A stretch of DNA of 64,000 nucleotides from Candidatus Moraniibacteriota bacterium (GTDB taxonomy: Bacteria > Patescibacteriota > Minisyncoccia > Moranbacterales > DUUL01). The notes beneath the pieces are model-generated. The model was not told where the DNA came from. It saw only the letters and a program-made list of their open reading frames with translations, and ran no database searches. The stretch is from assembly GCA_041596615.1 (NCBI GenBank), contig JBFHIG010000004.1, positions 5,280 through 69,279 of the forward strand, given 5' to 3'. The position numbers and the translations under genes were made by a program. Positions 1 to 64,000 of the stretch are shown here, piece after piece; positions within the stretch are counted from its first letter, which is position 1; the number at the start of each line of letters is the position of its first letter.

Positions 1-696
1 GTCCACCTCATCCACAATTGCAAAATTCAATTCTCGCTGAGACATCTGCTCATTGCTTTGCGCCATATTGTCTCGCAAATAATCAAAACCAAATTCATTG
101 TTAGTTCCATACAATACATCAGCTTTATAGGCTTCGGCTCTTGGAACTTCAATTAGGTTCTCTTCTTCAATGTTAACTTCATTTGTATCAAGTTTATTCG
201 GTGTATAAATAAAAGAAATTTGATTATTAATGCAAGCCGTAGATAAACCCAAAAAATGATAGACACTTCCCATCCAATTGGCATCTCTTTTTGAGAGATA
301 GTCATTAACTGTCACCACATGCACGCCTTTTCCAGTTAAGGAGTTGAGATAAACTGCTAATATTGCTGTTAGGGTTTTCCCTTCTCCTGTTTTCATTTCA
401 GCAATTTTGCCTTCATGCAGAATAACTCCCCCTGTTAATTGTGAGTCATAAGGTCGTTCCCCGATTACACGAAAAGCAGCCTCTCTTGCAACCGCAAAGG
501 CTTCTGGCAAAAGATCTTCTAATGTTTTTTCTTCTTTTTTAAGAACCTCCCTGAATTCCAGTGTTTTAGCTTTTAATTCTTCATCTGTTAGCGCCTTTAT
601 TTTACTTTCAAATTCGTTTATTTGCACCACAATTTTCTCAATTCGCCTTAGTTCTTTTTGTTGGGAATTTCCAAACATTCTATCTAAAAGTCTCAT
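1..696 (-). CDS. secA: Preprotein translocase ATPase SecA, N-terminal 232 aa; the gene continues past the window start
   Basis: My reverse-strand translation from ATG (694-696) gives [32 protein letters not shown]...[20 protein letters not shown]...[14 protein letters not shown]. This is the typical SecA N-terminus with the Walker A motif MKTGEGKT. It is absent from the ORF track because it is truncated by the window edge. Confidence 0.85.
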
Positions 697-956
697 ATTC
701 GGTATTATTCTTAATTTTGCTATTTATCTATGTTTACACCTTCCTATTCTAAACCTGATTTCTCTTAAAGTCTAGTCTTATGAATACCCAGGAGACATAC
801 ATGCCTATATTTTTAATCTCAAAAATGACTCATCGCGTAACTACAAAACTAAAAAACCCTCTTTAAGAAAAACTCTCTAAATAAAGTTTTTTAAATATCC
901 CTCTTTATAACTCTCAATCTATATTATTTTAGAAAACTTACTAAATCAATTCTTTT

Positions 957-2291
957 TCATCTCACAAAAAGATATAAGAAAATCTCAAGAACAGTAACGA
1001 CGCGCAATAACGTTAAATATATTCTTTCCTTTGTTAATTTAAAATTAACTATCAAAAAGAATATTAAAGGTGTTAAATACCAAGGCATAAACCAAGAAAA
1101 TGAAGTAAAATAAAACCAACTTAGAATCAGGGTTAGACAGAGAATTAAAGAATCATCTTTTAACAAGTTTTTGCCCTTCCTTAATTTTGCATATACATAA
1201 ACATAAAAAATCAAACTTGTGCCAACGAAAAAAATTCTGCAATTATTTGTGATTTCATGGATATTTTCTAAGGGATTGGAGTTTCTTAAGTAGCTAATCA
1301 TTACACCAATAAAAATCAAAGGGGAGCAGGAAAATAAATTCCATTTCTCTGATTGAGCTATAATTCCTCTAAAGGTCTCTTTTCCTTCAAAAAAGGGGAG
1401 GTATGTAATTACCGCAAGAACAAAAAAACTGCCTCCAACCAGGAATAATAGAATTATTTTTTTTCTTGCATTTTTTTGATGAAAAAAAATAAAACTACCT
1501 AAGATAGGAAGAAAGATTATCATATATATTTTCACGAAGACTGCTAACAAAAAAAAGTTGCTTGCCAATAAAAAATTTTTCAAGCCTTTTTTAAAATAAA
1601 AATACAAACCAATCAAGATAAATAAAATTAAAATGCTTTCGTTGTGCATATTAATACCAAATTCTATCAAAAGAATTGGATTGAAAATATATAAAAAATT
1701 TATAAAGTTATCTTTAAATATTTTATTCAATAAAAATAAAATACCAAAATTAACCAAAACAAATAAGCTTTTAGTTAAAAAAATAGTTAATAATAAAGAA
1801 TTTTTTCCTAAAAACGTAACTACCGACATCAAATAAATAAAAACTGGTCCATACGGTGTCACTTCATCAGACCAGCTATTTTTTAATGCCGAAAAAAAAT
1901 CATCCTGTGGGAATTCAGCGAAGCTTGAAAAAAAGGGATTTTCGCCATAAACAGAAAAAACTCTACTTTGGGATATATATGAAAAAAAATCACTGGAAAC
2001 TGTGGGTTGAGTAAAGAAAAAAAGAAAATTAAAAAGAGAAAACAACAAAAATAAACTTTTAAACTTAGGCGGATTGTTTTTGAAAAGTTTAATACCATAT
2101 CCATACAAAAAACCTAACGTGGCTAAAATTAAAGCGTAGTATAAAAAAATAATTTCTATTCCCAGGTCAATCTCTTTGGCATTAAGAAAATTTTTCAAAG
2201 GCTCAACAAAAAAAACAGCTAAAGTGATTGTCAAAAAAACAAAAGAAAAAAACCAAAAATCTTTTTGCTCTTTTTTAAATAAATTAGTCAT
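957..2291 (-). CDS. Polytopic integral membrane protein, candidate GT-C-type glycosyltransferase
   Basis: 444-aa ORF with at least 10 hydrophobic segments, Phe/Leu-rich, and an ATG start. The general look matches mannosyltransferase/DUF2029-type GT-C proteins. No catalytic motif was verified. Confidence 0.4.
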   Translation of the reverse strand: MTNLFKKEQKDFWFFSFVFLTITLAVFFVEPLKNFLNAKEIDLGIEIIFLYYALILATLGFLYGYGIKLFKNNPPKFKSLFLLFSLFNFLFFFTQPTVSSDFFSYISQSRVFSVYGENPFFSSFAEFPQDDFFSALKNSWSDEVTPYGPVFIYLMSVVTFLGKNSLLLTIFLTKSLFVLVNFGILFLLNKIFKDNFINFLYIFNPILLIEFGINMHNESILILFILIGLYFYFKKGLKNFLLASNFFLLAVFVKIYMIIFLPILGSFIFFHQKNARKKIILLFLVGGSFFVLAVITYLPFFEGKETFRGIIAQSEKWNLFSCSPLIFIGVMISYLRNSNPLENIHEITNNCRIFFVGTSLIFYVYVYAKLRKGKNLLKDDSLILCLTLILSWFYFTSFSWFMPWYLTPLIFFLIVNFKLTKERIYLTLLRVVTVLEIFLYLFVR

Positions 2292-2303
2292 GCTTTAAAC
2301 TTT

Positions 2304-4430
2304 TTAGCTCTTTATTTCTAATTCAGTTTTTGTTAACCTAATTTCTTCATAAGAATATTTTCCACCACATTCTTCAAAAATTGGCCTTAATTTTTTATTT
2401 CCAAATTTTTTGAAAGCTTTTTCAATTTGCTTTTGAGCCTTTTCAGGGGGTAGTAGATAATCAATTTTAATTTTTTTGTCTTCTTTTGCAATTTCCTCAA
2501 TATATTGAATTACCGTGCTTTTTGCTAGTTTCAATTCTTTTACGATTTCGTCGAAAGAAATTTTTTGCTCAATCAATCTTTTTGCTAAATCCATTCTTTC
2601 TTTTTTTGCTTCAGAGCGTACACCAGTCTTCTTCCCTGATATATTGTTCTCGAGTGACCGTACCTTTAACTTGCTAATAGCTTCTGTGAATAACTCACCA
2701 TATTTATCCAGTTTCTGTTTTCCTACACCAGAAATTTTTGCAAATTCCTCTTTTGTTGTAGGAAGATAATGCGCCATTTCTCGTAAAGCTACATCCCCAA
2801 AAATCACAAAGGCTGGCAACCTTTTTTTATCTGCAATTTTTTTACGTAAAACACGCAGTTTTTCAAGAACATCTTTGTCATAACCTTCGGTATCACTGCG
2901 TTTTTTGGTTAGTATTATTTCTTTTTGCATTTTTGGCAATTCAATTTTCTCGCGTTTATTTAGAAACTGCATTCCTTTTTTTGAAATACAAAATGTTTCA
3001 TACTCACCACCATTTTGAACAATCAAATCTTTTGCAATAATATGGGCAAAAAATTCCATTAATTCAGCTGTTGAATATTCTTTTGCAATTCCCCAAACTG
3101 AGAGTTTGTTGTGATTACGAGCTCTGATAGTTTTATCTTTTGAACCACGCAAAACTTTGATCACATGCCCTTTACCAAAAACATTCCCTGTTCTTACCAC
3201 AGCAGAAAGAATTTTTTGCACAATCTCTGTGGCGTCCTCAGTGTTTTTGCTATTCAAGCACACATCACAAGTGCCACATTCTGCTAACCCTTTTTGTCCA
3301 AAATATTTTGTTACCCACTGCCAACGACAACTGCGTGCTTGTGCAAACTGCATCACTTCACGAATTTTTTTCTCTTCACCAGACCTCCTTTTTTCATCCC
3401 TCATCCGCGTCAAGAAAAAATCTAATTTTATTTTATCCCCCGCAGAAAACAACAACACACATTCACTCGGAAGCCCATCCCTGCCAGCACGACCAATTTC
3501 CTGATAATATCCTTCGATGGTTTTGGGAAATGTTTTATGGATAACTAATCTGACATCTGGTTTATCAATTCCCATCCCAAAAGCAATTGTTGCAACTACA
3601 ACATTAATCTCATCACGCACAAAAGCATCCTGAATTTTACTTCTTTCTTCTGGCGACATTCCTGCGTGATAACTTCCGGCGCTAATTCCTTCTGCTAAAA
3701 GAATTTTGGTCAACTGTTCTGTCTCTTTACGCGAAAAACAATAAACAATCGCTGATTCATTCTTATACTTATTCACTAAATACAAGATCTTGCTATCCGC
3801 GCCACTTTTTGACATAACAGTAATGTGCAAATTTTCACGATAAAAGTCTGACACGAAAACCTCATGGTTCTGTAATTCCAACTCTCGCACAATGTCTTCA
3901 CGCACAATTTGAGTAGCGGAAGCTGTCAGTGCAATAATCGGGATTTCAGTAAAGCGTTTACGAAATAATTTTAAATTACGATAATCTGGTCTAAAATCAT
4001 GTCCCCATTGTGAGATACAATGAGCCTCGTCTACTGCGAGCGCTGTAATGTTGATTTTTCCGAGCCATTCACTCACATGTGCACTGGCCAATCTTTCTGG
4101 TGCAATATAAATAAGTTTATATTTTCCTTTTTCAGCATCACTCATACGCTTTTGCAACTCACTGGCCTCAATAGAGGAATTAAGCATTGTGGCTGAAATT
4201 CCATTTGCCATAAGTGCATCTACCTGATCTTTCATAAGAGAAATTAAAGGCGAAATCACGATCGTAGTGCCCTCTCGCATCAGTGCTGGCAATTGAAAAC
4301 AAAGTGATTTTCCCCCACCAGTTGGCATCACCACAACCGCATCTTTACCAGATAAAAAACGTTTTATTACCTGCTCTTGTACTGAACGAAAAGTATCGTG
4401 TCCAAAATGTTTTTTAAGAAGTTTTTTCAT
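2304..4430 (-). CDS. recQ: ATP-dependent DNA helicase RecQ with HRDC region and an extra C-terminal HTH-like tail
   Basis: FGHDTFRSVQEQVI, Walker A PTGGGKSLCFQLPA, DEAH box VDEAHCISQWGHDFRPDY and a Zn-binding Cys cluster CRWQ..CGTCDVC. I chose the ATG at 4430 (MKKLLKKHFGHD). The track extension to 4490 runs into the hpf terminator hairpin. Confidence 0.9.
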   Translation of the reverse strand: MKKLLKKHFGHDTFRSVQEQVIKRFLSGKDAVVVMPTGGGKSLCFQLPALMREGTTIVISPLISLMKDQVDALMANGISATMLNSSIEASELQKRMSDAEKGKYKLIYIAPERLASAHVSEWLGKINITALAVDEAHCISQWGHDFRPDYRNLKLFRKRFTEIPIIALTASATQIVREDIVRELELQNHEVFVSDFYRENLHITVMSKSGADSKILYLVNKYKNESAIVYCFSRKETEQLTKILLAEGISAGSYHAGMSPEERSKIQDAFVRDEINVVVATIAFGMGIDKPDVRLVIHKTFPKTIEGYYQEIGRAGRDGLPSECVLLFSAGDKIKLDFFLTRMRDEKRRSGEEKKIREVMQFAQARSCRWQWVTKYFGQKGLAECGTCDVCLNSKNTEDATEIVQKILSAVVRTGNVFGKGHVIKVLRGSKDKTIRARNHNKLSVWGIAKEYSTAELMEFFAHIIAKDLIVQNGGEYETFCISKKGMQFLNKREKIELPKMQKEIILTKKRSDTEGYDKDVLEKLRVLRKKIADKKRLPAFVIFGDVALREMAHYLPTTKEEFAKISGVGKQKLDKYGELFTEAISKLKVRSLENNISGKKTGVRSEAKKERMDLAKRLIEQKISFDEIVKELKLAKSTVIQYIEEIAKEDKKIKIDYLLPPEKAQKQIEKAFKKFGNKKLRPIFEECGGKYSYEEIRLTKTELEIKS

Positions 4431-4482
4431 AACTTTATAATAACAAGTTTCTCTCTTTTTGCAAAAACAAAAAAGACAACAA

Positions 4483-4523
4483 TAAAGCAAACTGCCATAC
4501 TAACAGTTTGCTTTATTTTTTTT
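4483..4523 (-). terminator. Intrinsic terminator hairpin downstream of hpf
   Basis: TAAAGCAAACTG (4483-4494) and CAGTTTGCTTTA (4504-4515) form a 12-bp perfect stem with a 9-nt loop. T-rich tracts flank it on both strands. Confidence 0.5.
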
Positions 4524-4545
4524 AATTTCAATTAACTAGAATTAA

Positions 4546-4887
4546 CTAGATTGCGGTAATCTCTGAAATTTTTGGTCTTCTGCGTAAACTATCCCTTACC
4601 TTCTCTTTTGTTCTTCTGATTTTTTTCAATAAAGCTTCGTCGGCAAAATCAATGGCTCTTCTTAAATCTTTATCCTTTTTTTCAACTCGAAAAGTGGATC
4701 CTGGGATAACAGCACTCATAATTATTTGCCAAAAGTAACTTTTGTCCTGCTTAATTTCAAGATCTGCTCTTAAGAGATTTGGTTCATACTCGCCTAATAA
4801 CTTTTTTGTTTTTCGCGCTTTCTTTTCAATGTATTCTTTCTCTCTTTCATTGAGCTTATTAGCTCCTGCTAGGTACCTAATTTCCAT
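4546..4887 (-). CDS. hpf: Ribosome hibernation promoting factor / RaiA (S30AE) family protein
   Basis: 113 aa. The pattern E.EKEYIEKK..K..KLL ... DLRRAIDFADEALLKKIRRTKEK matches the family layout and its conserved YAAID..kLe.ql.k.k region. Confidence 0.7.
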   Translation of the reverse strand: MEIRYLAGANKLNEREKEYIEKKARKTKKLLGEYEPNLLRADLEIKQDKSYFWQIIMSAVIPGSTFRVEKKDKDLRRAIDFADEALLKKIRRTKEKVRDSLRRRPKISEITAI

Positions 4888-4942
4888 CTTAGTTCTTGTT
4901 TAATTATTAGATATTATTCACTCGCCTTTGATTAAAAATGTA

Positions 4943-5890
4943 CTACATCAAAACATTCACTTCCTCTTCAAGTTGTACGTTAAATTTATTTCTAACTTTC
5001 ATTTTTACTAAGCTCATTAAAATAATCACATCTTCACTTGTTGCATTCCCCATATTAACAATAAAATTTGCCTGCTTTCCGTCTATCATTGCGTCTCCAA
5101 TTCTCTCGCCCTTCAAATCACACCTATCAATCAACCAACCAGCAGGAACTTTGCTTTCACGGCTTTTTTGTTCACTATCAAATTCAAATTTTTCAACAAC
5201 CTCCTGCCCTACAGTTGGGTTTTTAAAAATACAACCGACGGATGGGTAAAGCCCCACTGAAGGCTGCCCTGCATTACGCTTTTGCATAATATCTTTTGCT
5301 TTATTCTTTATAACCTCCAATTCCCCTCGTTCCAACTCAATCTCTACCTCCCACACAAGCAGTTTTCTGTTCTCCTTAAAAATACTAGAGCGATACTCAA
5401 ATTCGCAATCTGCTGAAGAAAGCTCATGCATCTCTAGATTAGAATCATTTGTATCAATTGCAAAAACTCGTGAAACACTGTTTTTAATTTCTCCACCAAA
5501 CCCTCCAGCATTTCCTCTAACTGCACCTCCAATTGTACCCGGGATTCCAGCTGACCATTCAAGGCCAGTTAAGGAATTTTCTATAGCAAACGCTGCTAAC
5601 TTACTAAAGGCAACCCCCGCTCCACAAAGAATTTTTACTTTTTTGTCAGTCTCTTCAATAACTTTCAAGACATCGTTACCAATTTTTGCAACTAGCCCAG
5701 AGAATCCACTGTTTGAAAACAAAACATTGCTTCCACCTCCCAAGAAGAAAATTTCTAATTTATTTATTTTTGCAAAGTCAACTGCCTCGGCCAAATCTTT
5801 TTTTTGTTTAACTACACAAAAATATTCAGCTTCACCACCGATTTTAAATGTTGAGTATTTTTTTAAGGAAACTTTTTCTTGGATGTCCAT
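4943..5890 (-). CDS. murB: UDP-N-acetylenolpyruvoylglucosamine reductase
   Basis: KKYSTFKIGGEAEYF, FFLGGGSNVLF, GIPGTIGGAVRGNAGGFGGE and SVGCIFKNP are MurB/FAD-binding hallmarks. The first ATG is at 5890; the track start at 5893 is GTG. Confidence 0.9.
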   Translation of the reverse strand: MDIQEKVSLKKYSTFKIGGEAEYFCVVKQKKDLAEAVDFAKINKLEIFFLGGGSNVLFSNSGFSGLVAKIGNDVLKVIEETDKKVKILCGAGVAFSKLAAFAIENSLTGLEWSAGIPGTIGGAVRGNAGGFGGEIKNSVSRVFAIDTNDSNLEMHELSSADCEFEYRSSIFKENRKLLVWEVEIELERGELEVIKNKAKDIMQKRNAGQPSVGLYPSVGCIFKNPTVGQEVVEKFEFDSEQKSRESKVPAGWLIDRCDLKGERIGDAMIDGKQANFIVNMGNATSEDVIILMSLVKMKVRNKFNVQLEEEVNVLM

Positions 5891-5941
5891 CACTTTTGTT
5901 TTATTTTAGTTGCTTCTTTAAGATTCAAAAACATTCTTTTT

Positions 5942-7078
5942 TCATTCCCACTTCATTAAAACTTCTAACGTCTTTTTTGCGCTTTTCTCCCAGCTAAATT
6001 CTTTGGAACGCAAACAACCCTTCAAAATCATCTCTTCTTTTATTTTAGAAGATTTCATAATTTTTAGCAAAACATTCTCAAGCTCATTAACATCTCCACT
6101 TTTGAAAAACTTTGCAGCTTCTCCACCAACCTCAATCAAAGAGGAATTATCAGCTGCAACAACAGGTGTCTTAGAAGCAAAACTTTCCAAAATAGGAATT
6201 CCAAAACCCTCATATAAAGAAGGGTACACAAAAATTTCAGCACCTTGATATAAAGTTGCCAACTGTTCGAAATCAACCTTTCCAGTTAAAATTATATCTT
6301 TTTTATAAACTGAGCTCTGTGAGACTAGAACAATACCTTCTGACATCCAAGCTGCTTCTCCGGCAAGTACCAGCTGTAAATTTTCAAACTCTGGATTATT
6401 TTTAATTTTTTCAAAAGCTCTGATAAGAGTTTTCAAATCTTTTCGTGGCTGGAGTGCTCCTACATACAATAAATATTTTTTACTTGGCTTATTGGAAATT
6501 TTTAACTCATTTTTAGTTCTTAAAATCTCTTCTTTTGTCCTTCTGCTCAAAAAATGCTCAGTATCAAACCCATGATGAATCACAGAAATTTTTTTTGTAT
6601 TTACCTTCGGATACAGTTTTAAAATATCATCTTTAGTTGCGTTTGAGATTGCAATAATTTTATCCGCTCTCTTGATGGCTGTATCTGTAAAAAAATTTAA
6701 TTTCCATAAAGCCTGCCGAGGAAAACATTCTGGAAAAAATTTAAAAGCAAGGTCGTGAATGGTCACCACGTATTTTGACTTTTCAGGTCCAATAAAGGGA
6801 ATCTGCTGAATTGGCATCCAACAAACATCAGGCTTTTCCCTTCTTAACTCTGCAGCAAAAGCAGTTTGCGTCCACCACCAATGTGCTGGAATTTTTTTAT
6901 CAAAATAGTTCTTAAAATTTTTTGGTTCCAAAAATTTATTAAACTCTTCTTGGTGATATAAAAAAAACTCGTCTCGTTTATTAATTTTTCCAAACCAATT
7001 TAAAAGTTGTTTAATATAGATCCTAGTCCCATCAATTCGACTATGGTCTAAATCTGCACAATCAATTGCGATTTTCAT
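5942..7078 (-). CDS. GT-B glycosyltransferase (group 1 / GT4-like)
   Basis: C-terminal half has ..LLYVGALQPRKD...LVLAGE...YPSLYEGFGIPILESFASKTPVVAADNSSLIEVGG, the EX7E-type GT1 signature. Confidence 0.8.
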   Translation of the reverse strand: MKIAIDCADLDHSRIDGTRIYIKQLLNWFGKINKRDEFFLYHQEEFNKFLEPKNFKNYFDKKIPAHWWWTQTAFAAELRREKPDVCWMPIQQIPFIGPEKSKYVVTIHDLAFKFFPECFPRQALWKLNFFTDTAIKRADKIIAISNATKDDILKLYPKVNTKKISVIHHGFDTEHFLSRRTKEEILRTKNELKISNKPSKKYLLYVGALQPRKDLKTLIRAFEKIKNNPEFENLQLVLAGEAAWMSEGIVLVSQSSVYKKDIILTGKVDFEQLATLYQGAEIFVYPSLYEGFGIPILESFASKTPVVAADNSSLIEVGGEAAKFFKSGDVNELENVLLKIMKSSKIKEEMILKGCLRSKEFSWEKSAKKTLEVLMKWE

Positions 7079-7088
7079 TACGGTTTTT

Positions 7089-7889
7089 TTATGCTTTTAT
7101 TTTGAGCCCAAAAAACTTCACCGCATTTTGGTCAAGAATTTTTTCAAGGCCTTCCTTTTCCCTCTCTTTTATGTAGGCAATTTTTTCAATCACAAATCTC
7201 ACAAAGACTGGTTCATTTCTTCTGCCACGCATTGGAGCCGGTGCCAAAAAAGGAGCATCAGTTTCTGACATAATTTTTTCAACTGGGATCATCCTTAAGA
7301 CTTCAAAAATTTCTGCGTCAGCTTTATTTGAAAAAGTGATATTCCCTGTAAAAGAAAAAAATACATTTTTTAGTTGCAAAAACTTTCCCGTCTGTCTAAC
7401 ATTTCCACAATAACAATGTATTACCATTTTCAAATCTGTATATTCTTTGCTAGAAACAATTTCAAACAAGTCCTCGTATGCATCTCGACAGTGAATAATC
7501 GTGGGAAGTTTTTCTTTTTGAGCAAAATTCAATTGTGCAATAAATAATTCTTTTTGCTCTTTTTTATTTTTATTGTTGTGAAAATAGTCCAGACCTATTT
7601 CTCCAATTGCCACAACTTTTTTTTCTTGCGATAACTTCTCCAATTGCTCAATTGCCTTTCTTAGAGAAAAAAGTTTACCCACTTCATCTAGAATTTCTGG
7701 ATGAAAACCAATGCTTGAAAAAATATTTTCATGTAAAGTTGTAATTTCAATAGCTTTTAAATTTCTTTTAAAATCAACCCCTATATTTATTATGGCCCCC
7801 TCCTTGTTTTCCATAAAAAAACGTGAGATTACTTCTTTGCGATCTTCTTTAAAATTTTCGAAATCCAAATGCGCATGCGTATCAATCAT
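7089..7889 (-). CDS. TatD-family metal-dependent hydrolase/DNase
   Basis: MIDTHAHLDF start, ..AIGEIGLDY.., IIHCRDA and ETDAPFLAP motifs. Confidence 0.85.
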   Translation of the reverse strand: MIDTHAHLDFENFKEDRKEVISRFFMENKEGAIINIGVDFKRNLKAIEITTLHENIFSSIGFHPEILDEVGKLFSLRKAIEQLEKLSQEKKVVAIGEIGLDYFHNNKNKKEQKELFIAQLNFAQKEKLPTIIHCRDAYEDLFEIVSSKEYTDLKMVIHCYCGNVRQTGKFLQLKNVFFSFTGNITFSNKADAEIFEVLRMIPVEKIMSETDAPFLAPAPMRGRRNEPVFVRFVIEKIAYIKEREKEGLEKILDQNAVKFFGLKIKA

Positions 7890-8069
7890 TTTTCCTATTT
7901 TTAATAAAAACCTTGTTTCCAGTATAGCTAATTTTAAAAAAAATTAACACCTAAATAATGCTTTTGCTAAAATATTTTATTTTTGATATTATATTAATAC
8001 AAAATATTTTCATCCAACCAACAGACACTCTTTCTGTTTTTATTTTGTTTTTTAAGTATTAATAAATTT

Positions 8070-9053
8070 ATGGACTATCTCCTTGTCATCCTTCTCGTAC
8101 TTCTTTCTGGTCTTTTTTCTGGTCTAACTCTTGGGCTTTTAAGCTTAGATATTGATGAATTAAAAAGAAAAATTTTTCTTGGTAATGAAAATGCAAGAAA
8201 AGTTCTCTCTGTTAGAGAAAAGGGCAATCTCTTGCTTTGCACACTGCTACTGGGAAATGTAGCCGTTAACTCTACCCTTGCAATTTTCTTGGGAAATATA
8301 GCTAGCGGATTTGTAGCCGGAGTAACTGCAACTGCTTTAATTGTAGTTTTTGGAGAGATTATTCCTCAAGCAACTTTTGCTAGATACGCACTCCGGGTCG
8401 GAGCTAGCACAGCCTGGATTGTTAAAATTTTCATTGTACTTTTTTTCCCAATTTGTTGGCCTATTGCTTGGGTATTAGATAAATTTTTGGGCGAAGAAAT
8501 GCCAACTATTTATTCGAAAAAAGAGTTAATGAAAATTGTTGAAGAACATGAAAGTTATCAAGAAAGCGATGTTGATGCAGATGAAAAAAGAATTGTAAAG
8601 GGAGCTCTTTCCTATTCCCATAAAATTGTACAAGAAATTATGACACCAAGAACGGTTGTCTATGCTTTAAGATTAGAAACTGTTTTAAATAGATCAACCT
8701 TAAATGACATAAAAAAACAAGGTTTCACAAGAATCCCTGTTTACAAAAACACCAGGGATAACGTTGTTGGTATTCTTTATGCAAAGGATTTAATAAACAT
8801 AAAACCCTCCACGATAGTTAAAAATGTCTACCGCAAAGAAAAGCCAATAATCATTAAAAGTGATTTACACTTGGACGAATTATTCAACACTTTTATCGAG
8901 TCAAAAATTCACATTGCTTTTGTTAAGGACAAATATAATGGCCTAGAGGGGGTCGTAACTCTTGAGGATGTTATGGAAGAGATATTGAAAGTTGAAATTG
9001 TTGATGAAACTGACACTGTTGTGGATTTACAAAAAAAAGCACTTTCAAACTAA
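8070..9053 (+). CDS. CNNM/DUF21 transmembrane domain plus CBS-pair protein (CorC/TlyC-type), lacking the CorC_HlyC C-terminal domain
   Basis: N-terminal LLSGLFSGLTLGLLSLD and FGEIIPQA (DUF21), followed by a CBS pair (IMTPRT.V..L.. / LEGVVTLEDVMEEI). Confidence 0.8.
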   Translation: MDYLLVILLVLLSGLFSGLTLGLLSLDIDELKRKIFLGNENARKVLSVREKGNLLLCTLLLGNVAVNSTLAIFLGNIASGFVAGVTATALIVVFGEIIPQATFARYALRVGASTAWIVKIFIVLFFPICWPIAWVLDKFLGEEMPTIYSKKELMKIVEEHESYQESDVDADEKRIVKGALSYSHKIVQEIMTPRTVVYALRLETVLNRSTLNDIKKQGFTRIPVYKNTRDNVVGILYAKDLINIKPSTIVKNVYRKEKPIIIKSDLHLDELFNTFIESKIHIAFVKDKYNGLEGVVTLEDVMEEILKVEIVDETDTVVDLQKKALSN

Positions 9054-9072
9054 TCTGAAAGTGTTCTTTATT
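9040..9072. terminator. Hairpin between convergent genes
   Basis: CACTTTCA (9040-9047) and TGAAAGTG (9056-9063) form an 8-bp stem overlapping the stop of the 8070..9053 gene, with a T-rich tail. Confidence 0.35.
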
Positions 9073-9088
9073 GGAAACTTTTTTATTT

Positions 9089-9514
9089 TTATCTCTCGTC
9101 ACTCCCATATTCTGCTCTTCCAAGAAGAGAGGTTTCGTTTGGATTTGGATTGTCGAAGCTAGTTTCATTGCTTCTACCAACTGATTTCTGGTCAATTCTC
9201 TCTATAGACAGCATTGCAATCTCTATTTTATCGATCACAAACTGTTCAACTTCAGTGCTTGAGTTTGGATCCAACAACCCTTTTGCAAAAATTTTTATTA
9301 AGGAATTTTCAACCTCGCTTTTTACCAAGTTGGGGACCTCTTTTTTATTTGTCTTCTCATAATCGCTTATGATCATGCCGCAAAGATTTTTTGCTTTTTC
9401 TGAGTCACCATTCTCAACTTTTTCCAGCCCAACTCTCTTGGAGTTGATAGTTTTCATTTCTTTTTTTTCGGAAGGATTTCTTTTTAGAAAATCAAAATTC
9501 ATGTTCATGCCCAT
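9089..9514 (-). CDS. Hypothetical protein (141 aa)
   Basis: ORF with an ATG start, not overlapped by a better gene. No recognisable motif. Confidence 0.4.
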   Translation of the reverse strand: MGMNMNFDFLKRNPSEKKEMKTINSKRVGLEKVENGDSEKAKNLCGMIISDYEKTNKKEVPNLVKSEVENSLIKIFAKGLLDPNSSTEVEQFVIDKIEIAMLSIERIDQKSVGRSNETSFDNPNPNETSLLGRAEYGSDER

Positions 9515-9527
9515 CTTATTTTTTTAT

Positions 9528-10961
9528 TTATTTTTGTAATCTAGGAAATAAATTTACCTTCTCTTTATTCTCAAGACTTGTTTTAATTTTATCAGAAGTC
9601 TCTGGCATAAAGGGCTGTAGCTTCAAGCCAATAAAGTATACTCCTCTGACTAGACCTTCAATACTCTCTCTAAATGCCTCATCGTCAGTACCAATCAGCT
9701 CCCAAGGTTTTTGCTCTTCGATGTTTCTGTCTAACTCACGAATTAACTTCATAATTCGAGTTAATTCATCACCAAATCTTCCCTCGTTTAATGAGTCTTC
9801 CAATTCCTTGTTGTTTTCAAAAGGACTTCTTTTGCTCTTTTCAAAATCAATTTCGAAATCTGCTTTTTTATAAAGAGTGACAACTCTAGAAGTTAAGTTT
9901 CCTACTCCATTTGCCAAATCAGCATTAAATTTTTCATCCAAAAAGTTCCAATTAATATCTGAGTCCTCGCCAAACGATCCCATGCTTAAAAGTAAATACC
10001 TTGTTCCATCAACCCCATATTTATCCACCATCTCTTCTGGAGAGATAACATTACCCAGCGATTTACTCATTTTTTGCCCATCAATGTTAACAAATCCATT
10101 TACGTATATTTTTTCAGAACAAGGCAATCCGGCTGCCATTAGCATCGCTTGCCACATGGCAGATTGTTGTCTTAAATTATCTTTTCCGCAAAATTGAACT
10201 CCGGGCCACCAATTATTAAAGCTTTTCTCATCCTCTGGCCACCCCAGCGTAGAAACATAGTTCACTAAAGCATCAAACCAAACATACATCACGTGCTTGT
10301 CATCATTTGGAACTTCAATGCCCCATGACATTTTTTCTTTTAAACGTGAAATTGAAAAATCTTGTAGGCCCTTTTCTACGAAAGAGATTACTTCGTTAAA
10401 TCTTTTTTTGGGCTTAACGAAATCAGGGTTTTCTCTATATAATTTTAATAATTGCTCCTCAAAATGTGAGAATTTGAAAAAATAATTTTCCTCATCAATA
10501 ACTTCAATCTCGGCATTGGGATGATCAGGGCACTTACCTTCAACAAGCTCTGATTCTGTTTTTTCAAGCTCACATCCAACACAGTAGTTAACTTTATAAT
10601 TCTTCTTATAGATAAACCCGTTTTTATCACAAATTTCCCAAAATTTTTGCGCAGCCTCTTTGTGCTTAGCATCTGTCGTTCTTATGAATTTATCAAAATC
10701 TACATTTAACAACTCTTTTAATTTCTTGAAGTTTCTAGCTTCTTTGTTGCAATGTTCTTGGGCGCTTATCCCCAACTCTTCAGCTTTTCTTAAAATCTTC
10801 AGCCCGTGCTCATCCGTGCCTGTATTAAAAAGCACCTCTTTCCCAAAAAGCTTATTTGCCCTAGCTAAAACATCAGCACTTACAATTTCAAGAGCAAACC
10901 CGATGTGTGGTTTTGCATTTACATATGGAAGTGTTGTTGTGATATAATATGTTTTTTTCAT
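9528..10961 (-). CDS. metG: Methionine--tRNA ligase (short form, no C-terminal tRNA-binding domain)
   Basis: TTTLPYVNAKPHIGFALE (HIGH-type), a Zn knuckle CVGCE...CPDH, and the KMSKS motif (GQKMSKSLGN). Confidence 0.9.
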   Translation of the reverse strand: MKKTYYITTTLPYVNAKPHIGFALEIVSADVLARANKLFGKEVLFNTGTDEHGLKILRKAEELGISAQEHCNKEARNFKKLKELLNVDFDKFIRTTDAKHKEAAQKFWEICDKNGFIYKKNYKVNYCVGCELEKTESELVEGKCPDHPNAEIEVIDEENYFFKFSHFEEQLLKLYRENPDFVKPKKRFNEVISFVEKGLQDFSISRLKEKMSWGIEVPNDDKHVMYVWFDALVNYVSTLGWPEDEKSFNNWWPGVQFCGKDNLRQQSAMWQAMLMAAGLPCSEKIYVNGFVNIDGQKMSKSLGNVISPEEMVDKYGVDGTRYLLLSMGSFGEDSDINWNFLDEKFNADLANGVGNLTSRVVTLYKKADFEIDFEKSKRSPFENNKELEDSLNEGRFGDELTRIMKLIRELDRNIEEQKPWELIGTDDEAFRESIEGLVRGVYFIGLKLQPFMPETSDKIKTSLENKEKVNLFPRLQK

Positions 10962-11082
10962 TTAACTAGCTCTTTCTCTTATTTTTTATCACCTGCGTGT
11001 AATCAAATAGGCGAAAATTGAATGAAACAATATCTCGCCCACCTGCTACATTTCACTAATTTTTAGTATCTCGAATAAACTT

Positions 11083-11358
11083 CTACTCTATGCGAATTGA
11101 TTTGCCACGAACGATTGCATTTGCAATTTTTGTTCTGGCACGTGAAAGAATTCTTTGCAATGTACTTTGTGATGTGTTCATTTTTCCCGCTGCCTCGGTT
11201 TGACTCATTCCTTTTTCATCAACGAGTCTCAACGATTCAGCTTCTTCTCTTTCGAGAACAACTTCTTGCAAATCTTTGTCAAGAATTCCTTCTGGTTTAA
11301 ACAGAGACGACTTTGGTCGAAAATGTACCTTTCGACGTAATTTTGGTCTTGGTGACAT
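11083..11358 (-). CDS. DUF134/UPF0251-type small HTH DNA-binding protein
   Basis: MSPRPKLRRKVHFRPKSSLFKPEG followed by a sigma-70 region-4-like HTH (MSQTEAAGKMNTSQSTLQRILSRARTKIA). Confidence 0.7.
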   Translation of the reverse strand: MSPRPKLRRKVHFRPKSSLFKPEGILDKDLQEVVLEREEAESLRLVDEKGMSQTEAAGKMNTSQSTLQRILSRARTKIANAIVRGKSIRIE

Positions 11359-11542
11359 AATTTTTTATCTGTGCTTACTAAAACACACAGATTGCCCTCT
11401 TAATGTGTTTCCGCAGTCACTAATTAATTATCCATCTATATTGTACTTTATTCCCATTAAAAAAACAACCCTCACAAGACGAAATTCACCATACTAATCT
11501 ATATTCTAAACTACTAAAATTAGCTTGTTTTATAGCATTTTT

Positions 11543-11570
11543 TTGACGTTTTCATTTTTTCCAGTATACT
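11543..11570 (+). promoter_or_regulatory. Sigma-70-type promoter candidate for the GT2/ligase-like operon
   Basis: TTGACG (11543-11548), 16-nt spacer, TATACT (11565-11570), 40 nt upstream of the ATG at 11611. Confidence 0.4.
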
Positions 11571-11610
11571 TGATTACTGGCGTCTTTAAATTTAATTACT
11601 TTAAATAAAA

Positions 11611-12378
11611 ATGAATCTTTCAATTATTTTAGTAAATTATCAAAGTGAAAAATGGCTCGAAAATTGTTTAGAAAAACTAAGTGAAGATAGTTGCCCTGCT
11701 CTTGATTTTGAAGTTATTATCATCAATAACGATAATAAAAAATTCCTTCCTAGCAAGAAGCTCTCTTTCATTCCAAAAATAGTCCAGAGTAAGGAAAATC
11801 TTGGTTTTGGGAGAGCTAACAACTTGGGGGTGAAAATTGCCAAAGGTAAAAATATTTTATTCTTAAATCCTGATACCATTTTTAAAAGAAAAGACATCAA
11901 ACTGCTCTTTTGTTATTTTGAAAAAAACCCACATATCGGGGTGTTGAGCCCGCTGATAATCCAAGCCTCTCGCCTACAAGCACAACCATTTACTTGTGGT
12001 AAAAAAACCTCTCTTCTGGGAATTATCTTTAGAAATACAATTTTAAAACCGTGGAACAAAAAAACCCCGACCAATGTTGATTGGGTTTCTGGCACTGCAT
12101 TATTAACAAGAAAACACCTTTTTGAAAAAGTTGGGGGTTTTGATGAAAATTTTTTTATGTATTTTGAGGACCAAGATCTGTGTCTTAGGATTAAAAAACT
12201 AGGATATGATATTGTTTTTTTTCCCAAAAGCACTGTTTTGCATTATGACGGAAAATGTTGGCCAAACACCAAGAAACAAAAAAATTCTTTTTATAAATCT
12301 CAAGACTACTTTTTTAAAAAACATTACCCCTCTTATAAATATTTTATCCTCAGAGCTTTAAAAAGAATAGCTTTATGA
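11611..12378 (+). CDS. Family 2 glycosyltransferase
   Basis: SIILVNYQSEKWLENCL, FGRANNLG, FLNPD and MYFEDQDLCLR, the classic GT2 (GT-A) motifs. Confidence 0.85.
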   Translation: MNLSIILVNYQSEKWLENCLEKLSEDSCPALDFEVIIINNDNKKFLPSKKLSFIPKIVQSKENLGFGRANNLGVKIAKGKNILFLNPDTIFKRKDIKLLFCYFEKNPHIGVLSPLIIQASRLQAQPFTCGKKTSLLGIIFRNTILKPWNKKTPTNVDWVSGTALLTRKHLFEKVGGFDENFFMYFEDQDLCLRIKKLGYDIVFFPKSTVLHYDGKCWPNTKKQKNSFYKSQDYFFKKHYPSYKYFILRALKRIAL

Positions 12379-13637
12379 AACTATTAAATTGGGAAAAGAT
12401 ATTTCTCCTTTCCATAGCTATTCTGCCTTTTTGTTTCGCTTTAAACCCGACAAGTTCAATAGACCTGCCACTTGTTAGACTTTTATTTCCTCTAACTTTT
12501 TTGCTTTGGTTGTTTTCATCGCTTTTTGAAAAGAAAATCATTCTAGATAACCGACCTCGTTTTTTTCTGCTTTTATTTTTTTTATTTTTTTGTTCAATCT
12601 CTTTTTTTTGGGCAAATGACAAATCTGCTGCATCAACAAAAATCCTTTTTCTACTCTCCTTTTTCCCAGTATATTTTTTGACCTATTCCTTAACAACTAA
12701 AAAAAGACTAAGGTTGTTGTTGATAAAAGTCTTTGTTTTTAGTTCATTTTTCGCCGCTATCTTTGCCTTATTTATATTTTCCTTACAATTCATCCTGGGA
12801 ATCGACAATGCAATTTTATTTGCTTCAAAGTCTACCTCCTTTTTCTTGGGGGCTAATTTCTCTACCATGGTAATGTCCTATCCCAGTTGGCTTGTAAATA
12901 TTAACGGAAAAACCATAATGCGAACTTTTGGTTCATTCCCAGATCCTCATCTCTTTTCACTTTTTATCAACCTTTCTTTGCCATTTTCTTTTTATTTGTG
13001 GGAAAAAACTTCTTCACGTTTCTATTTATTTTTTGGAATTGTTTGTTTAATTTCAAGCTTACTTAGTTTTTCACGTGCTGCGTACCTTGGTATTTTTCTC
13101 GGATTTATTTTTTCTATTTTTCTATTTTCAAATCTCAACAACCTTGTGCTTTTTACAAAAAAACATTTTTCTAAATTCCTGGGAATTGTTTTTTTATTTT
13201 TTCTTTTCTTAACCATACCAAATCCCTTATTTCAAAGATTTATTTCTTCTTTTGATATAAATGAAGGTTCAAATTCTGGCAGAATAGAAATGTGGCAATT
13301 AGCAATAAACAATACTCTGGAAAAACCTTTTTTTGGTGTTGGGATTGGGAATTTTGCCAAATATAATTTTCCTATGTCCACGAGTACAGATCCAATTTAT
13401 GCACATAATCTTTTTTTGGATTTCAGTTCTGAAATCGGCCTTATTGGAACAATTTTTCTAATTATTTTATTTCTGATACCTTTTTTAAAGCTAAGCCAGC
13501 AATCCTCTTCTCTAGTCAAAGCAACAGCGGTTGCGTTTTTAATTTTCATAATCCATTCTTTTTTCGAAACACCCTTTTACTCTGTCCACGTACTACCTTT
13601 ATTTTTTTTACTTTTAGCCATTAATAAAGATGTTTAA
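12375..13637 (+). CDS. O-antigen ligase/polymerase-like (Wzy_C-type) polytopic membrane protein
   Basis: At least 10 TM segments, SFSRAAYLG, GSNSGRIEMWQ..., FFGVGIGNF and AHNLFLDFSSEIGLIG. It overlaps the upstream GT2 gene by 4 nt. Confidence 0.65.
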   Translation: MKLLNWEKIFLLSIAILPFCFALNPTSSIDLPLVRLLFPLTFLLWLFSSLFEKKIILDNRPRFFLLLFFLFFCSISFFWANDKSAASTKILFLLSFFPVYFLTYSLTTKKRLRLLLIKVFVFSSFFAAIFALFIFSLQFILGIDNAILFASKSTSFFLGANFSTMVMSYPSWLVNINGKTIMRTFGSFPDPHLFSLFINLSLPFSFYLWEKTSSRFYLFFGIVCLISSLLSFSRAAYLGIFLGFIFSIFLFSNLNNLVLFTKKHFSKFLGIVFLFFLFLTIPNPLFQRFISSFDINEGSNSGRIEMWQLAINNTLEKPFFGVGIGNFAKYNFPMSTSTDPIYAHNLFLDFSSEIGLIGTIFLIILFLIPFLKLSQQSSSLVKATAVAFLIFIIHSFFETPFYSVHVLPLFFLLLAINKDV

Positions 13638-14805
13638 ATATATAAATTACCTAACAATAGCTTTTTTACCAGTTTATTTATTTAAAATTCCCCTTACAAC
13701 GGGGGTAAGTATAAATTTATTGGACATTCTCTTGTTGGTTTCAATTTTTTTCAACCTCTTCCAAATAACTCAAACTGGTAACCTAAAAGAGTTTTTTTCA
13801 GTTCGACTCTCCATTAAACTTGCTCTTTTTTTCTTCACCTTTGGTTATCTTTTTTCTTTTTTTGAAAATTTTGAGAAAAGCTCTTTTTTTGACACTCTTG
13901 GTTTATTGAAAAGTTTTCTAATTTTACCAATTTTATTTTCCTTAACCTCTTCTTTTTTGGTTTACAAAAAAGAACTTTTTGTAAAATATTTTTTATACTC
14001 TTTTGTTTTTATGACTAGCACCTTGTCTGTTTTTGGCTTTTTTTATTTCTTTTCTAATTTACTGACTTTTGATGGCCGTTTAGAAATATTCTTTAATTCT
14101 CCTAATGCATTGGCTATGCTTTTGGGCCCAGGAATTATTATAATTCTCTTCTTTTTAAGCAAATCACATGGTTATTTCTATGCTTTTTTATTAACTTTGC
14201 TTTTTTTCCACACCTTTTCCACAATAGCAACTTCTTCCTCTGGTAGCTTTTTTTCACTCTTTACTCTTTTTGCTCTTTTTGCTTTCACAAAGTCAACAAA
14301 ACTAAGTCTACTTAAAATCTATCCTTTTTTTATTCTCGCCACCCTGCTTTTCTCAACATCTGTCCTTTTCCTCTCACCTTTACTTAAAAAAACAAATTAC
14401 CCTCAAAATATTCCCCCCTCTTCTTTTGATTCAAGGATTGTTATTTATGATGTAACAAGACAAATAATCTCAACCAATTTTGTTTTTGGTGTTGGTCCAG
14501 GAAATTTTCAAAACAATTATTTATTAAAACAATCCGATAATCCGCCCTATCCTCAATGGGCAGTTCCTCATCCACACAACAATTTATTGTTAATTATCGT
14601 TGAGGGCGGTATTTTGGTTTTATTTGGTTATCTCCTGTTCATATTCAGCAACCCTAAAATCAAAAAAATGTCTTTTGACATCTTGCTTATTTTCGTTTTA
14701 TTCTATTTTTTATTACACGGTATCGTGGATACAACCTTCTGGAAAAATGATCTTTCTGTTATTTTTTGGCTCTTAATTGGCTTTTTAAATTTTTATAAAA
14801 AATAA
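13630..14805 (+). CDS. Second O-antigen ligase/polymerase-like polytopic membrane protein (paralog)
   Basis: FGVGPGNF and PHPHNNLLLIIVEGGILV, multi-TM. It overlaps the upstream paralog by 8 nt. Confidence 0.65.
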   Translation: MFKYINYLTIAFLPVYLFKIPLTTGVSINLLDILLLVSIFFNLFQITQTGNLKEFFSVRLSIKLALFFFTFGYLFSFFENFEKSSFFDTLGLLKSFLILPILFSLTSSFLVYKKELFVKYFLYSFVFMTSTLSVFGFFYFFSNLLTFDGRLEIFFNSPNALAMLLGPGIIIILFFLSKSHGYFYAFLLTLLFFHTFSTIATSSSGSFFSLFTLFALFAFTKSTKLSLLKIYPFFILATLLFSTSVLFLSPLLKKTNYPQNIPPSSFDSRIVIYDVTRQIISTNFVFGVGPGNFQNNYLLKQSDNPPYPQWAVPHPHNNLLLIIVEGGILVLFGYLLFIFSNPKIKKMSFDILLIFVLFYFLLHGIVDTTFWKNDLSVIFWLLIGFLNFYKK

Positions 14806-14806
14806 T

Positions 14807-15979
14807 TTATTTAAGAGGTATCGCATAAACACTTCTATCCACCCTGTCCGTAAAGAAAAGAAATTTTTCATTATCATCTAGAAATAAGTTTTCGGCATCT
14901 ACCGGAATCATCTCGGAACTTTCCAGAAGCCTTCTTTTTTTACCAGTTTCTACATCAATCTTCCAAAAAGTATCAATTGAATTATATTTATTTGCCTCCC
15001 AATCATTTGGCAATACCACGTCTTTTTCGGCATAAACCATCATAGCACAATAGATATTTCTATTGTCATTAGACCATACACATTTTTTTACTGAAGTAGG
15101 AAAATTCAAACCTCTAAATTCCCCGCCCTTTGAATTCATTGAACTTATTGTAATGTTACCACCCATTTGCTCATTAACATAAGATACAATAAGTCTATTT
15201 CCATTGTTAGCCCAAAGATAATCAGCAGCAAAAACTCCTTTGTGCAAGGTTTCTGTTTGTTTGCTTTTAATATCAATACAATCCAAACTGGCTTCGAAAT
15301 TTGCATCTGGGGCTCGATTATAACAAATCTTATTACCCCCCTTTGGTATTTTGAAATCAATCCTTTCATATTGTAAATTTTCCACGAGATCTTCTTCGTT
15401 TTCACCGTTTTCATCTGCAGTTATAATTTTTCGCTCCTTTGTTTCATAATTAAATGTTTTATAAACCAATCTATCCTCTGTTCCATTGTTATACCAATCT
15501 GCATATTCAACTTTTTCCGCTAATTTAATGATTGTATTTTTATTTAAATCATAGACGATATAGTCTGTTTTTTCTTTTATCAAAGCCTTGTTTCTGTTTG
15601 AATTCCATTTTATACCCCTCACATCAATAAAAGGATACCCTCCAATTGAGCTTTTTGCTTGACCTTTAAAATCAGTTAGTAAAAAATTTCTGTTTTGATA
15701 ATACAAAACCTGAGAAGTTGTTTTATTTAAAACAGCTCCTTTTATTGGACCTTCTTCTCCTTTTATTAATTTATAAATTTTCTCTCCTTCCGGGATCTTC
15801 TTTTCGGTTTGCTCTTCTACTTCCTCGGTCACAACTTCTGTCTCCGTAGCACTTTCTGTCTTCCTTTCGGTTTCTTTTTTAGCAAAAAAAGCTTCATCAG
15901 AAGAAATGCTATGAATAATAAAAGCCAAAAGCGTTGTAAAAAAAATAATTACAAGAGCTATAAAAAAATTTTTTGACAT
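14807..15979 (-). CDS. N-terminally membrane-anchored protein with Glu-rich linker and TolB/PD40-like beta-propeller region; last gene of the T4SS-like array
   Basis: TM segment FFIALVIIFFTTLLAFIIH, an acidic linker (TESATETEVVTEEVEEQTE), then repeated strand-rich segments with W/Y/N/D periodicity. It starts 42 nt downstream of the pilin-like gene. Confidence 0.45.
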   Translation of the reverse strand: MSKNFFIALVIIFFTTLLAFIIHSISSDEAFFAKKETERKTESATETEVVTEEVEEQTEKKIPEGEKIYKLIKGEEGPIKGAVLNKTTSQVLYYQNRNFLLTDFKGQAKSSIGGYPFIDVRGIKWNSNRNKALIKEKTDYIVYDLNKNTIIKLAEKVEYADWYNNGTEDRLVYKTFNYETKERKIITADENGENEEDLVENLQYERIDFKIPKGGNKICYNRAPDANFEASLDCIDIKSKQTETLHKGVFAADYLWANNGNRLIVSYVNEQMGGNITISSMNSKGGEFRGLNFPTSVKKCVWSNDNRNIYCAMMVYAEKDVVLPNDWEANKYNSIDTFWKIDVETGKKRRLLESSEMIPVDAENLFLDDNEKFLFFTDRVDRSVYAIPLK

Positions 15980-16021
15980 ATTGTATTTTACTTGAGGTTC
16001 TGTCTCGCACTAAAAACAAAT

Positions 16022-16435
16022 TTAATTACAATTTTCTTTCTTTAAACAGTTCTTTATCGTCGGCATTGTTTTCATGGTATTTGATGTTAAATCAGGATTG
16101 ATAACATTAAGCAATAACCAGGCAACAAGTGCTAGACCTAAACCAAAGATAGCGCTGTAAATTGTCTCTTTTGCATCACCCATTGTAGATGCGTTCCCTG
16201 CAGAAAATACAGTATACTTAAAAGCACCAAATCCAATCATAAAAATTGCCAACAAAGCCGCAACCCCAATCCCAAAGGTATACAAAGAATTTAAATAAGA
16301 CATGAAGTCGTCTGTTCCCCCAGATTGTCCGGGAATAATTTCTCTGGTTGTGTATCCAGCAGCAAAAACATTACTAGCTACAAAAAAACTAGTTATGCTT
16401 ATAAATGCTAAAATTTTATTTCTTTTTAAGCTCAT
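16022..16435 (-). CDS. VirB2/TrbC-like T4SS pilin candidate
   Basis: 137 aa with signal peptide (..SNVFAAG), a short polar stretch and two hydrophobic helices (FGIGVAALLAIFMIGFGAF / IFGLGLALVAWLLLNVI). This is the topology of T4SS pilins. It sits in an operon with VirB4, VirB6 and PrgI homologues. Confidence 0.5.
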   Translation of the reverse strand: MSLKRNKILAFISITSFFVASNVFAAGYTTREIIPGQSGGTDDFMSYLNSLYTFGIGVAALLAIFMIGFGAFKYTVFSAGNASTMGDAKETIYSAIFGLGLALVAWLLLNVINPDLTSNTMKTMPTIKNCLKKENCN

Positions 16436-16445
16436 TTTTTTGTCT

Positions 16446-19271
16446 TTATAAGGCCTTATTTAATTTAACAGCATAAGCTAACCCAAATAAAATACTCCAG
16501 ATTAAAACCATTGCGATTGCTAATCTAATCACAAATAGTAAATAGTGTGGGGCATTGTTTATAGAAGATGCTAGGTATTGCTTAAGTGTTGTGTCTTGGG
16601 CTAATGCCATATTAAAAGCAACCTTAACTGAAATCGAAGTGTCTTTTGCTAAAGTATGCGTATCAATAATTCTCCAGGTATCTTTTAACATTTCCACGTA
16701 TTCATTTACTCCTCCTGAGGAAAAATTCTTAATAATTCTAGCTTTAAGATCAATTCCACTTCCAAGGGTCATATCCGGAGGAATTGTAAAAGTAATTTGA
16801 TCACCAGCTACCACTGTATTTAATTGCATCACATTATCTGCAATAAAATCTGCATCAACCTCCCTATTGTTAATATACCAAACCAAATCAACCTCGTTGT
16901 CGTCTTGAACGGCATCAGTATTGATAATCATATATCTTGGCACCGCAACGGCCCTAAAAGTAACCGTGGTACTATTGTCAGCTTCAAAAATTTCATTTGA
17001 GGCTGTTCCATCAAACCTTTCTGTGGCAACAGCTCCCGCAACTGGTTCTATTACAGCTTTTGGGTTTGAAATTGACAAGAGTCTTTGTGAGATAAAGTCC
17101 GTTGCCCCATCCGTAGAATTCGATCTTTTGTTTGAAACAGATATTGAGGCTGTTGAATCTTCGGACCCTCTTACTGTGAAAAAAACTTCTTCTTCTGGTG
17201 TTGTTCCGCAACCAACTCCACCAGAAATTCGACAATTAACCACTGATTCAATTTGACCACTGTTTATATTCCAGGCATATCTATCAAAAGGGGCTGTTCC
17301 ATCAGCAGTAACCGCTTCTGCAACCAATACTTCGTAGGGATATACCGGGCATATATCTTTGTATAAATCTGTGTTACAAATTTGTGGTCCTCTTGTCCAC
17401 ACTCCACCATTTCTTATTGCCTTATACAAATTCATTGCCACAACATTTTTGGTAACAGGGAAATAAATTTTTTCAATTGCCCCAACCGTTCTGCCATCTG
17501 GATCAGTTGCTATGCCACCAGCCAGTGATTCATGTTCACTAACTATAACACTAACTCTCAACCAAACCTTATTATCACCGGCTGGTAAGGCTGGTAACCC
17601 AGCAACAGCACCAAAAATAGCACTTGTGGGGAAGAATTTTAATTCTCTAACACCCATGCCTTCAGTAAATGTTTCGTATATCAGACTTGCGTTTGGAATG
17701 GGGTGATTACAATCAGTAAAGTCATTGCCATTACAACGATCCACTTGCCAACTATAAAATAGAAAGTCTTCATTAACAACCTCGTTACTCATACTTGCAT
17801 TAACAGTTATAAGATCAGACCTCTTCTGTTCAACAACTGGTTCTACGGCATCAAATTGAGGATTTTCTGGGATAACACTTAATTCTGGATCAAGTATATT
17901 CCCCCCTACTTCATTTACTGGAACCGTGGAAAGATAATTAAAGCCCCAATCACTATTACCAGGTTCGCAACCATCATCGTCTAACGGCCCACCCGATGCC
18001 AGTCGCAATCTCATACTGTCATCATGATTTGAACATATTCCAGTTGTTGCCCACATTATTTTATAATAAGCGTTCAATTCTCCACTCCCAGTAGTTACTC
18101 CTGAGCCAAAAGCTTCTGTAATGCTATTATCACAAGAATCGTAGTTTGCCATTCCGTCATTATATGCTGTCATATCAGCGTCTATAAGATCACTTCCAAA
18201 ATTTAAACTAGCTGGTAAAAAAGTTGAGCAAAAGGCTGAAGCTTGAGCGCTAGTAGCAAAAAGTCGCACAACCCCTGTTGTTGGATCAGTGACATTAAAA
18301 CCTTCGACTATAGACTCTTCCATTTCTCCACCTTCTGAAATTGGAAGCATTGATGTCCCCTCAACAACAAGTCCCACTTCATCTCCAGGTCTATAAATCC
18401 AGGTAAATTGGGTTTGATTTAGTCCAGCTAGATCAGCTTCATCCTCAATTCCATCGCTATCAGTGTCTGAATTTGTTGGGTCTGTGCCCCAACATTCTTC
18501 TTCGGCCACGTCAAAATCTCCATCACCTATACGCCCAACACCACACCTTGCAAACTCATGACTACATCTTTTAATTTCATCTCTTCCGGCTCTTGCATCC
18601 TGCTCAGAATCTCCCATATTTTCACTACCAACTTGTTTGCCAAAGTTATGTCTATAACATCTGGTTATTGCGCTATATCTCACTATCTGTTTTTTAGCAT
18701 CAAACATAACTGACGGATCATCATCAAATTCTCCCACACCATCTCCCAATTTAGCACCAACACCGTCAGAACCTCCATAACTAGCATCAAAACCATCATC
18801 ATCTTCTAGCGCTGGGGGAATAGTTCCATAGTTTATATTAAATAAAGTTGGGTCAAAATTTCCCCTTGCTATAATTCCCATAGCCTCTCTTTTTCCTGCC
18901 TCAATCGTATTTAAGGCCCTGCCTTCGTTATCATGATGAACAATATACCAGGTATAGTAAAGGTCACCCATATCCGTTCGAAAACCTTTTGGAGCAGAAA
19001 GTGCTGTTACTTTTTCCCCTTCTTTTGGGTCTGTTTTATTGAAAGTAATCTCCACCGTTGGAGCTATTACCTTCTTGCCAGCTCTTCTAAGCGCATCTTT
19101 ATCAAACCCATATCTATCTTCCATACACTCAGACATTCTATTGAGATCCACCGTCGCTCCTTTTGTGGCGCTAACCTGACACTGAGCCTCTGCAAAAACG
19201 TTGTTTGTTTTTAATAAAAATATTGCCAGCGCCACAAAGCAAACTTTTGCTATTTTTTTGTATTTTTTCAT
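16446..19271 (-). CDS. Large (941 aa) Cys-rich secreted/surface protein with a thrombospondin-type-3-like repeat and a C-terminal TM anchor
   Basis: Signal peptide MKKYKKIAKVCFVALAIFLLKTNNVFA, WGTDPTNSDTDSDGIEDEADLAG (DxDxDG Ca-binding type), many Cys residues, and a C-terminal TM (LLFVIRLAIAMVLIWSILFGLAYAV). Confidence 0.6.
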   Translation of the reverse strand: MKKYKKIAKVCFVALAIFLLKTNNVFAEAQCQVSATKGATVDLNRMSECMEDRYGFDKDALRRAGKKVIAPTVEITFNKTDPKEGEKVTALSAPKGFRTDMGDLYYTWYIVHHDNEGRALNTIEAGKREAMGIIARGNFDPTLFNINYGTIPPALEDDDGFDASYGGSDGVGAKLGDGVGEFDDDPSVMFDAKKQIVRYSAITRCYRHNFGKQVGSENMGDSEQDARAGRDEIKRCSHEFARCGVGRIGDGDFDVAEEECWGTDPTNSDTDSDGIEDEADLAGLNQTQFTWIYRPGDEVGLVVEGTSMLPISEGGEMEESIVEGFNVTDPTTGVVRLFATSAQASAFCSTFLPASLNFGSDLIDADMTAYNDGMANYDSCDNSITEAFGSGVTTGSGELNAYYKIMWATTGICSNHDDSMRLRLASGGPLDDDGCEPGNSDWGFNYLSTVPVNEVGGNILDPELSVIPENPQFDAVEPVVEQKRSDLITVNASMSNEVVNEDFLFYSWQVDRCNGNDFTDCNHPIPNASLIYETFTEGMGVRELKFFPTSAIFGAVAGLPALPAGDNKVWLRVSVIVSEHESLAGGIATDPDGRTVGAIEKIYFPVTKNVVAMNLYKAIRNGGVWTRGPQICNTDLYKDICPVYPYEVLVAEAVTADGTAPFDRYAWNINSGQIESVVNCRISGGVGCGTTPEEEVFFTVRGSEDSTASISVSNKRSNSTDGATDFISQRLLSISNPKAVIEPVAGAVATERFDGTASNEIFEADNSTTVTFRAVAVPRYMIINTDAVQDDNEVDLVWYINNREVDADFIADNVMQLNTVVAGDQITFTIPPDMTLGSGIDLKARIIKNFSSGGVNEYVEMLKDTWRIIDTHTLAKDTSISVKVAFNMALAQDTTLKQYLASSINNAPHYLLFVIRLAIAMVLIWSILFGLAYAVKLNKAL

Positions 19272-19309
19272 GGTTTGTTTTTGTTTAGAACTCTTTTTTG
19301 TTTAGAACT

Positions 19310-19990
19310 CTATGAAATAAATTGCGAATAAAAATAAATATCTAGTATTAATAAATATATCCAATGAAATACTGTTGAGACAAAAATTGATTTATTTTTA
19401 TAAGCAATAAATCCAAAAAATATGTTTGGGATTATTATTAAAAGCATGCTCTGCGCTGATATCATTCCTCCAACACCCAACTCATAGAACAAAAAAAAGA
19501 AAGCCTGCGCGATAATAGCAAAACTTGCTCCCATAATCGAGGTCAATCCTTTCATCACAAATCCTCTAAAAAAGAATTCTTTTGCTAAAATTACAATGGG
19601 GAGAACAAAAAGGTCAACAAAGAGTATTAACTTAACATCTTTCATCATTATCCAAGAAGAAATCCTTAAGCTTTCTTGCCAGTTTAATTTTACCACAAAA
19701 AGTGTCATCAGCGCAATAAAAATAACCATGGCTATCAAAGAAACTCCTACGCTCTTCAAGGTTAACTTGCTTTTAAGAAAATATTCCTTTGGATTTTCTT
19801 TGAGAATTTTTTTAATAATAAAAAACGGTGCCACAAATAGGAGGAATATTGAAGTAATCATCCACTCGAAGATTCCTCCCAACTTAACATCTCTTAGAAA
19901 AAAGTTTGTTAAAAAAATAACCAACCCTAGGTTTACTAGAATTATCAAAAATAGAATTTTTTTATTTTTTATTTTTTTATTTTTTATCAT
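19310..19990 (-). CDS. CPBP (CAAX/Abi) family intramembrane glutamic protease
   Basis: Multi-TM with EFFFRG (EExxxR-type motif 1) and FHWIYL (motif with conserved His). The first ATG is at 19990; the track start at 19993 is GTG. Confidence 0.7.
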   Translation of the reverse strand: MIKNKKIKNKKILFLIILVNLGLVIFLTNFFLRDVKLGGIFEWMITSIFLLFVAPFFIIKKILKENPKEYFLKSKLTLKSVGVSLIAMVIFIALMTLFVVKLNWQESLRISSWIMMKDVKLILFVDLFVLPIVILAKEFFFRGFVMKGLTSIMGASFAIIAQAFFFLFYELGVGGMISAQSMLLIIIPNIFFGFIAYKNKSIFVSTVFHWIYLLILDIYFYSQFIS

Positions 19991-20013
19991 CACTAGTTTT
20001 TTTCTTTTTATTC

Positions 20014-20682
20014 TTAGGTAGATTCAATTGCCATTCCTAATTCTCTATATTTTATCTTGGCCCTTTCTGCTCTTTTCTTTAAAACATGACTCGCATGCAT
20101 AACACAAATAATATTTAATGGTAACAGTCCGACAACAGGAATGATTTCCAAGAATAACAAAAGGGCTCTTATTGCTTTAATTTTCCAGTTTCCAGATCCC
20201 CAAAGCATTATAAAAAGCACCGGAGTGAAAATAAAGCTTGTTACAAAGGCCAATACCGGTATCCAATCAAAAACAAAATCCATAAAAAAAGCTAGGATAT
20301 AGGCAACTTGTACTGCCGTATTATCGCCCTCTCTCATCTGTCTTCTTAGCTTAACTCCAAGTTCGACAACTCTAACTGGGAGCATCACTTTTGAACCAGT
20401 TGCTGCTTTGTGGATACTTTTTGCCGCCATTATTCTAGTATCCTCTTCCCTTTTTATTGATTGATTATATTGCTCCCCATCCACACCATTTCTGTCTATT
20501 TTATAGTTATCATGCCTTGCCTGTTGGAGCTTATTATAATCCTCTATCTCCTTCGCCTTTCTTGTTTCTTGCTCCATTGCATGTGTATAAAGAGGCTTTT
20601 TTGAAAAGCTTGATCTTGCGCTCTTATTTATGTTTTTTTCTCTTTTATCAAACATACCCAAATAGTTATTAACTTTAAACAC
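20014..20682 (-). CDS. Membrane protein of unknown function (charged N-terminal half, 3 C-terminal TM segments)
   Basis: ORF 9 nt downstream of the virB4 stop. The start at 20682 is GTG and the first ATG is at 20655, so the start is uncertain. Confidence 0.45.
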   Translation of the reverse strand: MFKVNNYLGMFDKREKNINKSARSSFSKKPLYTHAMEQETRKAKEIEDYNKLQQARHDNYKIDRNGVDGEQYNQSIKREEDTRIMAAKSIHKAATGSKVMLPVRVVELGVKLRRQMREGDNTAVQVAYILAFFMDFVFDWIPVLAFVTSFIFTPVLFIMLWGSGNWKIKAIRALLLFLEIIPVVGLLPLNIICVMHASHVLKKRAERAKIKYRELGMAIEST

Positions 20683-20691
20683 CTTGTTTCA

Positions 20692-22557
20692 CTAAACCTC
20701 TTCTTCTTCTTTTTCTTTTTCAATTTGAATTCGTTGAGCAGGATTTGTTGTAATTAATTTATCCTCGTCATATGATGCCACAACTTGTATTGCCGCTCTT
20801 TTTAGGCCTGCAAAGAAAATACCCTCTCCCACACCACAGTCCATTAAAAGATATTTTTCTCTATCTGTTAAATAAAAAGTGTCTGCAATAACATCAATGG
20901 CCGATTGCGATTGTTTCATTAATAGTTGTATAGAGGAATTTGAAACAATTGGCTTCCCATATTTAGAGGACATAAAATCTGAAATATCCTGAGTAATAGT
21001 TGTTAGTCCACCATAATATTTTCTGATTCTTTTTGCTACCATAAACAAAAATCTTGCAGCCTCGTCATGCTCCATCATTCTCCAAGCCTCATCAACAACA
21101 ATCAATCTCTTTTTAACATTAATTCGGACTTCTTTCCAAATATAATTTAGAATCATGTACATTGCCATCGGTCTTAGTTCTTCCTCCAAGTCTCTGATAT
21201 TGAAAACTACCAATTGATTGTCCAGTGAAATGTTTGTTCTGTTATTTAAAAAGCCAGAAAAAATTCCTTTTGTATATTTTTCTAATCTAATCGTGATATC
21301 CTCAACGCCCTTCATGTTTGAAAGAACTTCATAAAGATCAAGCAAAACAGGCATGGTCCTGTCTTTTAGATCATCTAAAGGGGTGTCTTCTGTAATATCT
21401 CTAACCGCATAAGTTTCCCTAATTGCTTGTTCTAAAATTGACTCCTCTTCCGGTGTTAAGGTCCCTAACATCAGCTTTAAAAGTCCCAACAACGAAGATA
21501 TTGTGCTTCTAATTACATCTTCAACCTCAACACCCTTCTCCATTGATAAATCAAAAGGATTAATGTGGTTTTTTGTATTCAAAGAAATTCTTAGGTAAGA
21601 ACCTCCTACTGTTTCTGTGAGATATTTATACTCATCTTCAGGATCAACAATAATGGCACTTGCCCCCATCATAAGTGAACGTAAGATTTCCAATTTAACA
21701 GTATAACTTTTTCCGGCTCCCGACTTAGCAAAAACCACCATATTTGCGTTTTCCATAGAAAAGCGATCAAATAAAATCAATGAGTTGTTGTGTCGATTTA
21801 TTCCGTATAAGATTCCTTGATTAGAGGTCACATCAGCAGAAACAAAAGGGAAAGTTGTTGAAAGTGGAGATGTATTTAGGGCATTACCGTTAAGTAATTT
21901 ATCAACACCAAGTGGTATCGTAGAAACAAACCCTTCTTTCATTCTAAAAATAGACCTTTTTGTATATACTGAGCGCGCATTTAATAAGGATTCTAACATA
22001 ATTGTGTTCTTATCTAGAGCATCCTTAGTTTCTCCAAATACATTGAAATATAATCCAAACTTAAAAAATCTTTCTGAACCTTCTTGCAGTTGATCTCTTA
22101 AAGTTTCAACATTACTATATGCCATTTCCAAGATAGGATCTCTTGTTAGCCCTTTTTCAGATTCAATGTTCATTTCTGATTGAATTTGAGTAACTTTTTT
22201 TCTTAACTTCTTAAGAATAGTTCCTGTGTCAACAGGATAGATAAACATCGATATGTCCAAAGGAAGGTTAATCCCAATAACTGGATTCATCCAGCCCATA
22301 GCAAGTGCCCTAGGATATGCAGCTACAAAAAGCGTTCTACAGAAAGTGTCTCCTATTTGCAAATTTGAACTTGAAACCCCAAAAGCAGAGGGTGAGATCA
22401 GATCAATAACCCTGGCTAGCCCCTCTCGGTAAAGCCTTTCTTTGTTCAGCAAATCAGATGAAGTTTCTTCTTTGATGTCTGCTTGAGATAAAACAGAACT
22501 TTTATTAGAAACTTCTTTGCCGTTTTTTGTTTTTCCGAACTTAGGTAATCCTATCAT
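20692..22557 (-). CDS. virB4: VirB4/TraE-type T4SS ATPase, middle and C-terminal ATPase portion
   Basis: LQIGDTFCRTLFVAAYPRAL (typical Gram-positive VirB4 segment), Walker A VVFAKSGAGKSYTVK and Walker B LIVVDEAWRMM; 621 aa. Confidence 0.85.
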   Translation of the reverse strand: MIGLPKFGKTKNGKEVSNKSSVLSQADIKEETSSDLLNKERLYREGLARVIDLISPSAFGVSSSNLQIGDTFCRTLFVAAYPRALAMGWMNPVIGINLPLDISMFIYPVDTGTILKKLRKKVTQIQSEMNIESEKGLTRDPILEMAYSNVETLRDQLQEGSERFFKFGLYFNVFGETKDALDKNTIMLESLLNARSVYTKRSIFRMKEGFVSTIPLGVDKLLNGNALNTSPLSTTFPFVSADVTSNQGILYGINRHNNSLILFDRFSMENANMVVFAKSGAGKSYTVKLEILRSLMMGASAIIVDPEDEYKYLTETVGGSYLRISLNTKNHINPFDLSMEKGVEVEDVIRSTISSLLGLLKLMLGTLTPEEESILEQAIRETYAVRDITEDTPLDDLKDRTMPVLLDLYEVLSNMKGVEDITIRLEKYTKGIFSGFLNNRTNISLDNQLVVFNIRDLEEELRPMAMYMILNYIWKEVRINVKKRLIVVDEAWRMMEHDEAARFLFMVAKRIRKYYGGLTTITQDISDFMSSKYGKPIVSNSSIQLLMKQSQSAIDVIADTFYLTDREKYLLMDCGVGEGIFFAGLKRAAIQVVASYDEDKLITTNPAQRIQIEKEKEEEEV

Positions 22558-22566
22558 ATTTTTAAA

Positions 22567-23232
22567 TTATTCCCTTTCAATATTTAGATCTTCTAGCGTT
22601 GGAATTGCTACGTGTTCAAACTCCGAAGGATTATAACAGTTATAATACATTTCAATTAACTCTTGGGTGTTTAATGCTACAATCCTAATCCCACTTCCAG
22701 AGAGAGATTCTTTGATTTCCTCGACTCTTTGAAATAGTTGATTTTTATATGTTTCAAACTGCTCTCTTTCTTGATAAATATTCTTTTGGGGTGTTAGTTT
22801 TGCAAGCATATTATCGATAAAACCTGTTTTTTTTGATTCTACTGCATAAAAAGGCACTACAATATAAAACAGTTTCGACATAATATTTGAAACATTAACC
22901 AATTCTCCCACAAAATTCAAGTAGTCCTCGATTTGATTTCTAAGTAAAACGTTTCTTTCTGTGTCTTTTTTTCTCTCAAGCATTTCTAGATATGGTTTGA
23001 TATCGAATTTTCTAGTAGAAATTACAATTTGAATTGGAAAATCAAGTGAATTTAAGAAGCGTTGATAAGCGAAAACAATAGCCTCTTGTTCAGTGCTTGA
23101 TTTCAAGTCAAAATTAATAGATGAAACAGCCAAAACAGCCCTCAAGGAACCGTCTTTAACTATAACTGCTCCGTCTTTAATCTCTGAAACATTCAATTCT
23201 TCTTGCATACTAAAATTTCCCGCTCCTTCCAT
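22567..23232 (-). CDS. VirB4 N-terminal-domain-like protein encoded as a separate ORF
   Basis: IKDGAVIVKDGSLRAVLAVSSINFDLKSSTEQEAIVFAYQRFLNSLDFPIQIVI resembles the N-terminal domain of Gram-positive conjugative VirB4/TcpF/Orf16-type ATPases. It is in the same frame as 20692..22557 and separated from it by a single TAA. The first ATG is at 23232; the track start at 23253 is TTG. Confidence 0.6.
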   Translation of the reverse strand: MEGAGNFSMQEELNVSEIKDGAVIVKDGSLRAVLAVSSINFDLKSSTEQEAIVFAYQRFLNSLDFPIQIVISTRKFDIKPYLEMLERKKDTERNVLLRNQIEDYLNFVGELVNVSNIMSKLFYIVVPFYAVESKKTGFIDNMLAKLTPQKNIYQEREQFETYKNQLFQRVEEIKESLSGSGIRIVALNTQELIEMYYNCYNPSEFEHVAIPTLEDLNIERE

Positions 23233-23249
23233 AAAACTATATTTAATAA

Positions 23250-23666
23250 TCAAATTTTACTATTTGTGTCCAATAAATCAGCTAGACTCTTTGAACTTTT
23301 CAATTCCTTTTCTTTAATATATCTGTTGATAGACGCTTTTTCATTTTTCCTTGCCGTTCTTTTTATTGGTCTTTGTGTTTCGTTTTGAATATTTCTGTGC
23401 CAAGTTAAAACTTTGGGTTTAAATAAATATAAAATTCCGTTTATTATAAACTGTAGAAATGTTAACCCTGCTGGTTTATAAAAAGCAAAAGCAAGAGAAA
23501 GTAAAATAACTGGTATTCCAAAAAGTATTAGGGCTGGCATAGAACCCATTTGCCATAAAAAAAACAATCCTGCCGCTCCAAGACCCAACCAGCTTAGCTG
23601 TTTTATTGTCAATTGAAAAGCAAGCTTATCTTCAACCTCAATATACTGTGGAACATTAAAATTCAT
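23250..23666 (-). CDS. PrgI-family (VirB3-like) small membrane protein
   Basis: MNFNVPQYIEVEDKLAFQLTIKQLSWLGLGAAGLFFLW followed by a second TM. This matches the PrgI-family N-terminal signature and its position directly upstream of VirB4. Confidence 0.6.
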   Translation of the reverse strand: MNFNVPQYIEVEDKLAFQLTIKQLSWLGLGAAGLFFLWQMGSMPALILFGIPVILLSLAFAFYKPAGLTFLQFIINGILYLFKPKVLTWHRNIQNETQRPIKRTARKNEKASINRYIKEKELKSSKSLADLLDTNSKI

Positions 23667-23678
23667 ATCCTTTTTTTA

Positions 23679-24632
23679 TTAGATATCCTTTAAATTTATA
23701 GTGTGCTTCGATTGTATTCTTTCTTTATTTTGCAAAGCCTCTTTTTTCTTAAATTCTTCACTTTCCTTTTCTTTTTTTGTATCTTTTTTAAGGTTTTCTC
23801 CTCCCAAAACTTCTTTGGTAAGGGGGTTTTTTTTATCCTTTAATAATTCTTCTTCCTCCTTTTTTATAAACTCCCTTAATTTTATTGAAATTTCTTCCTC
23901 CTTATTATTAAATAAAATTAATTTTCTATCCGCATCAATTTCCAGTTCATTATTCTCGTCATATGATTCCAAAACAAGCAAAAGTTCTTTTTTTTCCAAA
24001 AATGTAAGTTTGCTAATATTTTTGGAATTGAAAATATAATCACTTCTTTCCAGGTTGTTGTGTGGTTGTGAGCCTTTTTGTATCGTATAGTCATCCAGCC
24101 AATTGTTTATTGTCTGTTTCTTAAACTCATCTTCTCCAAAAATTTTTATTTTATTCTCTCCTATCAACTGGTCCCCTATTTCTGGAAATTTTTTCAGTGC
24201 TGGAATTAAAGGGCTTTTTTCTATCCTTACTTCCGCACCACCACTTTCCATTTCAACAATCTTCTTTCGCAATTTAAAAAGTTCAATAACCAGTTTCTCT
24301 GTTTCATTTTCGCCAAGTTTTATTCTCTGATTAATTCTTCTTCTTATTCCCTCCTCATCAAAAAATCCTTCTACAAAAGAATCCCTAATAATCCTTGATA
24401 TTTCACCAACTTCTTCTGCTCGATAAAAATCAAATTTCTTTGCAATTTCAATAACAGCATCTTCTGTTGTTTTCGAAACTAGTCCTAATTTAATTTGATA
24501 TGAGAGTTTGTTATAAATTTCCAGCCAACAAATTTCATCCTTCTCTGTGTCTTCTTTGGGATTCCAATGCACACTTGCACTCATAGGGCAAGCTTGCTCT
24601 CTTATTAATCTTTCACTTTCTGTTTCTGACAT
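23679..24632 (-). CDS. Hypothetical soluble protein with a Lys/Glu-rich C-terminus (T4SS-like locus)
   Basis: 317-aa ORF with an ATG start and gaps of 12-14 nt to its neighbours. No motif recognised. Confidence 0.45.
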   Translation of the reverse strand: MSETESERLIREQACPMSASVHWNPKEDTEKDEICWLEIYNKLSYQIKLGLVSKTTEDAVIEIAKKFDFYRAEEVGEISRIIRDSFVEGFFDEEGIRRRINQRIKLGENETEKLVIELFKLRKKIVEMESGGAEVRIEKSPLIPALKKFPEIGDQLIGENKIKIFGEDEFKKQTINNWLDDYTIQKGSQPHNNLERSDYIFNSKNISKLTFLEKKELLLVLESYDENNELEIDADRKLILFNNKEEEISIKLREFIKKEEEELLKDKKNPLTKEVLGGENLKKDTKKEKESEEFKKKEALQNKERIQSKHTINLKDI

Positions 24633-24646
24633 TTTTATTTTTCAAA

Positions 24647-26659
24647 TTATTCATTCATATCCCTCATTGCATCCTTTTCATCTCGTCCCGATAATTTTTC
24701 TCCCGTTGCAGTTGAAATAAACTTTTTTAGAGCTCCTTGTTTTTCAGCATCGGTGTTTTTGGCCAAATGCTCCATTAGTTGTTCACGAGTAAATCTGCTA
24801 TCTCCTGCTGCTTGTTTTCTTTTTATATACTCTGCAACGTTTTTATCCTTAAGAAATCCAACTGATTGATCTGTTATTTCTGACAATTTCATTTTCCCTA
24901 GTTGCTCTTCATAAACACTTTCCCTATATCTTCCTTCTTCTGTTCTCCTAAATATATCCTCCTCGTCACTTGTCATCAGAGAACCTCTCCTGGTGTTTTC
25001 ATTGACAATCTTCTTGTTTATTTCCGCAGACATCTCTGACTCAATTTTGTGCTCTATCATCGCTCCTCTGTTTTTCTTTCTGGCAAGGGTTTCAAATTTA
25101 TTCAAAGTCTCTGGACTGTCCTTAAATAACTCACGTGCTCTAGCATAACTATCATCTCCAAGAGATCCGTCAGGATTTCTTGTCATATTCAATTTTCCAT
25201 TTTCTGCCAATTTCATTGCGGCAGCTTTTTTCTTAGCGTTTAATTGAGCTGTGGTGTCGGCCCCTTTCCCTCCAAAATAATTTGCAACTGTGTTTTTAGA
25301 TGATGGTTGTTCTACTAAAATTTTCTTTAATTCATCTTCGCTTGGAACACCATTTTCATCCCAATCTTTCATCTGTTCTCGTTGTAAATTCTGTTCATGA
25401 GCAGTTTTTGCAGATTTGCTGCCCAATTGAGCTCGTTTGGAAAGCATTCTTGCTTCTTTATTTTCTTTGAAATCAGCTTTTTTATTTTGGACATAAGCCT
25501 TTCCATAACCAAGGCCATATCCAGCGGTTCCAATAAAAGCAGCTCCTTTCGCTAATTTTCCAGCCTTTCCTAGACCCCAAGCAGCGCCATCCCCGGCTTG
25601 ATTTGCAATTTTCTTAGAAAGATCAAAGCCATAGAAAAGCATGTATATACATGAAAAATATGGAATAAAAATCTTAAGTGCCCCAATAACAAAACCTGTT
25701 TTATTGTTCCCTGCTATCTCCATCTCTGCGCTACTTAATCCCACATTTAAACTGACAGCACTAACCAAAACAATTGCCAACCAAAGGAAAAACAACATTA
25801 CTGGACCAAAAGCACACCAATAAGTCAATTTATTAAACCAGGTCGTCTTGATGTTTCCAATTGCTGTTCCTGGAAGCGCTAGTGCAAAAAATGCCAAAGG
25901 AGAAAGAATAATCAAAACCCATAAAGCCACCAGTCTAATAACAAGAGACAATCCTAATGCCAAAAGCATAATTCCCATAATAAATTTAAAAATCGCTTCA
26001 ACAATCCAACTCATATATCTTGCCTCATTAGAAGCGGTCTCACTTTTAAAAGCCTGCCCCATTCCAGTCGCACTCATTAGTGCTGATGAATAGCTGGTAT
26101 TGCCCTCTCTAATATTGCTCATAAAAAATGACATCGCTAAGTTCGAGATATCAATAATAAAAAGCGTAATTGGTTTTGAAAAATTTACAAACAAAGCTGC
26201 TGAAATCACGTATACTACAAATTTCTTATCTGAATATTTATTGATTTTTAAAATAGTTGCAATTGCCACAAAAATCAAAATTAAAATAAAAAACATATTA
26301 ACAAAATCCCTCACCAAACCCCAACCTGTGTTGATGGCAGTAAGTGCGGTTCCTTGAAAAAAAATCTCATCATATAGTTCATCAGACATCACTAAATCAA
26401 CCACGGACATACCTATACTCAAAACAAGTCCGCCAAAAGCTTGAAAAAGGTGAAGAACCCCTTCTATTAAGTTAGTTCCCATATTTAAAGGGTTGTATTT
26501 ACTAAGTCCTTTTCCATATTCAGCGCCTCCTGCTACCACCCGATCTTGTTGTCTCTCCCAGGCCTGTGCTTGTAGTTGGTTTACTGTGAAAAAGGAAACC
26601 ACTATTAATATAAATAATATTGCCTTAAACCAGTTTTTTTTGTTTTTGAAAGATATCAT
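24647..26659 (-). CDS. VirB6/TrbL-like polytopic membrane protein with a ~290-aa hydrophilic C-terminal extension
   Basis: Signal/TM1 followed by at least 7 TM segments and a long charged tail. The call rests on topology and operon context only. Confidence 0.5.
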   Translation of the reverse strand: MISFKNKKNWFKAILFILIVVSFFTVNQLQAQAWERQQDRVVAGGAEYGKGLSKYNPLNMGTNLIEGVLHLFQAFGGLVLSIGMSVVDLVMSDELYDEIFFQGTALTAINTGWGLVRDFVNMFFILILIFVAIATILKINKYSDKKFVVYVISAALFVNFSKPITLFIIDISNLAMSFFMSNIREGNTSYSSALMSATGMGQAFKSETASNEARYMSWIVEAIFKFIMGIMLLALGLSLVIRLVALWVLIILSPLAFFALALPGTAIGNIKTTWFNKLTYWCAFGPVMLFFLWLAIVLVSAVSLNVGLSSAEMEIAGNNKTGFVIGALKIFIPYFSCIYMLFYGFDLSKKIANQAGDGAAWGLGKAGKLAKGAAFIGTAGYGLGYGKAYVQNKKADFKENKEARMLSKRAQLGSKSAKTAHEQNLQREQMKDWDENGVPSEDELKKILVEQPSSKNTVANYFGGKGADTTAQLNAKKKAAAMKLAENGKLNMTRNPDGSLGDDSYARARELFKDSPETLNKFETLARKKNRGAMIEHKIESEMSAEINKKIVNENTRRGSLMTSDEEDIFRRTEEGRYRESVYEEQLGKMKLSEITDQSVGFLKDKNVAEYIKRKQAAGDSRFTREQLMEHLAKNTDAEKQGALKKFISTATGEKLSGRDEKDAMRDMNE

Positions 26660-26670
26660 TTTTGTGCTTT

Positions 26671-27582
26671 TTAGATTGTGAGACCTTTTTTAATTTTATC
26701 TTGAAGTTTTTTTACTCCATCATCACCAATGGTTCTTTGTATTTTTCTAGCCTCATTGTTAATTGGCTTTGAAACAACACTAATTCCACTTTTAATAAAT
26801 GATGTAGTCGAAGAAACTACAAAGCTTGCTATTACCTCTTCTAGGGAACTGGCATTATTTATCATTTCAATTGGCATTGTTTCTGCAGCAGAAATAATCT
26901 CTTGAGAAATTTTTCCTGGTATTACCTTGTTTCCATTCACAACTGTATTAAATCCACTACCAGCAATTGCTTCAGCTTGTTGCGCTTCCGCTGCTTGGTA
27001 GGCTGCGTTGTCTACAATATTTTTCGAATTAATATATGCACTCGTTGAGTTATTGTACTCACCAAACTGATAAGAAAGAAGAGCTCCTACTCCCCCACCC
27101 TTTGTTTGATCGAAAACATCTCCTATTGGATCATCTGAATCAACAAATTCATGAAGTGTTACCTCTGGTTGTCCGGGGGAAATTTGATTACTTATTGATT
27201 GTTCAACATTTCTAAGCATATCTCTTTCTGAGGTCGAGGCTCCTACTTGAATAACAGAAAAAAAGTCCGTCAATTTATCCTCCGCTGCAACCTGCGCTGA
27301 TCCAAAAATAAAATCTTCATAGTTAGTAATAACCATACTTTCTCCAGAGGAACCACCTACAGCTTTTTCCAAGGCGCCCCTAATCATATTATTAGCTTCT
27401 TTTTTCATTGTTTGAAGAATCGTTTTTCTTAAAACAACAAAAACTTGCTCCAAAACTTGTTTCATTAGAGCAGAGCCCACATTTGTTCCCCAAGCATCTC
27501 CAATTGCTCTTGTTGGGTTAATTGTTGCAAAAATAGAAACCATTATAATTACAGTTGCTATTATTTTTTTTGTTTTTATCAT
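26671..27582 (-). CDS. Secreted protein of unknown function (T4SS-like locus)
   Basis: Signal peptide MIKTKKIIATVIIMVSIFATINPTRA; Ala/Ser/Gln-rich, with no TM after the signal peptide. Confidence 0.5.
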   Translation of the reverse strand: MIKTKKIIATVIIMVSIFATINPTRAIGDAWGTNVGSALMKQVLEQVFVVLRKTILQTMKKEANNMIRGALEKAVGGSSGESMVITNYEDFIFGSAQVAAEDKLTDFFSVIQVGASTSERDMLRNVEQSISNQISPGQPEVTLHEFVDSDDPIGDVFDQTKGGGVGALLSYQFGEYNNSTSAYINSKNIVDNAAYQAAEAQQAEAIAGSGFNTVVNGNKVIPGKISQEIISAAETMPIEMINNASSLEEVIASFVVSSTTSFIKSGISVVSKPINNEARKIQRTIGDDGVKKLQDKIKKGLTI

Positions 27583-27629
27583 TTTTGCTCTATAAATAAG
27601 AGTTATGCTTTAATTTAATATCCAACTTT

Positions 27630-28799
27630 CTATAAATCATACAGGTCATACATTGATGAAGAGCTCATCATTTGATCTATATCCATTGAACCTGCTATAT
27701 CTGAAATATCAAAAGAATCAATACCAAATTGATCTAAAATATTTGTTGTGTCAGAACCCAATATATCAACCTCGGACATAACTGCTTGTACCTTTCCAAG
27801 CATAGAAACCAATTCAACTGGATCATCTTCATCTGTTGCAATTGTTTCATCTTGACTAAGCATATATTTTTGCAAAGACAACCCCATTTTGTGAATATCT
27901 TTTAATACATATGGGACCTCTAGATCTTTAATTTTTTCATAAATAACCTCAGATGTTCCTTTTAGATCTGTAAGGTTTGAAGAATCTCCATCTTCAATAT
28001 CACTTCCCATACCAGTTATCAAGCTGGTTGCAATTCCCATCATATTTCCACTGTCCTGGAAAAGATAAGGAGCTTCTTCGAATATTATATAACCCACTTG
28101 CACAAAATATTCTTCCACAGCAGCCTTTTCTTCTTCAAGTGTTTGATCATTTTTTTCCGTTACTTCTTCTTGAATATTTAGTTCTTCATCTGAGATAACC
28201 TCCAATTCGTCATCAAGATTAACTTCTTTAATTGTTTTTTCAACAATAGCCTGCACCTCTTCTTCTGTTAATGAATATTTCACAACATCTCCCGACTCTT
28301 TGATTGTTTTGAGAATTTCTTTATCAACACTGGCTTGATTAAGCAACTCCAATTCCTCCTTTTTCTGTTCCTTGATATTTTTCAAAAAAACCTCCGTTGC
28401 ATTTATGTTATTCTTTGCACCATCTTCAGTATTTTTCACAGTACCTGTTTTTTCTTCAAGACCCTCAATCACTTCAGTGGACTCACCTGTTTTGTTTTTT
28501 GTTGTTGTATTTAAAAGATTCTTCATTTCTTCTGAATTTCCTACCTTTTTTACCAATGGATCAAATCCTCCCTCAACCTCAACTCCATCAGAATACCCAT
28601 CTTCATCAGTATCTGCCTTGTTGGGATCCGTTCCGAGTGCCATTTCTTCTTGATTTGTCAACCCATCACCATCTAAATCTTCGAAATAATTTAATTTATT
28701 TTCATCTGCGTGTGAAAATTGAATCCAAGCAAAAGCAAGCATAGCAAAAAACACAGCCCCTTTTTTGATTGGTAATTCAAAAGTATTCTTTTTTTTCAT
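27630..28799 (-). CDS. Highly acidic secreted protein with thrombospondin-type-3-like Ca-binding repeats; first gene of the T4SS-like array
   Basis: Signal peptide, then DLDGDGLTNQEEMALGTDPNKADTDEDGYSDGVE, followed by a long Asp/Glu-rich region. Confidence 0.6.
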   Translation of the reverse strand: MKKKNTFELPIKKGAVFFAMLAFAWIQFSHADENKLNYFEDLDGDGLTNQEEMALGTDPNKADTDEDGYSDGVEVEGGFDPLVKKVGNSEEMKNLLNTTTKNKTGESTEVIEGLEEKTGTVKNTEDGAKNNINATEVFLKNIKEQKKEELELLNQASVDKEILKTIKESGDVVKYSLTEEEVQAIVEKTIKEVNLDDELEVISDEELNIQEEVTEKNDQTLEEEKAAVEEYFVQVGYIIFEEAPYLFQDSGNMMGIATSLITGMGSDIEDGDSSNLTDLKGTSEVIYEKIKDLEVPYVLKDIHKMGLSLQKYMLSQDETIATDEDDPVELVSMLGKVQAVMSEVDILGSDTTNILDQFGIDSFDISDIAGSMDIDQMMSSSSMYDLYDL

Positions 28800-28875
28800 T
28801 TATTTTTATTTTTTGATGATTGATATAAAAACTCTACACCAAAACAAATTTATTATTTCTTTTAAACTTGTTTTG

Positions 28876-28904
28876 ATTATAACACATTTTTATTTTATGC
28901 AAAA
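28876..28904 (-). promoter_or_regulatory. Extended -10 promoter candidate for the T4SS-like operon
   Basis: The minus strand reads TGTTATAAT (-10 TATAAT at 28876-28881 with TGn upstream). A weak -35, TTTTGC, lies at 28899-28904. The element is about 75 nt upstream of the ATG at 28799. Confidence 0.35.
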
Positions 28905-28905
28905 T

Positions 28906-30537
28906 TTAAAAAAAAGTTATTAATATAAGCAACCCTAAATATATAAGAACTGTCAACAAAATCCACCAATTTAGATTTCTTACTTTTATTTTTTTGTTAT
29001 TTAAAATCCAATAATCAATCGCCCCAAAAATTACAGCTATTAACCAAAGTCTTTTTTCATTCAAAACAACAATTGAGGTTATATAGCTGATAAATATTGC
29101 CACCCCAAAAAAAAGTCTTGCGTTTTCCTCTCCCAGTATAGTTGGAATTGTTGTTACTTCATTTTCTCTATCACCTTCAATATCCTTAATATCCTTAATT
29201 GGTAATAAAAAGGTGTATACAATAAATAAAAAAAGAGCTATTTTCCAAGGAAATTTTTCCAGAGACTGCCCCTCAGAAACAACAATAAAACCCATAAATA
29301 GAAACAGCATAGATGCTGCAGAGGATACTACGCCAGAAACAAAAACAATTCTTTTCAATCTTAATGGTCTACAAGAATAAACCCAGGTTATTAATAAATA
29401 AGCGCAAATTATTAGAAAAAATTTAGAACCAACAACTATAGCTGTCAAAAGAGACATTGTCATTGGAATAAGAGCGAGATTCAAATATTCCTCCTTTGAA
29501 AAAATTTTTTTAATTAAAGGCCTTTCTGTATTTGTAATTTCGTCAATTTTTTCATCTTCTATATCATTAATAAAAACTGAATAAAACCATGCACATAAAA
29601 TTGAAATTAAGAGATTTACTATTACCAAGAAAGCGAATATATCAAAAGGTTTAATTTGTTTGAAATAAAAATAACCAATTGCTAAACCAGTAAAAAACAT
29701 CCCCCCATTAAAAAACATCTGTGGATATCTAATATTTTTTATTAAAGCAAATAACTTTTTTTTATTTAAAATAAATTGCAATAAAATTAAATTTCCGAAT
29801 AAGATTATTGTGTAAAAAAGTGCTGATCTAAGATGAAGAGACACTTTCATTGATTTTTTGTCAAAATTAAAAAGCTCCAAAGAGGTTAAAAAGGTTGAAG
29901 CTATATCACTACCATTTACTTTAAAAATATTTTCCCCTGAAATTCCTTTTATTAAAAATGTTAATAAACTGGGGAAAATTGCAAAAATATATAATATTAC
30001 ATAAACAATAAAAATTCCCAAAAAACCTTTTAACCAACTTCTTTTTTTAATTCCTATATATAAACCAATTCCTAACGTTGCCAATAAAATTCCCGCCCTA
30101 GTTCCATATGTAATTCCAAAAGAAGGATTATCTCCGAAAAAATAAAAAAACTTCTTAAAAAGCCCTGCTATATTATCAAAAAGATAAAAACTCCAAAAAT
30201 CTTTTTCTTTGAAAATAATTTTATCAATAATCGGTGGCAGCACCATAACCCAGTGTCCCCATAATAAAAAAGTTGCTAATTTTGAAATTTTTTCCTTTGT
30301 AAAAATAACCAAAAAAGTTAAAAGAACTACATATACCATTAAAAAAAATAAAAAAGTTCCACTCACTAGAGATCCTACTAAATAAGAAAATTCATGTGTT
30401 TTAAAACCAAATAAAGCACTTTCAATTATATATCTAACAGCAACAATTAAAATAAAAGATATTAAAAATGTTTTTATTGTTATTGGTCCTCTTTCTAGAA
30501 ATTTAAATATTTTCTCAATACTGTTTATTATTTTCAT
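28906..30537 (-). CDS. UbiA-family prenyltransferase domain fused to a ~300-aa N-terminal polytopic membrane region
   Basis: The C-terminal half has NDIEDEKID and DIKDIEGDRE, the two Asp-rich UbiA motifs. The protein is multi-TM throughout. Confidence 0.65.
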   Translation of the reverse strand: MKIINSIEKIFKFLERGPITIKTFLISFILIVAVRYIIESALFGFKTHEFSYLVGSLVSGTFLFFLMVYVVLLTFLVIFTKEKISKLATFLLWGHWVMVLPPIIDKIIFKEKDFWSFYLFDNIAGLFKKFFYFFGDNPSFGITYGTRAGILLATLGIGLYIGIKKRSWLKGFLGIFIVYVILYIFAIFPSLLTFLIKGISGENIFKVNGSDIASTFLTSLELFNFDKKSMKVSLHLRSALFYTIILFGNLILLQFILNKKKLFALIKNIRYPQMFFNGGMFFTGLAIGYFYFKQIKPFDIFAFLVIVNLLISILCAWFYSVFINDIEDEKIDEITNTERPLIKKIFSKEEYLNLALIPMTMSLLTAIVVGSKFFLIICAYLLITWVYSCRPLRLKRIVFVSGVVSSAASMLFLFMGFIVVSEGQSLEKFPWKIALFLFIVYTFLLPIKDIKDIEGDRENEVTTIPTILGEENARLFFGVAIFISYITSIVVLNEKRLWLIAVIFGAIDYWILNNKKIKVRNLNWWILLTVLIYLGLLILITFF

Positions 30538-30821
30538 TTATTTATTTTAATAAATTTCACAATTTTTTGTTTTATTTTTTTATTAATTTCAAATATTATT
30601 TTACTTCTTAATAGTACAATTTCATTTCTCCAAACAGATTTTGAAACTGATAAAAAAATAATTCCCCCTTTCCAATCATTAATTTTAATATTTTTTTTTC
30701 CAATATCACCAAACATCTCCTGAATAACTAACTCTGTTGTTTGTCTTATTATGTGAATATCAAAAGAGAGTTTTGAACTATTTTTTACTCTTTTCTTTAA
30801 TAAAGCCTCAAAACTCCTCAT
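30534..30821 (-). CDS. DUF721 / DciA-like small protein
   Basis: 95 aa; ..INDWKGGIIFLSVSKSVWRNEIVLLRSKIIFEINKKI matches the DUF721 pattern (l..g.L.v.v.s..w..eL......i...in). Its position just downstream of dnaN is typical for the family. Confidence 0.55.
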   Translation of the reverse strand: MRSFEALLKKRVKNSSKLSFDIHIIRQTTELVIQEMFGDIGKKNIKINDWKGGIIFLSVSKSVWRNEIVLLRSKIIFEINKKIKQKIVKFIKINK

Positions 30822-30846
30822 TTTTTTATTTTAACAACAAAGAAAA

Positions 30847-31995
30847 TTATGATTTTATAATAGGCATAATGACATAAGAAAAGGATTCATCTATTTCTCC
30901 TTTTGTTTTTATTCTCTTAAAAATCACTGGTGATTTTTGTTTATTTAATTTAATTAACACTTTTTCACAATCAAATAAAACACTTGATAATCCTTCAAGA
31001 ATGAATCTGCAGTTAAATAATATTTCAAACTCCGTGCCAGTTATTTTTGCTGGAATTTTCGAAAGGTTATCTCCAGAATCCATTGATTGGGCTGTTATTA
31101 ATAAAGCATCTAATTCTTTTGTGTTTTTAAAATTAACTTCTCCATTTTGCGAATTTGTTACCAATGAAGCAATTTTAACAGCATTTATTAATTTTTCCTT
31201 TTCCACTTCAAGTTCTATATCAAATTTCTTAGGTAAAACCTGTTTATATTCTGGATAGTTTCCATTTATTAACCTTGAAACTATTTTAATTTCACTTGTG
31301 CTTATAAACAATTGATTTTGTTCAATAACAATATTAATTTCCTCATCCCTTGCAATTCTTTGCACCTCCATTAAAGCTAGAGCTGGAATAATAATAGCTG
31401 CTTTTTTTTCTTTGAAATTATCAAAACCCTCCCCATCCTCAATTTTTATCCCTTCAATATCAATTTCAGTTAATCTAAAACTATCTGTTGATGCAAGTGT
31501 TATGGAATTATTTTTAAATTTCATTAATATTCCATTTAACTCCTGCCTCGTATCATTGTGTGCAACAGAAACAAGCACTCCTGATATTGCTTTGTTTATT
31601 TTCTTAGGTTCAATAGAAAAAAATGCTTCATCTGGAACATCCGGGATAATCGGGAAATCTTTTGCGTCAATCCCTTTTATTTTAATTTTATGATTTTCTG
31701 TTGTTATTTTTAATTCCGATCCCTCAAGTTCACCAGAAACAACCTCATCTTTAATGGTGTTCAAAAAACCACCCACAATCCTTGCAGGAATTGTAATACT
31801 TCCCTCTTTCTCTATTTTAGCACCTATATAAACCTTAATAGCTATTTCAAGATTCGTAGCAGCTAATACAAGTCTCCCTTTTTCTGATGAAATTAAAATA
31901 TTCCCTAATATCGGAAGTGTTGTTTGTTTTGAAACAATTCTTTCAACCTTTGATATTCCCTCTTTTAAATTAATGGTTTTGCAAGTAAATTTCAT
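30847..31995 (-). CDS. dnaN: DNA polymerase III beta sliding clamp
   Basis: MKFTCKTINLKEGISKVERIVSKQTTLPILGNILI, 382 aa with a three-domain length, and ends ...SYVIMPI. It lies adjacent to dnaA. Confidence 0.9.
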   Translation of the reverse strand: MKFTCKTINLKEGISKVERIVSKQTTLPILGNILISSEKGRLVLAATNLEIAIKVYIGAKIEKEGSITIPARIVGGFLNTIKDEVVSGELEGSELKITTENHKIKIKGIDAKDFPIIPDVPDEAFFSIEPKKINKAISGVLVSVAHNDTRQELNGILMKFKNNSITLASTDSFRLTEIDIEGIKIEDGEGFDNFKEKKAAIIIPALALMEVQRIARDEEINIVIEQNQLFISTSEIKIVSRLINGNYPEYKQVLPKKFDIELEVEKEKLINAVKIASLVTNSQNGEVNFKNTKELDALLITAQSMDSGDNLSKIPAKITGTEFEILFNCRFILEGLSSVLFDCEKVLIKLNKQKSPVIFKRIKTKGEIDESFSYVIMPIIKS

Positions 31996-32198
31996 TTTCT
32001 GTAATTATTTAATAATATCTATTTATATATCTTATTATTATTATTATCTATTAGACAACAAAATATGTGTATAAGTCTAAAAAATTCTTTAAATAAGCTT
32101 AAATTTATGTTTATAAATTTAACAAATATTGAAGTCTTTGTTGTTAATCAATTTGTTGAAAACTCAAATATCTTTAAAATTTTGAATTTTCGAAAAAG

Positions 32199-32274
32199 TT
32201 ATTAACAAAAATAATTTGGGAACATAACAATTAAATAACAGCAAATTAACAAGTTATTAACAGGTTTATTAACA
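32199..32274 (+). repeat. Direct 9-mer repeats TTATTAACA (3 exact copies plus one AAATTAACA variant) in the dnaA-dnaN spacer
   Basis: Exact copies at 32199-32207, 32254-32262 and 32266-32274; the variant is at 32243-32251. All share one orientation, immediately downstream of the dnaA stop. Confidence 0.5.
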
Positions 32275-32278
32275 ATTA

Positions 32279-33679
32279 CTAGTATTCAATAAATTTTTCT
32301 TTTATAAATTTCAATTGATCTTTCATTAAAAGATTGTTTTCCAATTCTTTGGTTACTTTTTCATAACCATAAATTGCTGTGGAATGATCTCTTCCACCTA
32401 AAGATTTTCCAATTTCAGGAAAGGATAAATTTAATTCTTGTCGCAAGAAATAGATAACTATTTGCCTAGGCTTTACAACTTTCTTTTGTCTAGCCTTACC
32501 TACAATTTCTTCTGGTTTCACATCATAAAAATCACCCACAGATTTAATGATTTTTGAAACAGTTAAGTCTTTTTGTCTATTAATTGAAATAACATCTTTA
32601 GTCATTTCAGTAACATCCTCTATTGTAGGAGTAGTGTTTCTGAGTTGAAAAGTTACTACAATTTTATTTAAAGCTCCTTCTAATTCTCTAACATTATGGT
32701 AGATATTGGTAGCTAAATATTCAACAACGTTTTCAGGTATAGAAAAATTTTTTTCTGATAATTTTTTATTTATAATTGCAATTCTCGTTTCCAAATCAGG
32801 TTTATTAACATCAGCCATCATTCCACCTTCAAAACGAGAGCGTAAACGATCTTCGATTGTTGGGATTGATTTAGGGGCTCTATCGGAACTTAAAATAATT
32901 TGCTTTCCAAGTTGATAAAGAGATTCAAAAATATGAAAAAATTCTTCTTGAGTTTTTTCTTTCCCTGCTAAAAATTGAACATCATCCAGAATTAAAATAT
33001 CTAGGTCAATATAATTATTTTTAAATTCTTTTGCACGAGATTTTTGAATAGCATCCACAAGTTCGTTTGTGAATCTTTCCATACTTACATAGCGGATTTT
33101 AATATTAGGGTTCAGTTTTCCAGCATAATTCCCAGTCGATTGTAAAAGATGTGTTTTTCCAAGCCCCACCCCACCGTAAATAAAGAGGGGGTTATAATTT
33201 TTACCAGGAGCCTCAGCAATGCTGCGACAAGCCGCATAAGCTAATTCATTATTTCCACCAACCACAAAACTATCAAAAGAATAACGACTATTTAAATTTG
33301 ATTTATAAGTATTTCTTTGGGGTTGTTGTTTGGAAAAAGACCTTTGAGAATTATTAATTCTTTTAATATCAGCAACCACATTAGCATTATGATCTGATTT
33401 TTGTTTTTTGATGCCATTTAGATCGGATGGGTCGGAATTACCTATTCTACAAGAAAGGGTGTTTATTTCTCTTCTATATTGTTGAACAGCGTCAATTATT
33501 TGTGTTTTATATTTTTTTTCCAACCACTCCTTGGCAAAAATATTAGGAACGGAAACAACCAGTAGATTTTCGGTAATACCAAAAATAGAGGTACTTTTAA
33601 ACCATGTAGTAAAACTTGCTTTTGAAATTGACAGTTCCATTTCCCCCAACACGGCTTGCCATAGCTCTTCGTTGGTCAT
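32279..33679 (-). CDS. dnaA: Chromosomal replication initiator DnaA
   Basis: WQAVLGEMELSISKASFTTW, Walker A YGGVGLGKTHLL, LILDDVQFL, and a C-terminal DNA-binding domain (..GGRDHSTAIYGYEKV). Confidence 0.95.
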   Translation of the reverse strand: MTNEELWQAVLGEMELSISKASFTTWFKSTSIFGITENLLVVSVPNIFAKEWLEKKYKTQIIDAVQQYRREINTLSCRIGNSDPSDLNGIKKQKSDHNANVVADIKRINNSQRSFSKQQPQRNTYKSNLNSRYSFDSFVVGGNNELAYAACRSIAEAPGKNYNPLFIYGGVGLGKTHLLQSTGNYAGKLNPNIKIRYVSMERFTNELVDAIQKSRAKEFKNNYIDLDILILDDVQFLAGKEKTQEEFFHIFESLYQLGKQIILSSDRAPKSIPTIEDRLRSRFEGGMMADVNKPDLETRIAIINKKLSEKNFSIPENVVEYLATNIYHNVRELEGALNKIVVTFQLRNTTPTIEDVTEMTKDVISINRQKDLTVSKIIKSVGDFYDVKPEEIVGKARQKKVVKPRQIVIYFLRQELNLSFPEIGKSLGGRDHSTAIYGYEKVTKELENNLLMKDQLKFIKEKFIEY

Positions 33680-33757
33680 TTTTGTGCTTTTTAAGATTCA
33701 ACAATTCTTATTGTAGAGGACTTCTTTGCTTTTATCAATAAACCAAAAGATTGAAAA

Positions 33758-33785
33758 TGTGGAGAAACTGTGGAAAAGTGGAGAA
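33758..33785 (-). promoter_or_regulatory. Three tandem DnaA boxes upstream of dnaA
   Basis: The plus strand has TGTGGAGAA (33758-66), TGTGGAAAA (33769-77) and AGTGGAGAA (33777-85). Their reverse complements are TTCTCCACA, TTTTCCACA and TTCTCCACT, against the consensus TTATNCACA. Confidence 0.65.
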
Positions 33786-33833
33786 ACTTTTATTTTAAAA
33801 CAAAAATATTGTCAAGTTTTAAATTGAAATAGA

Positions 33834-33869
33834 AAAGAGCCTCCTTACTTATTAAGCAGGAGGCTCTTT
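33834..33869 (-). terminator. Strong intrinsic terminator of the 33889..34854 gene
   Basis: AAAGAGCCTCCT (33834-45) and AGGAGGCTCTTT (33858-69) form a 12-bp perfect GC-rich stem with a 12-nt loop and T-rich flanks on both strands. Confidence 0.7.
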
Positions 33870-33888
33870 GTTTTTGATTCCCTCAGGG

Positions 33889-34854
33889 TTATTTTGTCAC
33901 GCTCACCCTGAAGCTACTTGGTCTTTGTTGCATTGAATACAAAAATGCAACTTTATTAAGTTGATCAAAGTCAACTTTTGATTCCCTTAGCTCTTTTTTA
34001 CCAAAAAGCCCCTCACCTCGCTTTTTGGCTTCTTCAAGGGCTTTTTTTTGGTATTTTTGTGCCAACCCATATCTTCCTTCTTTGGCACATGCGTATGCAG
34101 CAGCCTCTAGTCCAGCCAAGAGGTTAGCCAGACTATTGGCATAAACACCCTCATAGAGAGGTACCAAGGATTTCTCTGCTATTTTTTCGATGTCAATATT
34201 TTCAACTTCGACACCGTTTACAATTAGTTGAATTGTGGCTGCCGCTGCCAGGGGCTCTTCATTGATAGACGCAAAACCTTTCCTGGCTTCACTGAAAAGT
34301 CCAGTTTCCAAGAAATAACAGGATGTCTTATATATAACAATATCAGCCCCTCGCTCAGACTTGTGATCTAAAGCTTCTTCAAGGGCTTTTTTCATGAGCT
34401 TAACAACTTTTTTGTCATTAGGCCCACTTTCCTCCTCCTCAATTCTTGCTTTTATCAGAGTCTTATATCCAGGAGGCGGAGGTTTTATAAGGGAAAAAAC
34501 AATTTCCCCTGTGTAATAATTCCTTAAATAAAGGGTGCAATCATTGCCTTCACACTCCTTGGTTAATTTGGCAATATTGCCCCCAAACTCAAGTACATCG
34601 TCCTGTATCTGGTAAGAAATGGACTTCTCACCCTTTAACCCAAAAAAATGCATACCGCTTTTCTTGCCTTTAAACAGGACCAGGGAATTGGTCCTTTCTT
34701 CTTTACTTACTATTCCGCTGAACATAACCAACGGTTTATTGGTTAGTTCTTCAACAAAATCAACCGCAAACGCAGAGGTTAAAGAGGTTAAATTTGCCAA
34801 AAAAATAGAAACAGCCATAGCCACCAACAAAGAACAACGGGATAATAATTTCAT
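33889..34854 (-). CDS. Secreted hypothetical protein (321 aa), Ala-rich C-terminal helical region
   Basis: I chose the ATG at 34854, which is preceded by AAGGAG 5 nt upstream. The product starts MKLLSRCSLLVAMAVSIFLANLTSLTSAFA (signal peptide). The track start at 34926 is TTG. Confidence 0.6.
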   Translation of the reverse strand: MKLLSRCSLLVAMAVSIFLANLTSLTSAFAVDFVEELTNKPLVMFSGIVSKEERTNSLVLFKGKKSGMHFFGLKGEKSISYQIQDDVLEFGGNIAKLTKECEGNDCTLYLRNYYTGEIVFSLIKPPPPGYKTLIKARIEEEESGPNDKKVVKLMKKALEEALDHKSERGADIVIYKTSCYFLETGLFSEARKGFASINEEPLAAAATIQLIVNGVEVENIDIEKIAEKSLVPLYEGVYANSLANLLAGLEAAAYACAKEGRYGLAQKYQKKALEEAKKRGEGLFGKKELRESKVDFDQLNKVAFLYSMQQRPSSFRVSVTK

Positions 34855-35263
34855 AACGTCTCCTTGTGAATTGGCCTGCTTAAGGCCGTTAAAAAAATAT
34901 GTTTTTATAAACAAAATTAAATTCAAAGTACTGCACTATAAAGGTTAACAAGGAAAACTGTTTTGTCAAGACATATTTAAAGTATTTTGTCAATATAAAA
35001 CAACATAAAAAGATTTTTATTCTAAAAATCCCTTATTAAAGAGAAAAAAATGACGAACAAAGTTATTTTTCATTGACAAAATAGTTAATAAAAGTTCTAA
35101 TTATAAATAAAAGTATAAAACAAACAAAAGGTGTGATAATAATATTTATAAGGTAAAAAATATTAATAAAGAAACACAAAAAATAAAACAAAATGAATAT
35201 AAAACCATTATATTCATTAAAATAGTCTTATTTTAACTAACTTTAGTCCTTAGAAATTAGCAA

Positions 35264-35279
35264 TGTTCCACGTGGAACA
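35264..35279. promoter_or_regulatory. parS-like site 1, embedded in a 46-bp perfect palindrome (35249-35294)
   Basis: TGTTCCACGTGGAACA against the parS consensus TGTTNCACGTGAAACA. The full palindrome is CTTAGAAATTAGCAATGTTCCAC|GTGGAACATTGCTAATTTCTAAG. Confidence 0.75.
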
Positions 35280-35334
35280 TTGCTAATTTCTAAGTAAGCT
35301 AAATATTAATTAAAATAATATATAATGAAGTTAT

Positions 35335-35350
35335 TGTTCCACGTGGAACA
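35335..35350. promoter_or_regulatory. parS-like site 2, in a 24-bp palindrome (35331-35354)
   Basis: TTATTGTTCCAC|GTGGAACAATAA. Confidence 0.75.
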
Positions 35351-35422
35351 ATAAACAAAAATATATAAAAACAAGAGCCTTTTTCTAAAAAGAAAATAAA
35401 GAGAGTGAATAGATTTTTATAA

Positions 35423-35431
35423 TGTGAATAA
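35423..35431 (-). promoter_or_regulatory. Single consensus-fitting DnaA box inside the parS spacer
   Basis: The plus strand TGTGAATAA is the reverse complement of TTATTCACA, which fits TTATNCACA. A weaker neighbour, AGTGAATAG, lies at 35404-35412. Confidence 0.4.
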
Positions 35432-35465
35432 TATAAAAAAGGAATGTCTCTAGTTTTAAAATAAT

Positions 35466-35481
35466 TGTTCCACGTGGAACA
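35466..35481. promoter_or_regulatory. parS-like site 3, with a 16-bp core only
   Basis: TGTTCCACGTGGAACA. The right flank TGCTAATTA resembles the right flank of site 1 (TTGCTAATTT). Confidence 0.75.
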
Positions 35482-35514
35482 TGCTAATTATTAAAAATTA
35501 GAAAAAAATAAGAT

Positions 35515-35530
35515 TGTTCCACGTGGAACA
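35515..35530. promoter_or_regulatory. parS-like site 4, in a 26-bp palindrome (35510-35535)
   Basis: AAGATTGTTCCAC|GTGGAACAATCTT. Confidence 0.75.
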
Positions 35531-35567
35531 ATCTTATAAAATAATTAAAGCTCAAATAAAAAATAAT

Positions 35568-35583
35568 TGTTCCACGTGGAACA
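35568..35583. promoter_or_regulatory. parS-like site 5, in a 28-bp palindrome (35562-35589)
   Basis: AATAATTGTTCCAC|GTGGAACAATTATT. Confidence 0.75.
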
Positions 35584-35823
35584 ATTATTAAGGTTTACTG
35601 GAATAACAAAAAATATTAAAAAGAATATAAATTCATAATATTAAAAAAAGGCATAAAAATAGTACAAAAAAGACTTATAAACAAAAAATAATAAAATAAA
35701 AATACTCTTTTTTTGTTAATCTTTTTAAAAAATTGATTTTTTAGAGATTTTGTTGTATACAGGGTGAAGGGATATTGATAAAAAAGAGAAAAAAATATTT
35801 TTTTATTAAAAAGACCACAATTA

Positions 35824-35896
35824 GGGGATATAGCTCAGCTGGTAGAGTGCTCCCATGGCATGGGAGAGGTCTGGGGTTCGACTCCCCATATCTCCA
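35824..35896 (+). tRNA. tRNA-Ala (anticodon GGC)
   Basis: Hand-folded cloverleaf: acceptor GGGGATA/TATCTCC with the G3:U70 Ala identity pair, anticodon loop AUGGCAU, T-loop TTCGACT, discriminator A. No CCA is encoded. Confidence 0.9.
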
Positions 35897-35908
35897 CATT
35901 AAAAAATT

Positions 35909-35980
35909 GCCCCCGTAGTTCAATGGATAGAACAAGGGACTCCTAAGCCTTAGATGTAAGTTCGATTCTTGCCGGGGGTA
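35909..35980 (+). tRNA. tRNA-Arg (anticodon CCU)
   Basis: Acceptor GCCCCCG/CGGGGGT (G1-U72), D-arm GTTC/GAAC, anticodon loop CUCCUAA, T-arm GTAAG-TTCGATT-CTTGC. There is one A31-G39 mismatch. No CCA is encoded. Confidence 0.8.
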
Positions 35981-35995
35981 CATTTATATAGAAAT

Positions 35996-38098
35996 ATGAA
36001 GGATTTAAAAATTCCAAAAAGTGTTCAATATCTTTTAAAAAAGCTTGAATTAGTCAATTTCGAAGCTTTTGTTGTTGGCGGATGTGTCAGGGATCTTTTG
36101 CTGGGAAAAGAGCCAAAAGACTGGGATGTTACAACAAATGCAACTCCAAAGCAAATTTTGGGGGTTTTTGTTGATGGTAAATATGAAAATGAATTTGGAA
36201 CAGTTCTGATTTCTGATAAATACCTCACGGGATATGAAATCGTGTCTGATAAAATTAAAATAAAACCAGAAATAAAGGAAAAAATCATCAAAATAGCTCG
36301 AGAAAAATATCTTGCAAAAATAAAATGCAAAGGACATGGTATTCAACATTCTGAAAATGTGACAAAAAATGCACTTGAGATAGCAGGGACATTTAAAAGG
36401 ATTAACCCCGATTTTATCGAGATTATTGCAATGTTTCATGACGTAGGAAGGAGTGTCACAAAAAATCAGGGACATCAAGGGCATATTGAAGAAAGCCAAA
36501 AACTGTTAGAAAAAGAGACGGCAACTTTTTTGTCAAAAGAAGAAATAAAAGCCCTTAAAAAAGAAATTTTGCACAATTTCAACATCCCAAGAGAAAGTCT
36601 AGAAAGTCAAATACTAACAGAGGCTGATTTGATTGACGGGATTTGCGTGGAAAGGATTGAAGCAATGAATGACACGGCCAAAGAAGAACATAAGAAGTGG
36701 ATTGAGGAATATTATAATAATAAAGGGGCTTTTAGCCAGATAGTTACTGTTCGAGGACAGGAATTGATGGCAGAAGCAATTGATTTATATAACCGAGAGG
36801 GCTTTGATTTTCAAATATCTCAAATAGAAGTTGTTAAAAATGAGAATATTGAAATAACAACATATCGAACAGAGTCGGGATATTCAGATAAAAGACACCC
36901 AGATGAGGTGATATTTGCAAAAAGCCTAGAAGAAGACCTTTCAAGAAGGGATTTTACAATAAATGCCATGGCATTAAAACAACTTGCCCCAGCAAAAGCA
37001 AAGTTAAAAGAAGCTTTAAATCAGGAAAAATATCAAATAATTGACTTATTTGATGGTAAATTGGATCTTCAGAACAAACTTGTGCGTGCAGTTGGGAAGG
37101 CAAAGGAACGTTTTGAAGAAGATGCTCTTAGAATGCTCAGAGCAGTTCGTTTTGCAGCTTCCCTGAATTTTGAAATAGAAAAGAAAACCAAAGAGTCTAT
37201 CGAGAAAAAACTTGTGAATATAAGCTTTGTTTCAATAGAAAGAATCAGAGATGAGTTTGAAAAAATAATTCTCTCAGAGAATCCAGCGAGGGGGGTGGAA
37301 ATGCTTATGGAAACAGGATTAATGAAATATATCATTCCAGAAGTAATAAACACTGTTGGGGTGGAACAAAATCACCATCATTATTATGGAAAATATAATA
37401 CAGTTTATAAACACCTTGTTGCAAGCTTAGCTAAATGTCCTTCAAAAAAAATTGAAGTAAGATTAGCAGCATTTTTACATGACATTGGCAAGCCAGTAGT
37501 TAAGCAGGGAAGTGGGGAAAAAGCAACTTTTTATAACCATGAATATGTAGGTGAGAAAATGGTTAAAAAAATTCTAGAAAGACTTAAATTTACCAGAAAA
37601 ACAATTGAAAAAACAACATTACTTGTTAAAAATCACATGTTTTATTATAACGTTGATGAGGTTGGCGAGGCGGGTGTGAGACGGGTAGTGAGAAAGGTTG
37701 GTGTAAACAATATAAAAGATCTTATTGATGTGCGAATTGGAGATAGACTAGGAAGTGGTGTTCCAAAAGCCGTTCCATATAAATTGAGACATTTTCAATA
37801 TATGGTCGAAAAAGTTTCAAAGGACCCCATATCAGTTAAACAACTTAAAATAAACGGAGATATTCTCATAAGAGAGCTTAAAATAAAGCCTGGCCCACAA
37901 ATAGGTGCTATTTTAGAGGTTTTATTGGCAAAAGCAATAGAAAATCCCAAAATAAACGAGAAGAAAAAACTGCTAAACTTGGCTAGAAGTTTGAAAAAGG
38001 AAGATTTGGTTGACTTGAGGAAACTTGCAAAAAACAAAATTAAAAAAGAAAAAAATAAAGAAGATAGAGAAACAAAGAAAAAACACTGGGTTAAATAA
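35996..38098 (+). CDS. cca: CCA-adding tRNA nucleotidyltransferase (class II, PolyA_pol head) with a C-terminal HD domain and an extra HD-domain insertion in the head
   Basis: FVVGGCVRDLLLGKEPKDWDVTT, ITTYRTESGYSDKRHPDEV, EEDLSRRDFTINAMAL and C-terminal LAAFLHDIGKP. I chose the ATG at 35996 because the track start at 35969 overlaps tRNA-Arg. Confidence 0.8.
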   Translation: MKDLKIPKSVQYLLKKLELVNFEAFVVGGCVRDLLLGKEPKDWDVTTNATPKQILGVFVDGKYENEFGTVLISDKYLTGYEIVSDKIKIKPEIKEKIIKIAREKYLAKIKCKGHGIQHSENVTKNALEIAGTFKRINPDFIEIIAMFHDVGRSVTKNQGHQGHIEESQKLLEKETATFLSKEEIKALKKEILHNFNIPRESLESQILTEADLIDGICVERIEAMNDTAKEEHKKWIEEYYNNKGAFSQIVTVRGQELMAEAIDLYNREGFDFQISQIEVVKNENIEITTYRTESGYSDKRHPDEVIFAKSLEEDLSRRDFTINAMALKQLAPAKAKLKEALNQEKYQIIDLFDGKLDLQNKLVRAVGKAKERFEEDALRMLRAVRFAASLNFEIEKKTKESIEKKLVNISFVSIERIRDEFEKIILSENPARGVEMLMETGLMKYIIPEVINTVGVEQNHHHYYGKYNTVYKHLVASLAKCPSKKIEVRLAAFLHDIGKPVVKQGSGEKATFYNHEYVGEKMVKKILERLKFTRKTIEKTTLLVKNHMFYYNVDEVGEAGVRRVVRKVGVNNIKDLIDVRIGDRLGSGVPKAVPYKLRHFQYMVEKVSKDPISVKQLKINGDILIRELKIKPGPQIGAILEVLLAKAIENPKINEKKKLLNLARSLKKEDLVDLRKLAKNKIKKEKNKEDRETKKKHWVK

Positions 38099-38129
38099 GA
38101 ACAATGAAGTTTTTTAAATTAAAAAAGTG

Positions 38130-38158
38130 TTGACCGGAGCATTTATTTTGTTTATAGT
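38130..38158 (+). promoter_or_regulatory. Sigma-70-type promoter for the tRNA(CAU)/MFS unit
   Basis: TTGACC (38130-35), 17-nt spacer, TATAGT (38153-58). The tRNA starts 17 nt downstream. Confidence 0.55.
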
Positions 38159-38174
38159 AACAAAGTGAGAAAAA

Positions 38175-38247
38175 GGGACCATAGCTCAGTGGTTAGAGCA
38201 GTCGGCTCATAACCGATTGGTCGGAGGTTCAAATCCTCCTGGTCCCA
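38175..38247 (+). tRNA. tRNA with CAU anticodon, either elongator Met or lysidine-type Ile2; it resembles ileX-type tRNAs
   Basis: Acceptor GGGACCA/TGGTCCC (G1-C72, so not an initiator) and anticodon arm GTCGG-CTCATAA-CCGAT. The variable loop TGGTC and D-arm are close to E. coli tRNA-Ile2. No CCA is encoded. Confidence 0.85.
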
Positions 38248-38273
38248 CATCAAGTAAAAATAAAAAAAAATTA

Positions 38274-39470
38274 ATGAACTCTCCATTCAGGAGAACTAAA
38301 TATTTCGAAAGAAAACTTTCTCACGGGTTGGTTTCTTTGCTTACTAGCAGTGTTATTACAAACATCGCAAGTGGTTTTTTTGGTGTTTTTTTACCAATAT
38401 TTCTCTATGAGCTTTTTGATAAAAATATTCAGTTAGTAGTTTTATATTATCTTGCTGGTCAAATTTTGTATTTATTTCTCTTGCCTCTTGGTGCGCAATT
38501 TTTGAATAAGTTTGGATTTAAACATTCCTTACAATTAAGCACTATTTGTGGAGCTTTGTACTATTTTGGCTTAAGAATGTTGACGGCTGAAACGGTTTAT
38601 GTAGTAGTGCCTTTTTTGATTTTTAGTATAACGATTTGGAGAATTTTATATTGGGTTCCTTTTCATGTTGATTTTGCAAAATTTTCTGGTAAAAAAAATA
38701 AAGGAAAAGTTATTGGCCTTATGCAATCAACAGTCAGTCTTATTGGTGTGATTGCGCCAGTTGTTGCGGGATTTATCATTGTTAATTTTGGCTATAATGC
38801 ACTGTTTGTTATGGGGATAGTGCTTTACCTAAGCTCTTTATTGCCGTATATAACAATTCCAAAAACAAGAGAAAAATTTTCCTGGGGTTATTTTCAAACC
38901 TGGAAAAAGTTGTTTAAGAGAAATCACATTGGAACTACTATGGCTTTTATAGCAGATGGAGCAGAGTGTATTGTGGGTGCTGTTATCTGGCCTATTTTCA
39001 TTTTTATTATTTTAAAAGGTGATTACCTAAAAATCGGATCAGTTTCCTCGGCTGTTGTGCTTGTTACAATGACAATGCAATTGTTGGTGGGAAAATATGC
39101 TGATAAAAAACCAAAAAAGAGTATGTTAAGGATGGGAACATTTTTTTATGCCTCTGTTTGGATAGGAAAAATGTTTATTTTAACCTTTTTTCACATTTTT
39201 TTAGCGGATATGTTTCATAAATTTTCAAAAATATTTCTTAGAATCCCCTTTGATGCAAAAACCTATGAAATTGCTGCGGACCAAGGACATTACGTTGATG
39301 AATTCACTGTTTTACATGAGATGGCAATTTCTGTTGGGAAAATTTTAATGTATATTTCCATTGCCATTATTATGTTTTTTGTTTCATTAAAATGGGTCTT
39401 TATATTAGCAGCAATTGCAGCTTTGACTTTTAATATGATTTATTTTAAGGTAAGAGAGAAAAAGACTTAA
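38274..39470 (+). CDS. MFS-type transporter (about 12 TM)
   Basis: 398 aa from the ATG at 38274; the track start at 38217 overlaps the tRNA. TM segments are regularly spaced. The family call rests on topology and general resemblance. Confidence 0.6.
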   Translation: MNSPFRRTKYFERKLSHGLVSLLTSSVITNIASGFFGVFLPIFLYELFDKNIQLVVLYYLAGQILYLFLLPLGAQFLNKFGFKHSLQLSTICGALYYFGLRMLTAETVYVVVPFLIFSITIWRILYWVPFHVDFAKFSGKKNKGKVIGLMQSTVSLIGVIAPVVAGFIIVNFGYNALFVMGIVLYLSSLLPYITIPKTREKFSWGYFQTWKKLFKRNHIGTTMAFIADGAECIVGAVIWPIFIFIILKGDYLKIGSVSSAVVLVTMTMQLLVGKYADKKPKKSMLRMGTFFYASVWIGKMFILTFFHIFLADMFHKFSKIFLRIPFDAKTYEIAADQGHYVDEFTVLHEMAISVGKILMYISIAIIMFFVSLKWVFILAAIAALTFNMIYFKVREKKT

Positions 39471-39520
39471 AATATCTTAAAAAATAAGAAAAAAAGCCAT
39501 TTTTTGAGTTAATTAACATG

Positions 39521-39669
39521 TTATCCACAGGCATAGAATCCCTTAAAAAAAGGTCTTGTGAAGAAAAAGTGGAGAAAATAAAAAAAACTGTGGAAAACTC
39601 TTATTTTCTGCTGAGATAAAGTTTTTTGAGAGAAAAAATGAAAAATAACCCTAAAAAAGTTGTGGCAAA
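39521..39669. promoter_or_regulatory. Second DnaA-box cluster (4 boxes) upstream of rarA
   Basis: TTATCCACA (39521-29) is a perfect consensus on the plus strand. AGTGGAGAA (39568-76), TGTGGAAAA (39589-97) and TGTGGCAAA (39661-69) are in the opposite orientation. Confidence 0.55.
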
Positions 39670-39677
39670 AGTAATAA

Positions 39678-40901
39678 ATGAAAGTAGCGGAAAATAAAAA
39701 CGAGAATAAAAAACCGCTTGCAGACAGACTGAGACCGAACAAGCTTTCGGATTTTTTTGGGCAGGAAAAAATAATCGGAAAAAATTCTTTTTTAAGAAAA
39801 GCAATTTTAAATGATTCTGTTCCTTCCATGGTTTTTTGGGGACCACCAGGGAGCGGAAAAACAACTTTAGCACACATCATTGCCAATAAAACCAAAGCAG
39901 AATTTGTAGAATTAAGTGCTGTTTCTAGCGGGAAAAAAGATTTAATAAAAATTGTGGAGGAGGCAAATAAGAGATCTCAAAAGGAAAATAAAAAAACAAT
40001 TCTTTTTATTGATGAGATCCATCGTTGGAATAAAGCACAACAAGATGCTTTGTTGCCATTTGTGGAAAAGGGAATCCTGACCTTAATTGGTGCCACCACA
40101 GAAAACCCCAGTTTTGAAGTTAATTCGGCTCTTATTTCAAGAGCAAGAGTTTTTGTTTTACACAAACTTTCAAAAGTGGAAATGGTGGGAATTATTAAAA
40201 AAACACTTACAAAATTAGCAAAAGAAGAAAAAGACCTTCGTATTGAGACTGAAGCAATAGCAACTCTAGCTGATTTTTCCAACGGTGATGCTAGAATGGC
40301 CTTAAATACGCTAGAGGCTTGTCTTGAGGATGCCAAAAGAACAAAAAAAGAGATAACTAAAGAAAACATAAAGGAGGTTTTACAAAAAACACATCTTCTG
40401 TATGATAAAAATGGTGAAGAGCACTACAATATAATCTCAGCATTGCATAAATCGCTGAGAGGTGGTGATGCACATGCCAGCATTTATTGGCTGGCACGAA
40501 TGCTTGAAGGGGGGGAAGACCCAGTGTATATTGCGAGGAGATTAGTGCGATTTGCTTCAGAAGACGTTGGATTGGCTGATAATCATGCACTTATTCTAGC
40601 AAATGCTGTTTTTGACTCTTGTAAAAAAATTGGTTACCCAGAATGTAATGTCCATCTTTCGCAATGTGTTATTTATCTTGCAAAAACCAAAAAAAGTATT
40701 TTGGCATATGACGCTTATAAAGAAGCAAAGAGGGATGTGGAAAAATATGGAAACTTGGATGTTCCGCTTCAGATTAGAAATGCCCCCACTAAGCTAATGA
40801 AAGAGCTAAATTATGGGAAAGGATATAAATACACACCCAAGGAAGATAGTTCAGAGCAACAATATTTGCCAGATGAGTTGAGGGATCGGAAATATTTTTA
40901 A
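39678..40901 (+). CDS. rarA: Replication-associated recombination protein A (RarA/MgsA AAA+ ATPase)
   Basis: LADRLRPNKLSDFFGQEKIIG, Walker A FWGPPGSGKTTLA, FIDEIHRWNKAQQDALLP, and the C-terminal MgsA domain (HYNIISALHKSLRGGDAHASIYWLARML). Confidence 0.9.
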   Translation: MKVAENKNENKKPLADRLRPNKLSDFFGQEKIIGKNSFLRKAILNDSVPSMVFWGPPGSGKTTLAHIIANKTKAEFVELSAVSSGKKDLIKIVEEANKRSQKENKKTILFIDEIHRWNKAQQDALLPFVEKGILTLIGATTENPSFEVNSALISRARVFVLHKLSKVEMVGIIKKTLTKLAKEEKDLRIETEAIATLADFSNGDARMALNTLEACLEDAKRTKKEITKENIKEVLQKTHLLYDKNGEEHYNIISALHKSLRGGDAHASIYWLARMLEGGEDPVYIARRLVRFASEDVGLADNHALILANAVFDSCKKIGYPECNVHLSQCVIYLAKTKKSILAYDAYKEAKRDVEKYGNLDVPLQIRNAPTKLMKELNYGKGYKYTPKEDSSEQQYLPDELRDRKYF

Positions 40902-41080
40902 GCCAGAAGGCTCTAGAATGAGCCACAGAGCGTTTGAATAGAATAAATAAGGAGAATGTGCCAGCCAGCCCGAGGTTGGTCCGCCTAGGGCGGGATATGC
41001 ACGAAAGGAGTTTTTTCCCGAAAGCAGTAATGGAAAAAAGATCTTAAGAAAAGATTGGTTGAAAGTTTGTTGTAGTTTAT

Positions 41081-41170
41081 GGAGAAATGCCAGAGTGGTT
41101 GAATGGGACGCTCTCGAAAAGCGTTGGGCCTTCACAGGTCCCGGGAGTTCGAATCTCCCTTTCTCCGCCA
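41081..41170 (+). tRNA. tRNA-Ser (anticodon CGA), with a long variable arm and an encoded 3' CCA
   Basis: Acceptor GGAGAAA/TTTCTCC, anticodon arm ACGCT-CTCGAAA-AGCGT, long extra arm, T-arm GGGAG-TTCGAAT-CTCCC, discriminator G followed by CCA. Confidence 0.9.
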
Positions 41171-41205
41171 AAAATTTAATTGAAAAATTTAAAATATACA
41201 ACAAA

Positions 41206-41724
41206 ATGATTGAACTAGAAAAAACATATTTAGCAAAGGAGTTGCCAACTGGTTTGGAGAATTGTGAACACAAGGAAATTATTGATATTTATTTGCCAAA
41301 AGAGAGTGAGCATCCAGTTTTGAGATTGCGCAAAAATGGGGATAAATACGAAATGACTAAAAAAGAACCGGTTAAGGGAAATGATTCTTCAAAACAGCTT
41401 GAACAAACGATTATTTTAGACAAAAATGAATTTGAAGCGCTGCAGAAAGTTCCTGGAAAAAGGGTTGTAAAAGAAAGATATCTCTATCCATATCAAGGTA
41501 TAATGGCCGAAATTGATGTTTTTAAAGAGGATCTGCAAGGTTTGGTCGTCGTCGATGTTGAATTTGAGGAGGAAGAGAAAAAAGATAGTTTTCAGATGCC
41601 AGAATTTTGTCTTTTGGATGTGACACAAGAGAAATTTCTTGCAGGGGGAATGCTTTGCGGAAAAAAATATAAGGACATTGAAGCAAACTTAGAAAAAGCA
41701 GGATATACCAAGCTTGATTTTTAA
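41206..41724 (+). CDS. CYTH-domain protein (triphosphate tunnel metalloenzyme family)
   Basis: MIELEKTYLAKELP (ExExK-type start), ..LRLRKNGDKYEMTKK.. and ..EIDVFKEDLQGLVVVDVEFE. I chose the ATG at 41206 because the track start overlaps tRNA-Ser. Confidence 0.7.
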   Translation: MIELEKTYLAKELPTGLENCEHKEIIDIYLPKESEHPVLRLRKNGDKYEMTKKEPVKGNDSSKQLEQTIILDKNEFEALQKVPGKRVVKERYLYPYQGIMAEIDVFKEDLQGLVVVDVEFEEEEKKDSFQMPEFCLLDVTQEKFLAGGMLCGKKYKDIEANLEKAGYTKLDF

Positions 41725-41731
41725 TAAAAAG

Positions 41732-42526
41732 ATGTCAGATAATAGACCAATTGGCGTTTTAGACTCGGGGGTAGGAGGACTTTCAGTCACAAAAGAGTTA
41801 ATTAAAGTTCTACCTAAAGAAAAAATTGTTTATTTTGCAGATAGTAAAAACTGTCCATATGGAACAAAAACATTGGCGGAGATTAGAGAAAACACCACAA
41901 AAATGGTAGATTTTCTAATTAAAAAAAAGTGCAAAATGGTTATTTTTGCCTGCAATTCAATCACTTCAACGCTTATAGAAGAGTTTCGTTTGAAATACCG
42001 GGTACCATTTGTGGGAATTGAACCAGCAACATTGGTAGCAGCCAGAAAAACTAAAAAAGGAAAGATAGGCGTTTTAGTGACAAAAGCAACAGCCAAAAGC
42101 AAGCTTTTTAATAAAACAAAGGAGAGTATTTCGGCAGAAATTGAGGTGAGCGTTGGAATTGGAGAGGGAATGGTAGAATTGGTTGAAAGAGGTATTCTTG
42201 AAGGAAAAGAAGCAGAGAAGATTGTATTAAAAAATGTTCTGTATTTTAAAGAAAAAGGTGTTGACCAGTTGGTTTTGGGTTGCACACATTATCCTTTTTT
42301 AGTTAAGACCCTGAAAAAAATTGCACCAGAAATAAATTTTCTGGACTCAGCAACGGGTGTTGCTACTAGAACAAAAGACATTTTGGAGTTAAATAAATTA
42401 GAAAACAAAGACACAAAAGAAGTTTTTTATGAATTCTATTTTTCACAAAAAGCATTGGGGTGGGACATTTTATTAAAAGAAATAGATTTTAAAGGTACAA
42501 AAAAGTTGGAACTGACAAAGTTTTAA
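41732..42526 (+). CDS. murI: Glutamate racemase
   Basis: IGVLDSGVGGLSV, YFADSKNCPYG, IFACNSITS and LGCTHYPFL with both catalytic Cys contexts. I chose the ATG at 41732; the track start at 41714 is TTG. Confidence 0.9.
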   Translation: MSDNRPIGVLDSGVGGLSVTKELIKVLPKEKIVYFADSKNCPYGTKTLAEIRENTTKMVDFLIKKKCKMVIFACNSITSTLIEEFRLKYRVPFVGIEPATLVAARKTKKGKIGVLVTKATAKSKLFNKTKESISAEIEVSVGIGEGMVELVERGILEGKEAEKIVLKNVLYFKEKGVDQLVLGCTHYPFLVKTLKKIAPEINFLDSATGVATRTKDILELNKLENKDTKEVFYEFYFSQKALGWDILLKEIDFKGTKKLELTKF

Positions 42527-42536
42527 ATGATAAAAA

Positions 42537-43579
42537 TTCAAGTTAACAATGCACCACTTTTTACTATTTCGTTAGGACTTAGGTAGTTAAGCTTTTTTCT
42601 AGGTCTGTTATTAAGCTTCTCTTGAATTAAATAAATATCTTCATTGCTAATATTTTCTAAATTTGTATTTCTTGGCAAATATTGCCTAATCAGCTTATTC
42701 ATATTTTCAACGCCTCCTTTTTGCCAAGATTTAAAAGGGTCACAAAAATAAGTTTCAATTTCAAACAAATCTTTAGCAAGATAATGTTTACTTCCTTCTA
42801 AACCATTGTCGAATGTAATACTTTTAAAGATCTTTGGATGCAATGAATTACCTGTTTTAATTATTGCTTTTAGTGTCTCGTCAGCACCTTTGTTGTTTAA
42901 TTTCTGAATTCTGACTAATTGAGATTTTCTCTCATATTGAACAGACAAATACTTTCCATTCGCAATTCTCTTAAACTCAACAGTGTCACTTTCCCAATCT
43001 CCGTATCTTTCTTTGTTTTGAATCATCAGGGGTCTATCTTGGATAGAAACCCTGTCTTTTATTGAAATTTCCTTGCTTTTTCTCTTTCCCCATTTGAACC
43101 TTTTTGCTCTATTTGTTCTTAAATGCCGGTACAATTTTTTGTATTTCTCTGACTTCTCGTAGATGTAATAGTAGATACTTTCGTGGCTAATTGTTAAACC
43201 GTCTAACACATCCAGCCCATTTAATCTACCCGTTATCTGTTCTGGGCTCCAATCATCTTTTAATTTAGTTTCAACGTACTCTTTAAGTTTAGGATATTTT
43301 TCTAGCTTGCCTTTTCTCTTTTTAATTTTTCTTTCCTCGCAAAGCTGCTGTGCTATATCTGCACGATATTTGACTCTCCCCGAACTATTTCTTTGAATTT
43401 CTCTCACTATTACAGAATGATCTTTTAGGATCAATTTACTAATCTTTCTCAGACTCATTTTAGTTCTGAGCCAAAACTGAAGTCTTTGTCGATCAAAAAA
43501 GGTTAGTTCATTTGACATGTGCATACTAATTATGATTAAGGTTTATTTTAACATACTAGTGGTGCATTAAGTTTAGAAT
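42537..43579 (-). mobile_element. IS30-family insertion sequence (about 1.04 kb)
   Basis: Imperfect terminal inverted repeats: ATTCAAGTTAACAATGCACCACT (42537-42558) against the reverse complement of 43558-43579, ATTCTAAACTTAATGCACCACT. They share the ATTC end and an exact 11-bp AATGCACCACT core. The element encloses a single transposase ORF. The exact ends and any target duplication are unresolved. Confidence 0.65.
42538..43524 (-). CDS. IS30-family DDE transposase
   Basis: N-terminal HTH (RKISKLILKDHSVIVREIQRN), then DWESDTV, TFDNGLEG and QKGGVENMNKLIRQYLPR..., the IS30-type DDE layout. Confidence 0.85.
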   Translation of the reverse strand: MHMSNELTFFDRQRLQFWLRTKMSLRKISKLILKDHSVIVREIQRNSSGRVKYRADIAQQLCEERKIKKRKGKLEKYPKLKEYVETKLKDDWSPEQITGRLNGLDVLDGLTISHESIYYYIYEKSEKYKKLYRHLRTNRAKRFKWGKRKSKEISIKDRVSIQDRPLMIQNKERYGDWESDTVEFKRIANGKYLSVQYERKSQLVRIQKLNNKGADETLKAIIKTGNSLHPKIFKSITFDNGLEGSKHYLAKDLFEIETYFCDPFKSWQKGGVENMNKLIRQYLPRNTNLENISNEDIYLIQEKLNNRPRKKLNYLSPNEIVKSGALLT

Positions 43580-43599
43580 CTTTCTGAAATTGCTTGCTA

Positions 43600-43628
43600 T
43601 TGATTTTAAATCTTTTTGATGCTAAAGT
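43600..43628 (+). promoter_or_regulatory. Extended -10 promoter for the tRNA-Phe/tRNA-Gly unit
   Basis: TTGATT (43600-05), 17-nt spacer ending TGC, then TAAAGT (43623-28). Confidence 0.5.
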
Positions 43629-43645
43629 GTTTTTGTGTGTTAAAA

Positions 43646-43697
43646 GCCGAGGTAGCTTAGTTCCGCCAAGGAGGCGGACAGGGTCCGAGCTAAAGGC
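43646..43697 (+). other. tRNA-Phe 5' fragment duplicate followed by a GC-rich hairpin (leader element or tRNA remnant)
   Basis: GCCGAGGTAGCTTAG matches the first 15 nt of the tRNA-Phe gene 82 bp downstream at 14 of 15 positions. It is followed by TCCGCC-AAGGA-GGCGGA (6-bp stem). TAGCT/AGCTA and GCC/GGC can close an outer helix. Confidence 0.4.
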
Positions 43698-43727
43698 TAA
43701 AAAACTTCACAATATCGACTAAATTCA

Positions 43728-43799
43728 GCCGAGGTAGCTCAGTGGTAGAGCAAAGGACTGAAAATCCTTGTGTCGGCAGTTCAATCCTGCCTCTCGGCA
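43728..43799 (+). tRNA. tRNA-Phe (anticodon GAA)
   Basis: Acceptor GCCGAGG/TCTCGGC (contains one G-T wobble pair), anticodon arm AAGGA-CTGAAAA-TCCTT, T-arm GGCAG-TTCAATC-CTGCC, discriminator A. No CCA is encoded. Confidence 0.9.
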
Positions 43800-43822
43800 C
43801 ACTTTTTTCTAAAATATAAAAA

Positions 43823-43894
43823 GCGGGTGTGGCATAATGGTAATGCATCTCCTTGCCAAGGAGAAGATCGCGAGTTCGATTCTCGTCACCCGCT
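43823..43894 (+). tRNA. tRNA-Gly (anticodon GCC)
   Basis: Acceptor GCGGGTG/CACCCGC, anticodon arm TCTCC-TTGCCAA-GGAGA, T-loop TTCGATT, discriminator U. No CCA is encoded. Confidence 0.9.
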
Positions 43895-43904
43895 CATTTT
43901 CTAG

Positions 43905-43938
43905 AACATCCCCAACTTGTGGGGATGTTTTTTGTTTT
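43905..43938 (+). terminator. Intrinsic terminator of the tRNA cluster
   Basis: AACATCCCCA (43905-14) and TGGGGATGTT (43920-29) form a 10-bp stem with a 5-nt loop, followed by TTTTGTTTT. Confidence 0.7.
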
Positions 43939-43974
43939 ATGGTAGAATGAAAACATAATAATTACTAAAAATAT

Positions 43975-44346
43975 ATGAAAAAATATTATAACTCATCAGG
44001 AAAGACTAACGCACCACTTTCGGGAGCATGTGAAATAAATGGAATAGTGTACTTATCTGGACAAATCCATACTGATGAAAATTGGAAAATTATTGGTGAA
44101 ACAGTTGAGGAACGTTTTTCTATAATTATGAAAAAAGTGGAAGAAATTCTATCAGAGGCAGGTTTAACTAAAAATAACATTATTCGTGTGCAAATTTATC
44201 TTACAAACATAAGTGAGATTAAAGACTTAAATAGTGTTTACGTTGAATACTTTGATATTCACCCAATGCCAGTACGCACAGCCATAGGAGTAACAGAGCT
44301 ACCCCTTGGTGCGAGTTTAGAAATTGATATTATAGCAAGTCGCTAA
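43975..44346 (+). CDS. RidA/YjgF/L-PSP family enamine/imine deaminase
   Basis: 123 aa with ..NAPLSGACEINGIVYLSGQI.., ..RVQIYLTNISE.. and PVRTAIGVTELPLGASLEID. Confidence 0.85.
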   Translation: MKKYYNSSGKTNAPLSGACEINGIVYLSGQIHTDENWKIIGETVEERFSIIMKKVEEILSEAGLTKNNIIRVQIYLTNISEIKDLNSVYVEYFDIHPMPVRTAIGVTELPLGASLEIDIIASR

Positions 44347-44485
44347 CGACCCCAACTTGAATGTTAGCGACAGTTCGGTTCAAGATGAAAAACAGCTTTT
44401 AAAGAGGCTGCTTTTATTTTAGTAAAACCCATTGCAACAATGACCTAGTTGTATTACCATTAGAAGTGTAAGTTAAAATAAGAAA

Positions 44486-45691
44486 ATGCGAAATAACCTT
44501 GTAAAAATAATAGCGCTTTCGATGCTGGCGATTGCCTTTATTCTGTTGTTTTTTGGTGTAGCATATCTAAAAAATGCGAAAACAGAAGCTGGTGCGGAAA
44601 TACAAAAAGAAATTATTGAAACAGAAATCCTTGAAAAAGAAAAGATAAAAATTAAAACAGCTGAAATTGGAATTGATTTTCCTATTAAACCACCTTCGAT
44701 GGAGGTTATGAAAAAGAAAGGTTGTATCGCAGACGGACTTTTAAATGGGTATGATGAAAATACAGAGAAAGCGCTTGAAATGATTAACAGATCGGAGTGT
44801 AGATACTTGCATCGGGCAATCGAAACTTGGCTAGAAGCCCCAGATTTTACAGAAATCAGGAAGAATAAAGAAAAAATCATCAAGCAAGACATGATATATG
44901 GAATGTTTCTTGCGGAAGCAACTGACACAAAAGAGGAATATTTTTTCCCAGAGGAGGGAAGAATGTTTGATTTTGACAAAATGTGCAACAAAGGAACAAA
45001 AAATTATTGGGGAGAACACACTTGTCGGCCCTCAATGGAAAGAGAGGAATATCGGAAATATTTAAAATATATCACGGAGCAAGCAATTGATATTGGAGTT
45101 CAAAGCTTTATGTTTGGGCAAGTTTTCTATCAAGATAGTATTTCGAATCCGAGAGTCGGTGAAGTTATTAGTCAAATGAGAGAATATGCCAGAACAAAAG
45201 GGATTGAAATTGTGGTGGGTGCTCAGACAAACGACATTACAAAGAAGAGTTATTTGGATAATTTTGATTATATTGAAGGAGGAACTGGTCTGTTGTCTAA
45301 TGGAGAAATTGAAAATGGACCTTGTTTTTCGCGCTGGTGGAAAAAAGAAGGTGATTGGTGTTGGGCTCTTTTGTGGCACGAGAAATTTTCTTCCAATGTG
45401 GATAATGTATTTATACACTTGGATTGGAGTGGGAAGTTAAATGATGATATGAGCACCTTTGCTCAAATGGATGACGAATTAAGAGCTAAGACGTTGGAAA
45501 AACTATATACGTATTTTACTGAAAAAGGTGATGGTTTTTTATTGCCCATGTTAGCTGTTTTGCCCAAGGAAAATGGAGGATGTTATGGATCTAAGAAACG
45601 ATCATACTCAGCAGACAATAGATATTCTTGTGGAGACGAAGACATTATTGATGAAATCATAAAAAAAGCACATATAAAGCAAGGGAGCTAG
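44486..45691 (+). CDS. Hypothetical N-terminally membrane-anchored protein (401 aa), possibly a TIM-barrel-like hydrolase
   Basis: TM segment IIALSMLAIAFILLFFGVAYL followed by a soluble domain rich in W/C/E. No catalytic motif recognised. Confidence 0.45.
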   Translation: MRNNLVKIIALSMLAIAFILLFFGVAYLKNAKTEAGAEIQKEIIETEILEKEKIKIKTAEIGIDFPIKPPSMEVMKKKGCIADGLLNGYDENTEKALEMINRSECRYLHRAIETWLEAPDFTEIRKNKEKIIKQDMIYGMFLAEATDTKEEYFFPEEGRMFDFDKMCNKGTKNYWGEHTCRPSMEREEYRKYLKYITEQAIDIGVQSFMFGQVFYQDSISNPRVGEVISQMREYARTKGIEIVVGAQTNDITKKSYLDNFDYIEGGTGLLSNGEIENGPCFSRWWKKEGDWCWALLWHEKFSSNVDNVFIHLDWSGKLNDDMSTFAQMDDELRAKTLEKLYTYFTEKGDGFLLPMLAVLPKENGGCYGSKKRSYSADNRYSCGDEDIIDEIIKKAHIKQGS

Positions 45692-45762
45692 ACAAATAAT
45701 AATTGAATGTTAGTATAGATTGGAGTGAAAAAATACATTAATTTATCATATAGAGCAAAAAA

Positions 45763-46824
45763 ATGAGTATGGAAATTATCTTAGAATCCCAATTATGGGG
45801 AAATTCAGGTAAGCAATGGATTTTAGCAATCATCTTTTTTATAGGAGCTGTAATTGTTTTTAAAATATTTTCATCTTTGGTTATCTTGAAATTAAAAAAA
45901 ATATCTAAAAAGACAAAAACCAGCTTAGATGATTTCCTTGTCGGGTTGATTAAAAATATAAAACCCCCATTTTATTATTTTATGTCTCTTTACGGAGCAA
46001 CGAAACTCTTGCAACTCAATCAGTTGGCTGGGAAGATTGTGTTTGGAGTATTTTTAATCACAACTGTTTACCAGGCAATTATAATTTTACAAAAAATAAT
46101 TGACTTTGTTATTAAAGGAGCACTTAAAAGTTCTGATGATGAAATTGATCCAGACAAAGAGGCAATTGTTAGGCTGATTGGTCAATTGACAAAAGTAGCT
46201 CTTTGGATTGTTGGAGCCTTGCTAATCCTTTCTAATTTTGGAATAGATATAACATCTCTAATCGCTGGGTTGGGGATTGGAGGTATTGCAATTGCCTTAG
46301 CTCTACAAAATATTTTAGGTGATATGTTTGCCTCTTTTTCAATTTTTATCGACAAACCATTTAAGGTGGGAGATTTTATCTCTATTAGTCCTACTGAGAA
46401 AGGAACTGTTGAAAAAATAGGAATAAAAACAACGAGAGTAAAAACCCTTCAAGGACAACAAATTGTCGTTTCCAACAAAAAACTAACAGATAGTTCAGTT
46501 GAAAATTTTCGCAGAATGGAAAAGAGAAGGGTGAATTTTGGTTTCGGGGTGACCTATGAAACACCAGTTGAAAAATTAAGAGAAATTCCCAAGATGGTTG
46601 AGGAAATCATAGAGAGTAAAGAAAAAGTCAAATTTAACAGAGCTCATTTCAAGAGACTTGGAAACTCAAGTTTGGACTTTAAGGTGATTTATACAATGGA
46701 AAGTCCTGAATACAAGGAATATATGGACGTACAACAAGAGATTAATTTTGAAATAATGGAGAGGTTTGAAAAAGAAGGCATTGAGTTTGCTTATCCTACA
46801 CAAACAATTTTTGTAAAAAAATAA
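45763..46824 (+). CDS. Small-conductance mechanosensitive channel (MscS family)
   Basis: TM region, then the beta-domain signature FKVGDFISISPTEKGTVEKIGIKTTRVKTLQGQQIVVSNKKL. Confidence 0.85.
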   Translation: MSMEIILESQLWGNSGKQWILAIIFFIGAVIVFKIFSSLVILKLKKISKKTKTSLDDFLVGLIKNIKPPFYYFMSLYGATKLLQLNQLAGKIVFGVFLITTVYQAIIILQKIIDFVIKGALKSSDDEIDPDKEAIVRLIGQLTKVALWIVGALLILSNFGIDITSLIAGLGIGGIAIALALQNILGDMFASFSIFIDKPFKVGDFISISPTEKGTVEKIGIKTTRVKTLQGQQIVVSNKKLTDSSVENFRRMEKRRVNFGFGVTYETPVEKLREIPKMVEEIIESKEKVKFNRAHFKRLGNSSLDFKVIYTMESPEYKEYMDVQQEINFEIMERFEKEGIEFAYPTQTIFVKK

Positions 46825-46863
46825 AACAAATAAAAAAGTTGAATAATTTTGTTAATTTATTTT

Positions 46864-48687
46864 ATGGATAAATTTAGGTTGTATTGGAACAAGAATTGGC
46901 ATATTTGGTTGCTAATAGGGGTGATGCTTTTTGTTCTTGGTGTTAGATCTTGGAATATTGAAGATACTTTATATTTCAGAATGGATCAAGCAAGGGATGC
47001 AAAGTTGATTAAAACAGCTTTTGAGGGAGGAATGGGGGAACTCCCACTTTTAGGGCCACGAGCTGCGGGTTCTTTTTTGCGCCTTGGACCAGCCTTCTAT
47101 TATTTTCAGTTTTTGTCTGCCAAAGCCTTTAATTCAGTTGAACCCTATGTGTTGGCTTTTCCGGACTTGCTTTTCTCGATTTTAACGATTCCTCTTTTTT
47201 ATTATTTTTTAAGAAGCTTTTTCTCCAGAAAGGTCAGTTTTGCAGTTGTTTGTGTTTTCGCATCATCTTTTATTTTGACGCAGTATTCTCGTTTTGCTTG
47301 GAATCCAAATTCAATTCCATTTTGGGCACTGTTAACTCTTTTAGGGGCCTATAAGTGTGTTGTCATTAAAAAACCAAAACAAGCAGAAAAATGGCTTCTA
47401 GTAGCAGCTTTTGGATATGCCATTGCTAGTCAAATGCATTTTACGGCATTACTTTCTTTACCAGCAATAATTGCAGGTTTCTGGGTTTTTAATTGGCCTA
47501 AGCAAATTAGATTTAAATTTTGGGCATTAGCTCTAGGAATTTTTGCTTTTTTCTACATCCCAATGGCTATCAGCGAAGCTTTTACGAAATTTGATAATGC
47601 TCATCAATTTCTTTATGCACTCACAACTAAAGGGACTGACGACGTCACAATAAAAGAACAACTTGAAGAATCTTTGCGTTTGCATGCAAAATATTATTCA
47701 ATGATGTTGACTTCTTATGGTAATATGAAATCAAAAGAATTTATTCTAGCTTTTGGATTTATGATTATTTTCTCTGTCTGGAGGTTTAGAGTTGCCTGGA
47801 AGTCTGAAGAATGGCAAACAAAAAAAGCTTTTATTTATCTTACCGCATCTTGGTTTCTGGTTTTTCTAGTACTTTATACAAAATTGGCAATGGATATTTC
47901 TAAACCAAGATTTTGGCTACTAATAGCATTCCTGCCTTATATCTTCCTTGCTTTACTTTTTCAATGGCTAGAAAGCTTTAAAAACAAAAAATTTGCTAAG
48001 ACCATGGTGGTAGGAATTGCTGGGTTTTTAATTTTTATAAATATGTATGCCGTTGGTTTTTGGTATTATTCTTTGAGTACACAAAACGAAATAAAAGGCA
48101 CATTTTCAAGAGATTTAGAACTAAAACAAAGTGATCTAATCGGAATAAAACAGATGAGAATGGTGGCGAATGACTGGGTTGCTATTTCAGAAAAAAATAA
48201 CAAAAAGATTTGCTATCGATCAGAAACTGCTTATTTATATCCATACGAATATGTTTTGGCTGTTTATTATCCCAACGTTGAAGCAAAAAGAACAAAATTT
48301 GCAGACGATACAAATGAAAATTGCTCTTTTGTTTCTGTTCGACACGGTGAGACAAAAGGAAAAAATCCAATTGAAAAAGCCCATATAGATGAGTTTGATG
48401 TTGTTTCTAAAAAACTCTATAGTAAAACAATAGTATGGGAGCTTACTCGGAAAGACGAGATAATCGAAGATTTTCAAACCGAAGAACAAAAAAACCTTGT
48501 TGAAGAAAACAAAAATTCCAATGAAATTTCCAAAAAAACAGAGAGTGTCATAGTTGACGAAAACAATTTTGAGATAAGTGAAGAAATAGATGATATTGCG
48601 GAAGAGGACACAAAAACAAAAAAATTACCCAGAAAACCGCGTGTTTTTTGGAAACATGTTTTTGGAAGTCAAGAATATAAAGGTTAA
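46864..48687 (+). CDS. GT-C-type (ArnT/PMT-like) polytopic glycosyltransferase candidate with a soluble acidic C-terminal region
   Basis: At least 10 TM segments, a first-loop acidic motif (FRMDQARDA), and a C-terminal ~200 aa hydrophilic region. I chose the ATG at 46864; the track start at 46849 is TTG. Confidence 0.55.
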   Translation: MDKFRLYWNKNWHIWLLIGVMLFVLGVRSWNIEDTLYFRMDQARDAKLIKTAFEGGMGELPLLGPRAAGSFLRLGPAFYYFQFLSAKAFNSVEPYVLAFPDLLFSILTIPLFYYFLRSFFSRKVSFAVVCVFASSFILTQYSRFAWNPNSIPFWALLTLLGAYKCVVIKKPKQAEKWLLVAAFGYAIASQMHFTALLSLPAIIAGFWVFNWPKQIRFKFWALALGIFAFFYIPMAISEAFTKFDNAHQFLYALTTKGTDDVTIKEQLEESLRLHAKYYSMMLTSYGNMKSKEFILAFGFMIIFSVWRFRVAWKSEEWQTKKAFIYLTASWFLVFLVLYTKLAMDISKPRFWLLIAFLPYIFLALLFQWLESFKNKKFAKTMVVGIAGFLIFINMYAVGFWYYSLSTQNEIKGTFSRDLELKQSDLIGIKQMRMVANDWVAISEKNNKKICYRSETAYLYPYEYVLAVYYPNVEAKRTKFADDTNENCSFVSVRHGETKGKNPIEKAHIDEFDVVSKKLYSKTIVWELTRKDEIIEDFQTEEQKNLVEENKNSNEISKKTESVIVDENNFEISEEIDDIAEEDTKTKKLPRKPRVFWKHVFGSQEYKG

Positions 48688-48707
48688 TTTTTATTTAAGA
48701 AAAAACG

Positions 48708-49511
48708 ATGCAATTTGGTTTTACCAAAGAAGACCTAATTAGGTGGCAAGATAGTAGTTTTATGCTACAAGGCAAAAAAGAAACAGCTGTAATTATTTTT
48801 CATGGCTGGTCCGCATTACCCAAACAAACAAGATCACTTGCAGAATTTATTAACAAACAAGGATATTTAACCTATTCACCACTTTTTAAGGGACACGGAA
48901 CGCATCCAGATGATTTAGCTGATGCTAGAAAAGAGGATTGGCTCAATGATGCCAAATTGGCGATTGAAAAAGTAAAAACTCAAAAAGGGATAAAAAAAGT
49001 TGTTTTAGTGGGAATTTCATTGGGCGGTAATATCTCATTACTTATAAGTCAAAAAATGAAAGTTGACGGGGTAGTTCTTTTGGGCACCCCAATACATTTT
49101 AAAAATCATTTCGGTGTTTGGATTGCTTCAATTTTTGTTCCATTTTTTAAAAAGTATCTTAAAAAGAGCTACCCTAAAAGCATTCAACGAGACTTTGATT
49201 TTTTAAACACCACTTCATATCAATATTATCCTACAAAAAGCGTAAGAGAGGTTTTACGTTCGATGAGAAGTTGTTCATTTTCTTTGCCCAAAGTGACAAC
49301 ACCAACTTTTATATTACAAACAAGTAAAGATTATATTGTTGCGAAATATTCCCCTTGGGTCATTTATAACAGCATTGGCTCTAAGGTAAAAAAACTGCAA
49401 TGGATTAAACTCCAAAAAGAAGATCACGTTTTTGTGCAAGACGAGATGAAAGATTGTTATATTTTGATCTCTAATTTTATCGATCAAATTAGTTCTCAAG
49501 GTAATAAATAA
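48708..49511 (+). CDS. Alpha/beta-hydrolase (carboxylesterase/lipase type)
   Basis: FHGWSALP...GHG, a nucleophile elbow GISLGG, and late Asp/His contexts (SKDYIV, EDHVF). Confidence 0.8.
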   Translation: MQFGFTKEDLIRWQDSSFMLQGKKETAVIIFHGWSALPKQTRSLAEFINKQGYLTYSPLFKGHGTHPDDLADARKEDWLNDAKLAIEKVKTQKGIKKVVLVGISLGGNISLLISQKMKVDGVVLLGTPIHFKNHFGVWIASIFVPFFKKYLKKSYPKSIQRDFDFLNTTSYQYYPTKSVREVLRSMRSCSFSLPKVTTPTFILQTSKDYIVAKYSPWVIYNSIGSKVKKLQWIKLQKEDHVFVQDEMKDCYILISNFIDQISSQGNK

Positions 49512-49519
49512 AAAAATTA

Positions 49520-50683
49520 ATGAAAATTGCTTTTTTTGCAAATTCCTATTTTCCAATTACTTATGGTTCAACAGTTTCTATGGAAAATTTTCGCATTGGA
49601 CTAGAAAAGTTGGGACATGAGGTGTATATATTCACTCCTCGTTTTTGGGGCTATAAATATGAAACAAAAAATATTTATCTATATCCCTCGGTGATGTTTG
49701 GTTATAAAATAAAATATCCTATTGCTCTTCTTAAATTTTCAAACATTGCAAATAAAATAGATAAAATTGGCTTTGATATAATTCACGCACAGCATCCCTT
49801 TTCAGTTGGTTGTGATGCTATGAAAATCGCAAAAAAGAGAAATATCCCTATGATTTTTACGCATCACGCTAAGTATGAAGAATATGTCCATTATGTACCA
49901 CCGATTATTCCTCAAAAGCTTTTAAAAGCAATTATCAGAAAAAAGGTAGTAAAGTTTGCAAATAATTGCGATATCTGCATTTCTCCCAGTCAGACAGTTA
50001 AAAAGTATATGCAAAACAGGAAGATAAAATCACTAATAGAGGTTCTTCCAACTGGGATAGAATGGGATAAATTTCAAAAAGGAAACAAGGAGGCGATTAG
50101 AAAAAAATTAGGAATTATGAAAGATGAAAAAGTAATTCTATTTTTAGGAAGGATAGAAGCTGAGAAAAACATCATATTTCTTGTTGAGGAAATTTTACCA
50201 ATTCTTCAAGCAAACAAAAAGGCAAAGTTTCTTTTAGTGGGCGAGGGTAGTTTGATTGAAAAAATAAAAGAAAAGGCTGAAAAACAAGGCGTGTTAGAAC
50301 AACTTTTTTTTACTGGAATTGTAAAACAAAAAGAGATTGTTGATTTTTATACAGTGGCAGATGTTTTTGTGCATGCCTCATTAACCGAAACACAAGGGAT
50401 GACCATCGCTGAAGCAATGGCCACTGGCCTACCGATTGTTGCCATTAAAGCACCAGGAGTTATTGATCAACTAGAAGATCGAAAAAATGGAATATTGATT
50501 GCTCAAAAAAAAGGTCTTTTTAAGAAAGAGGTAGAAAAGATATTTGTAAATGAATATAAAGGCAAGGAACTTGGGAGTGCCGCAAGAAAGAAAGCAAAAG
50601 AATTTGATAACCTAATAAGAGCAAGACAATTGGAAAGTATCTATCAGAAGGCAATTGCAAACAAAAAACAGTCTAGCGAGTAA
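49520..50683 (+). CDS. GT-B glycosyltransferase (GT4-like)
   Basis: MKIAFFANSYFPITYGS..., LFLGRIEAEKN and ..HASLTETQGMTIAEAMATGLPIVA.. (EX7E). Confidence 0.85.
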   Translation: MKIAFFANSYFPITYGSTVSMENFRIGLEKLGHEVYIFTPRFWGYKYETKNIYLYPSVMFGYKIKYPIALLKFSNIANKIDKIGFDIIHAQHPFSVGCDAMKIAKKRNIPMIFTHHAKYEEYVHYVPPIIPQKLLKAIIRKKVVKFANNCDICISPSQTVKKYMQNRKIKSLIEVLPTGIEWDKFQKGNKEAIRKKLGIMKDEKVILFLGRIEAEKNIIFLVEEILPILQANKKAKFLLVGEGSLIEKIKEKAEKQGVLEQLFFTGIVKQKEIVDFYTVADVFVHASLTETQGMTIAEAMATGLPIVAIKAPGVIDQLEDRKNGILIAQKKGLFKKEVEKIFVNEYKGKELGSAARKKAKEFDNLIRARQLESIYQKAIANKKQSSE

Positions 50684-51830
50684 CGTTAGAAATGCAATGC
50701 AGACTACCACCTCTTTTATATAAAGTATCATCAAAAACAGGAACAGGAACATAGCCTAATTCAGAGAAAAGAACAAAGGCTTCAAGGGCATTGCCCCGCA
50801 GGTCTTCTTTTTTAAGAAACTTTTTCTCTTTAACTAAAGTTTTTATTTCCCCCGGATACACTGGAAAAATGACAGTATTTTCTTTTGTTAGAGAGTTTTT
50901 ATAGACGATTGCATTTAGAGGAGACATGGAATTTTCTACGTCTTTCAATGAAATTGGTAATGTTTTAGTTTCAAAACCAAGCCTTTCCAGTTGTTTTTTA
51001 TATAAAATGTGTTGAGTCGCAGCTTCACTCGATGGTGCATCATTGATAGAATTTATAACAACAACATTGTCTTTAAGAAATAAAACTGATTGATCTAGGT
51101 GTATAAAATTATCTATTCTTCTTTTGTCTCCCAAAACTATTATTTTAGAAGCAGGAAAAGTCCTTTTGACAAGGTTTTTTATCTGAAAATTAAACAAAGT
51201 TTGCTTGTTTAATTTGTATAAATCCTGAGTTTTTTTAATACTATCAAAGTCTATAAAAATGAAACTTCCTAAAGAACTTTTTGCTGCTAGGATATTTCCT
51301 CCTTCGAAGAAGAATGGCGCGGTTAGAGATTTTTCTGAATTTTTAAAAGGCATATTTCTTTTGTATATGCGCGTAAAAGCAGTTGATAAAGTGGTTGTTT
51401 TCGGTAATAAAAGATAGTCAGAAAAGCCATTATTAACTGGTTCAAAACAATCTTGAGCCCACATTTCCAGATTGCTATTGTCGGAAAAATAATAAGTTAT
51501 CTCGTTGGTTATCCCAAGGGTTGAGATAAATTCTGCCAGAATTTCTTTGTTGACTGTGTGCGTAAAGATGGAAATTTTTGTATAATTTGGGATGTTTAAC
51601 AAAAGATTAGCATAACCAGCGTTTAATAACAGCAAGGTTTCTTGATAGGAAGCTGTTTTTTCTGGAATAGTAAGAGTTATTTCCTCTAAGCTTCTTTCGT
51701 ATTCAGGAATAATTGAGAGATTAAATTCTTCAAGAGAACTATTCGCAGGCCTATTTATTTTTAAGAAATAAAAGCAAGTCAAGGGCAATAAGATCAATAA
51801 AATCAGTATTTTGGTTTTTTCTGTTGTCAT
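50673..51830 (-). CDS. Membrane-anchored or secreted guanidino-group-modifying enzyme (agmatine deiminase / PAD_porph-like)
   Basis: The C-terminal GGSLHCISNV matches the catalytic-Cys motif (GGxxHCxT/S) of the agmatine/arginine deiminase superfamily. The N-terminal hydrophobic segment is ILILLILLPLTCFYF. The ATG at 51830 overlaps the recG TGA (ATGA). The track start at 51836 is TTG. Confidence 0.55.
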   Translation of the reverse strand: MTTEKTKILILLILLPLTCFYFLKINRPANSSLEEFNLSIIPEYERSLEEITLTIPEKTASYQETLLLLNAGYANLLLNIPNYTKISIFTHTVNKEILAEFISTLGITNEITYYFSDNSNLEMWAQDCFEPVNNGFSDYLLLPKTTTLSTAFTRIYKRNMPFKNSEKSLTAPFFFEGGNILAAKSSLGSFIFIDFDSIKKTQDLYKLNKQTLFNFQIKNLVKRTFPASKIIVLGDKRRIDNFIHLDQSVLFLKDNVVVINSINDAPSSEAATQHILYKKQLERLGFETKTLPISLKDVENSMSPLNAIVYKNSLTKENTVIFPVYPGEIKTLVKEKKFLKKEDLRGNALEAFVLFSELGYVPVPVFDDTLYKRGGSLHCISNVTR

Positions 51831-53950
51831 TCCCAATGAATTGAAGAGTTTAATGAGTCTAGCTTTTTTTTCAATAAAGGAAATGCTTTTAGAAAAGCGT
51901 CTAAAGCTAATATTTCCTGAGCATTTGTTCTAGCAAGTTGAATTAAATTAATATCAGTTAGTGATTCCATCGCAATGTCTGGTACACCAGACTGAGCAAG
52001 TCCCATAAATTGTCCTGGTCCTCGAAGTTTCATGTCTTCTTTGGCTATTATAAAACCATCGTTGGTTTTTTCCATAACACCTAAACGTTTTGTGGAGGGA
52101 GGAGCGTTGACAGAAGTAATTAAGAAGCAATAGGATTGGTGATTTCCTCGCCCAACTCTTCCTCTAAATTGATGCAATTGAGCCAAGCCAAAACGCTCAG
52201 CACCCTCTATAATCATTACAGAGGCATTTGGAATGTCTATACCAACCTCAACAACAGAAGTTGCTACCAGGATGTCAAATTTCTTATTTTTAAAAGCCCC
52301 CATAATTCTCTCTTTGTCTTTGGCTTTCATTTTACCATGCAAAAGCTCAAGCTTAAATTGAGCAAAAGGCCCTTTTTTTAATTTTTCAATTTCTTCAGTT
52401 GCTGCTTTGACCTGAGAGATTTTTGAGGACTCCTCAACTAAAGGATAGATTATAAAAATTTGTCTACCTTTTTTAATTTCTTGTTTAATGAAAGTGTAAA
52501 CTCCTTCGCGATTTTTAGAGTCTATAACTTTGGTTATAATTGGCTTTCTTCCTTTTGGATATTCATTAACAATAGAAAGATCGAGGTTTCCGAAAAGTGC
52601 CAGTGAAAGTGTTCTTGGTATGGGTGTAGCAGTCATTGTTAGTAAGTGCGGAATTTTAGCAGGAACGCCATCTTTAACTCCTAGAGTTTCTTGTTGAAGG
52701 TAAGCTCTTTGTTTAACTCCAAAGCGATGTTGTTCATCAATTCCAATCAAAGCAAGTTTTTTAAATGAGATGGTGTCTTGCAAAAGAGCATGCGTTCCAA
52801 TAATAAAATCTATCTTACCCAATGAAAGTTCTTTTTTTAACTTTTTTTTGTCGACACCTTCATTGCCAATCTTACTTTGATTTCCACTAAGAAGGGCACC
52901 TCTGTAAGAAAGTTTATTGAATAAAGCGGAGATTCCCTCGTAGTGTTGAACTGCTAAAACTTCTGTCGGAGCAAGAAAGGCTGATTGAAAACCATTTGAA
53001 ATGGTTGAAAGAATTGCTAGAGCAGCGACAACGGTTTTTCCGCTTCCCACATCACCTTCCAATAATCTATTCATGGGGGTACTCTTTTCTAAATCACGAA
53101 TAATTTGCCAAGCTGATTTTTTTTGAGCATCTGTTAATGTGAAAGGCAAAGAGCTTACAAAACTTTGAATTAATTTTTGTTTAAACTTTATTTTAGGAGC
53201 CTTGTTTTTGTCCCAAACTGCCTTTATGGATAAAGCTTTTAGTTGGAAAAGGAACATTTTTTCAAAAGCGAAGCGTTTTTTTGCCAAGACACTCTCTTCA
53301 ATGCTTTCGGGAAAATGAATTCCCCAAAGAGCATCCTCAAGAGATAGCAAATCACAAGCATCAAGTGTTTTGGGAGGAAGAAATTCTTCAATCTCAACGG
53401 TATCAAAAACTCTTTTAATGGTTTTTCTTAACCAAAAAGAAGTTAAACCTTTGGTCTCTGGATAAATTGAAATAAGCGACCCAGTAGAAAAAGAGCTTGC
53501 CTCAAACCCCTTCAAGGAGGCAATTTTTTCTTTTGAGAGTAACTCAAAATTAGGGTGCTGAAACTGAAGTTCATTTTTTTGAGAAAGAGCTGTTTTTCCG
53601 CTAATTTGAATTAGACGCCCCTTGGATGCATATTTTAAGGGACCAGCCAAATTAAACCAAACAGCTTTTACCAGGCCAGTCTCGTCTTTTATATACATTT
53701 CCGTGATAGACATCCTTTTTCTTATTGCCCGTTTGGTTTGCATTTCTGTGATTTCACCTCTGATTGTCACAATCTCGCCAATTCCAAGGCTAGAAATTGT
53801 TTTAAATTGAGAAAAATCTTCATATCTGGAGGGAAAGTGATATAATAAATCCCCAACAGTTGAAATGTTAAGGTTTAAAAGTTTCCGCCTCCAAGTAGCA
53901 GAAATAAAAGCAATTTTTTCTATAGGCGTTAAGAAGGAGAGGCTTGGCAT
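51827..53950 (-). CDS. recG: ATP-dependent DNA helicase RecG
   Basis: N-terminal wedge region (..LLYHFPSRYEDF..), Walker A GDVGSGKTVVA, DEQHRFGV, TATPIPRTL and QLHQFRGRVGRG. Confidence 0.9.
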   Translation of the reverse strand: MPSLSFLTPIEKIAFISATWRRKLLNLNISTVGDLLYHFPSRYEDFSQFKTISSLGIGEIVTIRGEITEMQTKRAIRKRMSITEMYIKDETGLVKAVWFNLAGPLKYASKGRLIQISGKTALSQKNELQFQHPNFELLSKEKIASLKGFEASSFSTGSLISIYPETKGLTSFWLRKTIKRVFDTVEIEEFLPPKTLDACDLLSLEDALWGIHFPESIEESVLAKKRFAFEKMFLFQLKALSIKAVWDKNKAPKIKFKQKLIQSFVSSLPFTLTDAQKKSAWQIIRDLEKSTPMNRLLEGDVGSGKTVVAALAILSTISNGFQSAFLAPTEVLAVQHYEGISALFNKLSYRGALLSGNQSKIGNEGVDKKKLKKELSLGKIDFIIGTHALLQDTISFKKLALIGIDEQHRFGVKQRAYLQQETLGVKDGVPAKIPHLLTMTATPIPRTLSLALFGNLDLSIVNEYPKGRKPIITKVIDSKNREGVYTFIKQEIKKGRQIFIIYPLVEESSKISQVKAATEEIEKLKKGPFAQFKLELLHGKMKAKDKERIMGAFKNKKFDILVATSVVEVGIDIPNASVMIIEGAERFGLAQLHQFRGRVGRGNHQSYCFLITSVNAPPSTKRLGVMEKTNDGFIIAKEDMKLRGPGQFMGLAQSGVPDIAMESLTDINLIQLARTNAQEILALDAFLKAFPLLKKKLDSLNSSIHWE

Positions 53951-53982
53951 ATTCTGTATTTAAAAAAAACAGATAAAAATAG

Positions 53983-54056
53983 TGTCCTTGGCAGGATTTG
54001 AACCTACGACCTTTGGTTCCGCAAACCAATGCTCTATCCAACTGAGCTACAAGGAC
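53983..54056 (-). tRNA. tRNA-Arg (anticodon GCG)
   Basis: The reverse complement folds as acceptor GTCCTTG/CAAGGAC, D-arm GCTC-AGTTGGATA-GAGC, anticodon arm TTGGT-TTGCGGA-ACCAA, T-arm GTAGG-TTCAAAT-CCTGC, discriminator A. Confidence 0.85.
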
Positions 54057-54119
54057 AAGAATAATAAAAAGAGCACTACTTCATTAAATCCTGAAATGGC
54101 ACCCTTTGTCAAATATTTT

Positions 54120-54752
54120 TTAAAAAAGCATTTCTAGAGAATCAACAACAGCCTCCTCGTGCTCTACTTCTGGAATGAACTCAAGTAAAATTTTTCTTAG
54201 AAGTGTTGGGTCGACATCACCGAGGGGAATATGGATATAAGGAATAAAATTCTTTGCACTTTTTAAAGATAAGTCCTTTTTACCACCTGGTTCATAGAAT
54301 ATCCAAAAATTTTCTAAGGAAGAAAATTTATAAAGCCTGTCTTGAGCAACAATACCCTCTGTAGTAACGCTAAAATTAAAGGATTGGGCTTCTTTTTTTT
54401 CAAAGAGATAAAGAATTAAACCAATTAAAATTGCCAAAATTGCTAAAGGAAAGTTATCGGAAAAAAGACCCAGTGCCACAAGAGAAACTAGGATAACAAA
54501 AACAACAACATACCAAATATTGGACTTCTGACTACTTAAAAATGAAAAAGCTTTCCACGAAAGAAGTATTTTGTTGCGTTCGAGACGATTTGTTTTGTCA
54601 GGAGTGTTTTTCTCAACGACCATCTCCTTTGGAGAATCTTTTTTTGAAGAAATAGGTAATTTCCCTGAAAAACTCTTCATAGGAAATGGCTTCGGTCCGT
54701 CTATGCTTCTTTGAGCGAGGGGGATATTTTGTTTGTTATTTTGTGTGTACAT
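54120..54752 (-). CDS. Hypothetical membrane protein (210 aa, two central TM segments)
   Basis: I chose the ATG at 54752 (MYTQNNKQNIPLAQR...). The 55-codon upstream extension in the track is low-complexity and has no support. Confidence 0.45.
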   Translation of the reverse strand: MYTQNNKQNIPLAQRSIDGPKPFPMKSFSGKLPISSKKDSPKEMVVEKNTPDKTNRLERNKILLSWKAFSFLSSQKSNIWYVVVFVILVSLVALGLFSDNFPLAILAILIGLILYLFEKKEAQSFNFSVTTEGIVAQDRLYKFSSLENFWIFYEPGGKKDLSLKSAKNFIPYIHIPLGDVDPTLLRKILLEFIPEVEHEEAVVDSLEMLF

Positions 54753-55007
54753 TTTGATTTTTAGTTTGAAAGCTATTTTTATCAGTATAGCATTTAAAGA
54801 CAAAAATTCAAAAAAAAGGTTAACAGCTAGCAAAAAGTCATAAGATTCTGACATAAGTGAGCTTGACGATAGCTTGTTTTTTGTTAAACTTAGGGCGTAA
54901 GTGCTTTCAAAGCGCATTTATAGAACATTAAAAATTAAATTTTGAATACAAAGCTAACTTAAGTTTGTTTTGTATATCAATAAATTCTAGAAAGGAAGGT
55001 GAAAAAC

Positions 55008-55730
55008 ATGAGTGAAACCCCAGAAATACAAGAAGATTTAGGCTTAGGAGGGAGAACTAAAAACTGGTTTCAAGACAATGTTAGGATTATTCTTTCAGTC
55101 TTAATTGTCGTTGCTATCGCAGCAGGAATTTATTCTTATTCAAAAAGAACTGATGAAGAATTAGTTCAGGAAGATGTTATGATAGAAGAAATGAATGATG
55201 ATGAAGAAATTGTTGCAATGCAAGAAGATGAAAGTCCAGTAACAATTATTGGCGAAGATGAGGAAGAAAAGAAAGTAGAAGATGAAACTGAAATGCAAGT
55301 GGAGGAAAATGCCCCAACTGCAACAGAGGAAATCTCACCAGTCGTGACAGAAGAAGTTGCGCCAGTTGCAACAGAAGAGGTTAAGGTTCCACCAACAGAA
55401 ACCACGAAAACAGAAACAGTTATTAGTGAAGAATCAGAGGAATCGTTCACAGAGACGGCAGTTTATGGAGATAGCCAAACAACACTTGCTCGTAAAGCGT
55501 TGAGAAATTATCTAGAGAAAAACAACGATTCAAGCCTGACAGCGGAGCATAAAATTTATATCGAAGACTATCTTCGAAAAAATGTCTCTTTTGCTGGTAG
55601 CGTGAACCCTGGAACAAAAATTAGTTTTTCTAAGAATCTTATCAAAGATTCAATTGAAAAAGCGAAAACTCTTTCAGAAGGGCAGTTAAAAAACCTTGAA
55701 AAATATTCGCAAAGAGTGTCAAACATTTAA
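55008..55730 (+). CDS. Membrane-anchored acidic protein with short TEE(V/I)xP repeats
   Basis: The ATG at 55008 is preceded by AGGAAGG 9 nt upstream; the track start at 54999 is GTG. It has a TM segment (IILSVLIVVAIAAGIY), an acidic repeat region APTATEEISPVVTEEVAPVATEEV, and a conserved-looking C-terminal domain. Confidence 0.55.
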   Translation: MSETPEIQEDLGLGGRTKNWFQDNVRIILSVLIVVAIAAGIYSYSKRTDEELVQEDVMIEEMNDDEEIVAMQEDESPVTIIGEDEEEKKVEDETEMQVEENAPTATEEISPVVTEEVAPVATEEVKVPPTETTKTETVISEESEESFTETAVYGDSQTTLARKALRNYLEKNNDSSLTAEHKIYIEDYLRKNVSFAGSVNPGTKISFSKNLIKDSIEKAKTLSEGQLKNLEKYSQRVSNI

Positions 55731-55854
55731 TCCGCCAATAATGGGAAAAATTGTTGATTGGCGAATGTGTATCAGACCAATTGTTTCATGTCTGAAAGTT
55801 AATACAAAATAAAATACAAAAATATAAAAAAGTTCTTTTAGACATGAAGTTCTT

Positions 55855-55898
55855 ATATAACACAAAACCCCGGCAACGCCCGGGGTTTTGTGTTATAT
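55855..55898 (+). terminator. Very stable hairpin (19-bp perfect stem), probable terminator
   Basis: ATATAACACAAAACCCCGG (55855-73), a 6-nt loop CAACGC, then CCGGGGTTTTGTGTTATAT (55880-98). Confidence 0.55.
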
Positions 55899-55933
55899 GG
55901 ATTTGTTGGAGACTGTAAAAGCCCAAACTCTCC

Positions 55934-55962
55934 TTGTACCAACTTTCGATGCAATCTATAAT
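55934..55962 (+). promoter_or_regulatory. Sigma-70-type promoter for the 55989 gene
   Basis: TTGTAC (55934-39), 17-nt spacer, TATAAT (55957-62). Confidence 0.45.
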
Positions 55963-55988
55963 AAAAAGGTAATAAATTAAAAACAAAA

Positions 55989-56867
55989 ATGGAAGAAAAT
56001 ATAGAAAACAAAAAAGATTCTGGTGAGAAATTAGCACAAGGTCACAAATTATATTTTGGCGTTGGCTTGGCTATCCTAGTCGCTACTGTTTTAGTTGGAG
56101 GTAGCACCTATTATTTGATGAAGAAGGAGTATACTGGTCGAGCAGAAAAAATACTTGTTCAGCTTAAAAACGAAAAGGAAATAACAAAAGAGTATAAAAT
56201 GGAGAAAGAAACTTGCGAAAAGGAAAATGTGGAATTAAAATTAAAGTTGCCCTCTGGAAAATACACAAGTATAGACAATGTAATTGAATTTAATTACTTA
56301 AAAAGTCTAGAAAATCCACTCTATGAAAAAAATGGCATCATACAATTTTTGTGGCCTCTAAAAACCGCACAAAGCAACCCTTTAAACTTTCCAAAATATC
56401 AAACGATTTCAGTAAACGAAGAAAAATATGTATTGAAGCCATTTTTAGAAGGTTTTGATGAAGGAATTATGATTATTGAAAAAGAAGAGCAAGAAATGCT
56501 CGAAGATGCCATCAGAAAGTTGATAAAGGAACAAGGCAAGGATCCTAATGATTGCAAGATAGCAAAAAGACAAGATGGCGAAAAAGAAATCGCTTGGATT
56601 GAGCTTGTACAGGAGTATAAGCCAACGGAAGAAGATTTAATAAGCACTAATTTACCAGAAGAAACGACACTAACCATTAAAGAGTCTTTTTCGATTGGAA
56701 CTAGAACAAGAGAAATTTGTTCAACTTTTTCTAGCGCCGGTGGACCCGGATTATCGTTTTTTGAGTATGACTCGAATAAGACGAAAACTAGTTTTATATT
56801 TAAACAAGCTAGCGGTTATGATAGTTCTATAAACTTCTCTTCGGTAAATTTTCTTGATCAAGAGTAA
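55989..56867 (+). CDS. Hypothetical N-terminally anchored protein (292 aa)
   Basis: ATG start, TM segment (LYFGVGLAILVATVLVGGSTYYL), a coiled/charged segment, then a globular region. Confidence 0.5.
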   Translation: MEENIENKKDSGEKLAQGHKLYFGVGLAILVATVLVGGSTYYLMKKEYTGRAEKILVQLKNEKEITKEYKMEKETCEKENVELKLKLPSGKYTSIDNVIEFNYLKSLENPLYEKNGIIQFLWPLKTAQSNPLNFPKYQTISVNEEKYVLKPFLEGFDEGIMIIEKEEQEMLEDAIRKLIKEQGKDPNDCKIAKRQDGEKEIAWIELVQEYKPTEEDLISTNLPEETTLTIKESFSIGTRTREICSTFSSAGGPGLSFFEYDSNKTKTSFIFKQASGYDSSINFSSVNFLDQE

Positions 56868-56881
56868 ATAATATAGAATTT

Positions 56882-56919
56882 AAGGCCTCACTGATATATT
56901 AATCAGTGAGGCCTTTTTT
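56882..56919. terminator. Bidirectional intrinsic terminator between convergent genes
   Basis: AAGGCCTCACTGAT (56882-95) and ATCAGTGAGGCCTT (56902-15) form a 14-bp perfect stem with a 6-nt loop, followed by TTTTT. Confidence 0.75.
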
Positions 56920-56945
56920 GAAAAACTATTTAAATCCTGTTTAGC

Positions 56946-59006
56946 TTATTGTGGTCTTGCAATTTTCCAAGCATCGGTATTTCTAATTCCTTCATTGACG
57001 CCGGCTTTGCAAATTCTACCCGGGGAGCATACGTTAGAATCAAGAACTGTTGTTCCGTTAACGATCAGCCCATAATGATTGTAATCATTTACCGGGCTGA
57101 TATACTGAACGAAAACATCTCCCTTTAAAACAAAGTTGGCAAGAATGCCGTTGTTGTCACGTGTTACAAGCTCAGTGGTAGGATTATAGAAATACTTTTC
57201 AGTTCCACAGTTAGTAGGACCAAATTGTCCAAAATATTGACTATGAAAGATGAGATTAGCGTTTCCATAATTTAGGACATAACCATTATCCGATACACAA
57301 TCTGAATTGGAATCAGAAAATGTATCCCAATTATCCTGGATGGTGCCATCCTGTTTCATTACATAACCATCGGTTGAATCGCCCCTGCCAAGAATTGTTC
57401 GCAAGTAGAATTTGGTAAGTGCCTTACACTGCCTCTCAGCGCGTACGCCATTAAAATTGAAATTCACTTCCGCAAAATCGATTATACTTCCGTCTTCACT
57501 TGAAACAAGTGTGGCAAGTTCTGCATAAAACTCCGGATACAACGCCTTAACATAAATATCAAGATAATCATTGGAGGTGTCCTCATCACCCAATAGAACA
57601 TCCATCCCCTCAAAAAATTCATCTGAACCAGTTGTTTTTTTGAGGAAGATGATTGAATATACATCGTTAATCAGTGTCTCTGGATTCTCTGGTGCAACTT
57701 CCAAAACGTAATCCCCAGCGGCAAGATTCTGCTTGCGGTACATGAAGTTGGTTTGGGCGTTGCCCAAAGGACTACCATCTATTTGCGATGGCAAGCCAAC
57801 ATCAGTATACCCACTGGCATACTCACTACCATTTTCATCCAACACAACAGAATTCTCAAGAGTTAGCAATCTCGCCTTAACATCAAGAGCACCTCCCGAA
57901 AGAATCGCAATTGAAGCTGATTCACTAAGGGTGAAAGGGTAGAGATTTTTTCGATTAGAATCAAACGCTTCTTCCGTAATAACAGATTGTGAAGAAAATA
58001 CTTCCTCAAAAACCGGCGCCAAATTAAATTCTACCAACTGTAAATCAGAACCCGATCCTATTACTGCATGGTCTCCTTTAAGTGCCGTACCGTAAATATC
58101 ATTGTTCATAGACACAGAGCAAAGATTTACTGGGTTTTCTGGATCAAAAATATTTAGCACTTCGACATTTCCGCCATAACTATTTCCATTGGATAAATAT
58201 GCAAATACTCCATTTCCAGAGATATCAACATCAACAGTAATGCCGTATGTATTGTAGTGTCCAATTAAAGAAGGATTGACGGGATTTGTGACATCTACAA
58301 CACCAAAGTGCCCATTGGCAATATAAAGATAGGGCCAATCCAAAGACATTTTATATACAGAACCGAGTCCACTTGGTCCGTTGAATAGACCTTCATCAAC
58401 TGGATTCCCCATATCACTCATGTCTACAATTCTTATACCAGTGCATCCAATGTAAACATGATTCCCATCTACAGCTACGCTATAAGGGTCTGATTGAGGA
58501 AATGAACCAGCTACAGAAAGATTTTCTGGATCAGAAATGTCCACCACAATTAGCCCGCTCATACGATATACAGCATAGGCATATGAACCAACGATTTGTA
58601 TATCCTTACCGTGATCATAGTTGTCTTGTCCCACTTGCAAGCTGTCCTTTATTACTGGATGCTCACGATCACTTACATCAATAGAATGAAGATAGCCGTC
58701 TTTGTCTGTTAGGTAAACATAGTCACCGACAACATCAAGCGCTCCTGCGTAAGTCTGATAAAACCAGCTTTCATAAGGAACTTGAATTGTTGATACAACG
58801 ACAGGATTAGTCTCATCAAGTAGATCAATTATTTTTAAATACCTGCCAGAGGAGATATACGCATAGCGATCATCAGTTTTAATGTCGATTAGGCTATTCG
58901 TTATATTCCTAATTCCGATTTGTGTGCCACAAGCAAAAACATTTGAGAAATTTACTGTTATTGCGAAAATTATTAATATCGCTCCAACCAAACTTTTCTT
59001 TTTCAT
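56946..59006 (-). CDS. Secreted LVIVD-repeat beta-propeller protein with a Cys-containing C-terminal domain
   Basis: Signal peptide (..FSNVFACG) and six repeats of the LVIVD type: YLKIIDLLDETNPV, LHSIDVSDREHPV, GLIVVDISDPENL, IRIVDMSDMGNPV, FGVVDVTNPVNPS and VEVLNIFDPENPV. Confidence 0.7.
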   Translation of the reverse strand: MKKKSLVGAILIIFAITVNFSNVFACGTQIGIRNITNSLIDIKTDDRYAYISSGRYLKIIDLLDETNPVVVSTIQVPYESWFYQTYAGALDVVGDYVYLTDKDGYLHSIDVSDREHPVIKDSLQVGQDNYDHGKDIQIVGSYAYAVYRMSGLIVVDISDPENLSVAGSFPQSDPYSVAVDGNHVYIGCTGIRIVDMSDMGNPVDEGLFNGPSGLGSVYKMSLDWPYLYIANGHFGVVDVTNPVNPSLIGHYNTYGITVDVDISGNGVFAYLSNGNSYGGNVEVLNIFDPENPVNLCSVSMNNDIYGTALKGDHAVIGSGSDLQLVEFNLAPVFEEVFSSQSVITEEAFDSNRKNLYPFTLSESASIAILSGGALDVKARLLTLENSVVLDENGSEYASGYTDVGLPSQIDGSPLGNAQTNFMYRKQNLAAGDYVLEVAPENPETLINDVYSIIFLKKTTGSDEFFEGMDVLLGDEDTSNDYLDIYVKALYPEFYAELATLVSSEDGSIIDFAEVNFNFNGVRAERQCKALTKFYLRTILGRGDSTDGYVMKQDGTIQDNWDTFSDSNSDCVSDNGYVLNYGNANLIFHSQYFGQFGPTNCGTEKYFYNPTTELVTRDNNGILANFVLKGDVFVQYISPVNDYNHYGLIVNGTTVLDSNVCSPGRICKAGVNEGIRNTDAWKIARPQ

Positions 59007-59267
59007 CTTGCAACCTCCTTTGATTTGTATTTTCCATTCTTATCATCGCGAATACAAAAATCCAGCTTTTAACATAAATCCTCCCGCACCTCCTTTTCAG
59101 AGATTAATCTTAGGCTGCTATTTTTAAAGAACTAGAAAATAACAAACTCTTTTTGAAAAGCATATTATTTCCAAGTGTCTTTTGACACGCAAGGCAAGTA
59201 TATGAAAAAAAAAACAGTTTTAGTCAAGTTTAAATTCAAAATTAAGAAATTGGCATTTTTACTTTTC

Positions 59268-59296
59268 TTGCCAGAAACCCAAAACAATGATAGAAT
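59268..59296 (+). promoter_or_regulatory. Sigma-70-type promoter for uvrA
   Basis: TTGCCA (59268-73), 17-nt spacer, TAGAAT (59291-96), 28 nt upstream of the ATG. Confidence 0.5.
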
Positions 59297-59324
59297 ATAC
59301 GGACCAAATTAAAAGAAACAGCAA

Positions 59325-62207
59325 ATGGGGCAAGACACAATTTATATCAAAGGAGCGCGGGAACACAATTTAAAAAATATCAATTTAGAACTACCCAGAG
59401 ATAAATTCATTGTTTTTACAGGACTTTCAGGCAGTGGAAAATCCACTTTAGCTTTCGATACAATTTTTGCCGAAGGACAAAGACGCTACCTAGAAAGCCT
59501 TTCTAGTTATGCCAGACAATTTTTGGGGCAGATGGACAAACCAGACGTAGATTATATCGAAGGGCTTTCCCCGGCGATTTCAATTGATCAAAAAACGGCC
59601 TCCCATAATCCGCGCTCAACGGTTGGAACTGTGACGGAAATCCATGATTATCTCCGTTTACTGTATGCAAAAATAGGACTCCCGCATTGCTCTGTTTGTG
59701 GAAAGGAGATTTCCAAACTTTCAGTTGATGAAATAGTTGAAAAAATAACTGATTTACCAGAAGTTGCAGAAAAAAATTCAAAAATTCAAATTTTAGCACC
59801 AATAGTAAGGGGAAGAAAGGGCGAATATAATATACTGTTAAAAGAGTTGTTTCAACAGGGCTTTTCGTGGGCCATTGTAGATAGCAAGAAAATACATCTT
59901 TTGGATTGGAAAGAGCTCAAATTGGATAAACAAAAGAAACATTCAATTGATGTTATAATTGATGAAGTGGAGGTGACGGCTGATAATCTTAGTCGAGTTT
60001 ATGAGGGAATTGAAAGCTCTCTTAAAATGGCCGAGGGTTTGGTGAAAATTAAAATTGGAAAAGAGGAAAAAGTCTTTAATCAGAGACTTGCTTGTCCGGA
60101 CCACGATATTGAATTTCCGCCTCTTGAACCAAGACTTTTTTCCTTTAACTCGCCTTTTGGGGCTTGCGGAGAGTGCGAAGGTTTGGGTTTGAAAAAGGAA
60201 ATCGACCAAAATCTTGTGATGCCCGACCAAAATAAAACAATTGCTGAAGGAGGTTTTGTTCCTTGGAGTTATAAGAAAAATAACTATTATGGAGCCTTAT
60301 TTAAAGCTGTTTGTAAGGAGTTTGGTATTTCGCAGAATACTAGAATTAAAGATTTAACTTCAAGTGACAGAAAAATAATACTTGAAGGCCCAGGAGAGGA
60401 ATATGATAACAACATAACGATTCAGTATAAATTTAAATCGAGTGCAGGACATTATGCTATTAAATGGAATGGTATTGTTAATCACCTGATACAAAGATAT
60501 TACAAAACACAATCAGATGCTGTCAGGAGAGAAATTGAGAAATACATGAGCAACAAACCCTGCCCTGTTTGTAAGGGGACGAGATTTAATAAAGAAGCTT
60601 TATTGGTTACTGTTGGGGGAAAAAATATCGCTGAAATTTCAAGTTTATCAGTTAAAAATACTATTGATTTTGTGGATAATCTTAGACTTACGAAGAGAGA
60701 GCAACTCATTTCGGATAAAATTTTAAAAGAAGTAAAAAATCGTTTGAGTTTTTTAGCAAATGTTGGTTTGGAATACCTAACACTTTCTAGGACAGCAAAT
60801 ACCATTTCTGGTGGGGAAGCTCAACGAATACGACTGGCATCACAAATTGGATCTGGTTTGGTGGGTGTGTTGTATATTCTTGACGAACCTTCAATTGGTC
60901 TACATGCCAGAGACAATACCAAACTCTTAAAAATGCTAATCAAGCTGAGAGAGCTAGGAAACACAGTGATTGTAATTGAACACGATGAAGAAACTATTAG
61001 AAATGCTGAATTTATTGTAGATATTGGTCCTGGAGCAGGATTACATGGCGGGGAAGTTACCTTTTCAGGAACAGTTGAAGAAATGTTAAAAGATGAAAAT
61101 TCTGTTACTGCTGGCTATCTAAATGGAAACAGAACAATAGAAACACCCAAAGAGCGAAGAAAAGCGACAAGCAAAAAAATGCTCTCTGTTCGTGGAGCAA
61201 GTGAACATAACTTAAAAGGTGTTAATGTTGAATTTCCAACGAGAGTGATGACTTGTGTGACGGGAGTTTCTGGGAGTGGAAAGTCAACATTAGTTGAGGA
61301 CATTTTATTTAAATGGATGTCAAATCGCTTGCAAAGAAGTATGCACGTTCCTGGAAAAGTGAAAGAAATTGCAGGTTATCACCATGTTAACAAGGTAATT
61401 ATGATTGACCAAAGTCCAATCGGAAGAACGCCGAGATCAAATCCAGCAACTTATACAGGCGCTTTTACGCCAATTCGAAAACTTTTTGCGAAAACTTCAG
61501 GAGCAAAAGAACGAGGGTATGCACTAGGAAGATTTTCTTTTAATGTTTCTGGAGGAAGATGCGAAAATTGCAAAGGAGACGGACAACTGAAGGTGGAGAT
61601 GCAATTTATGCCAGATGTATATCTCCCATGTGATGTTTGTGAAGGAAGAAGATATAACAAAGAAACACTCAAGGTCAAATACAAAGGCAAAACAATCGCA
61701 GATGTGTTGGAAATGACAGTGAATCAAGCAGTTGATTTTTTTGAAAATTTTCCAGAGATACATAATAAATTCAAGACAATGCAAGATGTTGGTCTTGGAT
61801 ATATTACGGTGGGGCAAAGCGCAACCACTCTTTCTGGTGGAGAAGCGCAACGAATTAAGCTTGCGACAGAGCTATCAAAAAGAAACACAGGAAATACTCT
61901 TTATATTCTTGATGAACCAACAACTGGGCTACATTTTGAGGATGTGAAGAAATTACTAGAAGTGCTAAACAGATTAGCAGATTTAGGCAATACAATTGTG
62001 ATCATCGAACATAATATGGACGTTATTCGCTGCGCAGACTGGATTATTGATCTCGGTCCAGAAGGTGGAGAGGGCGGAGGAAGAGTAGTGGCCGCTGGAA
62101 CGCCAGAACAAGTTGCAAAGCTGGGAGAAGTTAGTTATACGGGAAAGTATTTGAAAAAGGCTTTTGAGCTGGAAAGGGTAAGAAAAAAGGCAGTCCCAAA
62201 AGATTGA
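59325..62207 (+). CDS. uvrA: Excinuclease ABC subunit A
   Basis: [12 protein letters not shown], two ABC modules ([14 protein letters not shown] / [14 protein letters not shown]; LSGGEAQRI twice), and Zn-finger Cys clusters. Confidence 0.95.
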
Positions 62208-62251
62208 GAGACTGCCTCGGATTCAACTCGCATCTCGAATTGATTTAGTAA

Positions 62252-62512
62252 TTAGCAAGAAGGTACTTTTTTGAAGTAAGGAAGTGAAAAAATCGCTTCC
62301 TGTAATTCAGGGAACTTGCTTGCAATGGGAAGCATTCCGTTGATTAATGCGGCAACGTAGTGCCCTCTGCAAAAAAGAACACTACCTCTTAAACTTAATG
62401 GTATGAGCGCCCCTTTTTCGCTAGAAGAAAGACTATCTATGATTGAATTAATGGACATGTTTTTATACTCATCTTTGAGTACAGCGACAACTGGTTCTGG
62501 TTTACTTGACAT
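62252..62512 (-). CDS. Small hypothetical protein (86 aa)
   Basis: I chose the ATG at 62512, preceded by GGAGA 7 nt upstream. The track start at 62605 is TTG. No motif recognised. Confidence 0.35.
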   Translation of the reverse strand: MSSKPEPVVAVLKDEYKNMSINSIIDSLSSSEKGALIPLSLRGSVLFCRGHYVAALINGMLPIASKFPELQEAIFSLPYFKKVPSC

Positions 62513-62629
62513 AGAATAGTCTCCATAGTGAAAGTTTCGGGATGTTAAATCAAAACATTTATTTTTAATATAGGATAGATTAACAAAAGTGTCAAGTAAT
62601 TTCAAGAAGAATAATTAACCAAAAGGTAA

Positions 62630-63886
62630 ATGTCCGATTCACTTAAAAACCAACTGAAAAATCTTCCCACAAAACCAGGAGTTTATCTTTTCTATGGTGA
62701 AAAAAATCTTCAAAACGAAGAAGAACTTTTATACATCGGCAAAGCAACCTCGCTTAAAAGCAGAGTTAATTCTTATTTCAAAGAAAAACTGAATTATGAA
62801 AGACCAATTGAGTTTGTGATTGGACAGATAAAAAGAATTGAAACAAAAGAGACTGACTCAGTTTTGGAAGCATATTTTCTAGAGCAAGAACTTATTGGGC
62901 AGTATCAACCAAAATATAATGTATTAGGAAAAGACGACAAATCATTTGTTTATGTTGGTTTAACAAAGGGAGATTTCCCAAGGTTTGTTATTTATCGAAA
63001 AACCGACATCGAACAGGGATTGACCGGGGAAGTCTCAAAAATGTTTGGCCCTTTTACAGCTAAACATCTGATTGAGAGTGCTTTGAAGATTTTACGCAAG
63101 ATTTTTCCATATCACAATAGAAAGGAAGAGACAGAAAAAGGTTGTTTAGACTATCAACTGGGGCTTTGTCCAGGGCCATATGATGGCCAAATCTCTAAAA
63201 AAGATTATGCAAAGAATATAAAGGCAATAGAGCTTATGTTTCTTGGAAAAAAGAGGTTGCTCATTAAAAAAATCAAAAGAGAGATGGAAAGTTGTGCAAA
63301 AAAGGAAGAATTTGAAAAAGCAAGCAAACTGAGAAACCAGCTATTTTCGCTTGAGCATATTCAGGATATGGCCATGATTAGCGACAGAAATAAACAAAAT
63401 TTGCATTCTAATAAAAAGCTAAGAATCGAAGGATATGACATTTCTAATACAGGAAAAAATCAAATAGTGGGCTCCATGGTTGTTTTCGATAACAAATTTG
63501 GTACAATCGAAGCAAATAAAAGTGAATATCGTAAATTCAAAATCAAAGAAGAAAATGGACAAAATGATCTTGCGGCCATGAAAGAAGTGCTGACTAGGAG
63601 GTTCTTGAACGATTGGGAAACGCCAACCCTTGTAATTATCGATGGTGGAAGCACGCATTTGCGACTGGTGAGGGAATTATTTACAGAAATAAAAATTCAA
63701 ATACCAATTTTGGCAGTCGCCAAAGGACCAACCAGAAAAAAACTGGATATTTTTTCATATGGAAAAATACCCAAGATAACTAAAAAAACAATTGCCGAGG
63801 TGAGAGATGAGGCCCATCGTTTTGCAATTGGATATCATCGTAAATTACGCACAAAAGCACTATTTGAAAGAAAGAAAGATAAATAG
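62630..63886 (+). CDS. uvrC: Excinuclease ABC subunit C, compact form (GIY-YIG + UVR + RNase H-like endonuclease domain; no C-terminal HhH2)
   Basis: PGVYLFYGE...LYIGKATSLKSRVNSYF (GIY-YIG), EEFEKASKLRNQLFSLEHI (UVR), RIEGYDISNTGKNQIVGSMVVF and DEAHRFAIGYHRKLR. The protein ends about 15 aa after that motif. Confidence 0.85.
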   Translation: MSDSLKNQLKNLPTKPGVYLFYGEKNLQNEEELLYIGKATSLKSRVNSYFKEKLNYERPIEFVIGQIKRIETKETDSVLEAYFLEQELIGQYQPKYNVLGKDDKSFVYVGLTKGDFPRFVIYRKTDIEQGLTGEVSKMFGPFTAKHLIESALKILRKIFPYHNRKEETEKGCLDYQLGLCPGPYDGQISKKDYAKNIKAIELMFLGKKRLLIKKIKREMESCAKKEEFEKASKLRNQLFSLEHIQDMAMISDRNKQNLHSNKKLRIEGYDISNTGKNQIVGSMVVFDNKFGTIEANKSEYRKFKIKEENGQNDLAAMKEVLTRRFLNDWETPTLVIIDGGSTHLRLVRELFTEIKIQIPILAVAKGPTRKKLDIFSYGKIPKITKKTIAEVRDEAHRFAIGYHRKLRTKALFERKKDK

Positions 63887-64000
63887 AAAGTCAACAACAT
63901 TTAACATTTTATTCTTTACATAACCCTCTTTTTAGAGTAAACTTTATTCTTAGATAAAAGTAATATCTTCTCATGGAAAATCACAACAAAATCATCATTA

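Follow-up and report, generated by a model that had tools for sequence, protein, structure and literature searches.

VirB4 is encoded by two adjoining genes

The in-frame TAA at positions 22567-22569 (minus strand) of the analysed stretch of 64,000 nucleotides, here called the window, very probably serves a TrsD-like gene as its normal stop codon. Together with the ATPase gene that follows, this gene would form a genuine, ancient two-gene VirB4 within a chromosomal type IV secretion cluster of Patescibacteria (Moranbacteria-like). Such a two-gene VirB4, composed of TrsD plus ATPase, is already known. A genuine two-subunit protein had been one of four explanations offered in an earlier note on this DNA. 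It is favoured here by the presence of the split in 76 of 76 relatives, in pSK41 and in Bacillota plasmids, and by the homology of the upstream ORF to VirB4 N-termini.

On the minus strand the junction reads ...ATT GAA AGG GAA TAA TTT AAA AAT ATG ATA GGA..., with the TAA followed by three sense codons (F-K-N) and an ATG at 22555-22557. The ORF list places a 228-aa ORF with a TTG start at 22567..23253(-) and a 621-aa ORF in the same frame at 20692..22557(-). This reading confirmed the initial observation that a single stop and three sense codons separate two ORFs in one frame. The transcription given at the time was right for the stop, the spacer and the ATG, and had only miscopied ATA as ATT (both Ile), which is of no consequence. 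A database protein 100% identical to the upstream ORF (P0001; found in two sources, ncbi and Logan) is 221 aa long, and the true start is therefore likely the ATG at 23232. The N-terminal ~200 residues and the ATPase, which a one-piece VirB4 carries in one ORF, are separated here by the TAA. The features of the locus are:

23250..23666, minus strand: VirB3-like (PrgI/TcpE-family) small membrane protein, 138 aa, directly upstream of the TrsD-like gene (Pfam PrgI PF12666)
22567..23232, minus strand: probable TrsD-like gene, 221 aa, ending with TAA 22567-22569 (NCBIfam TrsD/TraD and VirB4_plasma profiles, homologues, fold)
22558..22566, minus strand: intergenic spacer TTTAAAAAT of 9 nt, rich in A/T, from the TrsD-like stop to the VirB4 start (read directly)
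20692..22557, minus strand: VirB4-like ATPase gene, 621 aa (NCBIfam CD1110-family VirB4, Pfam, 4AG5)

The split is conserved in relatives but the reading frame is not

An alignment with orthologous loci had been proposed as a check on the stop. In our set of relatives, 76 analysable species-level genomes reaching down to about 50% identity, two adjoining separate genes were found in every case (76/76). The upstream gene ended with TAA in 57, TAG in 15 and TGA in 4 of them. The reading frame varied, with offsets of 0, 1 and 2 in 30, 25 and 21 relatives, respectively (chi-square 1.6, 2 df, p about 0.45). Because two adjoining genes have a one-in-three prior of sharing a frame and the relatives are distributed accordingly, the common frame at this locus is at chance level and is a coincidence.

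A recent nonsense mutation that has just broken a one-piece virB4 and left an incipient pseudogene would account for the one stop and three codons between same-frame ORFs, and one-piece relatives (P0240 and P0257) do exist. This option is nevertheless extremely improbable, as a stop is present in all 76 relatives and in distant Bacillota plasmids, and as the downstream ORF possesses its own ATG followed by an N-terminus common to the relatives. Both halves also gave low dN/dS values. Compared with L001, an independent metagenome-assembled genome (MAG), dN/dS was 0.039 for the upstream and 0.031 for the downstream ORF; across the comparisons with L001-L003 it was 0.03-0.10 for both halves, and about 0.03-0.05 where dS exceeded 1. 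These values show strong purifying selection on both ORFs.

The same junction was found in L001, including an identical 9-nt spacer TTTAAAAAT, where other relatives have distances from -32 to 535 nt. The window probably derives from a MAG itself, and the surroundings of the stop are rich in A/T; both points would fit an assembly or base-call error that created a false stop. Such an error can be practically discounted, given that the junction recurs in this independent assembly, that the identical 221-aa P0001 comes from two sources and that the split is universal in the relatives.

Programmed stop-codon readthrough or recoding, by which the TAA would be partly or fully decoded to yield a full-length VirB4 of ~846 aa, draws on the in-frame single-stop junction that the window and L001 (93% identical protein) share without any difference, although dS is about 1.1-1.25. 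As a conserved feature it is contradicted by the relatives, which use all three frames as well as overlaps and spacers of up to 535 nt: 46 of the 76 are out of frame, and 17 of the 30 in-frame junctions contain 2-8 in-frame stops. TAA is moreover the commonest stop codon of long ORFs in the window (29 of 44, followed by TAG with 9 and TGA with 6), and this usage rules out a reassignment of TAA and indicates the standard code. No readthrough element was apparent at the junction, and the TAA is followed by T; in E. coli, translation terminates efficiently at UAAU. Taken together, recoding is highly improbable. A narrower form concerns the window and L001 alone: their in-frame TAA and 9-nt spacer might allow occasional readthrough, producing a little fused full-length VirB4 beside the two subunits, or, in a milder version, the junction might be constrained as a coupling or initiation element. 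We consider this very unlikely.

The upstream ORF resembles the N-terminal part of VirB4

The upstream ORF aligned with positions 14-200 of the 201 positions of the NCBIfam TrsD/TraD profile (NF041427; E 1.8e-8). Its score of 34.5 bits is far below the curated cut-off of 200 bits, and it is a remote TrsD homologue outside the narrow NF041427 subfamily. It also matched the CD1110 profile at positions 11-101. The VirB4_plasma profile (894 positions) was covered in consecutive segments, 104-280 by the upstream ORF (E 1e-8) and 263-893 by the downstream ORF.

Homologues of the upstream ORF are numerous (6181). The best 120 of these 6181 are all stand-alone proteins of 211-257 aa, and only 2 of the best 150 50%-identity representatives have fused length. 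The two fused relatives, P0240 and P0257, match the upstream ORF at E 1e-36 and 2e-35 and align collinearly with the N-ORF and then the C-ORF, at identities of 41/39% and 50/49%; the TrsD-like module occupies their residues 9-213 or 14-212. PF26593 is precomputed for P0001 and for all 120 listed homologues, while the upstream ORF itself was assigned to no family by the local copy of Pfam.

Fold comparison pointed in the same direction. The top 14 PDB matches of the AF2 model (pLDDT 77.5) are chains of R388 TrwK/VirB4 with probabilities of 0.99-1.0; the match itself is modest (TM 0.35-0.48, E about 1e-3), and the TrwK residues aligned were not reported by the tool. TrwK was reached by fold comparison only, since neither the N-ORF sequence by itself nor a 13-sequence profile gave anything meaningful in sequence searches of the PDB. 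As the abutting matches to a single profile, the collinear fused relatives and a fold matching only R388 TrwK/VirB4 all agree, we identify the product of the upstream ORF as TrsD-like; its homologous part in a one-piece VirB4 is the first ~200 residues. Its initial description as VirB4 N-domain-like was thus upheld by profiles (VirB4_plasma, CD1110), fused relatives and fold alike.

Some members of the upstream-ORF family carry additional N- or C-terminal extensions. The N-terminally extended members were considered as candidate VirB3-TrsD fusions, and this idea was dropped after the extension of P0243 displayed no BLASTP similarity to the PrgI-like protein, a weak test on one protein.

The break lies within the N-terminal domain

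The downstream ORF is a CD1110-family VirB4 with a P-loop NTPase C-terminal domain (CTD). It scored 355.5 bits against the corresponding NCBIfam family (NF045971; cut-off 325, E 6e-106, positions 180-728 of 752), matched the Pfam families P-loop_TraG, DUF87 and AAA_10, and shows in its translation the Walker A motif GAGKS and the Walker B motif LIVVDEAW. The VirB4 CTD structure 4AG5 aligned with residues 243-598 (E 1.5e-45), and a weak CagE_TrbE_VirB match covered residues 67-215, the second half of the N-terminal domain (NTD). The ORF thus begins with an unconserved linker of ~45 aa, continues with the second NTD half and ends with the P-loop CTD (~243-598).

The suggestion that the split might coincide with the known NTD/CTD boundary did not hold. 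Because the CTD defined by 4AG5 begins only some 243 residues into the downstream ORF, the break lies inside the VirB4 NTD, about 240 residues upstream of that boundary. It was shown to fall in the poorly conserved linker.

Translation starts lack Shine-Dalgarno sequences

SD-like motifs were absent at 34 of 46 candidate starts in the window, and real upstream regions bound the anti-SD sequence no better than shuffled ones. The sequence GAAAGGGAA at the end of the upstream ORF was considered as a hidden SD sequence (anti-SD duplex -5.3 kcal/mol). It was rejected: its AAGG core match is positioned 15 nt from the ATG, L001 has GAAAGAGAA in its place, and no genome-wide SD signal rises above that of shuffled sequences. 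The absence of an SD sequence before the downstream ATG, as first noted, therefore stands. It is not unusual, because SD motifs are rare genome-wide; the need for reinitiation or coupling that had been derived from it falls away, since starts without an SD sequence are the rule in the window.

Comparison with other VirB4 systems

Directly upstream of the TrsD-like gene, the 138-aa ORF matched Pfam PrgI (PF12666; E 2.9e-8, 34.6 bits, cut-off 27) and, more weakly, TcpE. When the neighbouring ORFs (670, 317, 312, 222, 941 and 400 aa) were scanned with NCBIfam and Pfam, no type IV secretion family names were returned, and neither a relaxase nor VirD4 was identified among these ORFs.

The same gene order, with the break at a matching position, exists in pSK41 and on plasmids of Bacillota. 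In Geobacillus pGspE55-1 the N-ORF homologue is immediately preceded by a PrgI-family gene; in a Pontibacillus plasmid and in pSK41 (TrsC) this position is occupied by small ORFs that are unnamed or hypothetical. The two-gene junctions overlap in the Pontibacillus and Geobacillus plasmids. Staphylococcal pSK41 resembles our locus in having a small ORF (TrsC, 135 aa), trsD (227 aa) and a 672-aa DUF87 VirB4-like ATPase (TrsE). The trsD-ATPase spacer is likewise short (14 nt), and the break position is equivalent, with C-ORF residue 51 aligning with TrsE residue 35. In contrast to our locus, the two pSK41 genes are in different frames. TrsD/TraD and TrsE/TraE of the staphylococcal conjugative plasmids pSK41/pGO1 belong to an MPF_FATA subclass, and their sequences have diverged strongly from ours (27% identity over 91 aa). 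Furthermore, pSK41 is a conjugative plasmid with relaxase and VirD4, whereas our locus is a chromosomal cluster near oriC.

One-piece VirB4 proteins (R388 TrwK, F TraC, CD1110-family and Mbov_0397-family) are similar in that the two ORFs together cover the full profile collinearly, the downstream ORF matching the CTD (4AG5, TrwK) and the N-ORF fold matching TrwK chains. They differ in being single proteins of ~750-900 aa, whereas two genes with a break within the N-terminal domain are present here.

The closest counterpart is the TrsD and VirB4 pair of Patescibacteria. TrsD next to VirB4 across this phylum was described by Quinonero-Coronel et al. 2025, Microb Genom (PMC12102498), who reported 2272 TrsD homologues, 1664 of them adjoining VirB4, and a remote homology of TrsD to the VirB4 N-terminal portion. 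For the latter they cite Guglielmini et al. 2014, in whose main text the word TrsD is absent. [quoted passage not shown] Our locus is from the same lineage, the relatives used here being Moranbacteria/Patescibacteria MAGs, and it shares with the published pair a TrsD homologue directly upstream of virB4, an adjacent PrgI/VirB3-like gene and nearby dnaA/oriC. With a stand-alone protein of 221 aa encoded 9 nt upstream of virB4 and homologous to the VirB4 N-terminus, it corresponds to the broad class of stand-alone TrsD-like proteins (~200-250 aa) of PMC12102498. Nothing substantive separates the two, and our locus is an instance of that pair.

The TrsD-like protein might alternatively be an independent accessory factor that arose from a VirB4 N-terminal fragment but has since ceased to function within the ATPase; regulation or a place in a different complex are examples of what it might do instead. 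Gracilibacteria TrsD homologues that are not adjacent to virB4 (PMC12102498) would be in line with this, as would the terminal extensions of some family members. We regard such a role as rather unlikely, since adjacency is tight and nearly universal, the order VirB3-like, TrsD, VirB4 is kept across phyla and the fused forms are collinear. In addition, PMC12102498 lists as essential the TrsD homologue that Ca. S. epibionticum ML1 carries beside VirB4.

Model and implications

In the two-subunit arrangement that we favour, the PrgI/VirB3-like, TrsD-like and VirB4 genes would be co-transcribed, and each would be translated from its own start on an A/T-rich, SD-less leader of the kind usual in this genome. 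The TrsD-like protein may then bind non-covalently to both the ATPase and the VirB3-like membrane protein. The resulting complex would rebuild the membrane-proximal N-terminal domain, which in one-piece R388 TrwK is in contact with VirB3 and serves as the membrane anchor of the ATPase hexamer.

When genomes of Patescibacteria and some Bacillota elements are annotated, a stop 'inside' VirB4 is no reason to flag a pseudogene, a frameshift or a sequencing error, and the upstream 'hypothetical protein' of ~220 aa is better named a TrsD-like VirB4 N-terminal module. The collinear fused relatives, the TrwK fold match and the position of the break are added here to PMC12102498 and go only slightly beyond the published work. 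The fused relatives and the fold match make it a concrete, testable hypothesis that TrsD-like proteins are the detached VirB3-binding half of the VirB4 NTD.

Stop and start codons at the virB4 junction

Read directly, the minus strand from 22600 to 22540 contains ATT GAA AGG GAA TAA TTTAAAAAT ATG ATA GGA TTA CCT. The earlier note had reported this junction correctly except for one base (ATT for ATA, Ile either way), and its coordinates and lengths of both ORFs agreed with the sequence and the ORF list.

Features of the junction
22567..23253, minus strand: upstream ORF with TTG start, 228 aa, in the frame of the downstream ORF (mechanical ORF list)
22567-22569, minus strand: upstream stop codon TAA (sequence read)
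22555-22557, minus strand: ATG of the downstream ORF (sequence read)
20692..22557, minus strand: downstream ORF, 621 aa (mechanical ORF list)

Since a database protein 100% identical to the upstream product (P0001) comprises 221 aa, ATG 23232 is most likely the start of the upstream gene. The window uses the standard bacterial code with TAA as preferred stop; stop-to-stop ORFs with 200 codons or more number 44 and end in TAA (29), TAG (9) or TGA (6).

The two ORFs correspond to consecutive parts of VirB4

The downstream ORF scored 355.5 bits against the CD1110-family VirB4 model, passing the curated cut-off of 325, and covered this model from profile position 180 onward only. It contains the Pfam domains P-loop_TraG, DUF87 and AAA_10 and a weak match to CagE_TrbE_VirB (residues 67-215), and the crystallised VirB4 C-terminal domain (4AG5) aligned with its residues 243-598 (E 1.5e-45).

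The upstream ORF had no match in the local Pfam copy. Three NCBIfam models matched it, namely the stand-alone TrsD/TraD model (positions 14-200 of 201, E 1.8e-8), the CD1110 model (positions 11-101) and the mycoplasma VirB4 model of 894 positions, on which the upstream (104-280) and downstream (263-893) ORFs occupy consecutive segments. Furthermore, two database proteins as long as a one-piece VirB4 contain the upstream and then the downstream module in collinear order.

One-piece relatives of the two ORFs
P0240, 797 aa: upstream module at residues 9-213 (41% identity), downstream module at residues 226-787 (50%)
P0257, 898 aa: upstream module at residues 14-212 (39% identity), downstream module at residues 299-888 (49%)

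Because the P0240 match begins only at residue 46 of the downstream ORF, the first ~45 residues of the latter form a poorly conserved linker. The upstream ORF was modelled with AlphaFold2 from a 68-sequence alignment (pLDDT 77.5, pTM 0.63). The 14 best PDB fold matches of this model were all R388 TrwK/VirB4 chains (probability 0.99-1.0, E about 1e-3 to 2e-2, TM 0.35-0.48), below which the list consisted of noise. Profile, fused-relative and fold matches all bear out the VirB4 N-domain assignment on which the earlier note had made its reading depend. The break does not coincide with the NTD/CTD boundary; it lies inside the N-terminal domain, about 240 residues upstream of that boundary.

Some TrsD-family representatives are longer (P0237, P0243, P0251, P0269, P0180 and P0183; 360-480 aa), with extensions of 140-220 aa at the N-terminus or ~200 aa at the C-terminus. 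The N-terminal extension of P0243 showed no BLASTP similarity to the PrgI-like protein of the window.

The genes are separate in all relatives

The upstream ORF matched 6181 database proteins at E 1e-3 or better. The best 120 of these all measured 211-257 aa (identity 53-100%), and all but two of the best 150 representatives of 50%-identity clusters measured 176-478 aa. The closest relatives are Moranbacteria/Patescibacteria MAGs. Both genes were placed by tblastn at 80 loci from different species-level genomes; four loci ending before the ATPase were left out, and in 76/76 remaining relatives the two genes are separate.

Gene arrangement in 76 relatives, and at the loci of three near ones
Relative frame 0/1/2: 30/25/21
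Upstream stop codon: TAA 57, TAG 15, TGA 4
Spacer: from an overlap (-32 nt) up to 535 nt, with a median near 21 (starts called heuristically for 73 relatives, none for the other 3)
In-frame relatives with 2-8 in-frame stops: 17/30
L001: 93% identity, same frame, identical 9-nt spacer
L002: 86% identity, frame +2, 14-nt spacer
L003: 82% identity, frame +1, 10-nt spacer

The frame counts cannot be told from uniform (chi-square 1.6, 2 df, p about 0.45). Since frames and spacers vary even among the nearest relatives, the same-frame, single-stop appearance of the window is a coincidence, and readthrough cannot be the mechanism of this family. Against L001, dN/dS was 0.039 for the upstream and 0.031 for the downstream ORF (Nei-Gojobori, dS about 1.1-1.25); against L002 and L003 values of 0.03-0.10 were obtained where dS could be estimated. 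Both genes are under purifying selection and neither is decaying.

Four explanations had been offered in the earlier note for the in-frame TAA, and one of them holds, a genuine two-gene VirB4. Readthrough at this codon is very improbable given the spread of frames and the multiple stops of many in-frame relatives. A nonsense mutation in VirB4 has a still smaller, negligible probability, as both genes are separate in all 76 relatives and maintained by selection, and the same holds for a sequencing error as source of the stop. These three readings are effectively excluded.

The 15-nt junction (TAA, TTTAAAAAT, ATG) is the same in the window (22555-22569) and in L001 (4664-4678) despite this dS; the initiation region may be under constraint, or the identity may be due to chance in an A/T-rich stretch. 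Many related records (L006, L008, L010, L011 and others) are titled 'uncultured Bdellovibrionales bacterium', and L019 and L032 carry single titles 'Candidatus Bathyarchaeia archaeon' or 'Caldithrix sp.'. In their TrsD/VirB4 genes, these records nevertheless group with Moranbacteria/Patescibacteria, and the titles probably result from mislabelling or contaminated bins.

Translation start

No SD-core match of at least 4 nt was present within 30 nt (-30..-1) of 34/46 candidate starts in the window, and the median predicted anti-SD duplex energy of real upstream regions (-0.9 kcal/mol) equalled that of shuffled ones. Leaders are A/T-rich, as is TTTAAAAAT before the downstream ATG; strong AAGGAGG or AAGGAG motifs occur in few genes only, e.g. 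at starts at about 59007(-) and 34855(-). Within the approximation of a first-ATG heuristic for starts, an SD-less start is the genomic norm and nothing special to this junction, so that reinitiation or coupling need not be invoked, as had been proposed from the missing SD sequence.

The same layout in other systems

Stand-alone homologues of the upstream ORF were found by tblastn in 91 plasmid records, mostly of Bacillota. In a Pontibacillus plasmid, the gene for a 274-aa homologue and that for a 621-aa 'VirB4-like conjugal transfer ATPase, CD1110 family' overlap by 11 nt. Geobacillus pGspE55-1 carries a PrgI-family gene, a 318-aa homologue and a 636-aa DUF87 ATPase (14-nt overlap). The staphylococcal conjugative plasmid pSK41 has a 135-aa ORF followed by trsD (227 aa) and, after a spacer of 14 nt, the gene of a 672-aa DUF87 ATPase (TrsE); its trsD and TrsE genes are in different frames, unlike the window pair. 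Residue 51 of the window ATPase aligns with TrsE residue 35 (25% identity, 606 columns, E 2e-50), and the upstream ORF shares 27% identity with TrsD over 91 aa (E 9e-7). These alignments place the two breaks at homologous positions.

The locus is an instance of the published TrsD-VirB4 architecture and the arrangement is already known. Quinonero-Coronel et al. 2025 (PMC12102498) place TrsD in the pGO1-type MPF_FATA subclass and rank it as the most abundant Patescibacteria T4SS component: 2221 assemblies contained 2272 homologues, and 1664 of these were associated with VirB4. The paper gives no assigned function for TrsD, and the homologue beside VirB4 in Ca. S. epibionticum ML1 appears there as essential. 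A full-text literature search found no functional or structural study on TrsD and VirB4.

Genomic setting

The window (G+C ~33%) spans the chromosomal replication origin, because dnaN and dnaA adjoin the minimum of the cumulative GC skew, which coincides with a switch of coding strand (about 34-36 kb). For the same reason the T4SS cluster is chromosomal and origin-proximal; it lies 6-17 kb from dnaA, in agreement with the frequent near-origin placement of Patescibacteria T4SS (PMC12102498).

Other genes in the window
16446-19271, minus strand: ORF, 941 aa, N-terminal signal-like segment, no Pfam/NCBIfam match
19310-19993, minus strand: membrane protein of the Rce1-like CAAX protease family, second gene downstream from virB4
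20014-20682, minus strand: ORF, 222 aa, no Pfam/NCBIfam match
23679-24632, minus strand: ORF, 317 aa, no Pfam/NCBIfam match
24647-26659, minus strand: ORF, 670 aa, many hydrophobic segments, no Pfam/NCBIfam match
26671-27609, minus strand: ORF, 312 aa, no Pfam/NCBIfam match
27630-28799, minus strand: protein with bacterial TSP3 (thrombospondin type 3) repeats, upstream of the cluster
28906-30537, minus strand: UbiA-family prenyltransferase, 543 aa, ~300-aa region without match
30847-32004, minus strand: dnaN
32279-33697, minus strand: dnaA
35960-38098, plus strand: CCA-adding/poly(A) polymerase-family enzyme, 712 aa, ~260-aa N-terminal region without Pfam match

The five family-less ORFs lie inside or flank the T4SS cluster. 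By position, the 670-aa protein is a candidate VirB6-like channel protein. The polymerase-family enzyme and the prenyltransferase are both unusually long for their families.

A two-gene VirB4

The junction separates two independently terminated and initiated genes. By sequence comparison, the first is a homologue of the first ~200 VirB4 residues and the second comprises the linker and the remainder of the NTD together with the ATPase CTD. The pair sits straight after the PrgI/VirB3-like gene and both members are conserved. We consider a genuine conserved two-gene VirB4 highly probable.

In the R388 inner-membrane complex the VirB4 NTD contacts VirB3. On the basis of this contact, the gene order and the collinear fusions, it is moderately likely that the TrsD-like protein joins the ATPase and the VirB3-like protein in a non-covalent assembly, thereby completing the membrane-proximal NTD. 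The main rival, in which the TrsD-like protein has become an independent accessory factor, is rather unlikely. Under the two-gene reading, the locus should not be called a pseudogene and the upstream ORF should be named TrsD-like; moreover, a testable hypothesis on the function of TrsD is sharpened.

What the first reader, a model, noticed from the sequence alone, without database searches (positions are those of the whole stretch)
35249..35589. Dedicated centromere-like array of five identical parS-type palindromes with co-varying palindromic flanks
The 16-mer TGTTCCACGTGGAACA occurs exactly five times within 320 bp, at 35264, 35335, 35466, 35515 and 35568, with centre spacings of 71, 131, 49 and 53 bp. 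I saw it nowhere else in the 64 kb.

It matches the ParB/Spo0J-binding parS consensus TGTTNCACGTGAAACA except for the G at position 12, which mirrors the C at the degenerate position 5, so the site is a perfect dyad. One half-site equals the TGTTCCAC half of the B. subtilis spo0J-internal parS. The sites lie about 1.6 kb from dnaA, in a 0.9-kb gene-free spacer.

Two things are unusual. First, the sites are packed into a dedicated non-coding locus rather than dispersed or intragenic. Second, four of the five sites extend the dyad symmetry well beyond the 16-bp core, using a different flank sequence each time (perfect palindromes of 46, 24, 26 and 28 bp). The flanks co-vary to preserve symmetry, which ParB core recognition alone does not require. 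This hints at cruciform or hairpin formation, or at a palindrome-generating duplication mechanism. No parA or parB gene lies in this window.
Basis: partly seen in the sequence, partly recalled or inferred. Interest (0 to 1): 0.75.

Follow-up and report, generated by a model that had tools for sequence, protein, structure and literature searches.

The report
Origin-side parS centromere array, self-extending palindromes
Five identical copies of a well-known bacterial centromere sequence (parS) sit beside the replication origin of an uncultured Moranbacteria (CPR) genome; the sequence is ordinary, but its palindromes have grown outward symmetrically, and in most relatives the same array lies in-frame inside a membrane-protein gene.

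Summary
TGTTCCACGTGGAACA occurs five times at 35264-35583 and nowhere else in 64 kb. One detail needs correcting: the perfect palindromes are 46, 24, 16, 30 and 28 bp.

The 16-mer is identical to Pseudomonas aeruginosa parS2/parS3, a proven high-affinity ParB site. The array lies in a 969-bp spacer whose left edge is the GC-skew minimum, 1.6 kb from dnaA, in a Candidatus Moraniibacteriota genome. Arrays of 4-18 such sites occur in 12 related loci, with no site dispersed in 252 kb of flanking DNA. The best reading is an origin-proximal centromere.

No ParB could be found or excluded. The window and all 171 related loci screened lack it, and whole genomes were out of reach.

Flank symmetry is statistically solid (P about 1e-21). 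It ends abruptly, is specific to parS cores, and is commoner in non-coding arrays. This fits hairpin-templated copying better than selection.

Unexpectedly, in most relatives the array sits in-frame, in all three reading frames, inside a conserved Wzy-like gene (135 of 150 family representatives). The window's non-coding array is therefore the exception.

Verdict: a known kind of element, in a new variant.

The parts
35249..35294 (.). Site 1: parS core 35264-35279 inside a 46-bp perfect palindrome (15 bp of unique symmetric flank on each side)
   Evidence: single-strand DNA hairpin -21.1 kcal/mol, z=-14
35331..35354 (.). Site 2: parS core 35335-35350 inside a 24-bp perfect palindrome
35466..35481 (.). 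Site 3: parS core with no symmetric extension. Its left flank is identical to that of site 5, and its right flank resembles that of site 1
35508..35537 (.).
   Evidence: terminator-like on the minus strand
35562..35589 (.). Site 5: parS core 35568-35583 inside a 28-bp perfect palindrome
34855..35823 (.). Non-coding spacer (969 bp, 20% GC) that holds the array. The cumulative G-C minimum at 34863 is its left edge, and gene orientation switches across it
   Evidence: Rfam finds no RNA family in it
35423..35431 (-). The only DnaA-box-like 9-mer in the array spacer (TTATTCACA), in the 131-bp gap between sites 2 and 3
33757..33790 (-). Three tandem DnaA-box-like repeats (TGTGGAGAA / TGTGGAAAA / AGTGGAGAA on the plus strand) in the dnaA-proximal spacer. 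A pair of boxes is conserved at the same place in L001 and L201
32279..33679 (-). dnaA
   Evidence: Pfam Bac_DnaA, Bac_DnaA_C, DnaA_N
30847..31995 (-). dnaN. It is followed by a DciA-like ORF at 30534-30821 (Pfam hit below the gathering score)
33889..34854 (-). Uncharacterised secreted protein gene between the array and dnaA (present in L001, absent in L002/L003)
   Evidence: not homologous to the genes downstream of Wzy-parS in relatives
35824..35981 (+). tRNA-Ala(GGC) and tRNA-Arg(CCT), which bound the spacer on the right
35996..38098 (+). CCA-adding enzyme gene. In relatives its orthologue lies head-to-head with the Wzy-like gene that carries the parS array
27630..30537 (-). TSP3_bac protein and UbiA genes. 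Their orthologues flank the Wzy-parS locus in relatives (synteny markers)

Best explanation
The five palindromes are a chromosomal centromere. They form a tight, origin-proximal array of high-affinity parS sites in a Candidatus Moraniibacteriota (Patescibacteria/CPR) genome.

By analogy with characterised ParABS systems (inferred, not shown here), dimers of a chromosomal ParB/Spo0J protein encoded elsewhere in the genome would load at each 16-bp core, close as CTP-dependent clamps and slide away. This would build a partition complex beside the origin that recruits SMC and/or ParA to separate the sister origins. Five adjacent loading sites raise the loading rate and give redundancy.

The extra flank symmetry is most likely a mutational by-product, not a functional requirement (inferred). 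The perfect, relatively GC-rich core folds back as a hairpin in nascent or single-stranded DNA. The polymerase then copies the opposite arm (quasipalindrome template switching). This writes a perfect mirror image of one flank onto the other, for a variable distance and with a different sequence at each site.

In most relatives the same array is embedded in-frame in a Wzy-like membrane-protein gene at the same neighbourhood. In the window's clade it is non-coding, either through loss of that gene or through relocation (direction not resolved).
For: **Identity**
- The core is identical to P. aeruginosa parS2/parS3, the sites its ParB binds with highest affinity. It is also the P. putida site, and one base from the M. 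xanthus consensus.
- The nearest sister clade uses the universal TGTTTCACGTGAAACA instead, which differs only at the degenerate consensus positions 5/12.

**Location**
- The cumulative G-C minimum at 34863 is the spacer's edge. Gene strands switch there, and dnaA/dnaN are adjacent.

**Conservation**
- Arrays of 4-9 sites lie upstream of dnaA in L001, L002, L003, L201, L202 and L225.
- In L002 DnaA-box-like 9-mers lie among the sites; L003 has one, about 160 bp downstream of its array.

**Distribution**
- 114 sites lie in arrays and none is dispersed in 252 kb of flanks. The 3 'outside' sites abut the L287 array.

**DNA-level selection**
- In Wzy-like genes the 16-mer is read in three frames. 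76 of 79 peptide occurrences use exactly the palindrome's codons, although 32-1536 synonymous codings are available.
- Sites are positionally conserved at 47-59% protein identity.
- 135 of 150 unbiased family representatives carry them: 693 occurrences, against 0 in reversed controls.

**Flank mechanism**
- The symmetry is significant.
- The runs are perfect and contiguous with the core, then drop to background (0.29 against 0.28).
- Non-parS palindromes in the window are at chance frequency.
- Long runs are commoner in non-coding arrays (10/31) than in coding arrays (9/83; P=0.01).
- The flanks of W and L001 are unalignable, yet each is symmetric. Four-fold sites are only 57% identical (saturation 33%), so the symmetry is recent or renewed.
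- Template switching is documented to homogenise and expand inverted-repeat arms (PMC7202029, PMC8794818, PMC13100816).
Against: - No ParB or ParA gene was found in the 64-kb window, in 160 Patescibacteria dnaA neighbourhoods, or among the annotated neighbours of seven Wzy-parS loci. If par genes were placed at random, about 3 hits would be expected in that much sequence, so their absence is mildly worrying.
- No binding data exist for any CPR ParB, and the literature searched says nothing about ParABS in this group.
- About 150 other Patescibacteria dnaA loci have no parS at all within 8-10 kb.
- The array spacer holds only one weak DnaA box, so it may lie beside oriC rather than inside it.
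- The conserved A-rich/T-rich flanks plus hairpin also resemble weak bidirectional terminators.
- The template-switch origin of the flanks is inferred from pattern only.
Confidence: 0.7

Rival explanations
1. The palindromes are bound by a protein other than ParB, or act as an origin-associated element, for example an auxiliary oriC or dnaA-regulatory operator array. On this reading the genome lacks a ParABS system.
For: - No ParA or ParB in the window or in any of 171 related loci.
- The arrays sit at the skew switch, and in L002 they are interleaved with DnaA boxes.
- The half-site TGTTCCACG shares the TCCAC core with the local DnaA boxes TTTTCCACA and TTGTCCACA (sequence inspection).
Against: - A 16-of-16 match to a validated ParB site, and to the universal parS in the sister clade, is very unlikely by coincidence.
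- The half-sites are not within 1 mismatch of the DnaA box.
- In L281 the array-bearing gene lies about 56 kb from dnaA, so the array is not tied to oriC itself.
- Only about 2% of each genome was sampled for par genes.
Confidence: 0.12
2. The sites are parS, but the extended symmetric flanks are selected for a structural function. Candidates are cruciform or hairpin extrusion that helps ParB loading, origin unwinding or fork pausing, or bidirectional transcription termination protecting the origin region.
For: - Stable predicted hairpins (-7.6 to -21.1 kcal/mol, z down to -14).
- The AT-rich, presumably supercoiling-sensitive context.
- Sites 4 and 5 score as hairpin plus T-run on the minus strand, and terminator-like hits exceed shuffles (6 against 1.5).
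- The A-rich left and T-rich right consensus.
Against: - Extension is all-or-nothing and varies from 0 to 15 bp among sites of one array. Many sites, including site 3, have none.
- The runs end abruptly with no imperfect continuation.
- The same A/T flank consensus occurs inside ORFs, where terminators would be harmful.
- No gene lies upstream on the minus strand that would need terminating.
- 255 parS sites in phage contigs never extend by more than 3 bp, so ParB sites do not generally need symmetric flanks.
Confidence: 0.15
3. The 16-mer with its symmetric flanks is a selfish or mobile palindromic repeat (REP-, RPE- or MITE-like). On this reading it inserts into DNA, including in-frame into genes, and merely resembles parS.
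For: - In-frame presence in all three reading frames inside a protein-coding gene recalls Rickettsia palindromic elements (the comparison itself rests on my own knowledge).
- Copy number varies from 0 to 18 and correlates with protein length (r=0.44).
- Local duplications of site modules occur.
Against: - No copy lies outside the single array in 252 kb sampled from 13 genomes.
- Only one gene family hosts the sites.
- Sites are positionally conserved between orthologues at about 50% identity, rather than polymorphic insertions.
- The repeat unit is only the 16-20-bp protein-binding palindrome and carries no shared element body.
Confidence: 0.03

Closest known systems
Pseudomonas aeruginosa / P. 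putida chromosomal parS (parS2, parS3 = TGTTCCACGTGGAACA; the parS1-4 cluster near oriC)
   Same: The 16-bp perfect palindrome is identical. The location is origin-proximal, with several sites close together, some of them intergenic. ParB binds this exact sequence with highest affinity (PMC4368675, PMC7022226).
   Different: The Pseudomonas sites are spread over kilobases among genes, whereas here 5 sites lie within 320 bp. In Pseudomonas parAB is known and lies about 7 kb from oriC, whereas here no ParB was found in the sequence available. No extended symmetric flanks are reported there.
Myxococcus xanthus parS cluster (22 sites in about 3 kb; consensus TGTTCCACGTGGAACG)
   Same: A dense array of near-identical parS sites of the C/G variant near the origin region, at about 7 sites per kb (PMC3899335).
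   Different: The window's array is denser (about 16 per kb) but smaller, and lies in a roughly 1-Mb-class AT-rich CPR genome. The Myxococcus cluster sits 4 kb from parAB. I know of no description of in-frame embedding in one conserved gene, or of flank symmetry, in Myxococcus (not checked here).
Intragenic parS of Bacillus subtilis (the site inside spo0J) and other intragenic parS sites
   Same: A parS site can lie within a coding sequence without destroying the gene. The half-site TGTTCCAC is shared.
   Different: Those are single sites. The relatives here carry 4-18 sites in one Wzy-like gene, in all three reading frames, conserved across a whole lineage.
Plasmid centromere repeat arrays (for example F sopC and other iterated ParB-site arrays)
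   Same: Many ParB-binding sites packed into a short dedicated non-coding locus.
   Different: Plasmid arrays are typically regular tandem repeats of a longer unit with plasmid-specific sequence. Here the spacing is irregular (49-131 bp), the inter-site DNA is unrelated, and the site is the chromosomal consensus.
Quasipalindrome template-switch mutagenesis and inverted-repeat expansion (PMC7202029, PMC8794818, PMC13100816)
   Same: A replication error process that makes imperfect inverted repeats perfect and lengthens their arms. It predicts perfect, core-contiguous, abruptly ending symmetry with site-specific sequence, as seen here.
   Different: To my knowledge this has not been described at parS sites or in CPR bacteria.
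phi29-family phage Spo0J/parS sites
   Same: Host-type parS pairs at short spacing in a dedicated non-coding stretch. In the IMG/VR phi29-like contigs they lie in the inverted terminal repeats.
   Different: These are phage genomes exploiting a host ParB. Their sites show no symmetric flank extension (0 of 255 sites extend by 4 bp or more).

Membership tests
Chromosomal parS (ParB/Spo0J-binding centromere site) | 16-bp inverted repeat matching TGTTNCACGTGAAACA | tested here: met
   Five exact copies of TGTTCCACGTGGAACA. The sequence is identical to PAO1 parS2/parS3. The consensus is taken from PMC7022226.
Chromosomal parS (ParB/Spo0J-binding centromere site) | Location in the origin-proximal part of the chromosome | tested here: met
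   G-C skew minimum at 34863; strand switch; dnaA 1.6 kb away.
Chromosomal parS (ParB/Spo0J-binding centromere site) | Few sites confined to one region, not dispersed genome-wide | tested here: met
   No further copy in the 64 kb. Across 13 array-bearing loci, 114 sites lie in arrays and none is dispersed in 252 kb. Whole genomes were not available.
Chromosomal parS (ParB/Spo0J-binding centromere site) | Conservation of the sites in related genomes at the equivalent locus | tested here: met
   Arrays in L001, L002, L003, L201, L202 and L225 upstream of dnaA, and in L281-L287 next to the CCA-enzyme gene.
Chromosomal parS (ParB/Spo0J-binding centromere site) | A cognate ParB (ParB N-terminal domain plus HTH) encoded in the same genome | not testable with these tools
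   Absent from the window and from 171 related loci. The rest of the genome could not be reached. A Spo0J search returned only Bacillus relatives.
Chromosomal parS (ParB/Spo0J-binding centromere site) | Specific binding by ParB, in vitro or by ChIP | not testable with these tools
   Experimental. The same sequence is bound by P. aeruginosa ParB (PMC4368675), but nothing is known for CPR proteins.
REP/RPE-like dispersed palindromic elements | Many copies dispersed around the genome | tested here: not met
   No copy outside the arrays in 252 kb and none elsewhere in the window at up to 2 mismatches.
REP/RPE-like dispersed palindromic elements | In-frame presence inside protein-coding genes (the RPE trait) | tested here: inconclusive
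   True in relatives, but only in one Wzy-like gene family, and the sites are positionally conserved there. Not true in the window.
Plasmid-type iterated centromere (regular tandem repeats) | Head-to-tail repeats of constant period that include the inter-site DNA | tested here: not met
   Spacings are 71, 131, 49 and 53 bp. Only the core and a few flank bases repeat.
Rho-independent (bidirectional) terminators | GC-rich stem-loop followed by a T-run, placed downstream of a transcription unit | tested here: inconclusive
   Sites 2-5 are picked up by the consensus scan on the minus strand, and sites 4 and 5 have clear T-runs. However, no gene lies upstream on that strand, and the same flanks occur inside ORFs in relatives.
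DnaA-box cluster / oriC core | Several 9-mers within 1 mismatch of TTATCCACA | tested here: not met
   The array spacer holds one such 9-mer (35423-35431). The parS half-sites do not qualify. The conserved pair of boxes lies in the dnaA-proximal spacer.
Known structured RNA families (Rfam) | Match above a family's gathering score | tested here: not met
   Only the two tRNAs pass. The hairpin-driven miRNA-like hits fall far below threshold.

The most novel reading that the evidence does not exclude
In Moranbacteria and their relatives the chromosomal centromere is a high-density array of perfect parS palindromes that normally lives inside a conserved Wzy-like membrane-protein gene. The array is in-frame, uses all three reading frames, and uses the one parS variant that has no stop codon in any frame. 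One stretch of DNA is therefore under simultaneous selection as a gene and as a centromere.

In the window's clade the array has become non-coding. Freed from coding constraint, its palindromes grow by hairpin-templated copying, and in the sister clade they drift to the AT-richer canonical variant.

A more radical branch: if these genomes truly lack ParB, then a different protein has taken over the universal parS sequence.
Probability: 0.5. Interest if true: 0.8.

Novelty: new variant of a known kind. Interest (0 to 1): 0.62.

Why it matters
Chromosome segregation in the ultrasmall, uncultured CPR/Patescibacteria is essentially unstudied. The literature searched had nothing on ParABS in this group.

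These arrays give a concrete, testable centromere candidate for a large lineage. They also show three things that students of ParABS would not expect:
- **Very high site density**, at 12-16 sites per kb.
- **Long-term coexistence of a centromere array and an open reading frame.** This is a natural experiment in dual coding, and it would explain why the stop-free C/G variant of parS is the one used.
- **Outward growth of a protein-binding palindrome**, apparently by replication template switching. This is a clean natural example of how dimer-binding sites can be perfected and lengthened by mutation bias without any selection.

Practically, the 20-mer is a simple marker for the origin region in Moranbacteria MAGs. 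It is also a ready-made substrate for biochemical work on a CPR ParB.

Tried and rejected
1. **Locating the source genome.** Exact-protein look-ups with DnaA and with the two proteins at the window's ends all came back 'not on record'. The window could not be extended and the genome could not be searched for ParB.
2. **Finding a lineage ParB through the protein collection.** A Spo0J query returned only Bacillus relatives. It did verify the probe, but says nothing about CPR.
3. **Literature on ParABS in Patescibacteria/CPR.** Nothing relevant was found.
4. **The array spacer as a decayed Wzy-like gene.** tblastn of 120 motif-masked homologues against the non-coding spacers gave nothing convincing (best E=0.003 in L201, 0.03 in the window). 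This is not supported, although synteny places the array in the same neighbourhood.
5. **The secreted ORF next to the array as the orthologue of the gene downstream of Wzy-parS.** BLASTP gave E of 1.5 or more. Rejected.
6. **A genome-wide tendency to make long perfect palindromes.** Non-parS palindromes are at shuffle expectation. Rejected.
7. **Analogous arrays of a different palindrome in more distant Patescibacteria dnaA loci.** None were found.
8. **A structured RNA in the spacer.** No Rfam family matches.
9. **One-to-one orthology of sites between the window and L001.** The spacers are syntenic, but the sites and flanks are not alignable one-to-one.
10. **A dispersed REP-like element.** Rejected.
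11. I ran no further search on a speculative ParB query, because its top-120 listing could not be steered towards this lineage.
Full report

Yes. TGTTCCACGTGGAACA occurs exactly five times, at 35264, 35335, 35466, 35515 and 35568. There is no other match in the 64 kb, even at up to 2 mismatches (0.01 expected).

The sites lie in a non-coding stretch. It is bounded on the left by the true start (ATG 34854, signal peptide) of an uncharacterised secreted-protein gene, and on the right by tRNA-Ala at 35824. This gives 969 bp at 20% G+C.

The maximal perfect palindromes are 46, 24, 16, 30 and 28 bp.

The window has no ParA or ParB. tblastn with Spo0J/Soj finds nothing, and that probe matches the database entry at 100% identity. 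Pfam scans of all substantial ORFs are also negative, including a lenient rescan of the unannotated ones.

**2. Where is it?**

- The cumulative G-C curve reaches its minimum at 34863, the left edge of the spacer. Genes to the left are mostly on the minus strand and genes to the right mostly on the plus strand.
- The adjacent genes are dnaA (32279-33679), dnaN and a DciA-like ORF. The array therefore sits at the replication-origin region.
- The clearest DnaA boxes are not in the array spacer, which has one weak box at 35423. They lie in the 209-bp spacer directly upstream of dnaA, and a pair of boxes is conserved there in L001 and L201.
- I therefore place the array beside oriC, not demonstrably inside it.
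- DnaA-based retrieval of relatives identifies the organism as Candidatus Moraniibacteriota (Patescibacteria/CPR). The nearest species representative has a DnaA that is 94% identical (L001).

**3. What is the 16-mer?**

It is not a new variant. It is letter-for-letter the perfect-palindrome parS2/parS3 of Pseudomonas aeruginosa, which ParB binds with the highest affinity of its ten sites (PMC4368675). The same sequence is listed for P. putida, and it is one base from the consensus of the 22-site Myxococcus xanthus cluster (PMC7022226, PMC3899335). The general consensus is TGTTNCACGTGAAACA.

**4. Relatives**

I examined 160 Patescibacteria dnaA neighbourhoods: 80 from species-representative genomes and 80 from metagenomes. 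Only the window's closest relatives and one more distant locus carry such sites, and always as arrays.

| Locus | DnaA identity | Sites |
|---|---|---|
| L201 | 84% | 6 × TGTTCCACGTGGAACA |
| L001 | 94% | 4 degenerate copies |
| L002 | 66% | 7 × canonical TGTTTCACGTGAAACA |
| L202 | 62% | 7 × canonical TGTTTCACGTGAAACA |
| L003 | 61% | 4 × canonical TGTTTCACGTGAAACA |
| L225 | 48% | 9 × TGTTCCACGTGGAACA |

- In L002 DnaA-box-like 9-mers are interleaved with the sites directly upstream of dnaA. L003 has a single such 9-mer, about 160 bp downstream of its array.
- The two variants differ only at the degenerate positions 5 and 12, and the difference is a C-to-T/G-to-A transition pair.
- No other clustered palindrome exists in the remaining loci.
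- Over all 13 array-bearing loci, 114 sites lie in arrays. The only 3 'outside' lie within 125 bp of the L287 array. None is dispersed in 252 kb. This excludes a REP-like dispersed repeat.

**5. An unexpected finding in the relatives**

In L225 the nine sites lie inside an intact 638-aa ORF of the Wzy_C (O-antigen ligase) family. The palindrome is read in all three frames, as CSTWN, VPRGT and FHVE. This C/G variant has no stop codon in any frame, whereas the canonical T/A variant contains TGA in one frame.

- A word-based search found 118 of 120 homologues carrying 1-13 such peptides.
- That search is biased towards motif carriers, so I repeated it with HMMER and no word filter, using a motif-free homologue (P0141) as the query.
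- Of the best 150 representatives of 50%-identity clusters, 135 carry at least one exact peptide, 104 carry at least three, and the maximum is 18. That is 693 occurrences, against 0 in reversed sequences.
- In the seven genes for which I have DNA, 76 of 79 peptide occurrences use exactly the palindrome's codons, although 32 to 1536 synonymous codings exist.
- Several sites are conserved in position and frame between orthologues of 47-59% identity, inside otherwise variable loops.

Selection is therefore on the DNA, not on the peptides.

The host gene lies head-to-head with the CCA-adding-enzyme gene, next to gyrA and/or a TSP3_bac gene. Read on the reverse strand, the window has CCA, tRNAs, the array, a dnaA block with UbiA, TSP3_bac and a further shared gene. 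The array therefore occupies the equivalent neighbourhood. In L287 the array even straddles the CCA-Wzy intergenic DNA and the ORF.

Whether the window's clade lost the gene and kept the array is open. I found no residual coding similarity, and the adjacent secreted ORF is unrelated to the genes downstream of Wzy-parS.

**6. The flanks**

- *Extended consensus.* Across 42 sites in seven genomes, position -2 is A in 40 and +2 is T in 39. Positions -1/+1 are A or T and are mirror-symmetric in 34 of 42. The conserved motif is thus a 20-mer.
- *Symmetry beyond the consensus.* 16 of 42 sites extend perfectly by 4 bp or more, and 14 by 6 bp or more. Among 4982 pseudo-sites in the same spacers the frequencies are 1.1% and 0.06% (P=3e-21 and 4e-35). 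Granting positions 1-3 for free, the non-coding arrays still give P=1.5e-5.
- *Control.* None of 255 parS-type sites in IMG/VR phage contigs extends by more than 3 bp.
- *Abrupt ends.* Beyond the first mismatch, symmetry falls to 0.29, against a background of 0.28.
- *Specific to parS.* Perfect palindromes not centred on parS are at shuffle expectation in the window.
- *Coding versus non-coding.* Long runs occur in 10 of 31 non-coding sites and 9 of 83 coding sites (P=0.01).
- *Recent origin.* The window and L001 spacers are syntenic, but their flanks are unalignable. Four-fold degenerate sites in dnaA are only 57% identical (33% at saturation), so a perfect 15+15-bp mirror cannot be an old relic.

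Together these point to discrete, recurrent copy events nucleated by the core hairpin. That is quasipalindrome template switching, a documented process that perfects and lengthens inverted-repeat arms (PMC7202029, PMC8794818, PMC13100816). This step is inferred from pattern, not reconstructed event by event.

Selection for cruciforms or terminators remains possible. The predicted hairpins are stable, and sites 4 and 5 look terminator-like on the minus strand. It fits the all-or-nothing, abruptly ending pattern less well. It also fits poorly with the same A/T flanks occurring inside ORFs.

**7. What remains open**

The key gap is ParB. It is absent from every stretch I could read, but that is only about 2% of each genome. 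The source genome is not in the look-up collection, and the literature is silent. I therefore give 0.7 to 'parS centromere array bound by ParB'.

All four L001 sites have lost the central CpG through transition-type changes, and two of them are inverted copies sharing a second change. Similar decayed copies (VPHGT, VPCGT, FHME) occur in some Wzy homologues. This could mark weakened or lost ParB function in those lineages. It also resembles the weaker P. aeruginosa site parS5.

**8. Verdict**

- The element is a member of a known kind (chromosomal parS). Its core sequence and its occurrence as a dense array both have precedent.
- It is presented in a new variant: extreme density in a CPR genome, self-extending palindromes, and a lineage-wide habit of embedding the array in-frame in one membrane-protein gene. 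The window's non-coding array is the exception to that habit.

Noticed in passing
L225:4332-6248 (minus strand); L281:10001-11677; L282:10001-11653; L284:10001-12058; L285:3294-5225; L286:10001-12151; L287:10001-11560; proteins P0121-P0354: A Wzy_C-like membrane-protein family of Moranbacteria/Parcubacteria carries 1-18 in-frame copies of the parS palindrome, read in three frames (VPRGT, FHVE, CSTWN). 135 of 150 unbiased family representatives have them, and 76 of 79 occurrences use the exact palindrome codons.
   Followed up: yes
L001:8166-8458: In the closest relative all four sites have lost the central CpG (CACGTG to CACATG or the equivalent). Sites 8286 and 8326 are inverted copies sharing a second change. 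The same kind of decay (VPHGT, VPCGT, FHME) is seen in some Wzy homologues (P0141, P0149, P0170). This may reflect concerted evolution, methylation-driven decay, or loss of the binding protein.
   Followed up: partly
L085:1-344 and 11440-11783 (and many of L081-L160): IMG/VR contigs of about 11 kb are phi29-like podophages (protein-primed PolB, gp16 ATPase, connector, Phi29-type capsid). They have 344-bp inverted terminal repeats, each carrying two host-type parS sites 42 bp apart. This recalls the known use of Spo0J/parS by phi29.
   Followed up: partly
window:16022-26659: A type IV secretion-like gene cluster (T4SS pilin 16022-16435, TraG/VirB4-like ATPase 20692-22557, PrgI-family 23250-23666), with several large unannotated ORFs between them.
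   Followed up: no
window:35996-38098: The CCA-adding enzyme gene encodes about 700 aa, against about 500 in relatives. The Pfam head-domain match is split into two stretches, and relatives align only from 36848 onward. This suggests an insertion of roughly 200 aa near the N-terminus.
   Followed up: no
L282:10680-11485: A module of three parS sites with shared flanks occurs three times inside the Wzy-like ORF, so arrays also grow by segmental duplication.
   Followed up: partly
L287:9877-9998: Three parS sites lie just upstream of the Wzy-like ORF start, in the intergenic DNA facing the CCA-enzyme gene. That array therefore straddles non-coding and coding sequence, a possible intermediate towards the window's fully non-coding array.
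   Followed up: partly
L003:8618-8717: A 100-base run of N (masked in the collection) lies directly next to the four-site array, so more sites could be hidden there.
   Followed up: no
L002:8269-8964 (minus strand): A 231-aa ORF with no Pfam match lies between the tRNA genes and the parS array in this relative only.
   Followed up: no
window:34971-35095: Conserved TTGACAAAA-containing blocks, shared with L001, lie between the array and the secreted-protein gene. They are probably promoter elements for the minus-strand genes. One pair forms a 34-nt imperfect inverted repeat.
   Followed up: no

Follow-up and report, generated by a model that had tools for sequence, protein, structure and literature searches.

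Class II CCA-adding enzymes are a textbook model of template-independent polymerisation, and their flexible loop is required for the addition of A76 and separates full CCA-adding from CC-adding enzymes. A third catalytic carboxylate and the templating roles of the motif D residues have been described for CCA enzymes (PMC3925840). A wedge loop has also been described, and strands beta3-beta5 shift in the CTP-to-ATP specificity switch (bioRxiv 10.64898/2026.03.02.709036). HD domains of the YpgQ type are known from nucleotide hydrolases, and the reaction expected of the YpgQ/YedJ subfamily is the Mn2+-dependent conversion of a (d)NTP to (d)NMP + PPi. YpgQ is a (d)NTP pyrophosphohydrolase in which His25 contacts phosphate, His29 is a metal ligand and Asp124 is the last metal ligand (PMC8177086). 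PenF is a nucleoside 5'-monophosphatase, and all characterised relatives of the domain described here act on free nucleotides.

In the window (the whole stretch of 64,000 nucleotides that was analysed), these two kinds of protein are combined in one gene. By sequence and predicted fold, a complete YpgQ-like HD phosphohydrolase domain lies inside the head hairpin of a CCA enzyme, which is a rare and previously undescribed layout.

Host enzyme and site of insertion

The features of the gene and its surroundings are collected in Table 1. The reading frame is open from a TTG at 35969, a start that would overlap the tRNA-Arg gene. Pfam matched the PolyA_pol head as two stretches, followed by PolyA_pol_RNAbd, HD and tRNA_NucTran2_2. 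The top NCBIfam match was the CCA equivalog PRK13299 (CCA tRNA nucleotidyltransferase); its 255 bits fall short of the cutoff of 290 bits, and the insert splits the match in two. The residues of motif A (G28-D33, D42 and D44) and E286 are present and are invariant in 76 homologs, as are F67, G68, T69 and V70, R317-R318-D319 of motif B and E375-D376-xx-R379 of motif D. The loop TESGYSDKRHPDEV is also present and aligned to the flexible loops of 6ibp and 1miv. Glu286, the third catalytic carboxylate, aligns directly to Glu79 of the B. stearothermophilus (Bst) enzyme (1miv) and would also correspond to TmCCA Asp99 and TRNT1 Glu121. Judging from alignment spacing, Phe67 is probably the counterpart of the wedge-loop residue (TRNT1 His108, TmCCA Phe85, Bst His66). 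The C-terminal HD pattern H473...H495-D496...H515...H547...D578 is invariant in insert-bearing and insert-less homologs alike.

Table 1. Coordinates of the CCA-enzyme gene, its nested insert and the neighbouring tRNA genes in the window.
Feature	Position	Strand	Basis or remark
tRNA-Ala(GGC) and tRNA-Arg(CCT), directly upstream	35824..35981	+	neither encodes CCA
Class II tRNA nucleotidyltransferase gene, CCA-adding type	35996..38098	+	700 aa from ATG
Motif A: GGCVRD (residues 28-33) and catalytic D42-x-D44	36077..36127	+	invariant in 76 homologs
E66-F67-G68-T69, then strand TVLIS (69-73)	36191..36214	+	1miv alignment
Nested insert, residues 73-284, 212 aa (~205 aa net over canonical turn)	36212..36847	+	
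Insert N-terminal linker, residues 73-90, SDKYLTGYEIVSDKIKIK	36212..36265	+	
Insert HD core, residues 91-267, predicted all-helical, YpgQ/YedJ-like	36266..36796	+	
H114-G-I-Q-H118 (YpgQ His25, His29)	36335..36349	+	34/36 at each position
H148-D149, insert HD dyad (YpgQ His58-Asp59)	36437..36442	+	His 33/36, Asp 35/36
E209-A210-D211, with Asp211 the putative last metal ligand (YpgQ Asp124)	36620..36628	+	35/36
Insert C-terminal return linker, residues 268-284	36797..36847	+	
Strand IEITTYR	36848..36868	+	invariant; Glu286 codon 36851-36853
Putative flexible loop (TESGYSDKRHPDEVI) and motif B (RRDFTINA)	36869..36967	+	alignment, conservation
Motif D EDALR, templating Asp376 and Arg379	37118..37132	+	invariant
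C-terminal HD domain	37412..37729	+	Pfam HD residues 475-554
tRNA-Met(CAT), directly downstream	38175..38248	+	no encoded CCA

A preliminary description of this DNA had proposed an HD-fold insertion of about 210 residues in the head of a class II CCA enzyme, and the alignments bear this out together with the split PolyA_pol match and the Pfam HD match reported below. The inserted segment is translated in frame, from SDKYL to VVKNEN. In phmmer searches against the PDB, query residues 14-71 aligned to residues 51-109 of the CCA enzyme 6ibp and query residues 279-446 to its residues 111-263. In the case of B. stearothermophilus 1miv, residues 13-72 aligned to 11-71 and residues 278-446 to 71-224. 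These two-part alignments leave about 205-207 query residues without a counterpart and uphold boundaries at 73 and 284. The insert takes the place of a turn of about 5 residues between two head-domain strands, starting 6 residues past the wedge Phe67 and ending 2 residues ahead of Glu286. The insertion site is thus the turn between the post-wedge strand, which follows Phe67 of FGT, and the Glu286 strand, and not the flexible loop. Statements on position are based on the DSSP strand register of the AlphaFold2 (AF2) model, the alignments and published structures; strand alternation suggests that the turn lies at the sheet edge opposite the wedge loop. In the closest insert-less homologs (~65% identical), only 18-60 residues separate the two anchor motifs.

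The AF2 model of the full-length protein (pLDDT 89, pTM 0.77) matched 6qy6, 1miv, 3wfr and 4x4w in Foldseek, with target-normalised TM scores of 0.65-0.74 and alignments spanning the insert. The seahorse fold (head, neck, body and tail) is present in this model, and the nucleotidyltransferase head is predicted to retain its fold around the insert, a point that the preliminary description had marked for checking. Modelled alone, the insert is all-helical (pLDDT 91.8, pTM 0.90), with pLDDT mostly above 90 in its core. In the models, the insert folds as a separate domain, joined to the head by two linkers that are each about 17 residues long.

CCA is not encoded in six of the seven tRNA genes of the window, as described before, and tRNA-Ser alone ends in GCCA. 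No second CCA/PAP paralog and no stand-alone YpgQ-like gene was found within the 64-kb window. The enzyme is probably essential, in keeping with the earlier expectation; the insert is not, being lost in orthologs at the same locus.

Relationship of the insert to HD phosphohydrolases

The insert alone matched Pfam HD (PF01966) with an E-value of 5.5e-9 and a score of 36.8 bits, where the cutoff is 22. An insert profile searched against the PDB found 2pq7 (4.5e-8), 2qgs, 3gw7 (YedJ) and YpgQ, the last ranked 6th or 7th, and a Foldseek search with the insert-only model gave YpgQ (5dqw), 2pq7, 2pjq and 2qgs as best matches. By similarity of sequence and predicted fold, the insert is a member of the YpgQ/YedJ/2pq7 nucleotide-phosphohydrolase subfamily. 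It is additional to the usual C-terminal HD domain (Pfam HD at 475-554), as had been claimed, and the motifs quoted for it at that time are real: H114xxxH118 lies in GHGIQH, H148-D149 in FHD and D211 in EADLID.

Aligned by hhalign to a YpgQ sequence 100% identical to 5dqv, insert residues H114, H118, H148, D149 and D211 fell on H25, H29, H58, D59 and D124. The probability of this alignment is only 76%, and it ends at YpgQ residue 132, before the ribose and base contacts R136, F140 and H158. Substrate specificity is therefore not transferable from YpgQ to the insert. Downstream of the aligned part, the insert has R220 in 35 of 36 sequences, and H232 and W235 are also conserved. The putative mononuclear-metal ligand tetrad H118/H148/D149/D211 is whole in 33 of the 36 insert-bearing sequences, which average 39% identity over the insert. 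Three lineages (P0020, P0021 and P0066) have lost metal ligands but retained the insert, and the motif-less insert of P0021 diverges faster. More remotely, the insert matched HD domains that cleave RNA or DNA, among them those of YhaM, Cas10 and Cas3.

Outside CCA enzymes, the insert is most closely related to metagenome HD proteins of about 200 residues (P0125-P0140 and P0275), with E-values of 1e-22 to 1e-10. They have H42, H46, H76, D77, H91, H121 and D139 (insert numbering) in common with it, but they are stand-alone, independent genes. The operon of P0275 encodes a YfbR-like 5'-nucleotidase, a Ham1-like NTP pyrophosphatase, an Inositol_P phosphatase and also a tRNA_bind protein. This last gene counts against the small-nucleotide reading. 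The subfamily also occurs fused to NUDIX domains and to Pycsar PycTM domains. In Pycsar effectors, the N-terminal domain is normally a nucleotide sensor.

We considered whether the insert arose as an internal copy of the HD domain at the C terminus of the enzyme and rejected this origin. The hhalign probability for that pair was 44% over 44 columns (E 2.4e-4), compared to 99% over 136 columns (E 5e-18) for the stand-alone P0275.

Distribution, inheritance and selection

A word-indexed search returned no matches with the insert alone and two with its alignment, though true homologs exist, and an exhaustive profile search was used instead. This search found about 7 insert-bearing representatives among 1.84 billion. 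Locus searches with narrow degenerate patterns from a 6-sequence insert alignment found at least 6 GTDB loci and at least 6 metagenome loci, which are lower bounds and not a measure of prevalence. Carriers are confined to some Patescibacteria (Moranbacteria/Pacebacteria-type MAGs), with a patchy distribution.

Rarity and patchiness are what would be expected if the insert were an artefact, arising from a chimeric assembly or from fusion by a frameshift, or a selfish element, such as an intein or a recently arrived mobile sequence of no use to the host. We regard this as extremely improbable. Over 30 independent assemblies (NCBI, JGI, ENA and Logan) have the insert in frame at the identical site, which speaks against both the frameshift and the chimera named in the preliminary description, and tRNA synteny around the gene is kept in L001-L003 and L005. 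The insert is under purifying selection, with a dN/dS of 0.146 compared to 0.073 for the body, and its fold is predicted with confidence. Insert and body identities are correlated (r = 0.79), with an unusually similar insert in no pair, and the insert is vertically inherited with its host gene. This correlation, a GC content equal to that of the body and the absence of repeats at the boundaries or termini of the insert exclude a recent mobile insertion. An intein, which would have a Hint domain, an N-terminal Cys or Ser nucleophile and a C-terminal His-Asn with Cys, Ser or Thr after it, was likewise rejected. No intein, Hint or homing-endonuclease domain was matched by Pfam in the insert, its boundary residues (Ser73 and Asn284-Ile285, with the C-junction ...KNEN|IEI) are not intein-like, as stated earlier, and insert and host have co-diverged.

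Close orthologs that occupy the same locus have lost the insert repeatedly and cleanly. Insert-less enzymes are nested inside insert-bearing clades in a neighbour-joining tree, insert-less P0096 retains remnants of the N-terminal linker, and the insert-less ortholog P0113 has the same downstream order of CCA gene, tRNA-Met and MFS. These losses indicate an accessory, dispensable module. With an HD fold supported by the searches above and close homologs that are insert-less, the insert is not a lineage-wide linker devoid of HD similarity.

Candidate functions and comparison with known systems

The reading that we favour, with a probability of about one half, is that the insert is an active, accessory metal-dependent phosphohydrolase of small nucleotides, tied to the CTP/ATP-consuming CCA enzyme. 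Its metal-dependent site would hydrolyse a small nucleotide substrate rather than tRNA, giving a nucleotide-hydrolysing or house-cleaning activity physically joined to its host, and CCA addition itself would be independent of it. The insert is acidic (pI 5.9, net charge -5) as compared to the basic body (pI 9.6, net charge +27). This acidity, the P0275 operon and the NUDIX and PycTM fusions suggest a bias toward small nucleotides. The reported kcat/KM values of YpgQ are low, at 281 and 91 M^-1 s^-1 (PMC8177086), so that even YpgQ itself may have a true substrate other than free (d)NTPs. The position of the insert, between the wedge residue and the carboxylate and on strands that are mobile in the CTP-to-ATP switch, would also fit a tRNA-directed or regulatory role, and the three lineages that keep the insert without metal ligands indicate that catalysis is not always required.

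A tRNA-directed role could take the form of a 3'-end healing or trimming module. The insert would clear 3'-phosphates or 2',3'-cyclic phosphates from tRNA ends, or cut back 3' nucleotides that are damaged or wrongly added, before passing the ends straight to the adjoining nucleotidyltransferase site, which would give RNase-poor genomes a self-contained tRNA-end repair enzyme. The nearness of the insert to Glu286 and to the wedge Phe67, which touches the primer end, is consistent with such a role, as are its remote matches to nucleic-acid-cleaving HD domains, the tRNA_bind gene adjoining P0275 and the need of six of the seven local tRNA genes for CCA addition. Yakunin and co-workers reportedly found in 2004 that the HD domain of the E. 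coli CCA enzyme is a phosphatase and a 2',3'-cyclic phosphodiesterase, and the NCBIfam name for that enzyme type is 'multifunctional CCA addition/repair protein'. However, a repair-type C-terminal HD domain is already there, invariant with or without the insert; the insert is acidic next to a basic tRNA-binding body, its turn appears to lie opposite the wedge loop, and its nearest relatives in sequence and fold are small-nucleotide hydrolases. We therefore consider healing rather unlikely. Among the roles suggested in the preliminary description, nucleotide hydrolysis is the best supported, and repair of 2',3'-cyclic phosphates or 3' ends is less likely because the C-terminal HD domain is present, the insert is acidic and the characterised relatives act on free nucleotides.

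The insert could instead be mainly non-catalytic, serving as a nucleotide-sensing, regulatory or structural module, for example in dimerisation. Its load on the mobile beta4-beta5 hairpin would then tune head movement and hence the rate or specificity of CCA addition. The movement of host strands beta3-beta5 in the CTP-to-ATP switch would suit this, as would the survival of the domain after metal-ligand loss in three lineages, the fusion of related HD domains to Pycsar effector TM domains and the homodimeric state of YpgQ (PMC8177086). Against it, the tetrad and His114 are kept in 33-34 of 36 sequences despite a mean identity of 39%, which points to selection on the metal site itself, and the motif-less P0021 shows accelerated divergence of its insert. 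We hold a mainly non-catalytic role to be quite unlikely. A more far-reaching reading is that the nested HD domain works as a second active site coupled to CCA synthesis, carried on the mobile beta4-beta5 hairpin between the wedge residue and the catalytic Glu. It would either gate head movement and the CTP-to-ATP switch on nucleotide binding or hydrolyse wrong nucleotides or damaged 3' ends directly at the polymerase site; this reading seems unlikely.

If such coupling were true, one polypeptide would hold three active sites, counting the C-terminal HD domain, for tRNA 3'-end maintenance, and would show that a template-independent polymerase can, in nature, be under allosteric or proofreading control. 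If the insert is merely a co-expressed house-cleaning hydrolase, it is a modest addition to the catalogue of domain architectures. In this probably essential enzyme from a lineage with reduced genomes, a domain has clearly been inserted within the chain and not fused end to end. The strands that carry it bear both the wedge residue and a carboxylate used in catalysis. A natural domain of about 24 kDa at this point, kept under selection, is a ready-made probe of head dynamics, and close orthologs, some of them lacking the insert, serve as built-in controls. The poorly understood YpgQ/YedJ subfamily also gains a functional lead through a tRNA enzyme that uses CTP and ATP.

Compared with class II CCA enzymes that have a C-terminal HD domain (E. 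coli Cca, the actinobacterial TIGR02692 enzymes and the A. aeolicus CC-adding enzyme 3wfo), the protein shares the head-neck-body-tail layout, motifs A-D, the wedge residue, the third carboxylate, a putative flexible loop and the C-terminal HD domain itself. The difference lies in the turn of the head beta-hairpin, which has about 5 residues in canonical enzymes (VHKGK in Bst) and 212 here. None of the solved or described class II CCA enzymes has a domain in this turn, and a literature search found no paper describing such an insert in a CCA enzyme. The insert itself resembles B. subtilis YpgQ (5dqv/5dqw), the structural-genomics entries 2pq7, 2qgs, 2pjq and E. coli YedJ (3gw7), and PenF in its predicted all-helical HD fold of about 200 residues, and its HxxxH...HD...D motif aligns with the metal/phosphate motif of the YpgQ group. 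Those proteins, however, are stand-alone homodimers with only about 18-25% identity to it, whereas the insert is nested in another enzyme. With inteins and other nested insertions it shares a large in-frame insertion near the active site of an essential enzyme. Unlike inteins, it lacks a Hint or endonuclease domain as well as the residues of a splice junction; it stays in the mature fold as an HD domain and is inherited vertically with its host.

Position of the insert in the host enzyme

The insert is carried by a single long open reading frame that starts at either a TTG or an ATG (see the table). Residues are numbered here in the 700-aa ATG frame, and the track numbering of the preliminary description (709-aa TTG frame) is offset by +9. 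Pfam broke the PolyA_pol head into two stretches, followed by PolyA_pol_RNAbd, a C-terminal HD domain (residues 475-554) and tRNA_NucTran2_2, and the top NCBIfam models were CCA tRNA nucleotidyltransferase equivalogs, each matching in two stretches. All of the defining motifs tested were found, and by sequence the host is classed as a class II CCA-type tRNA nucleotidyltransferase with a C-terminal HD domain, a criterion by which full CCA addition and partial (CC- or A-) addition are not separable here. The C-terminal HD domain is the counterpart of the repair-type domain in E. coli and is invariant in homologs with and without the insert.

Alignments were made to two enzymes of known structure. 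Residues 14-71 and 279-446 aligned with 51-109 and 111-263 of the Planococcus enzyme (6ibp), and residues 13-72 and 278-446 aligned with 11-71 and 71-224 of the B. stearothermophilus enzyme (Bst, 1miv). Therefore, about 205-207 residues have no counterpart, in agreement with the ~210-aa insertion in the catalytic head proposed in the preliminary description. The boundaries proposed there also held, as nucleotides 36212-36847 translate in frame to precisely S73...N284, which stands where canonical enzymes have a turn of ~5 residues (Bst V72-HKGK-A77). Glu286 aligns with Bst Glu79 and by position would be the third catalytic carboxylate of class II enzymes (TRNT1 Glu121; TmCCA Asp99, PMC3925840). 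Phe67 of the invariant FGT motif lies at the position of Bst His66, and the alignment spacing suggests its equivalence to the "wedge loop" residue (TRNT1 His108, TmCCA Phe85, AaL Phe61), which stacks on the primer end and whose mutation abolishes activity. The insert begins 6 residues past Phe67 and ends 2 residues ahead of Glu286. DSSP analysis of the full-length model gave a strand at 69-73, the helical insert and a strand at 284-289; the insert therefore occupies the β4-β5 turn (TRNT1 naming), within the strands β3-β5 that move in the specificity switch described for TRNT1. Alternation in the β-meander would put this turn and the wedge loop on opposite edges of the sheet. The insert does not lie in the "flexible loop" (292-306), which is intact.

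The full-length model was confident (pLDDT 89.2, pTM 0.77; insert blocks mostly >90), and Foldseek aligned it to CCA-, CC- and A-adding enzymes over ~650-700 columns spanning the insert, with target-normalised TM scores of 0.65-0.74. Thus, the head is predicted to fold around the insert.

Two other sites of hypervariable insertion were seen among the homologs considered (P0015-P0020, P0042, P0096, P0099, P0111). The one after motif B holds ~15 extra low-confidence residues in the window protein and up to ~60 low-complexity residues in other homologs; the other, after the RFAxQL helix, reaches up to ~100 residues in P0015-P0020, P0096 and P0111. Insertions are unusually well tolerated by these CCA enzymes.

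Features discussed in the text (L-numbers are related genome or metagenome loci)
Feature	Sequence	Position	Strand	Remark
dnaA (Bac_DnaA, DnaA_N, Bac_DnaA_C)	window	32279-33679	-	~2.3 kb upstream of CCA gene
tRNA-Ala(GGC), tRNA-Arg(CCT), CCA gene, tRNA-Met(CAT), MFS transporter	window	35824-39470		gene order
CCA gene	window	35996 (ATG) or 35969 (TTG) to 38098	+	ATG 15 nt past tRNA-Arg
Insert	window	36212-36847	+	S73...N284
Insertion site after motif B	window	36980-37030		residues 329-345
tRNA-Met(CAT)	window	38175-38248
MFS transporter ORF	window	38217 (TTG) to 39470	+	start overlaps tRNA-Met
83-nt tRNA	L008	4616-4698		just downstream of insert-less CCA gene
P0275 operon	L015	5653-8566		first gene tRNA_bind
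P0275 operon	L016	148-3061		first gene tRNA_bind

Fold family and putative metal site of the insert

The insert alone matched Pfam HD (E 5.5e-9, 36.8 bits; gathering score 22), and nothing intein-like was matched in the same search, in keeping with the lack of intein-like boundaries noted in the preliminary description. A profile of 20 inserts found 2pq7 (E 4.5e-8), 2qgs, E. coli YedJ (3gw7), 2pjq and B. subtilis YpgQ (5dqv) in the PDB. AF2 folded the isolated insert as an all-helical domain (pLDDT 91.8, pTM 0.90), for which the top Foldseek matches were YpgQ (5dqw), 2pq7, 2pjq and 2qgs. By sequence and predicted fold, the insert is thus placed in the HD superfamily, in a YpgQ/YedJ-like subfamily. 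These matches reject the idea of a lineage-wide linker lacking an HD fold. A copy of the enzyme's own C-terminal HD domain was likewise rejected (hhalign probability 44%, 44 columns only), and the insert is a second HD domain, as first described. Comparison with P0275, a stand-alone 201-aa HD protein and the nearest such relative of the insert, gave 99% (E 5e-18, 136 columns).

Using a YpgQ sequence confirmed identical to 5dqv, hhalign equated insert residues H114, H118, H148, D149 and D211 with YpgQ H25, H29, H58, D59 and D124. In YpgQ, H25 contacts phosphate and the other four hold the mononuclear Mn that is essential for catalysis (PMC8177086). Among 36 insert-bearing sequences, these positions are conserved in 34, 34, 33, 35 and 35, respectively, as are H163 (34), R220 (35) and E203, E209 and N266 (36 each). 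The H/HD/D tetrad is whole in 33, including the window protein. Substitutions occur in P0020 (H118Y, H148Y) and P0066 (H148Y), and the motif is lost in P0021, whose insert diverges faster than expected. This pattern fits a metal site that is under selection in most lineages and occasionally decays.

Inheritance, distribution and loss

Inserts of 195-270 aa occur at the same site in 27 of the best 120 clusters at 90% identity, drawn from NCBI, JGI, ENA and Logan assemblies, which rejects an assembly chimera. The insert is also in frame in fragments P0121-P0123 and in further genome and metagenome loci, some of which repeat clusters already counted. Its GC and GC3 equal those of the body (the remaining enzyme), and a search for repeats at its boundaries found none. 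Across sequence pairs, insert identity correlates with body identity (Pearson 0.79), and no pair is much more alike in the insert than in the body. Evolution of the insert is about twofold faster than that of the body (mean identity 39% and 66%), with dN/dS of 0.146 and 0.073, respectively, for L002 against L011 (dS ~0.6-0.7) and 0.158 and 0.115 for the window against L001. Together with the conserved gene order, these results effectively exclude that the insert is an artefact or a selfish element. They mark it as an old domain that is inherited vertically and subject to purifying selection.

The tRNA/CCA cluster was examined in the window, L001-L003, L005 and L008. The order tRNA-Ala(GGC), tRNA-Arg(CCT), CCA gene, tRNA-Met(CAT) is kept in L001-L003 and partly in L005. 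As previously noted, six of the seven tRNA genes in the window lack an encoded CCA, tRNA-Ser being the only one to have it, and the conserved cluster suggests that the enzyme is co-transcribed with CCA-less tRNA substrates. In L008, ARAGORN called an 83-nt tRNA whose anticodon has four bases ("cata"), adjoining a normal tRNA-Met(CAT), which could be intron- or insertion-bearing, or frameshift-suppressor-like. The MFS transporter probably starts at an ATG (MNSPFRR...) downstream of the TTG. The position of dnaA indicates that the window is probably near a replication origin.

When 1.84 billion representatives were searched exhaustively with a profile, only ~7 carried the insert in a CCA context (P0001, P0019, P0121-P0124, P0148), the remaining matches being stand-alone or differently fused HD proteins. 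A word-indexed protein search was insensitive to the K/E/I-rich insert, returning 0 and 2 matches although the collection searched has dozens of true homologs, the query's own protein among them; its negatives are unreliable for this region. Named sources are MAGs of Candidatus Moranbacteria/Moraniibacteriota, Pacebacteria and the "Patescibacteria group", among which the distribution is patchy. In a crude neighbour-joining tree of body columns only, insert-bearing enzymes are non-monophyletic, with insert-less P0111, P0096, P0112, P0119 and P0054/P0113 nested among them. P0096 lacks the HD core but retains the N-terminal linker and the residues of the C-terminal junction seen in P0017, its insert-bearing relative, a pattern that indicates a clean secondary deletion. 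Downstream of P0113 lie tRNA-Met and the MFS transporter, as in the window, which makes P0113 an ortholog. Hence the insert is an accessory part, and CCA addition evidently proceeds in its absence. It has been repeatedly lost, the crude tree leaving the number of losses unfixed.

Possible function and relation to known enzymes

The insert may give the CCA enzyme a tethered, accessory activity, that of a metal-dependent nucleotide phosphohydrolase, a reading to which we assign a probability of about 0.5. A small-nucleotide substrate is favoured because free nucleotides are what the characterised subfamily members act on: YpgQ splits (d)NTP into (d)NMP and PPi, and PenF is a nucleoside 5'-monophosphatase. 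It is also favoured by charge, as the insert is acidic (pI 5.9, net -5) against a basic, tRNA-binding body (pI 9.6, net +27). The conserved operon of P0275 points the same way, encoding tRNA_bind (PF01588), HD, Inositol_P, a YfbR-like HD 5'-nucleotidase and a Ham1-like (Ham1p_like) NTP pyrophosphatase; it looks like a nucleotide house-cleaning cluster headed by a tRNA-binding protein. So does the occurrence of this HD subfamily in fusion with NUDIX and with PycTM, the Pycsar effector TM domain, found alongside Peptidase_S51 fusions (P0249, P0253, P0256, P0203). Its pairing with PycTM suggests that cyclic nucleotides are bound or degraded by some members in anti-phage systems.

Two other readings draw support from the insert's striking site beside the catalytic Glu and the wedge residue, from the tRNA_bind gene next to P0275 and from lineages whose metal motifs are degenerate. 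A site for tRNA-end healing or trimming seems rather unlikely, as a repair-type C-terminal HD domain is already invariant with or without the insert, which is therefore no replacement for it; this too favours a small-nucleotide substrate. A module with a mainly regulatory or structural role, exerted via the mobile hairpin, is quite unlikely. The domain layout lends itself to direct testing, with natural insert-less orthologs as controls.

The architecture, a YpgQ-like HD domain in the β4-β5 turn that is inherited vertically, is under selection and has been lost repeatedly, should be moderately surprising to tRNA nucleotidyltransferase specialists. Databases label its carriers "HD domain-containing protein" or "CCA tRNA nucleotidyltransferase". 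No account of a CCA-adding enzyme with a domain nested in its head was found in the literature. Patescibacteria were sampled in a 2026 survey of CCA2 evolution, which describes their enzymes as canonical and does not use the term "HD domain" in its main text. Class II enzymes in structural and review papers have only short turns at this site, whereas the enzyme described here has a 212-residue insert.
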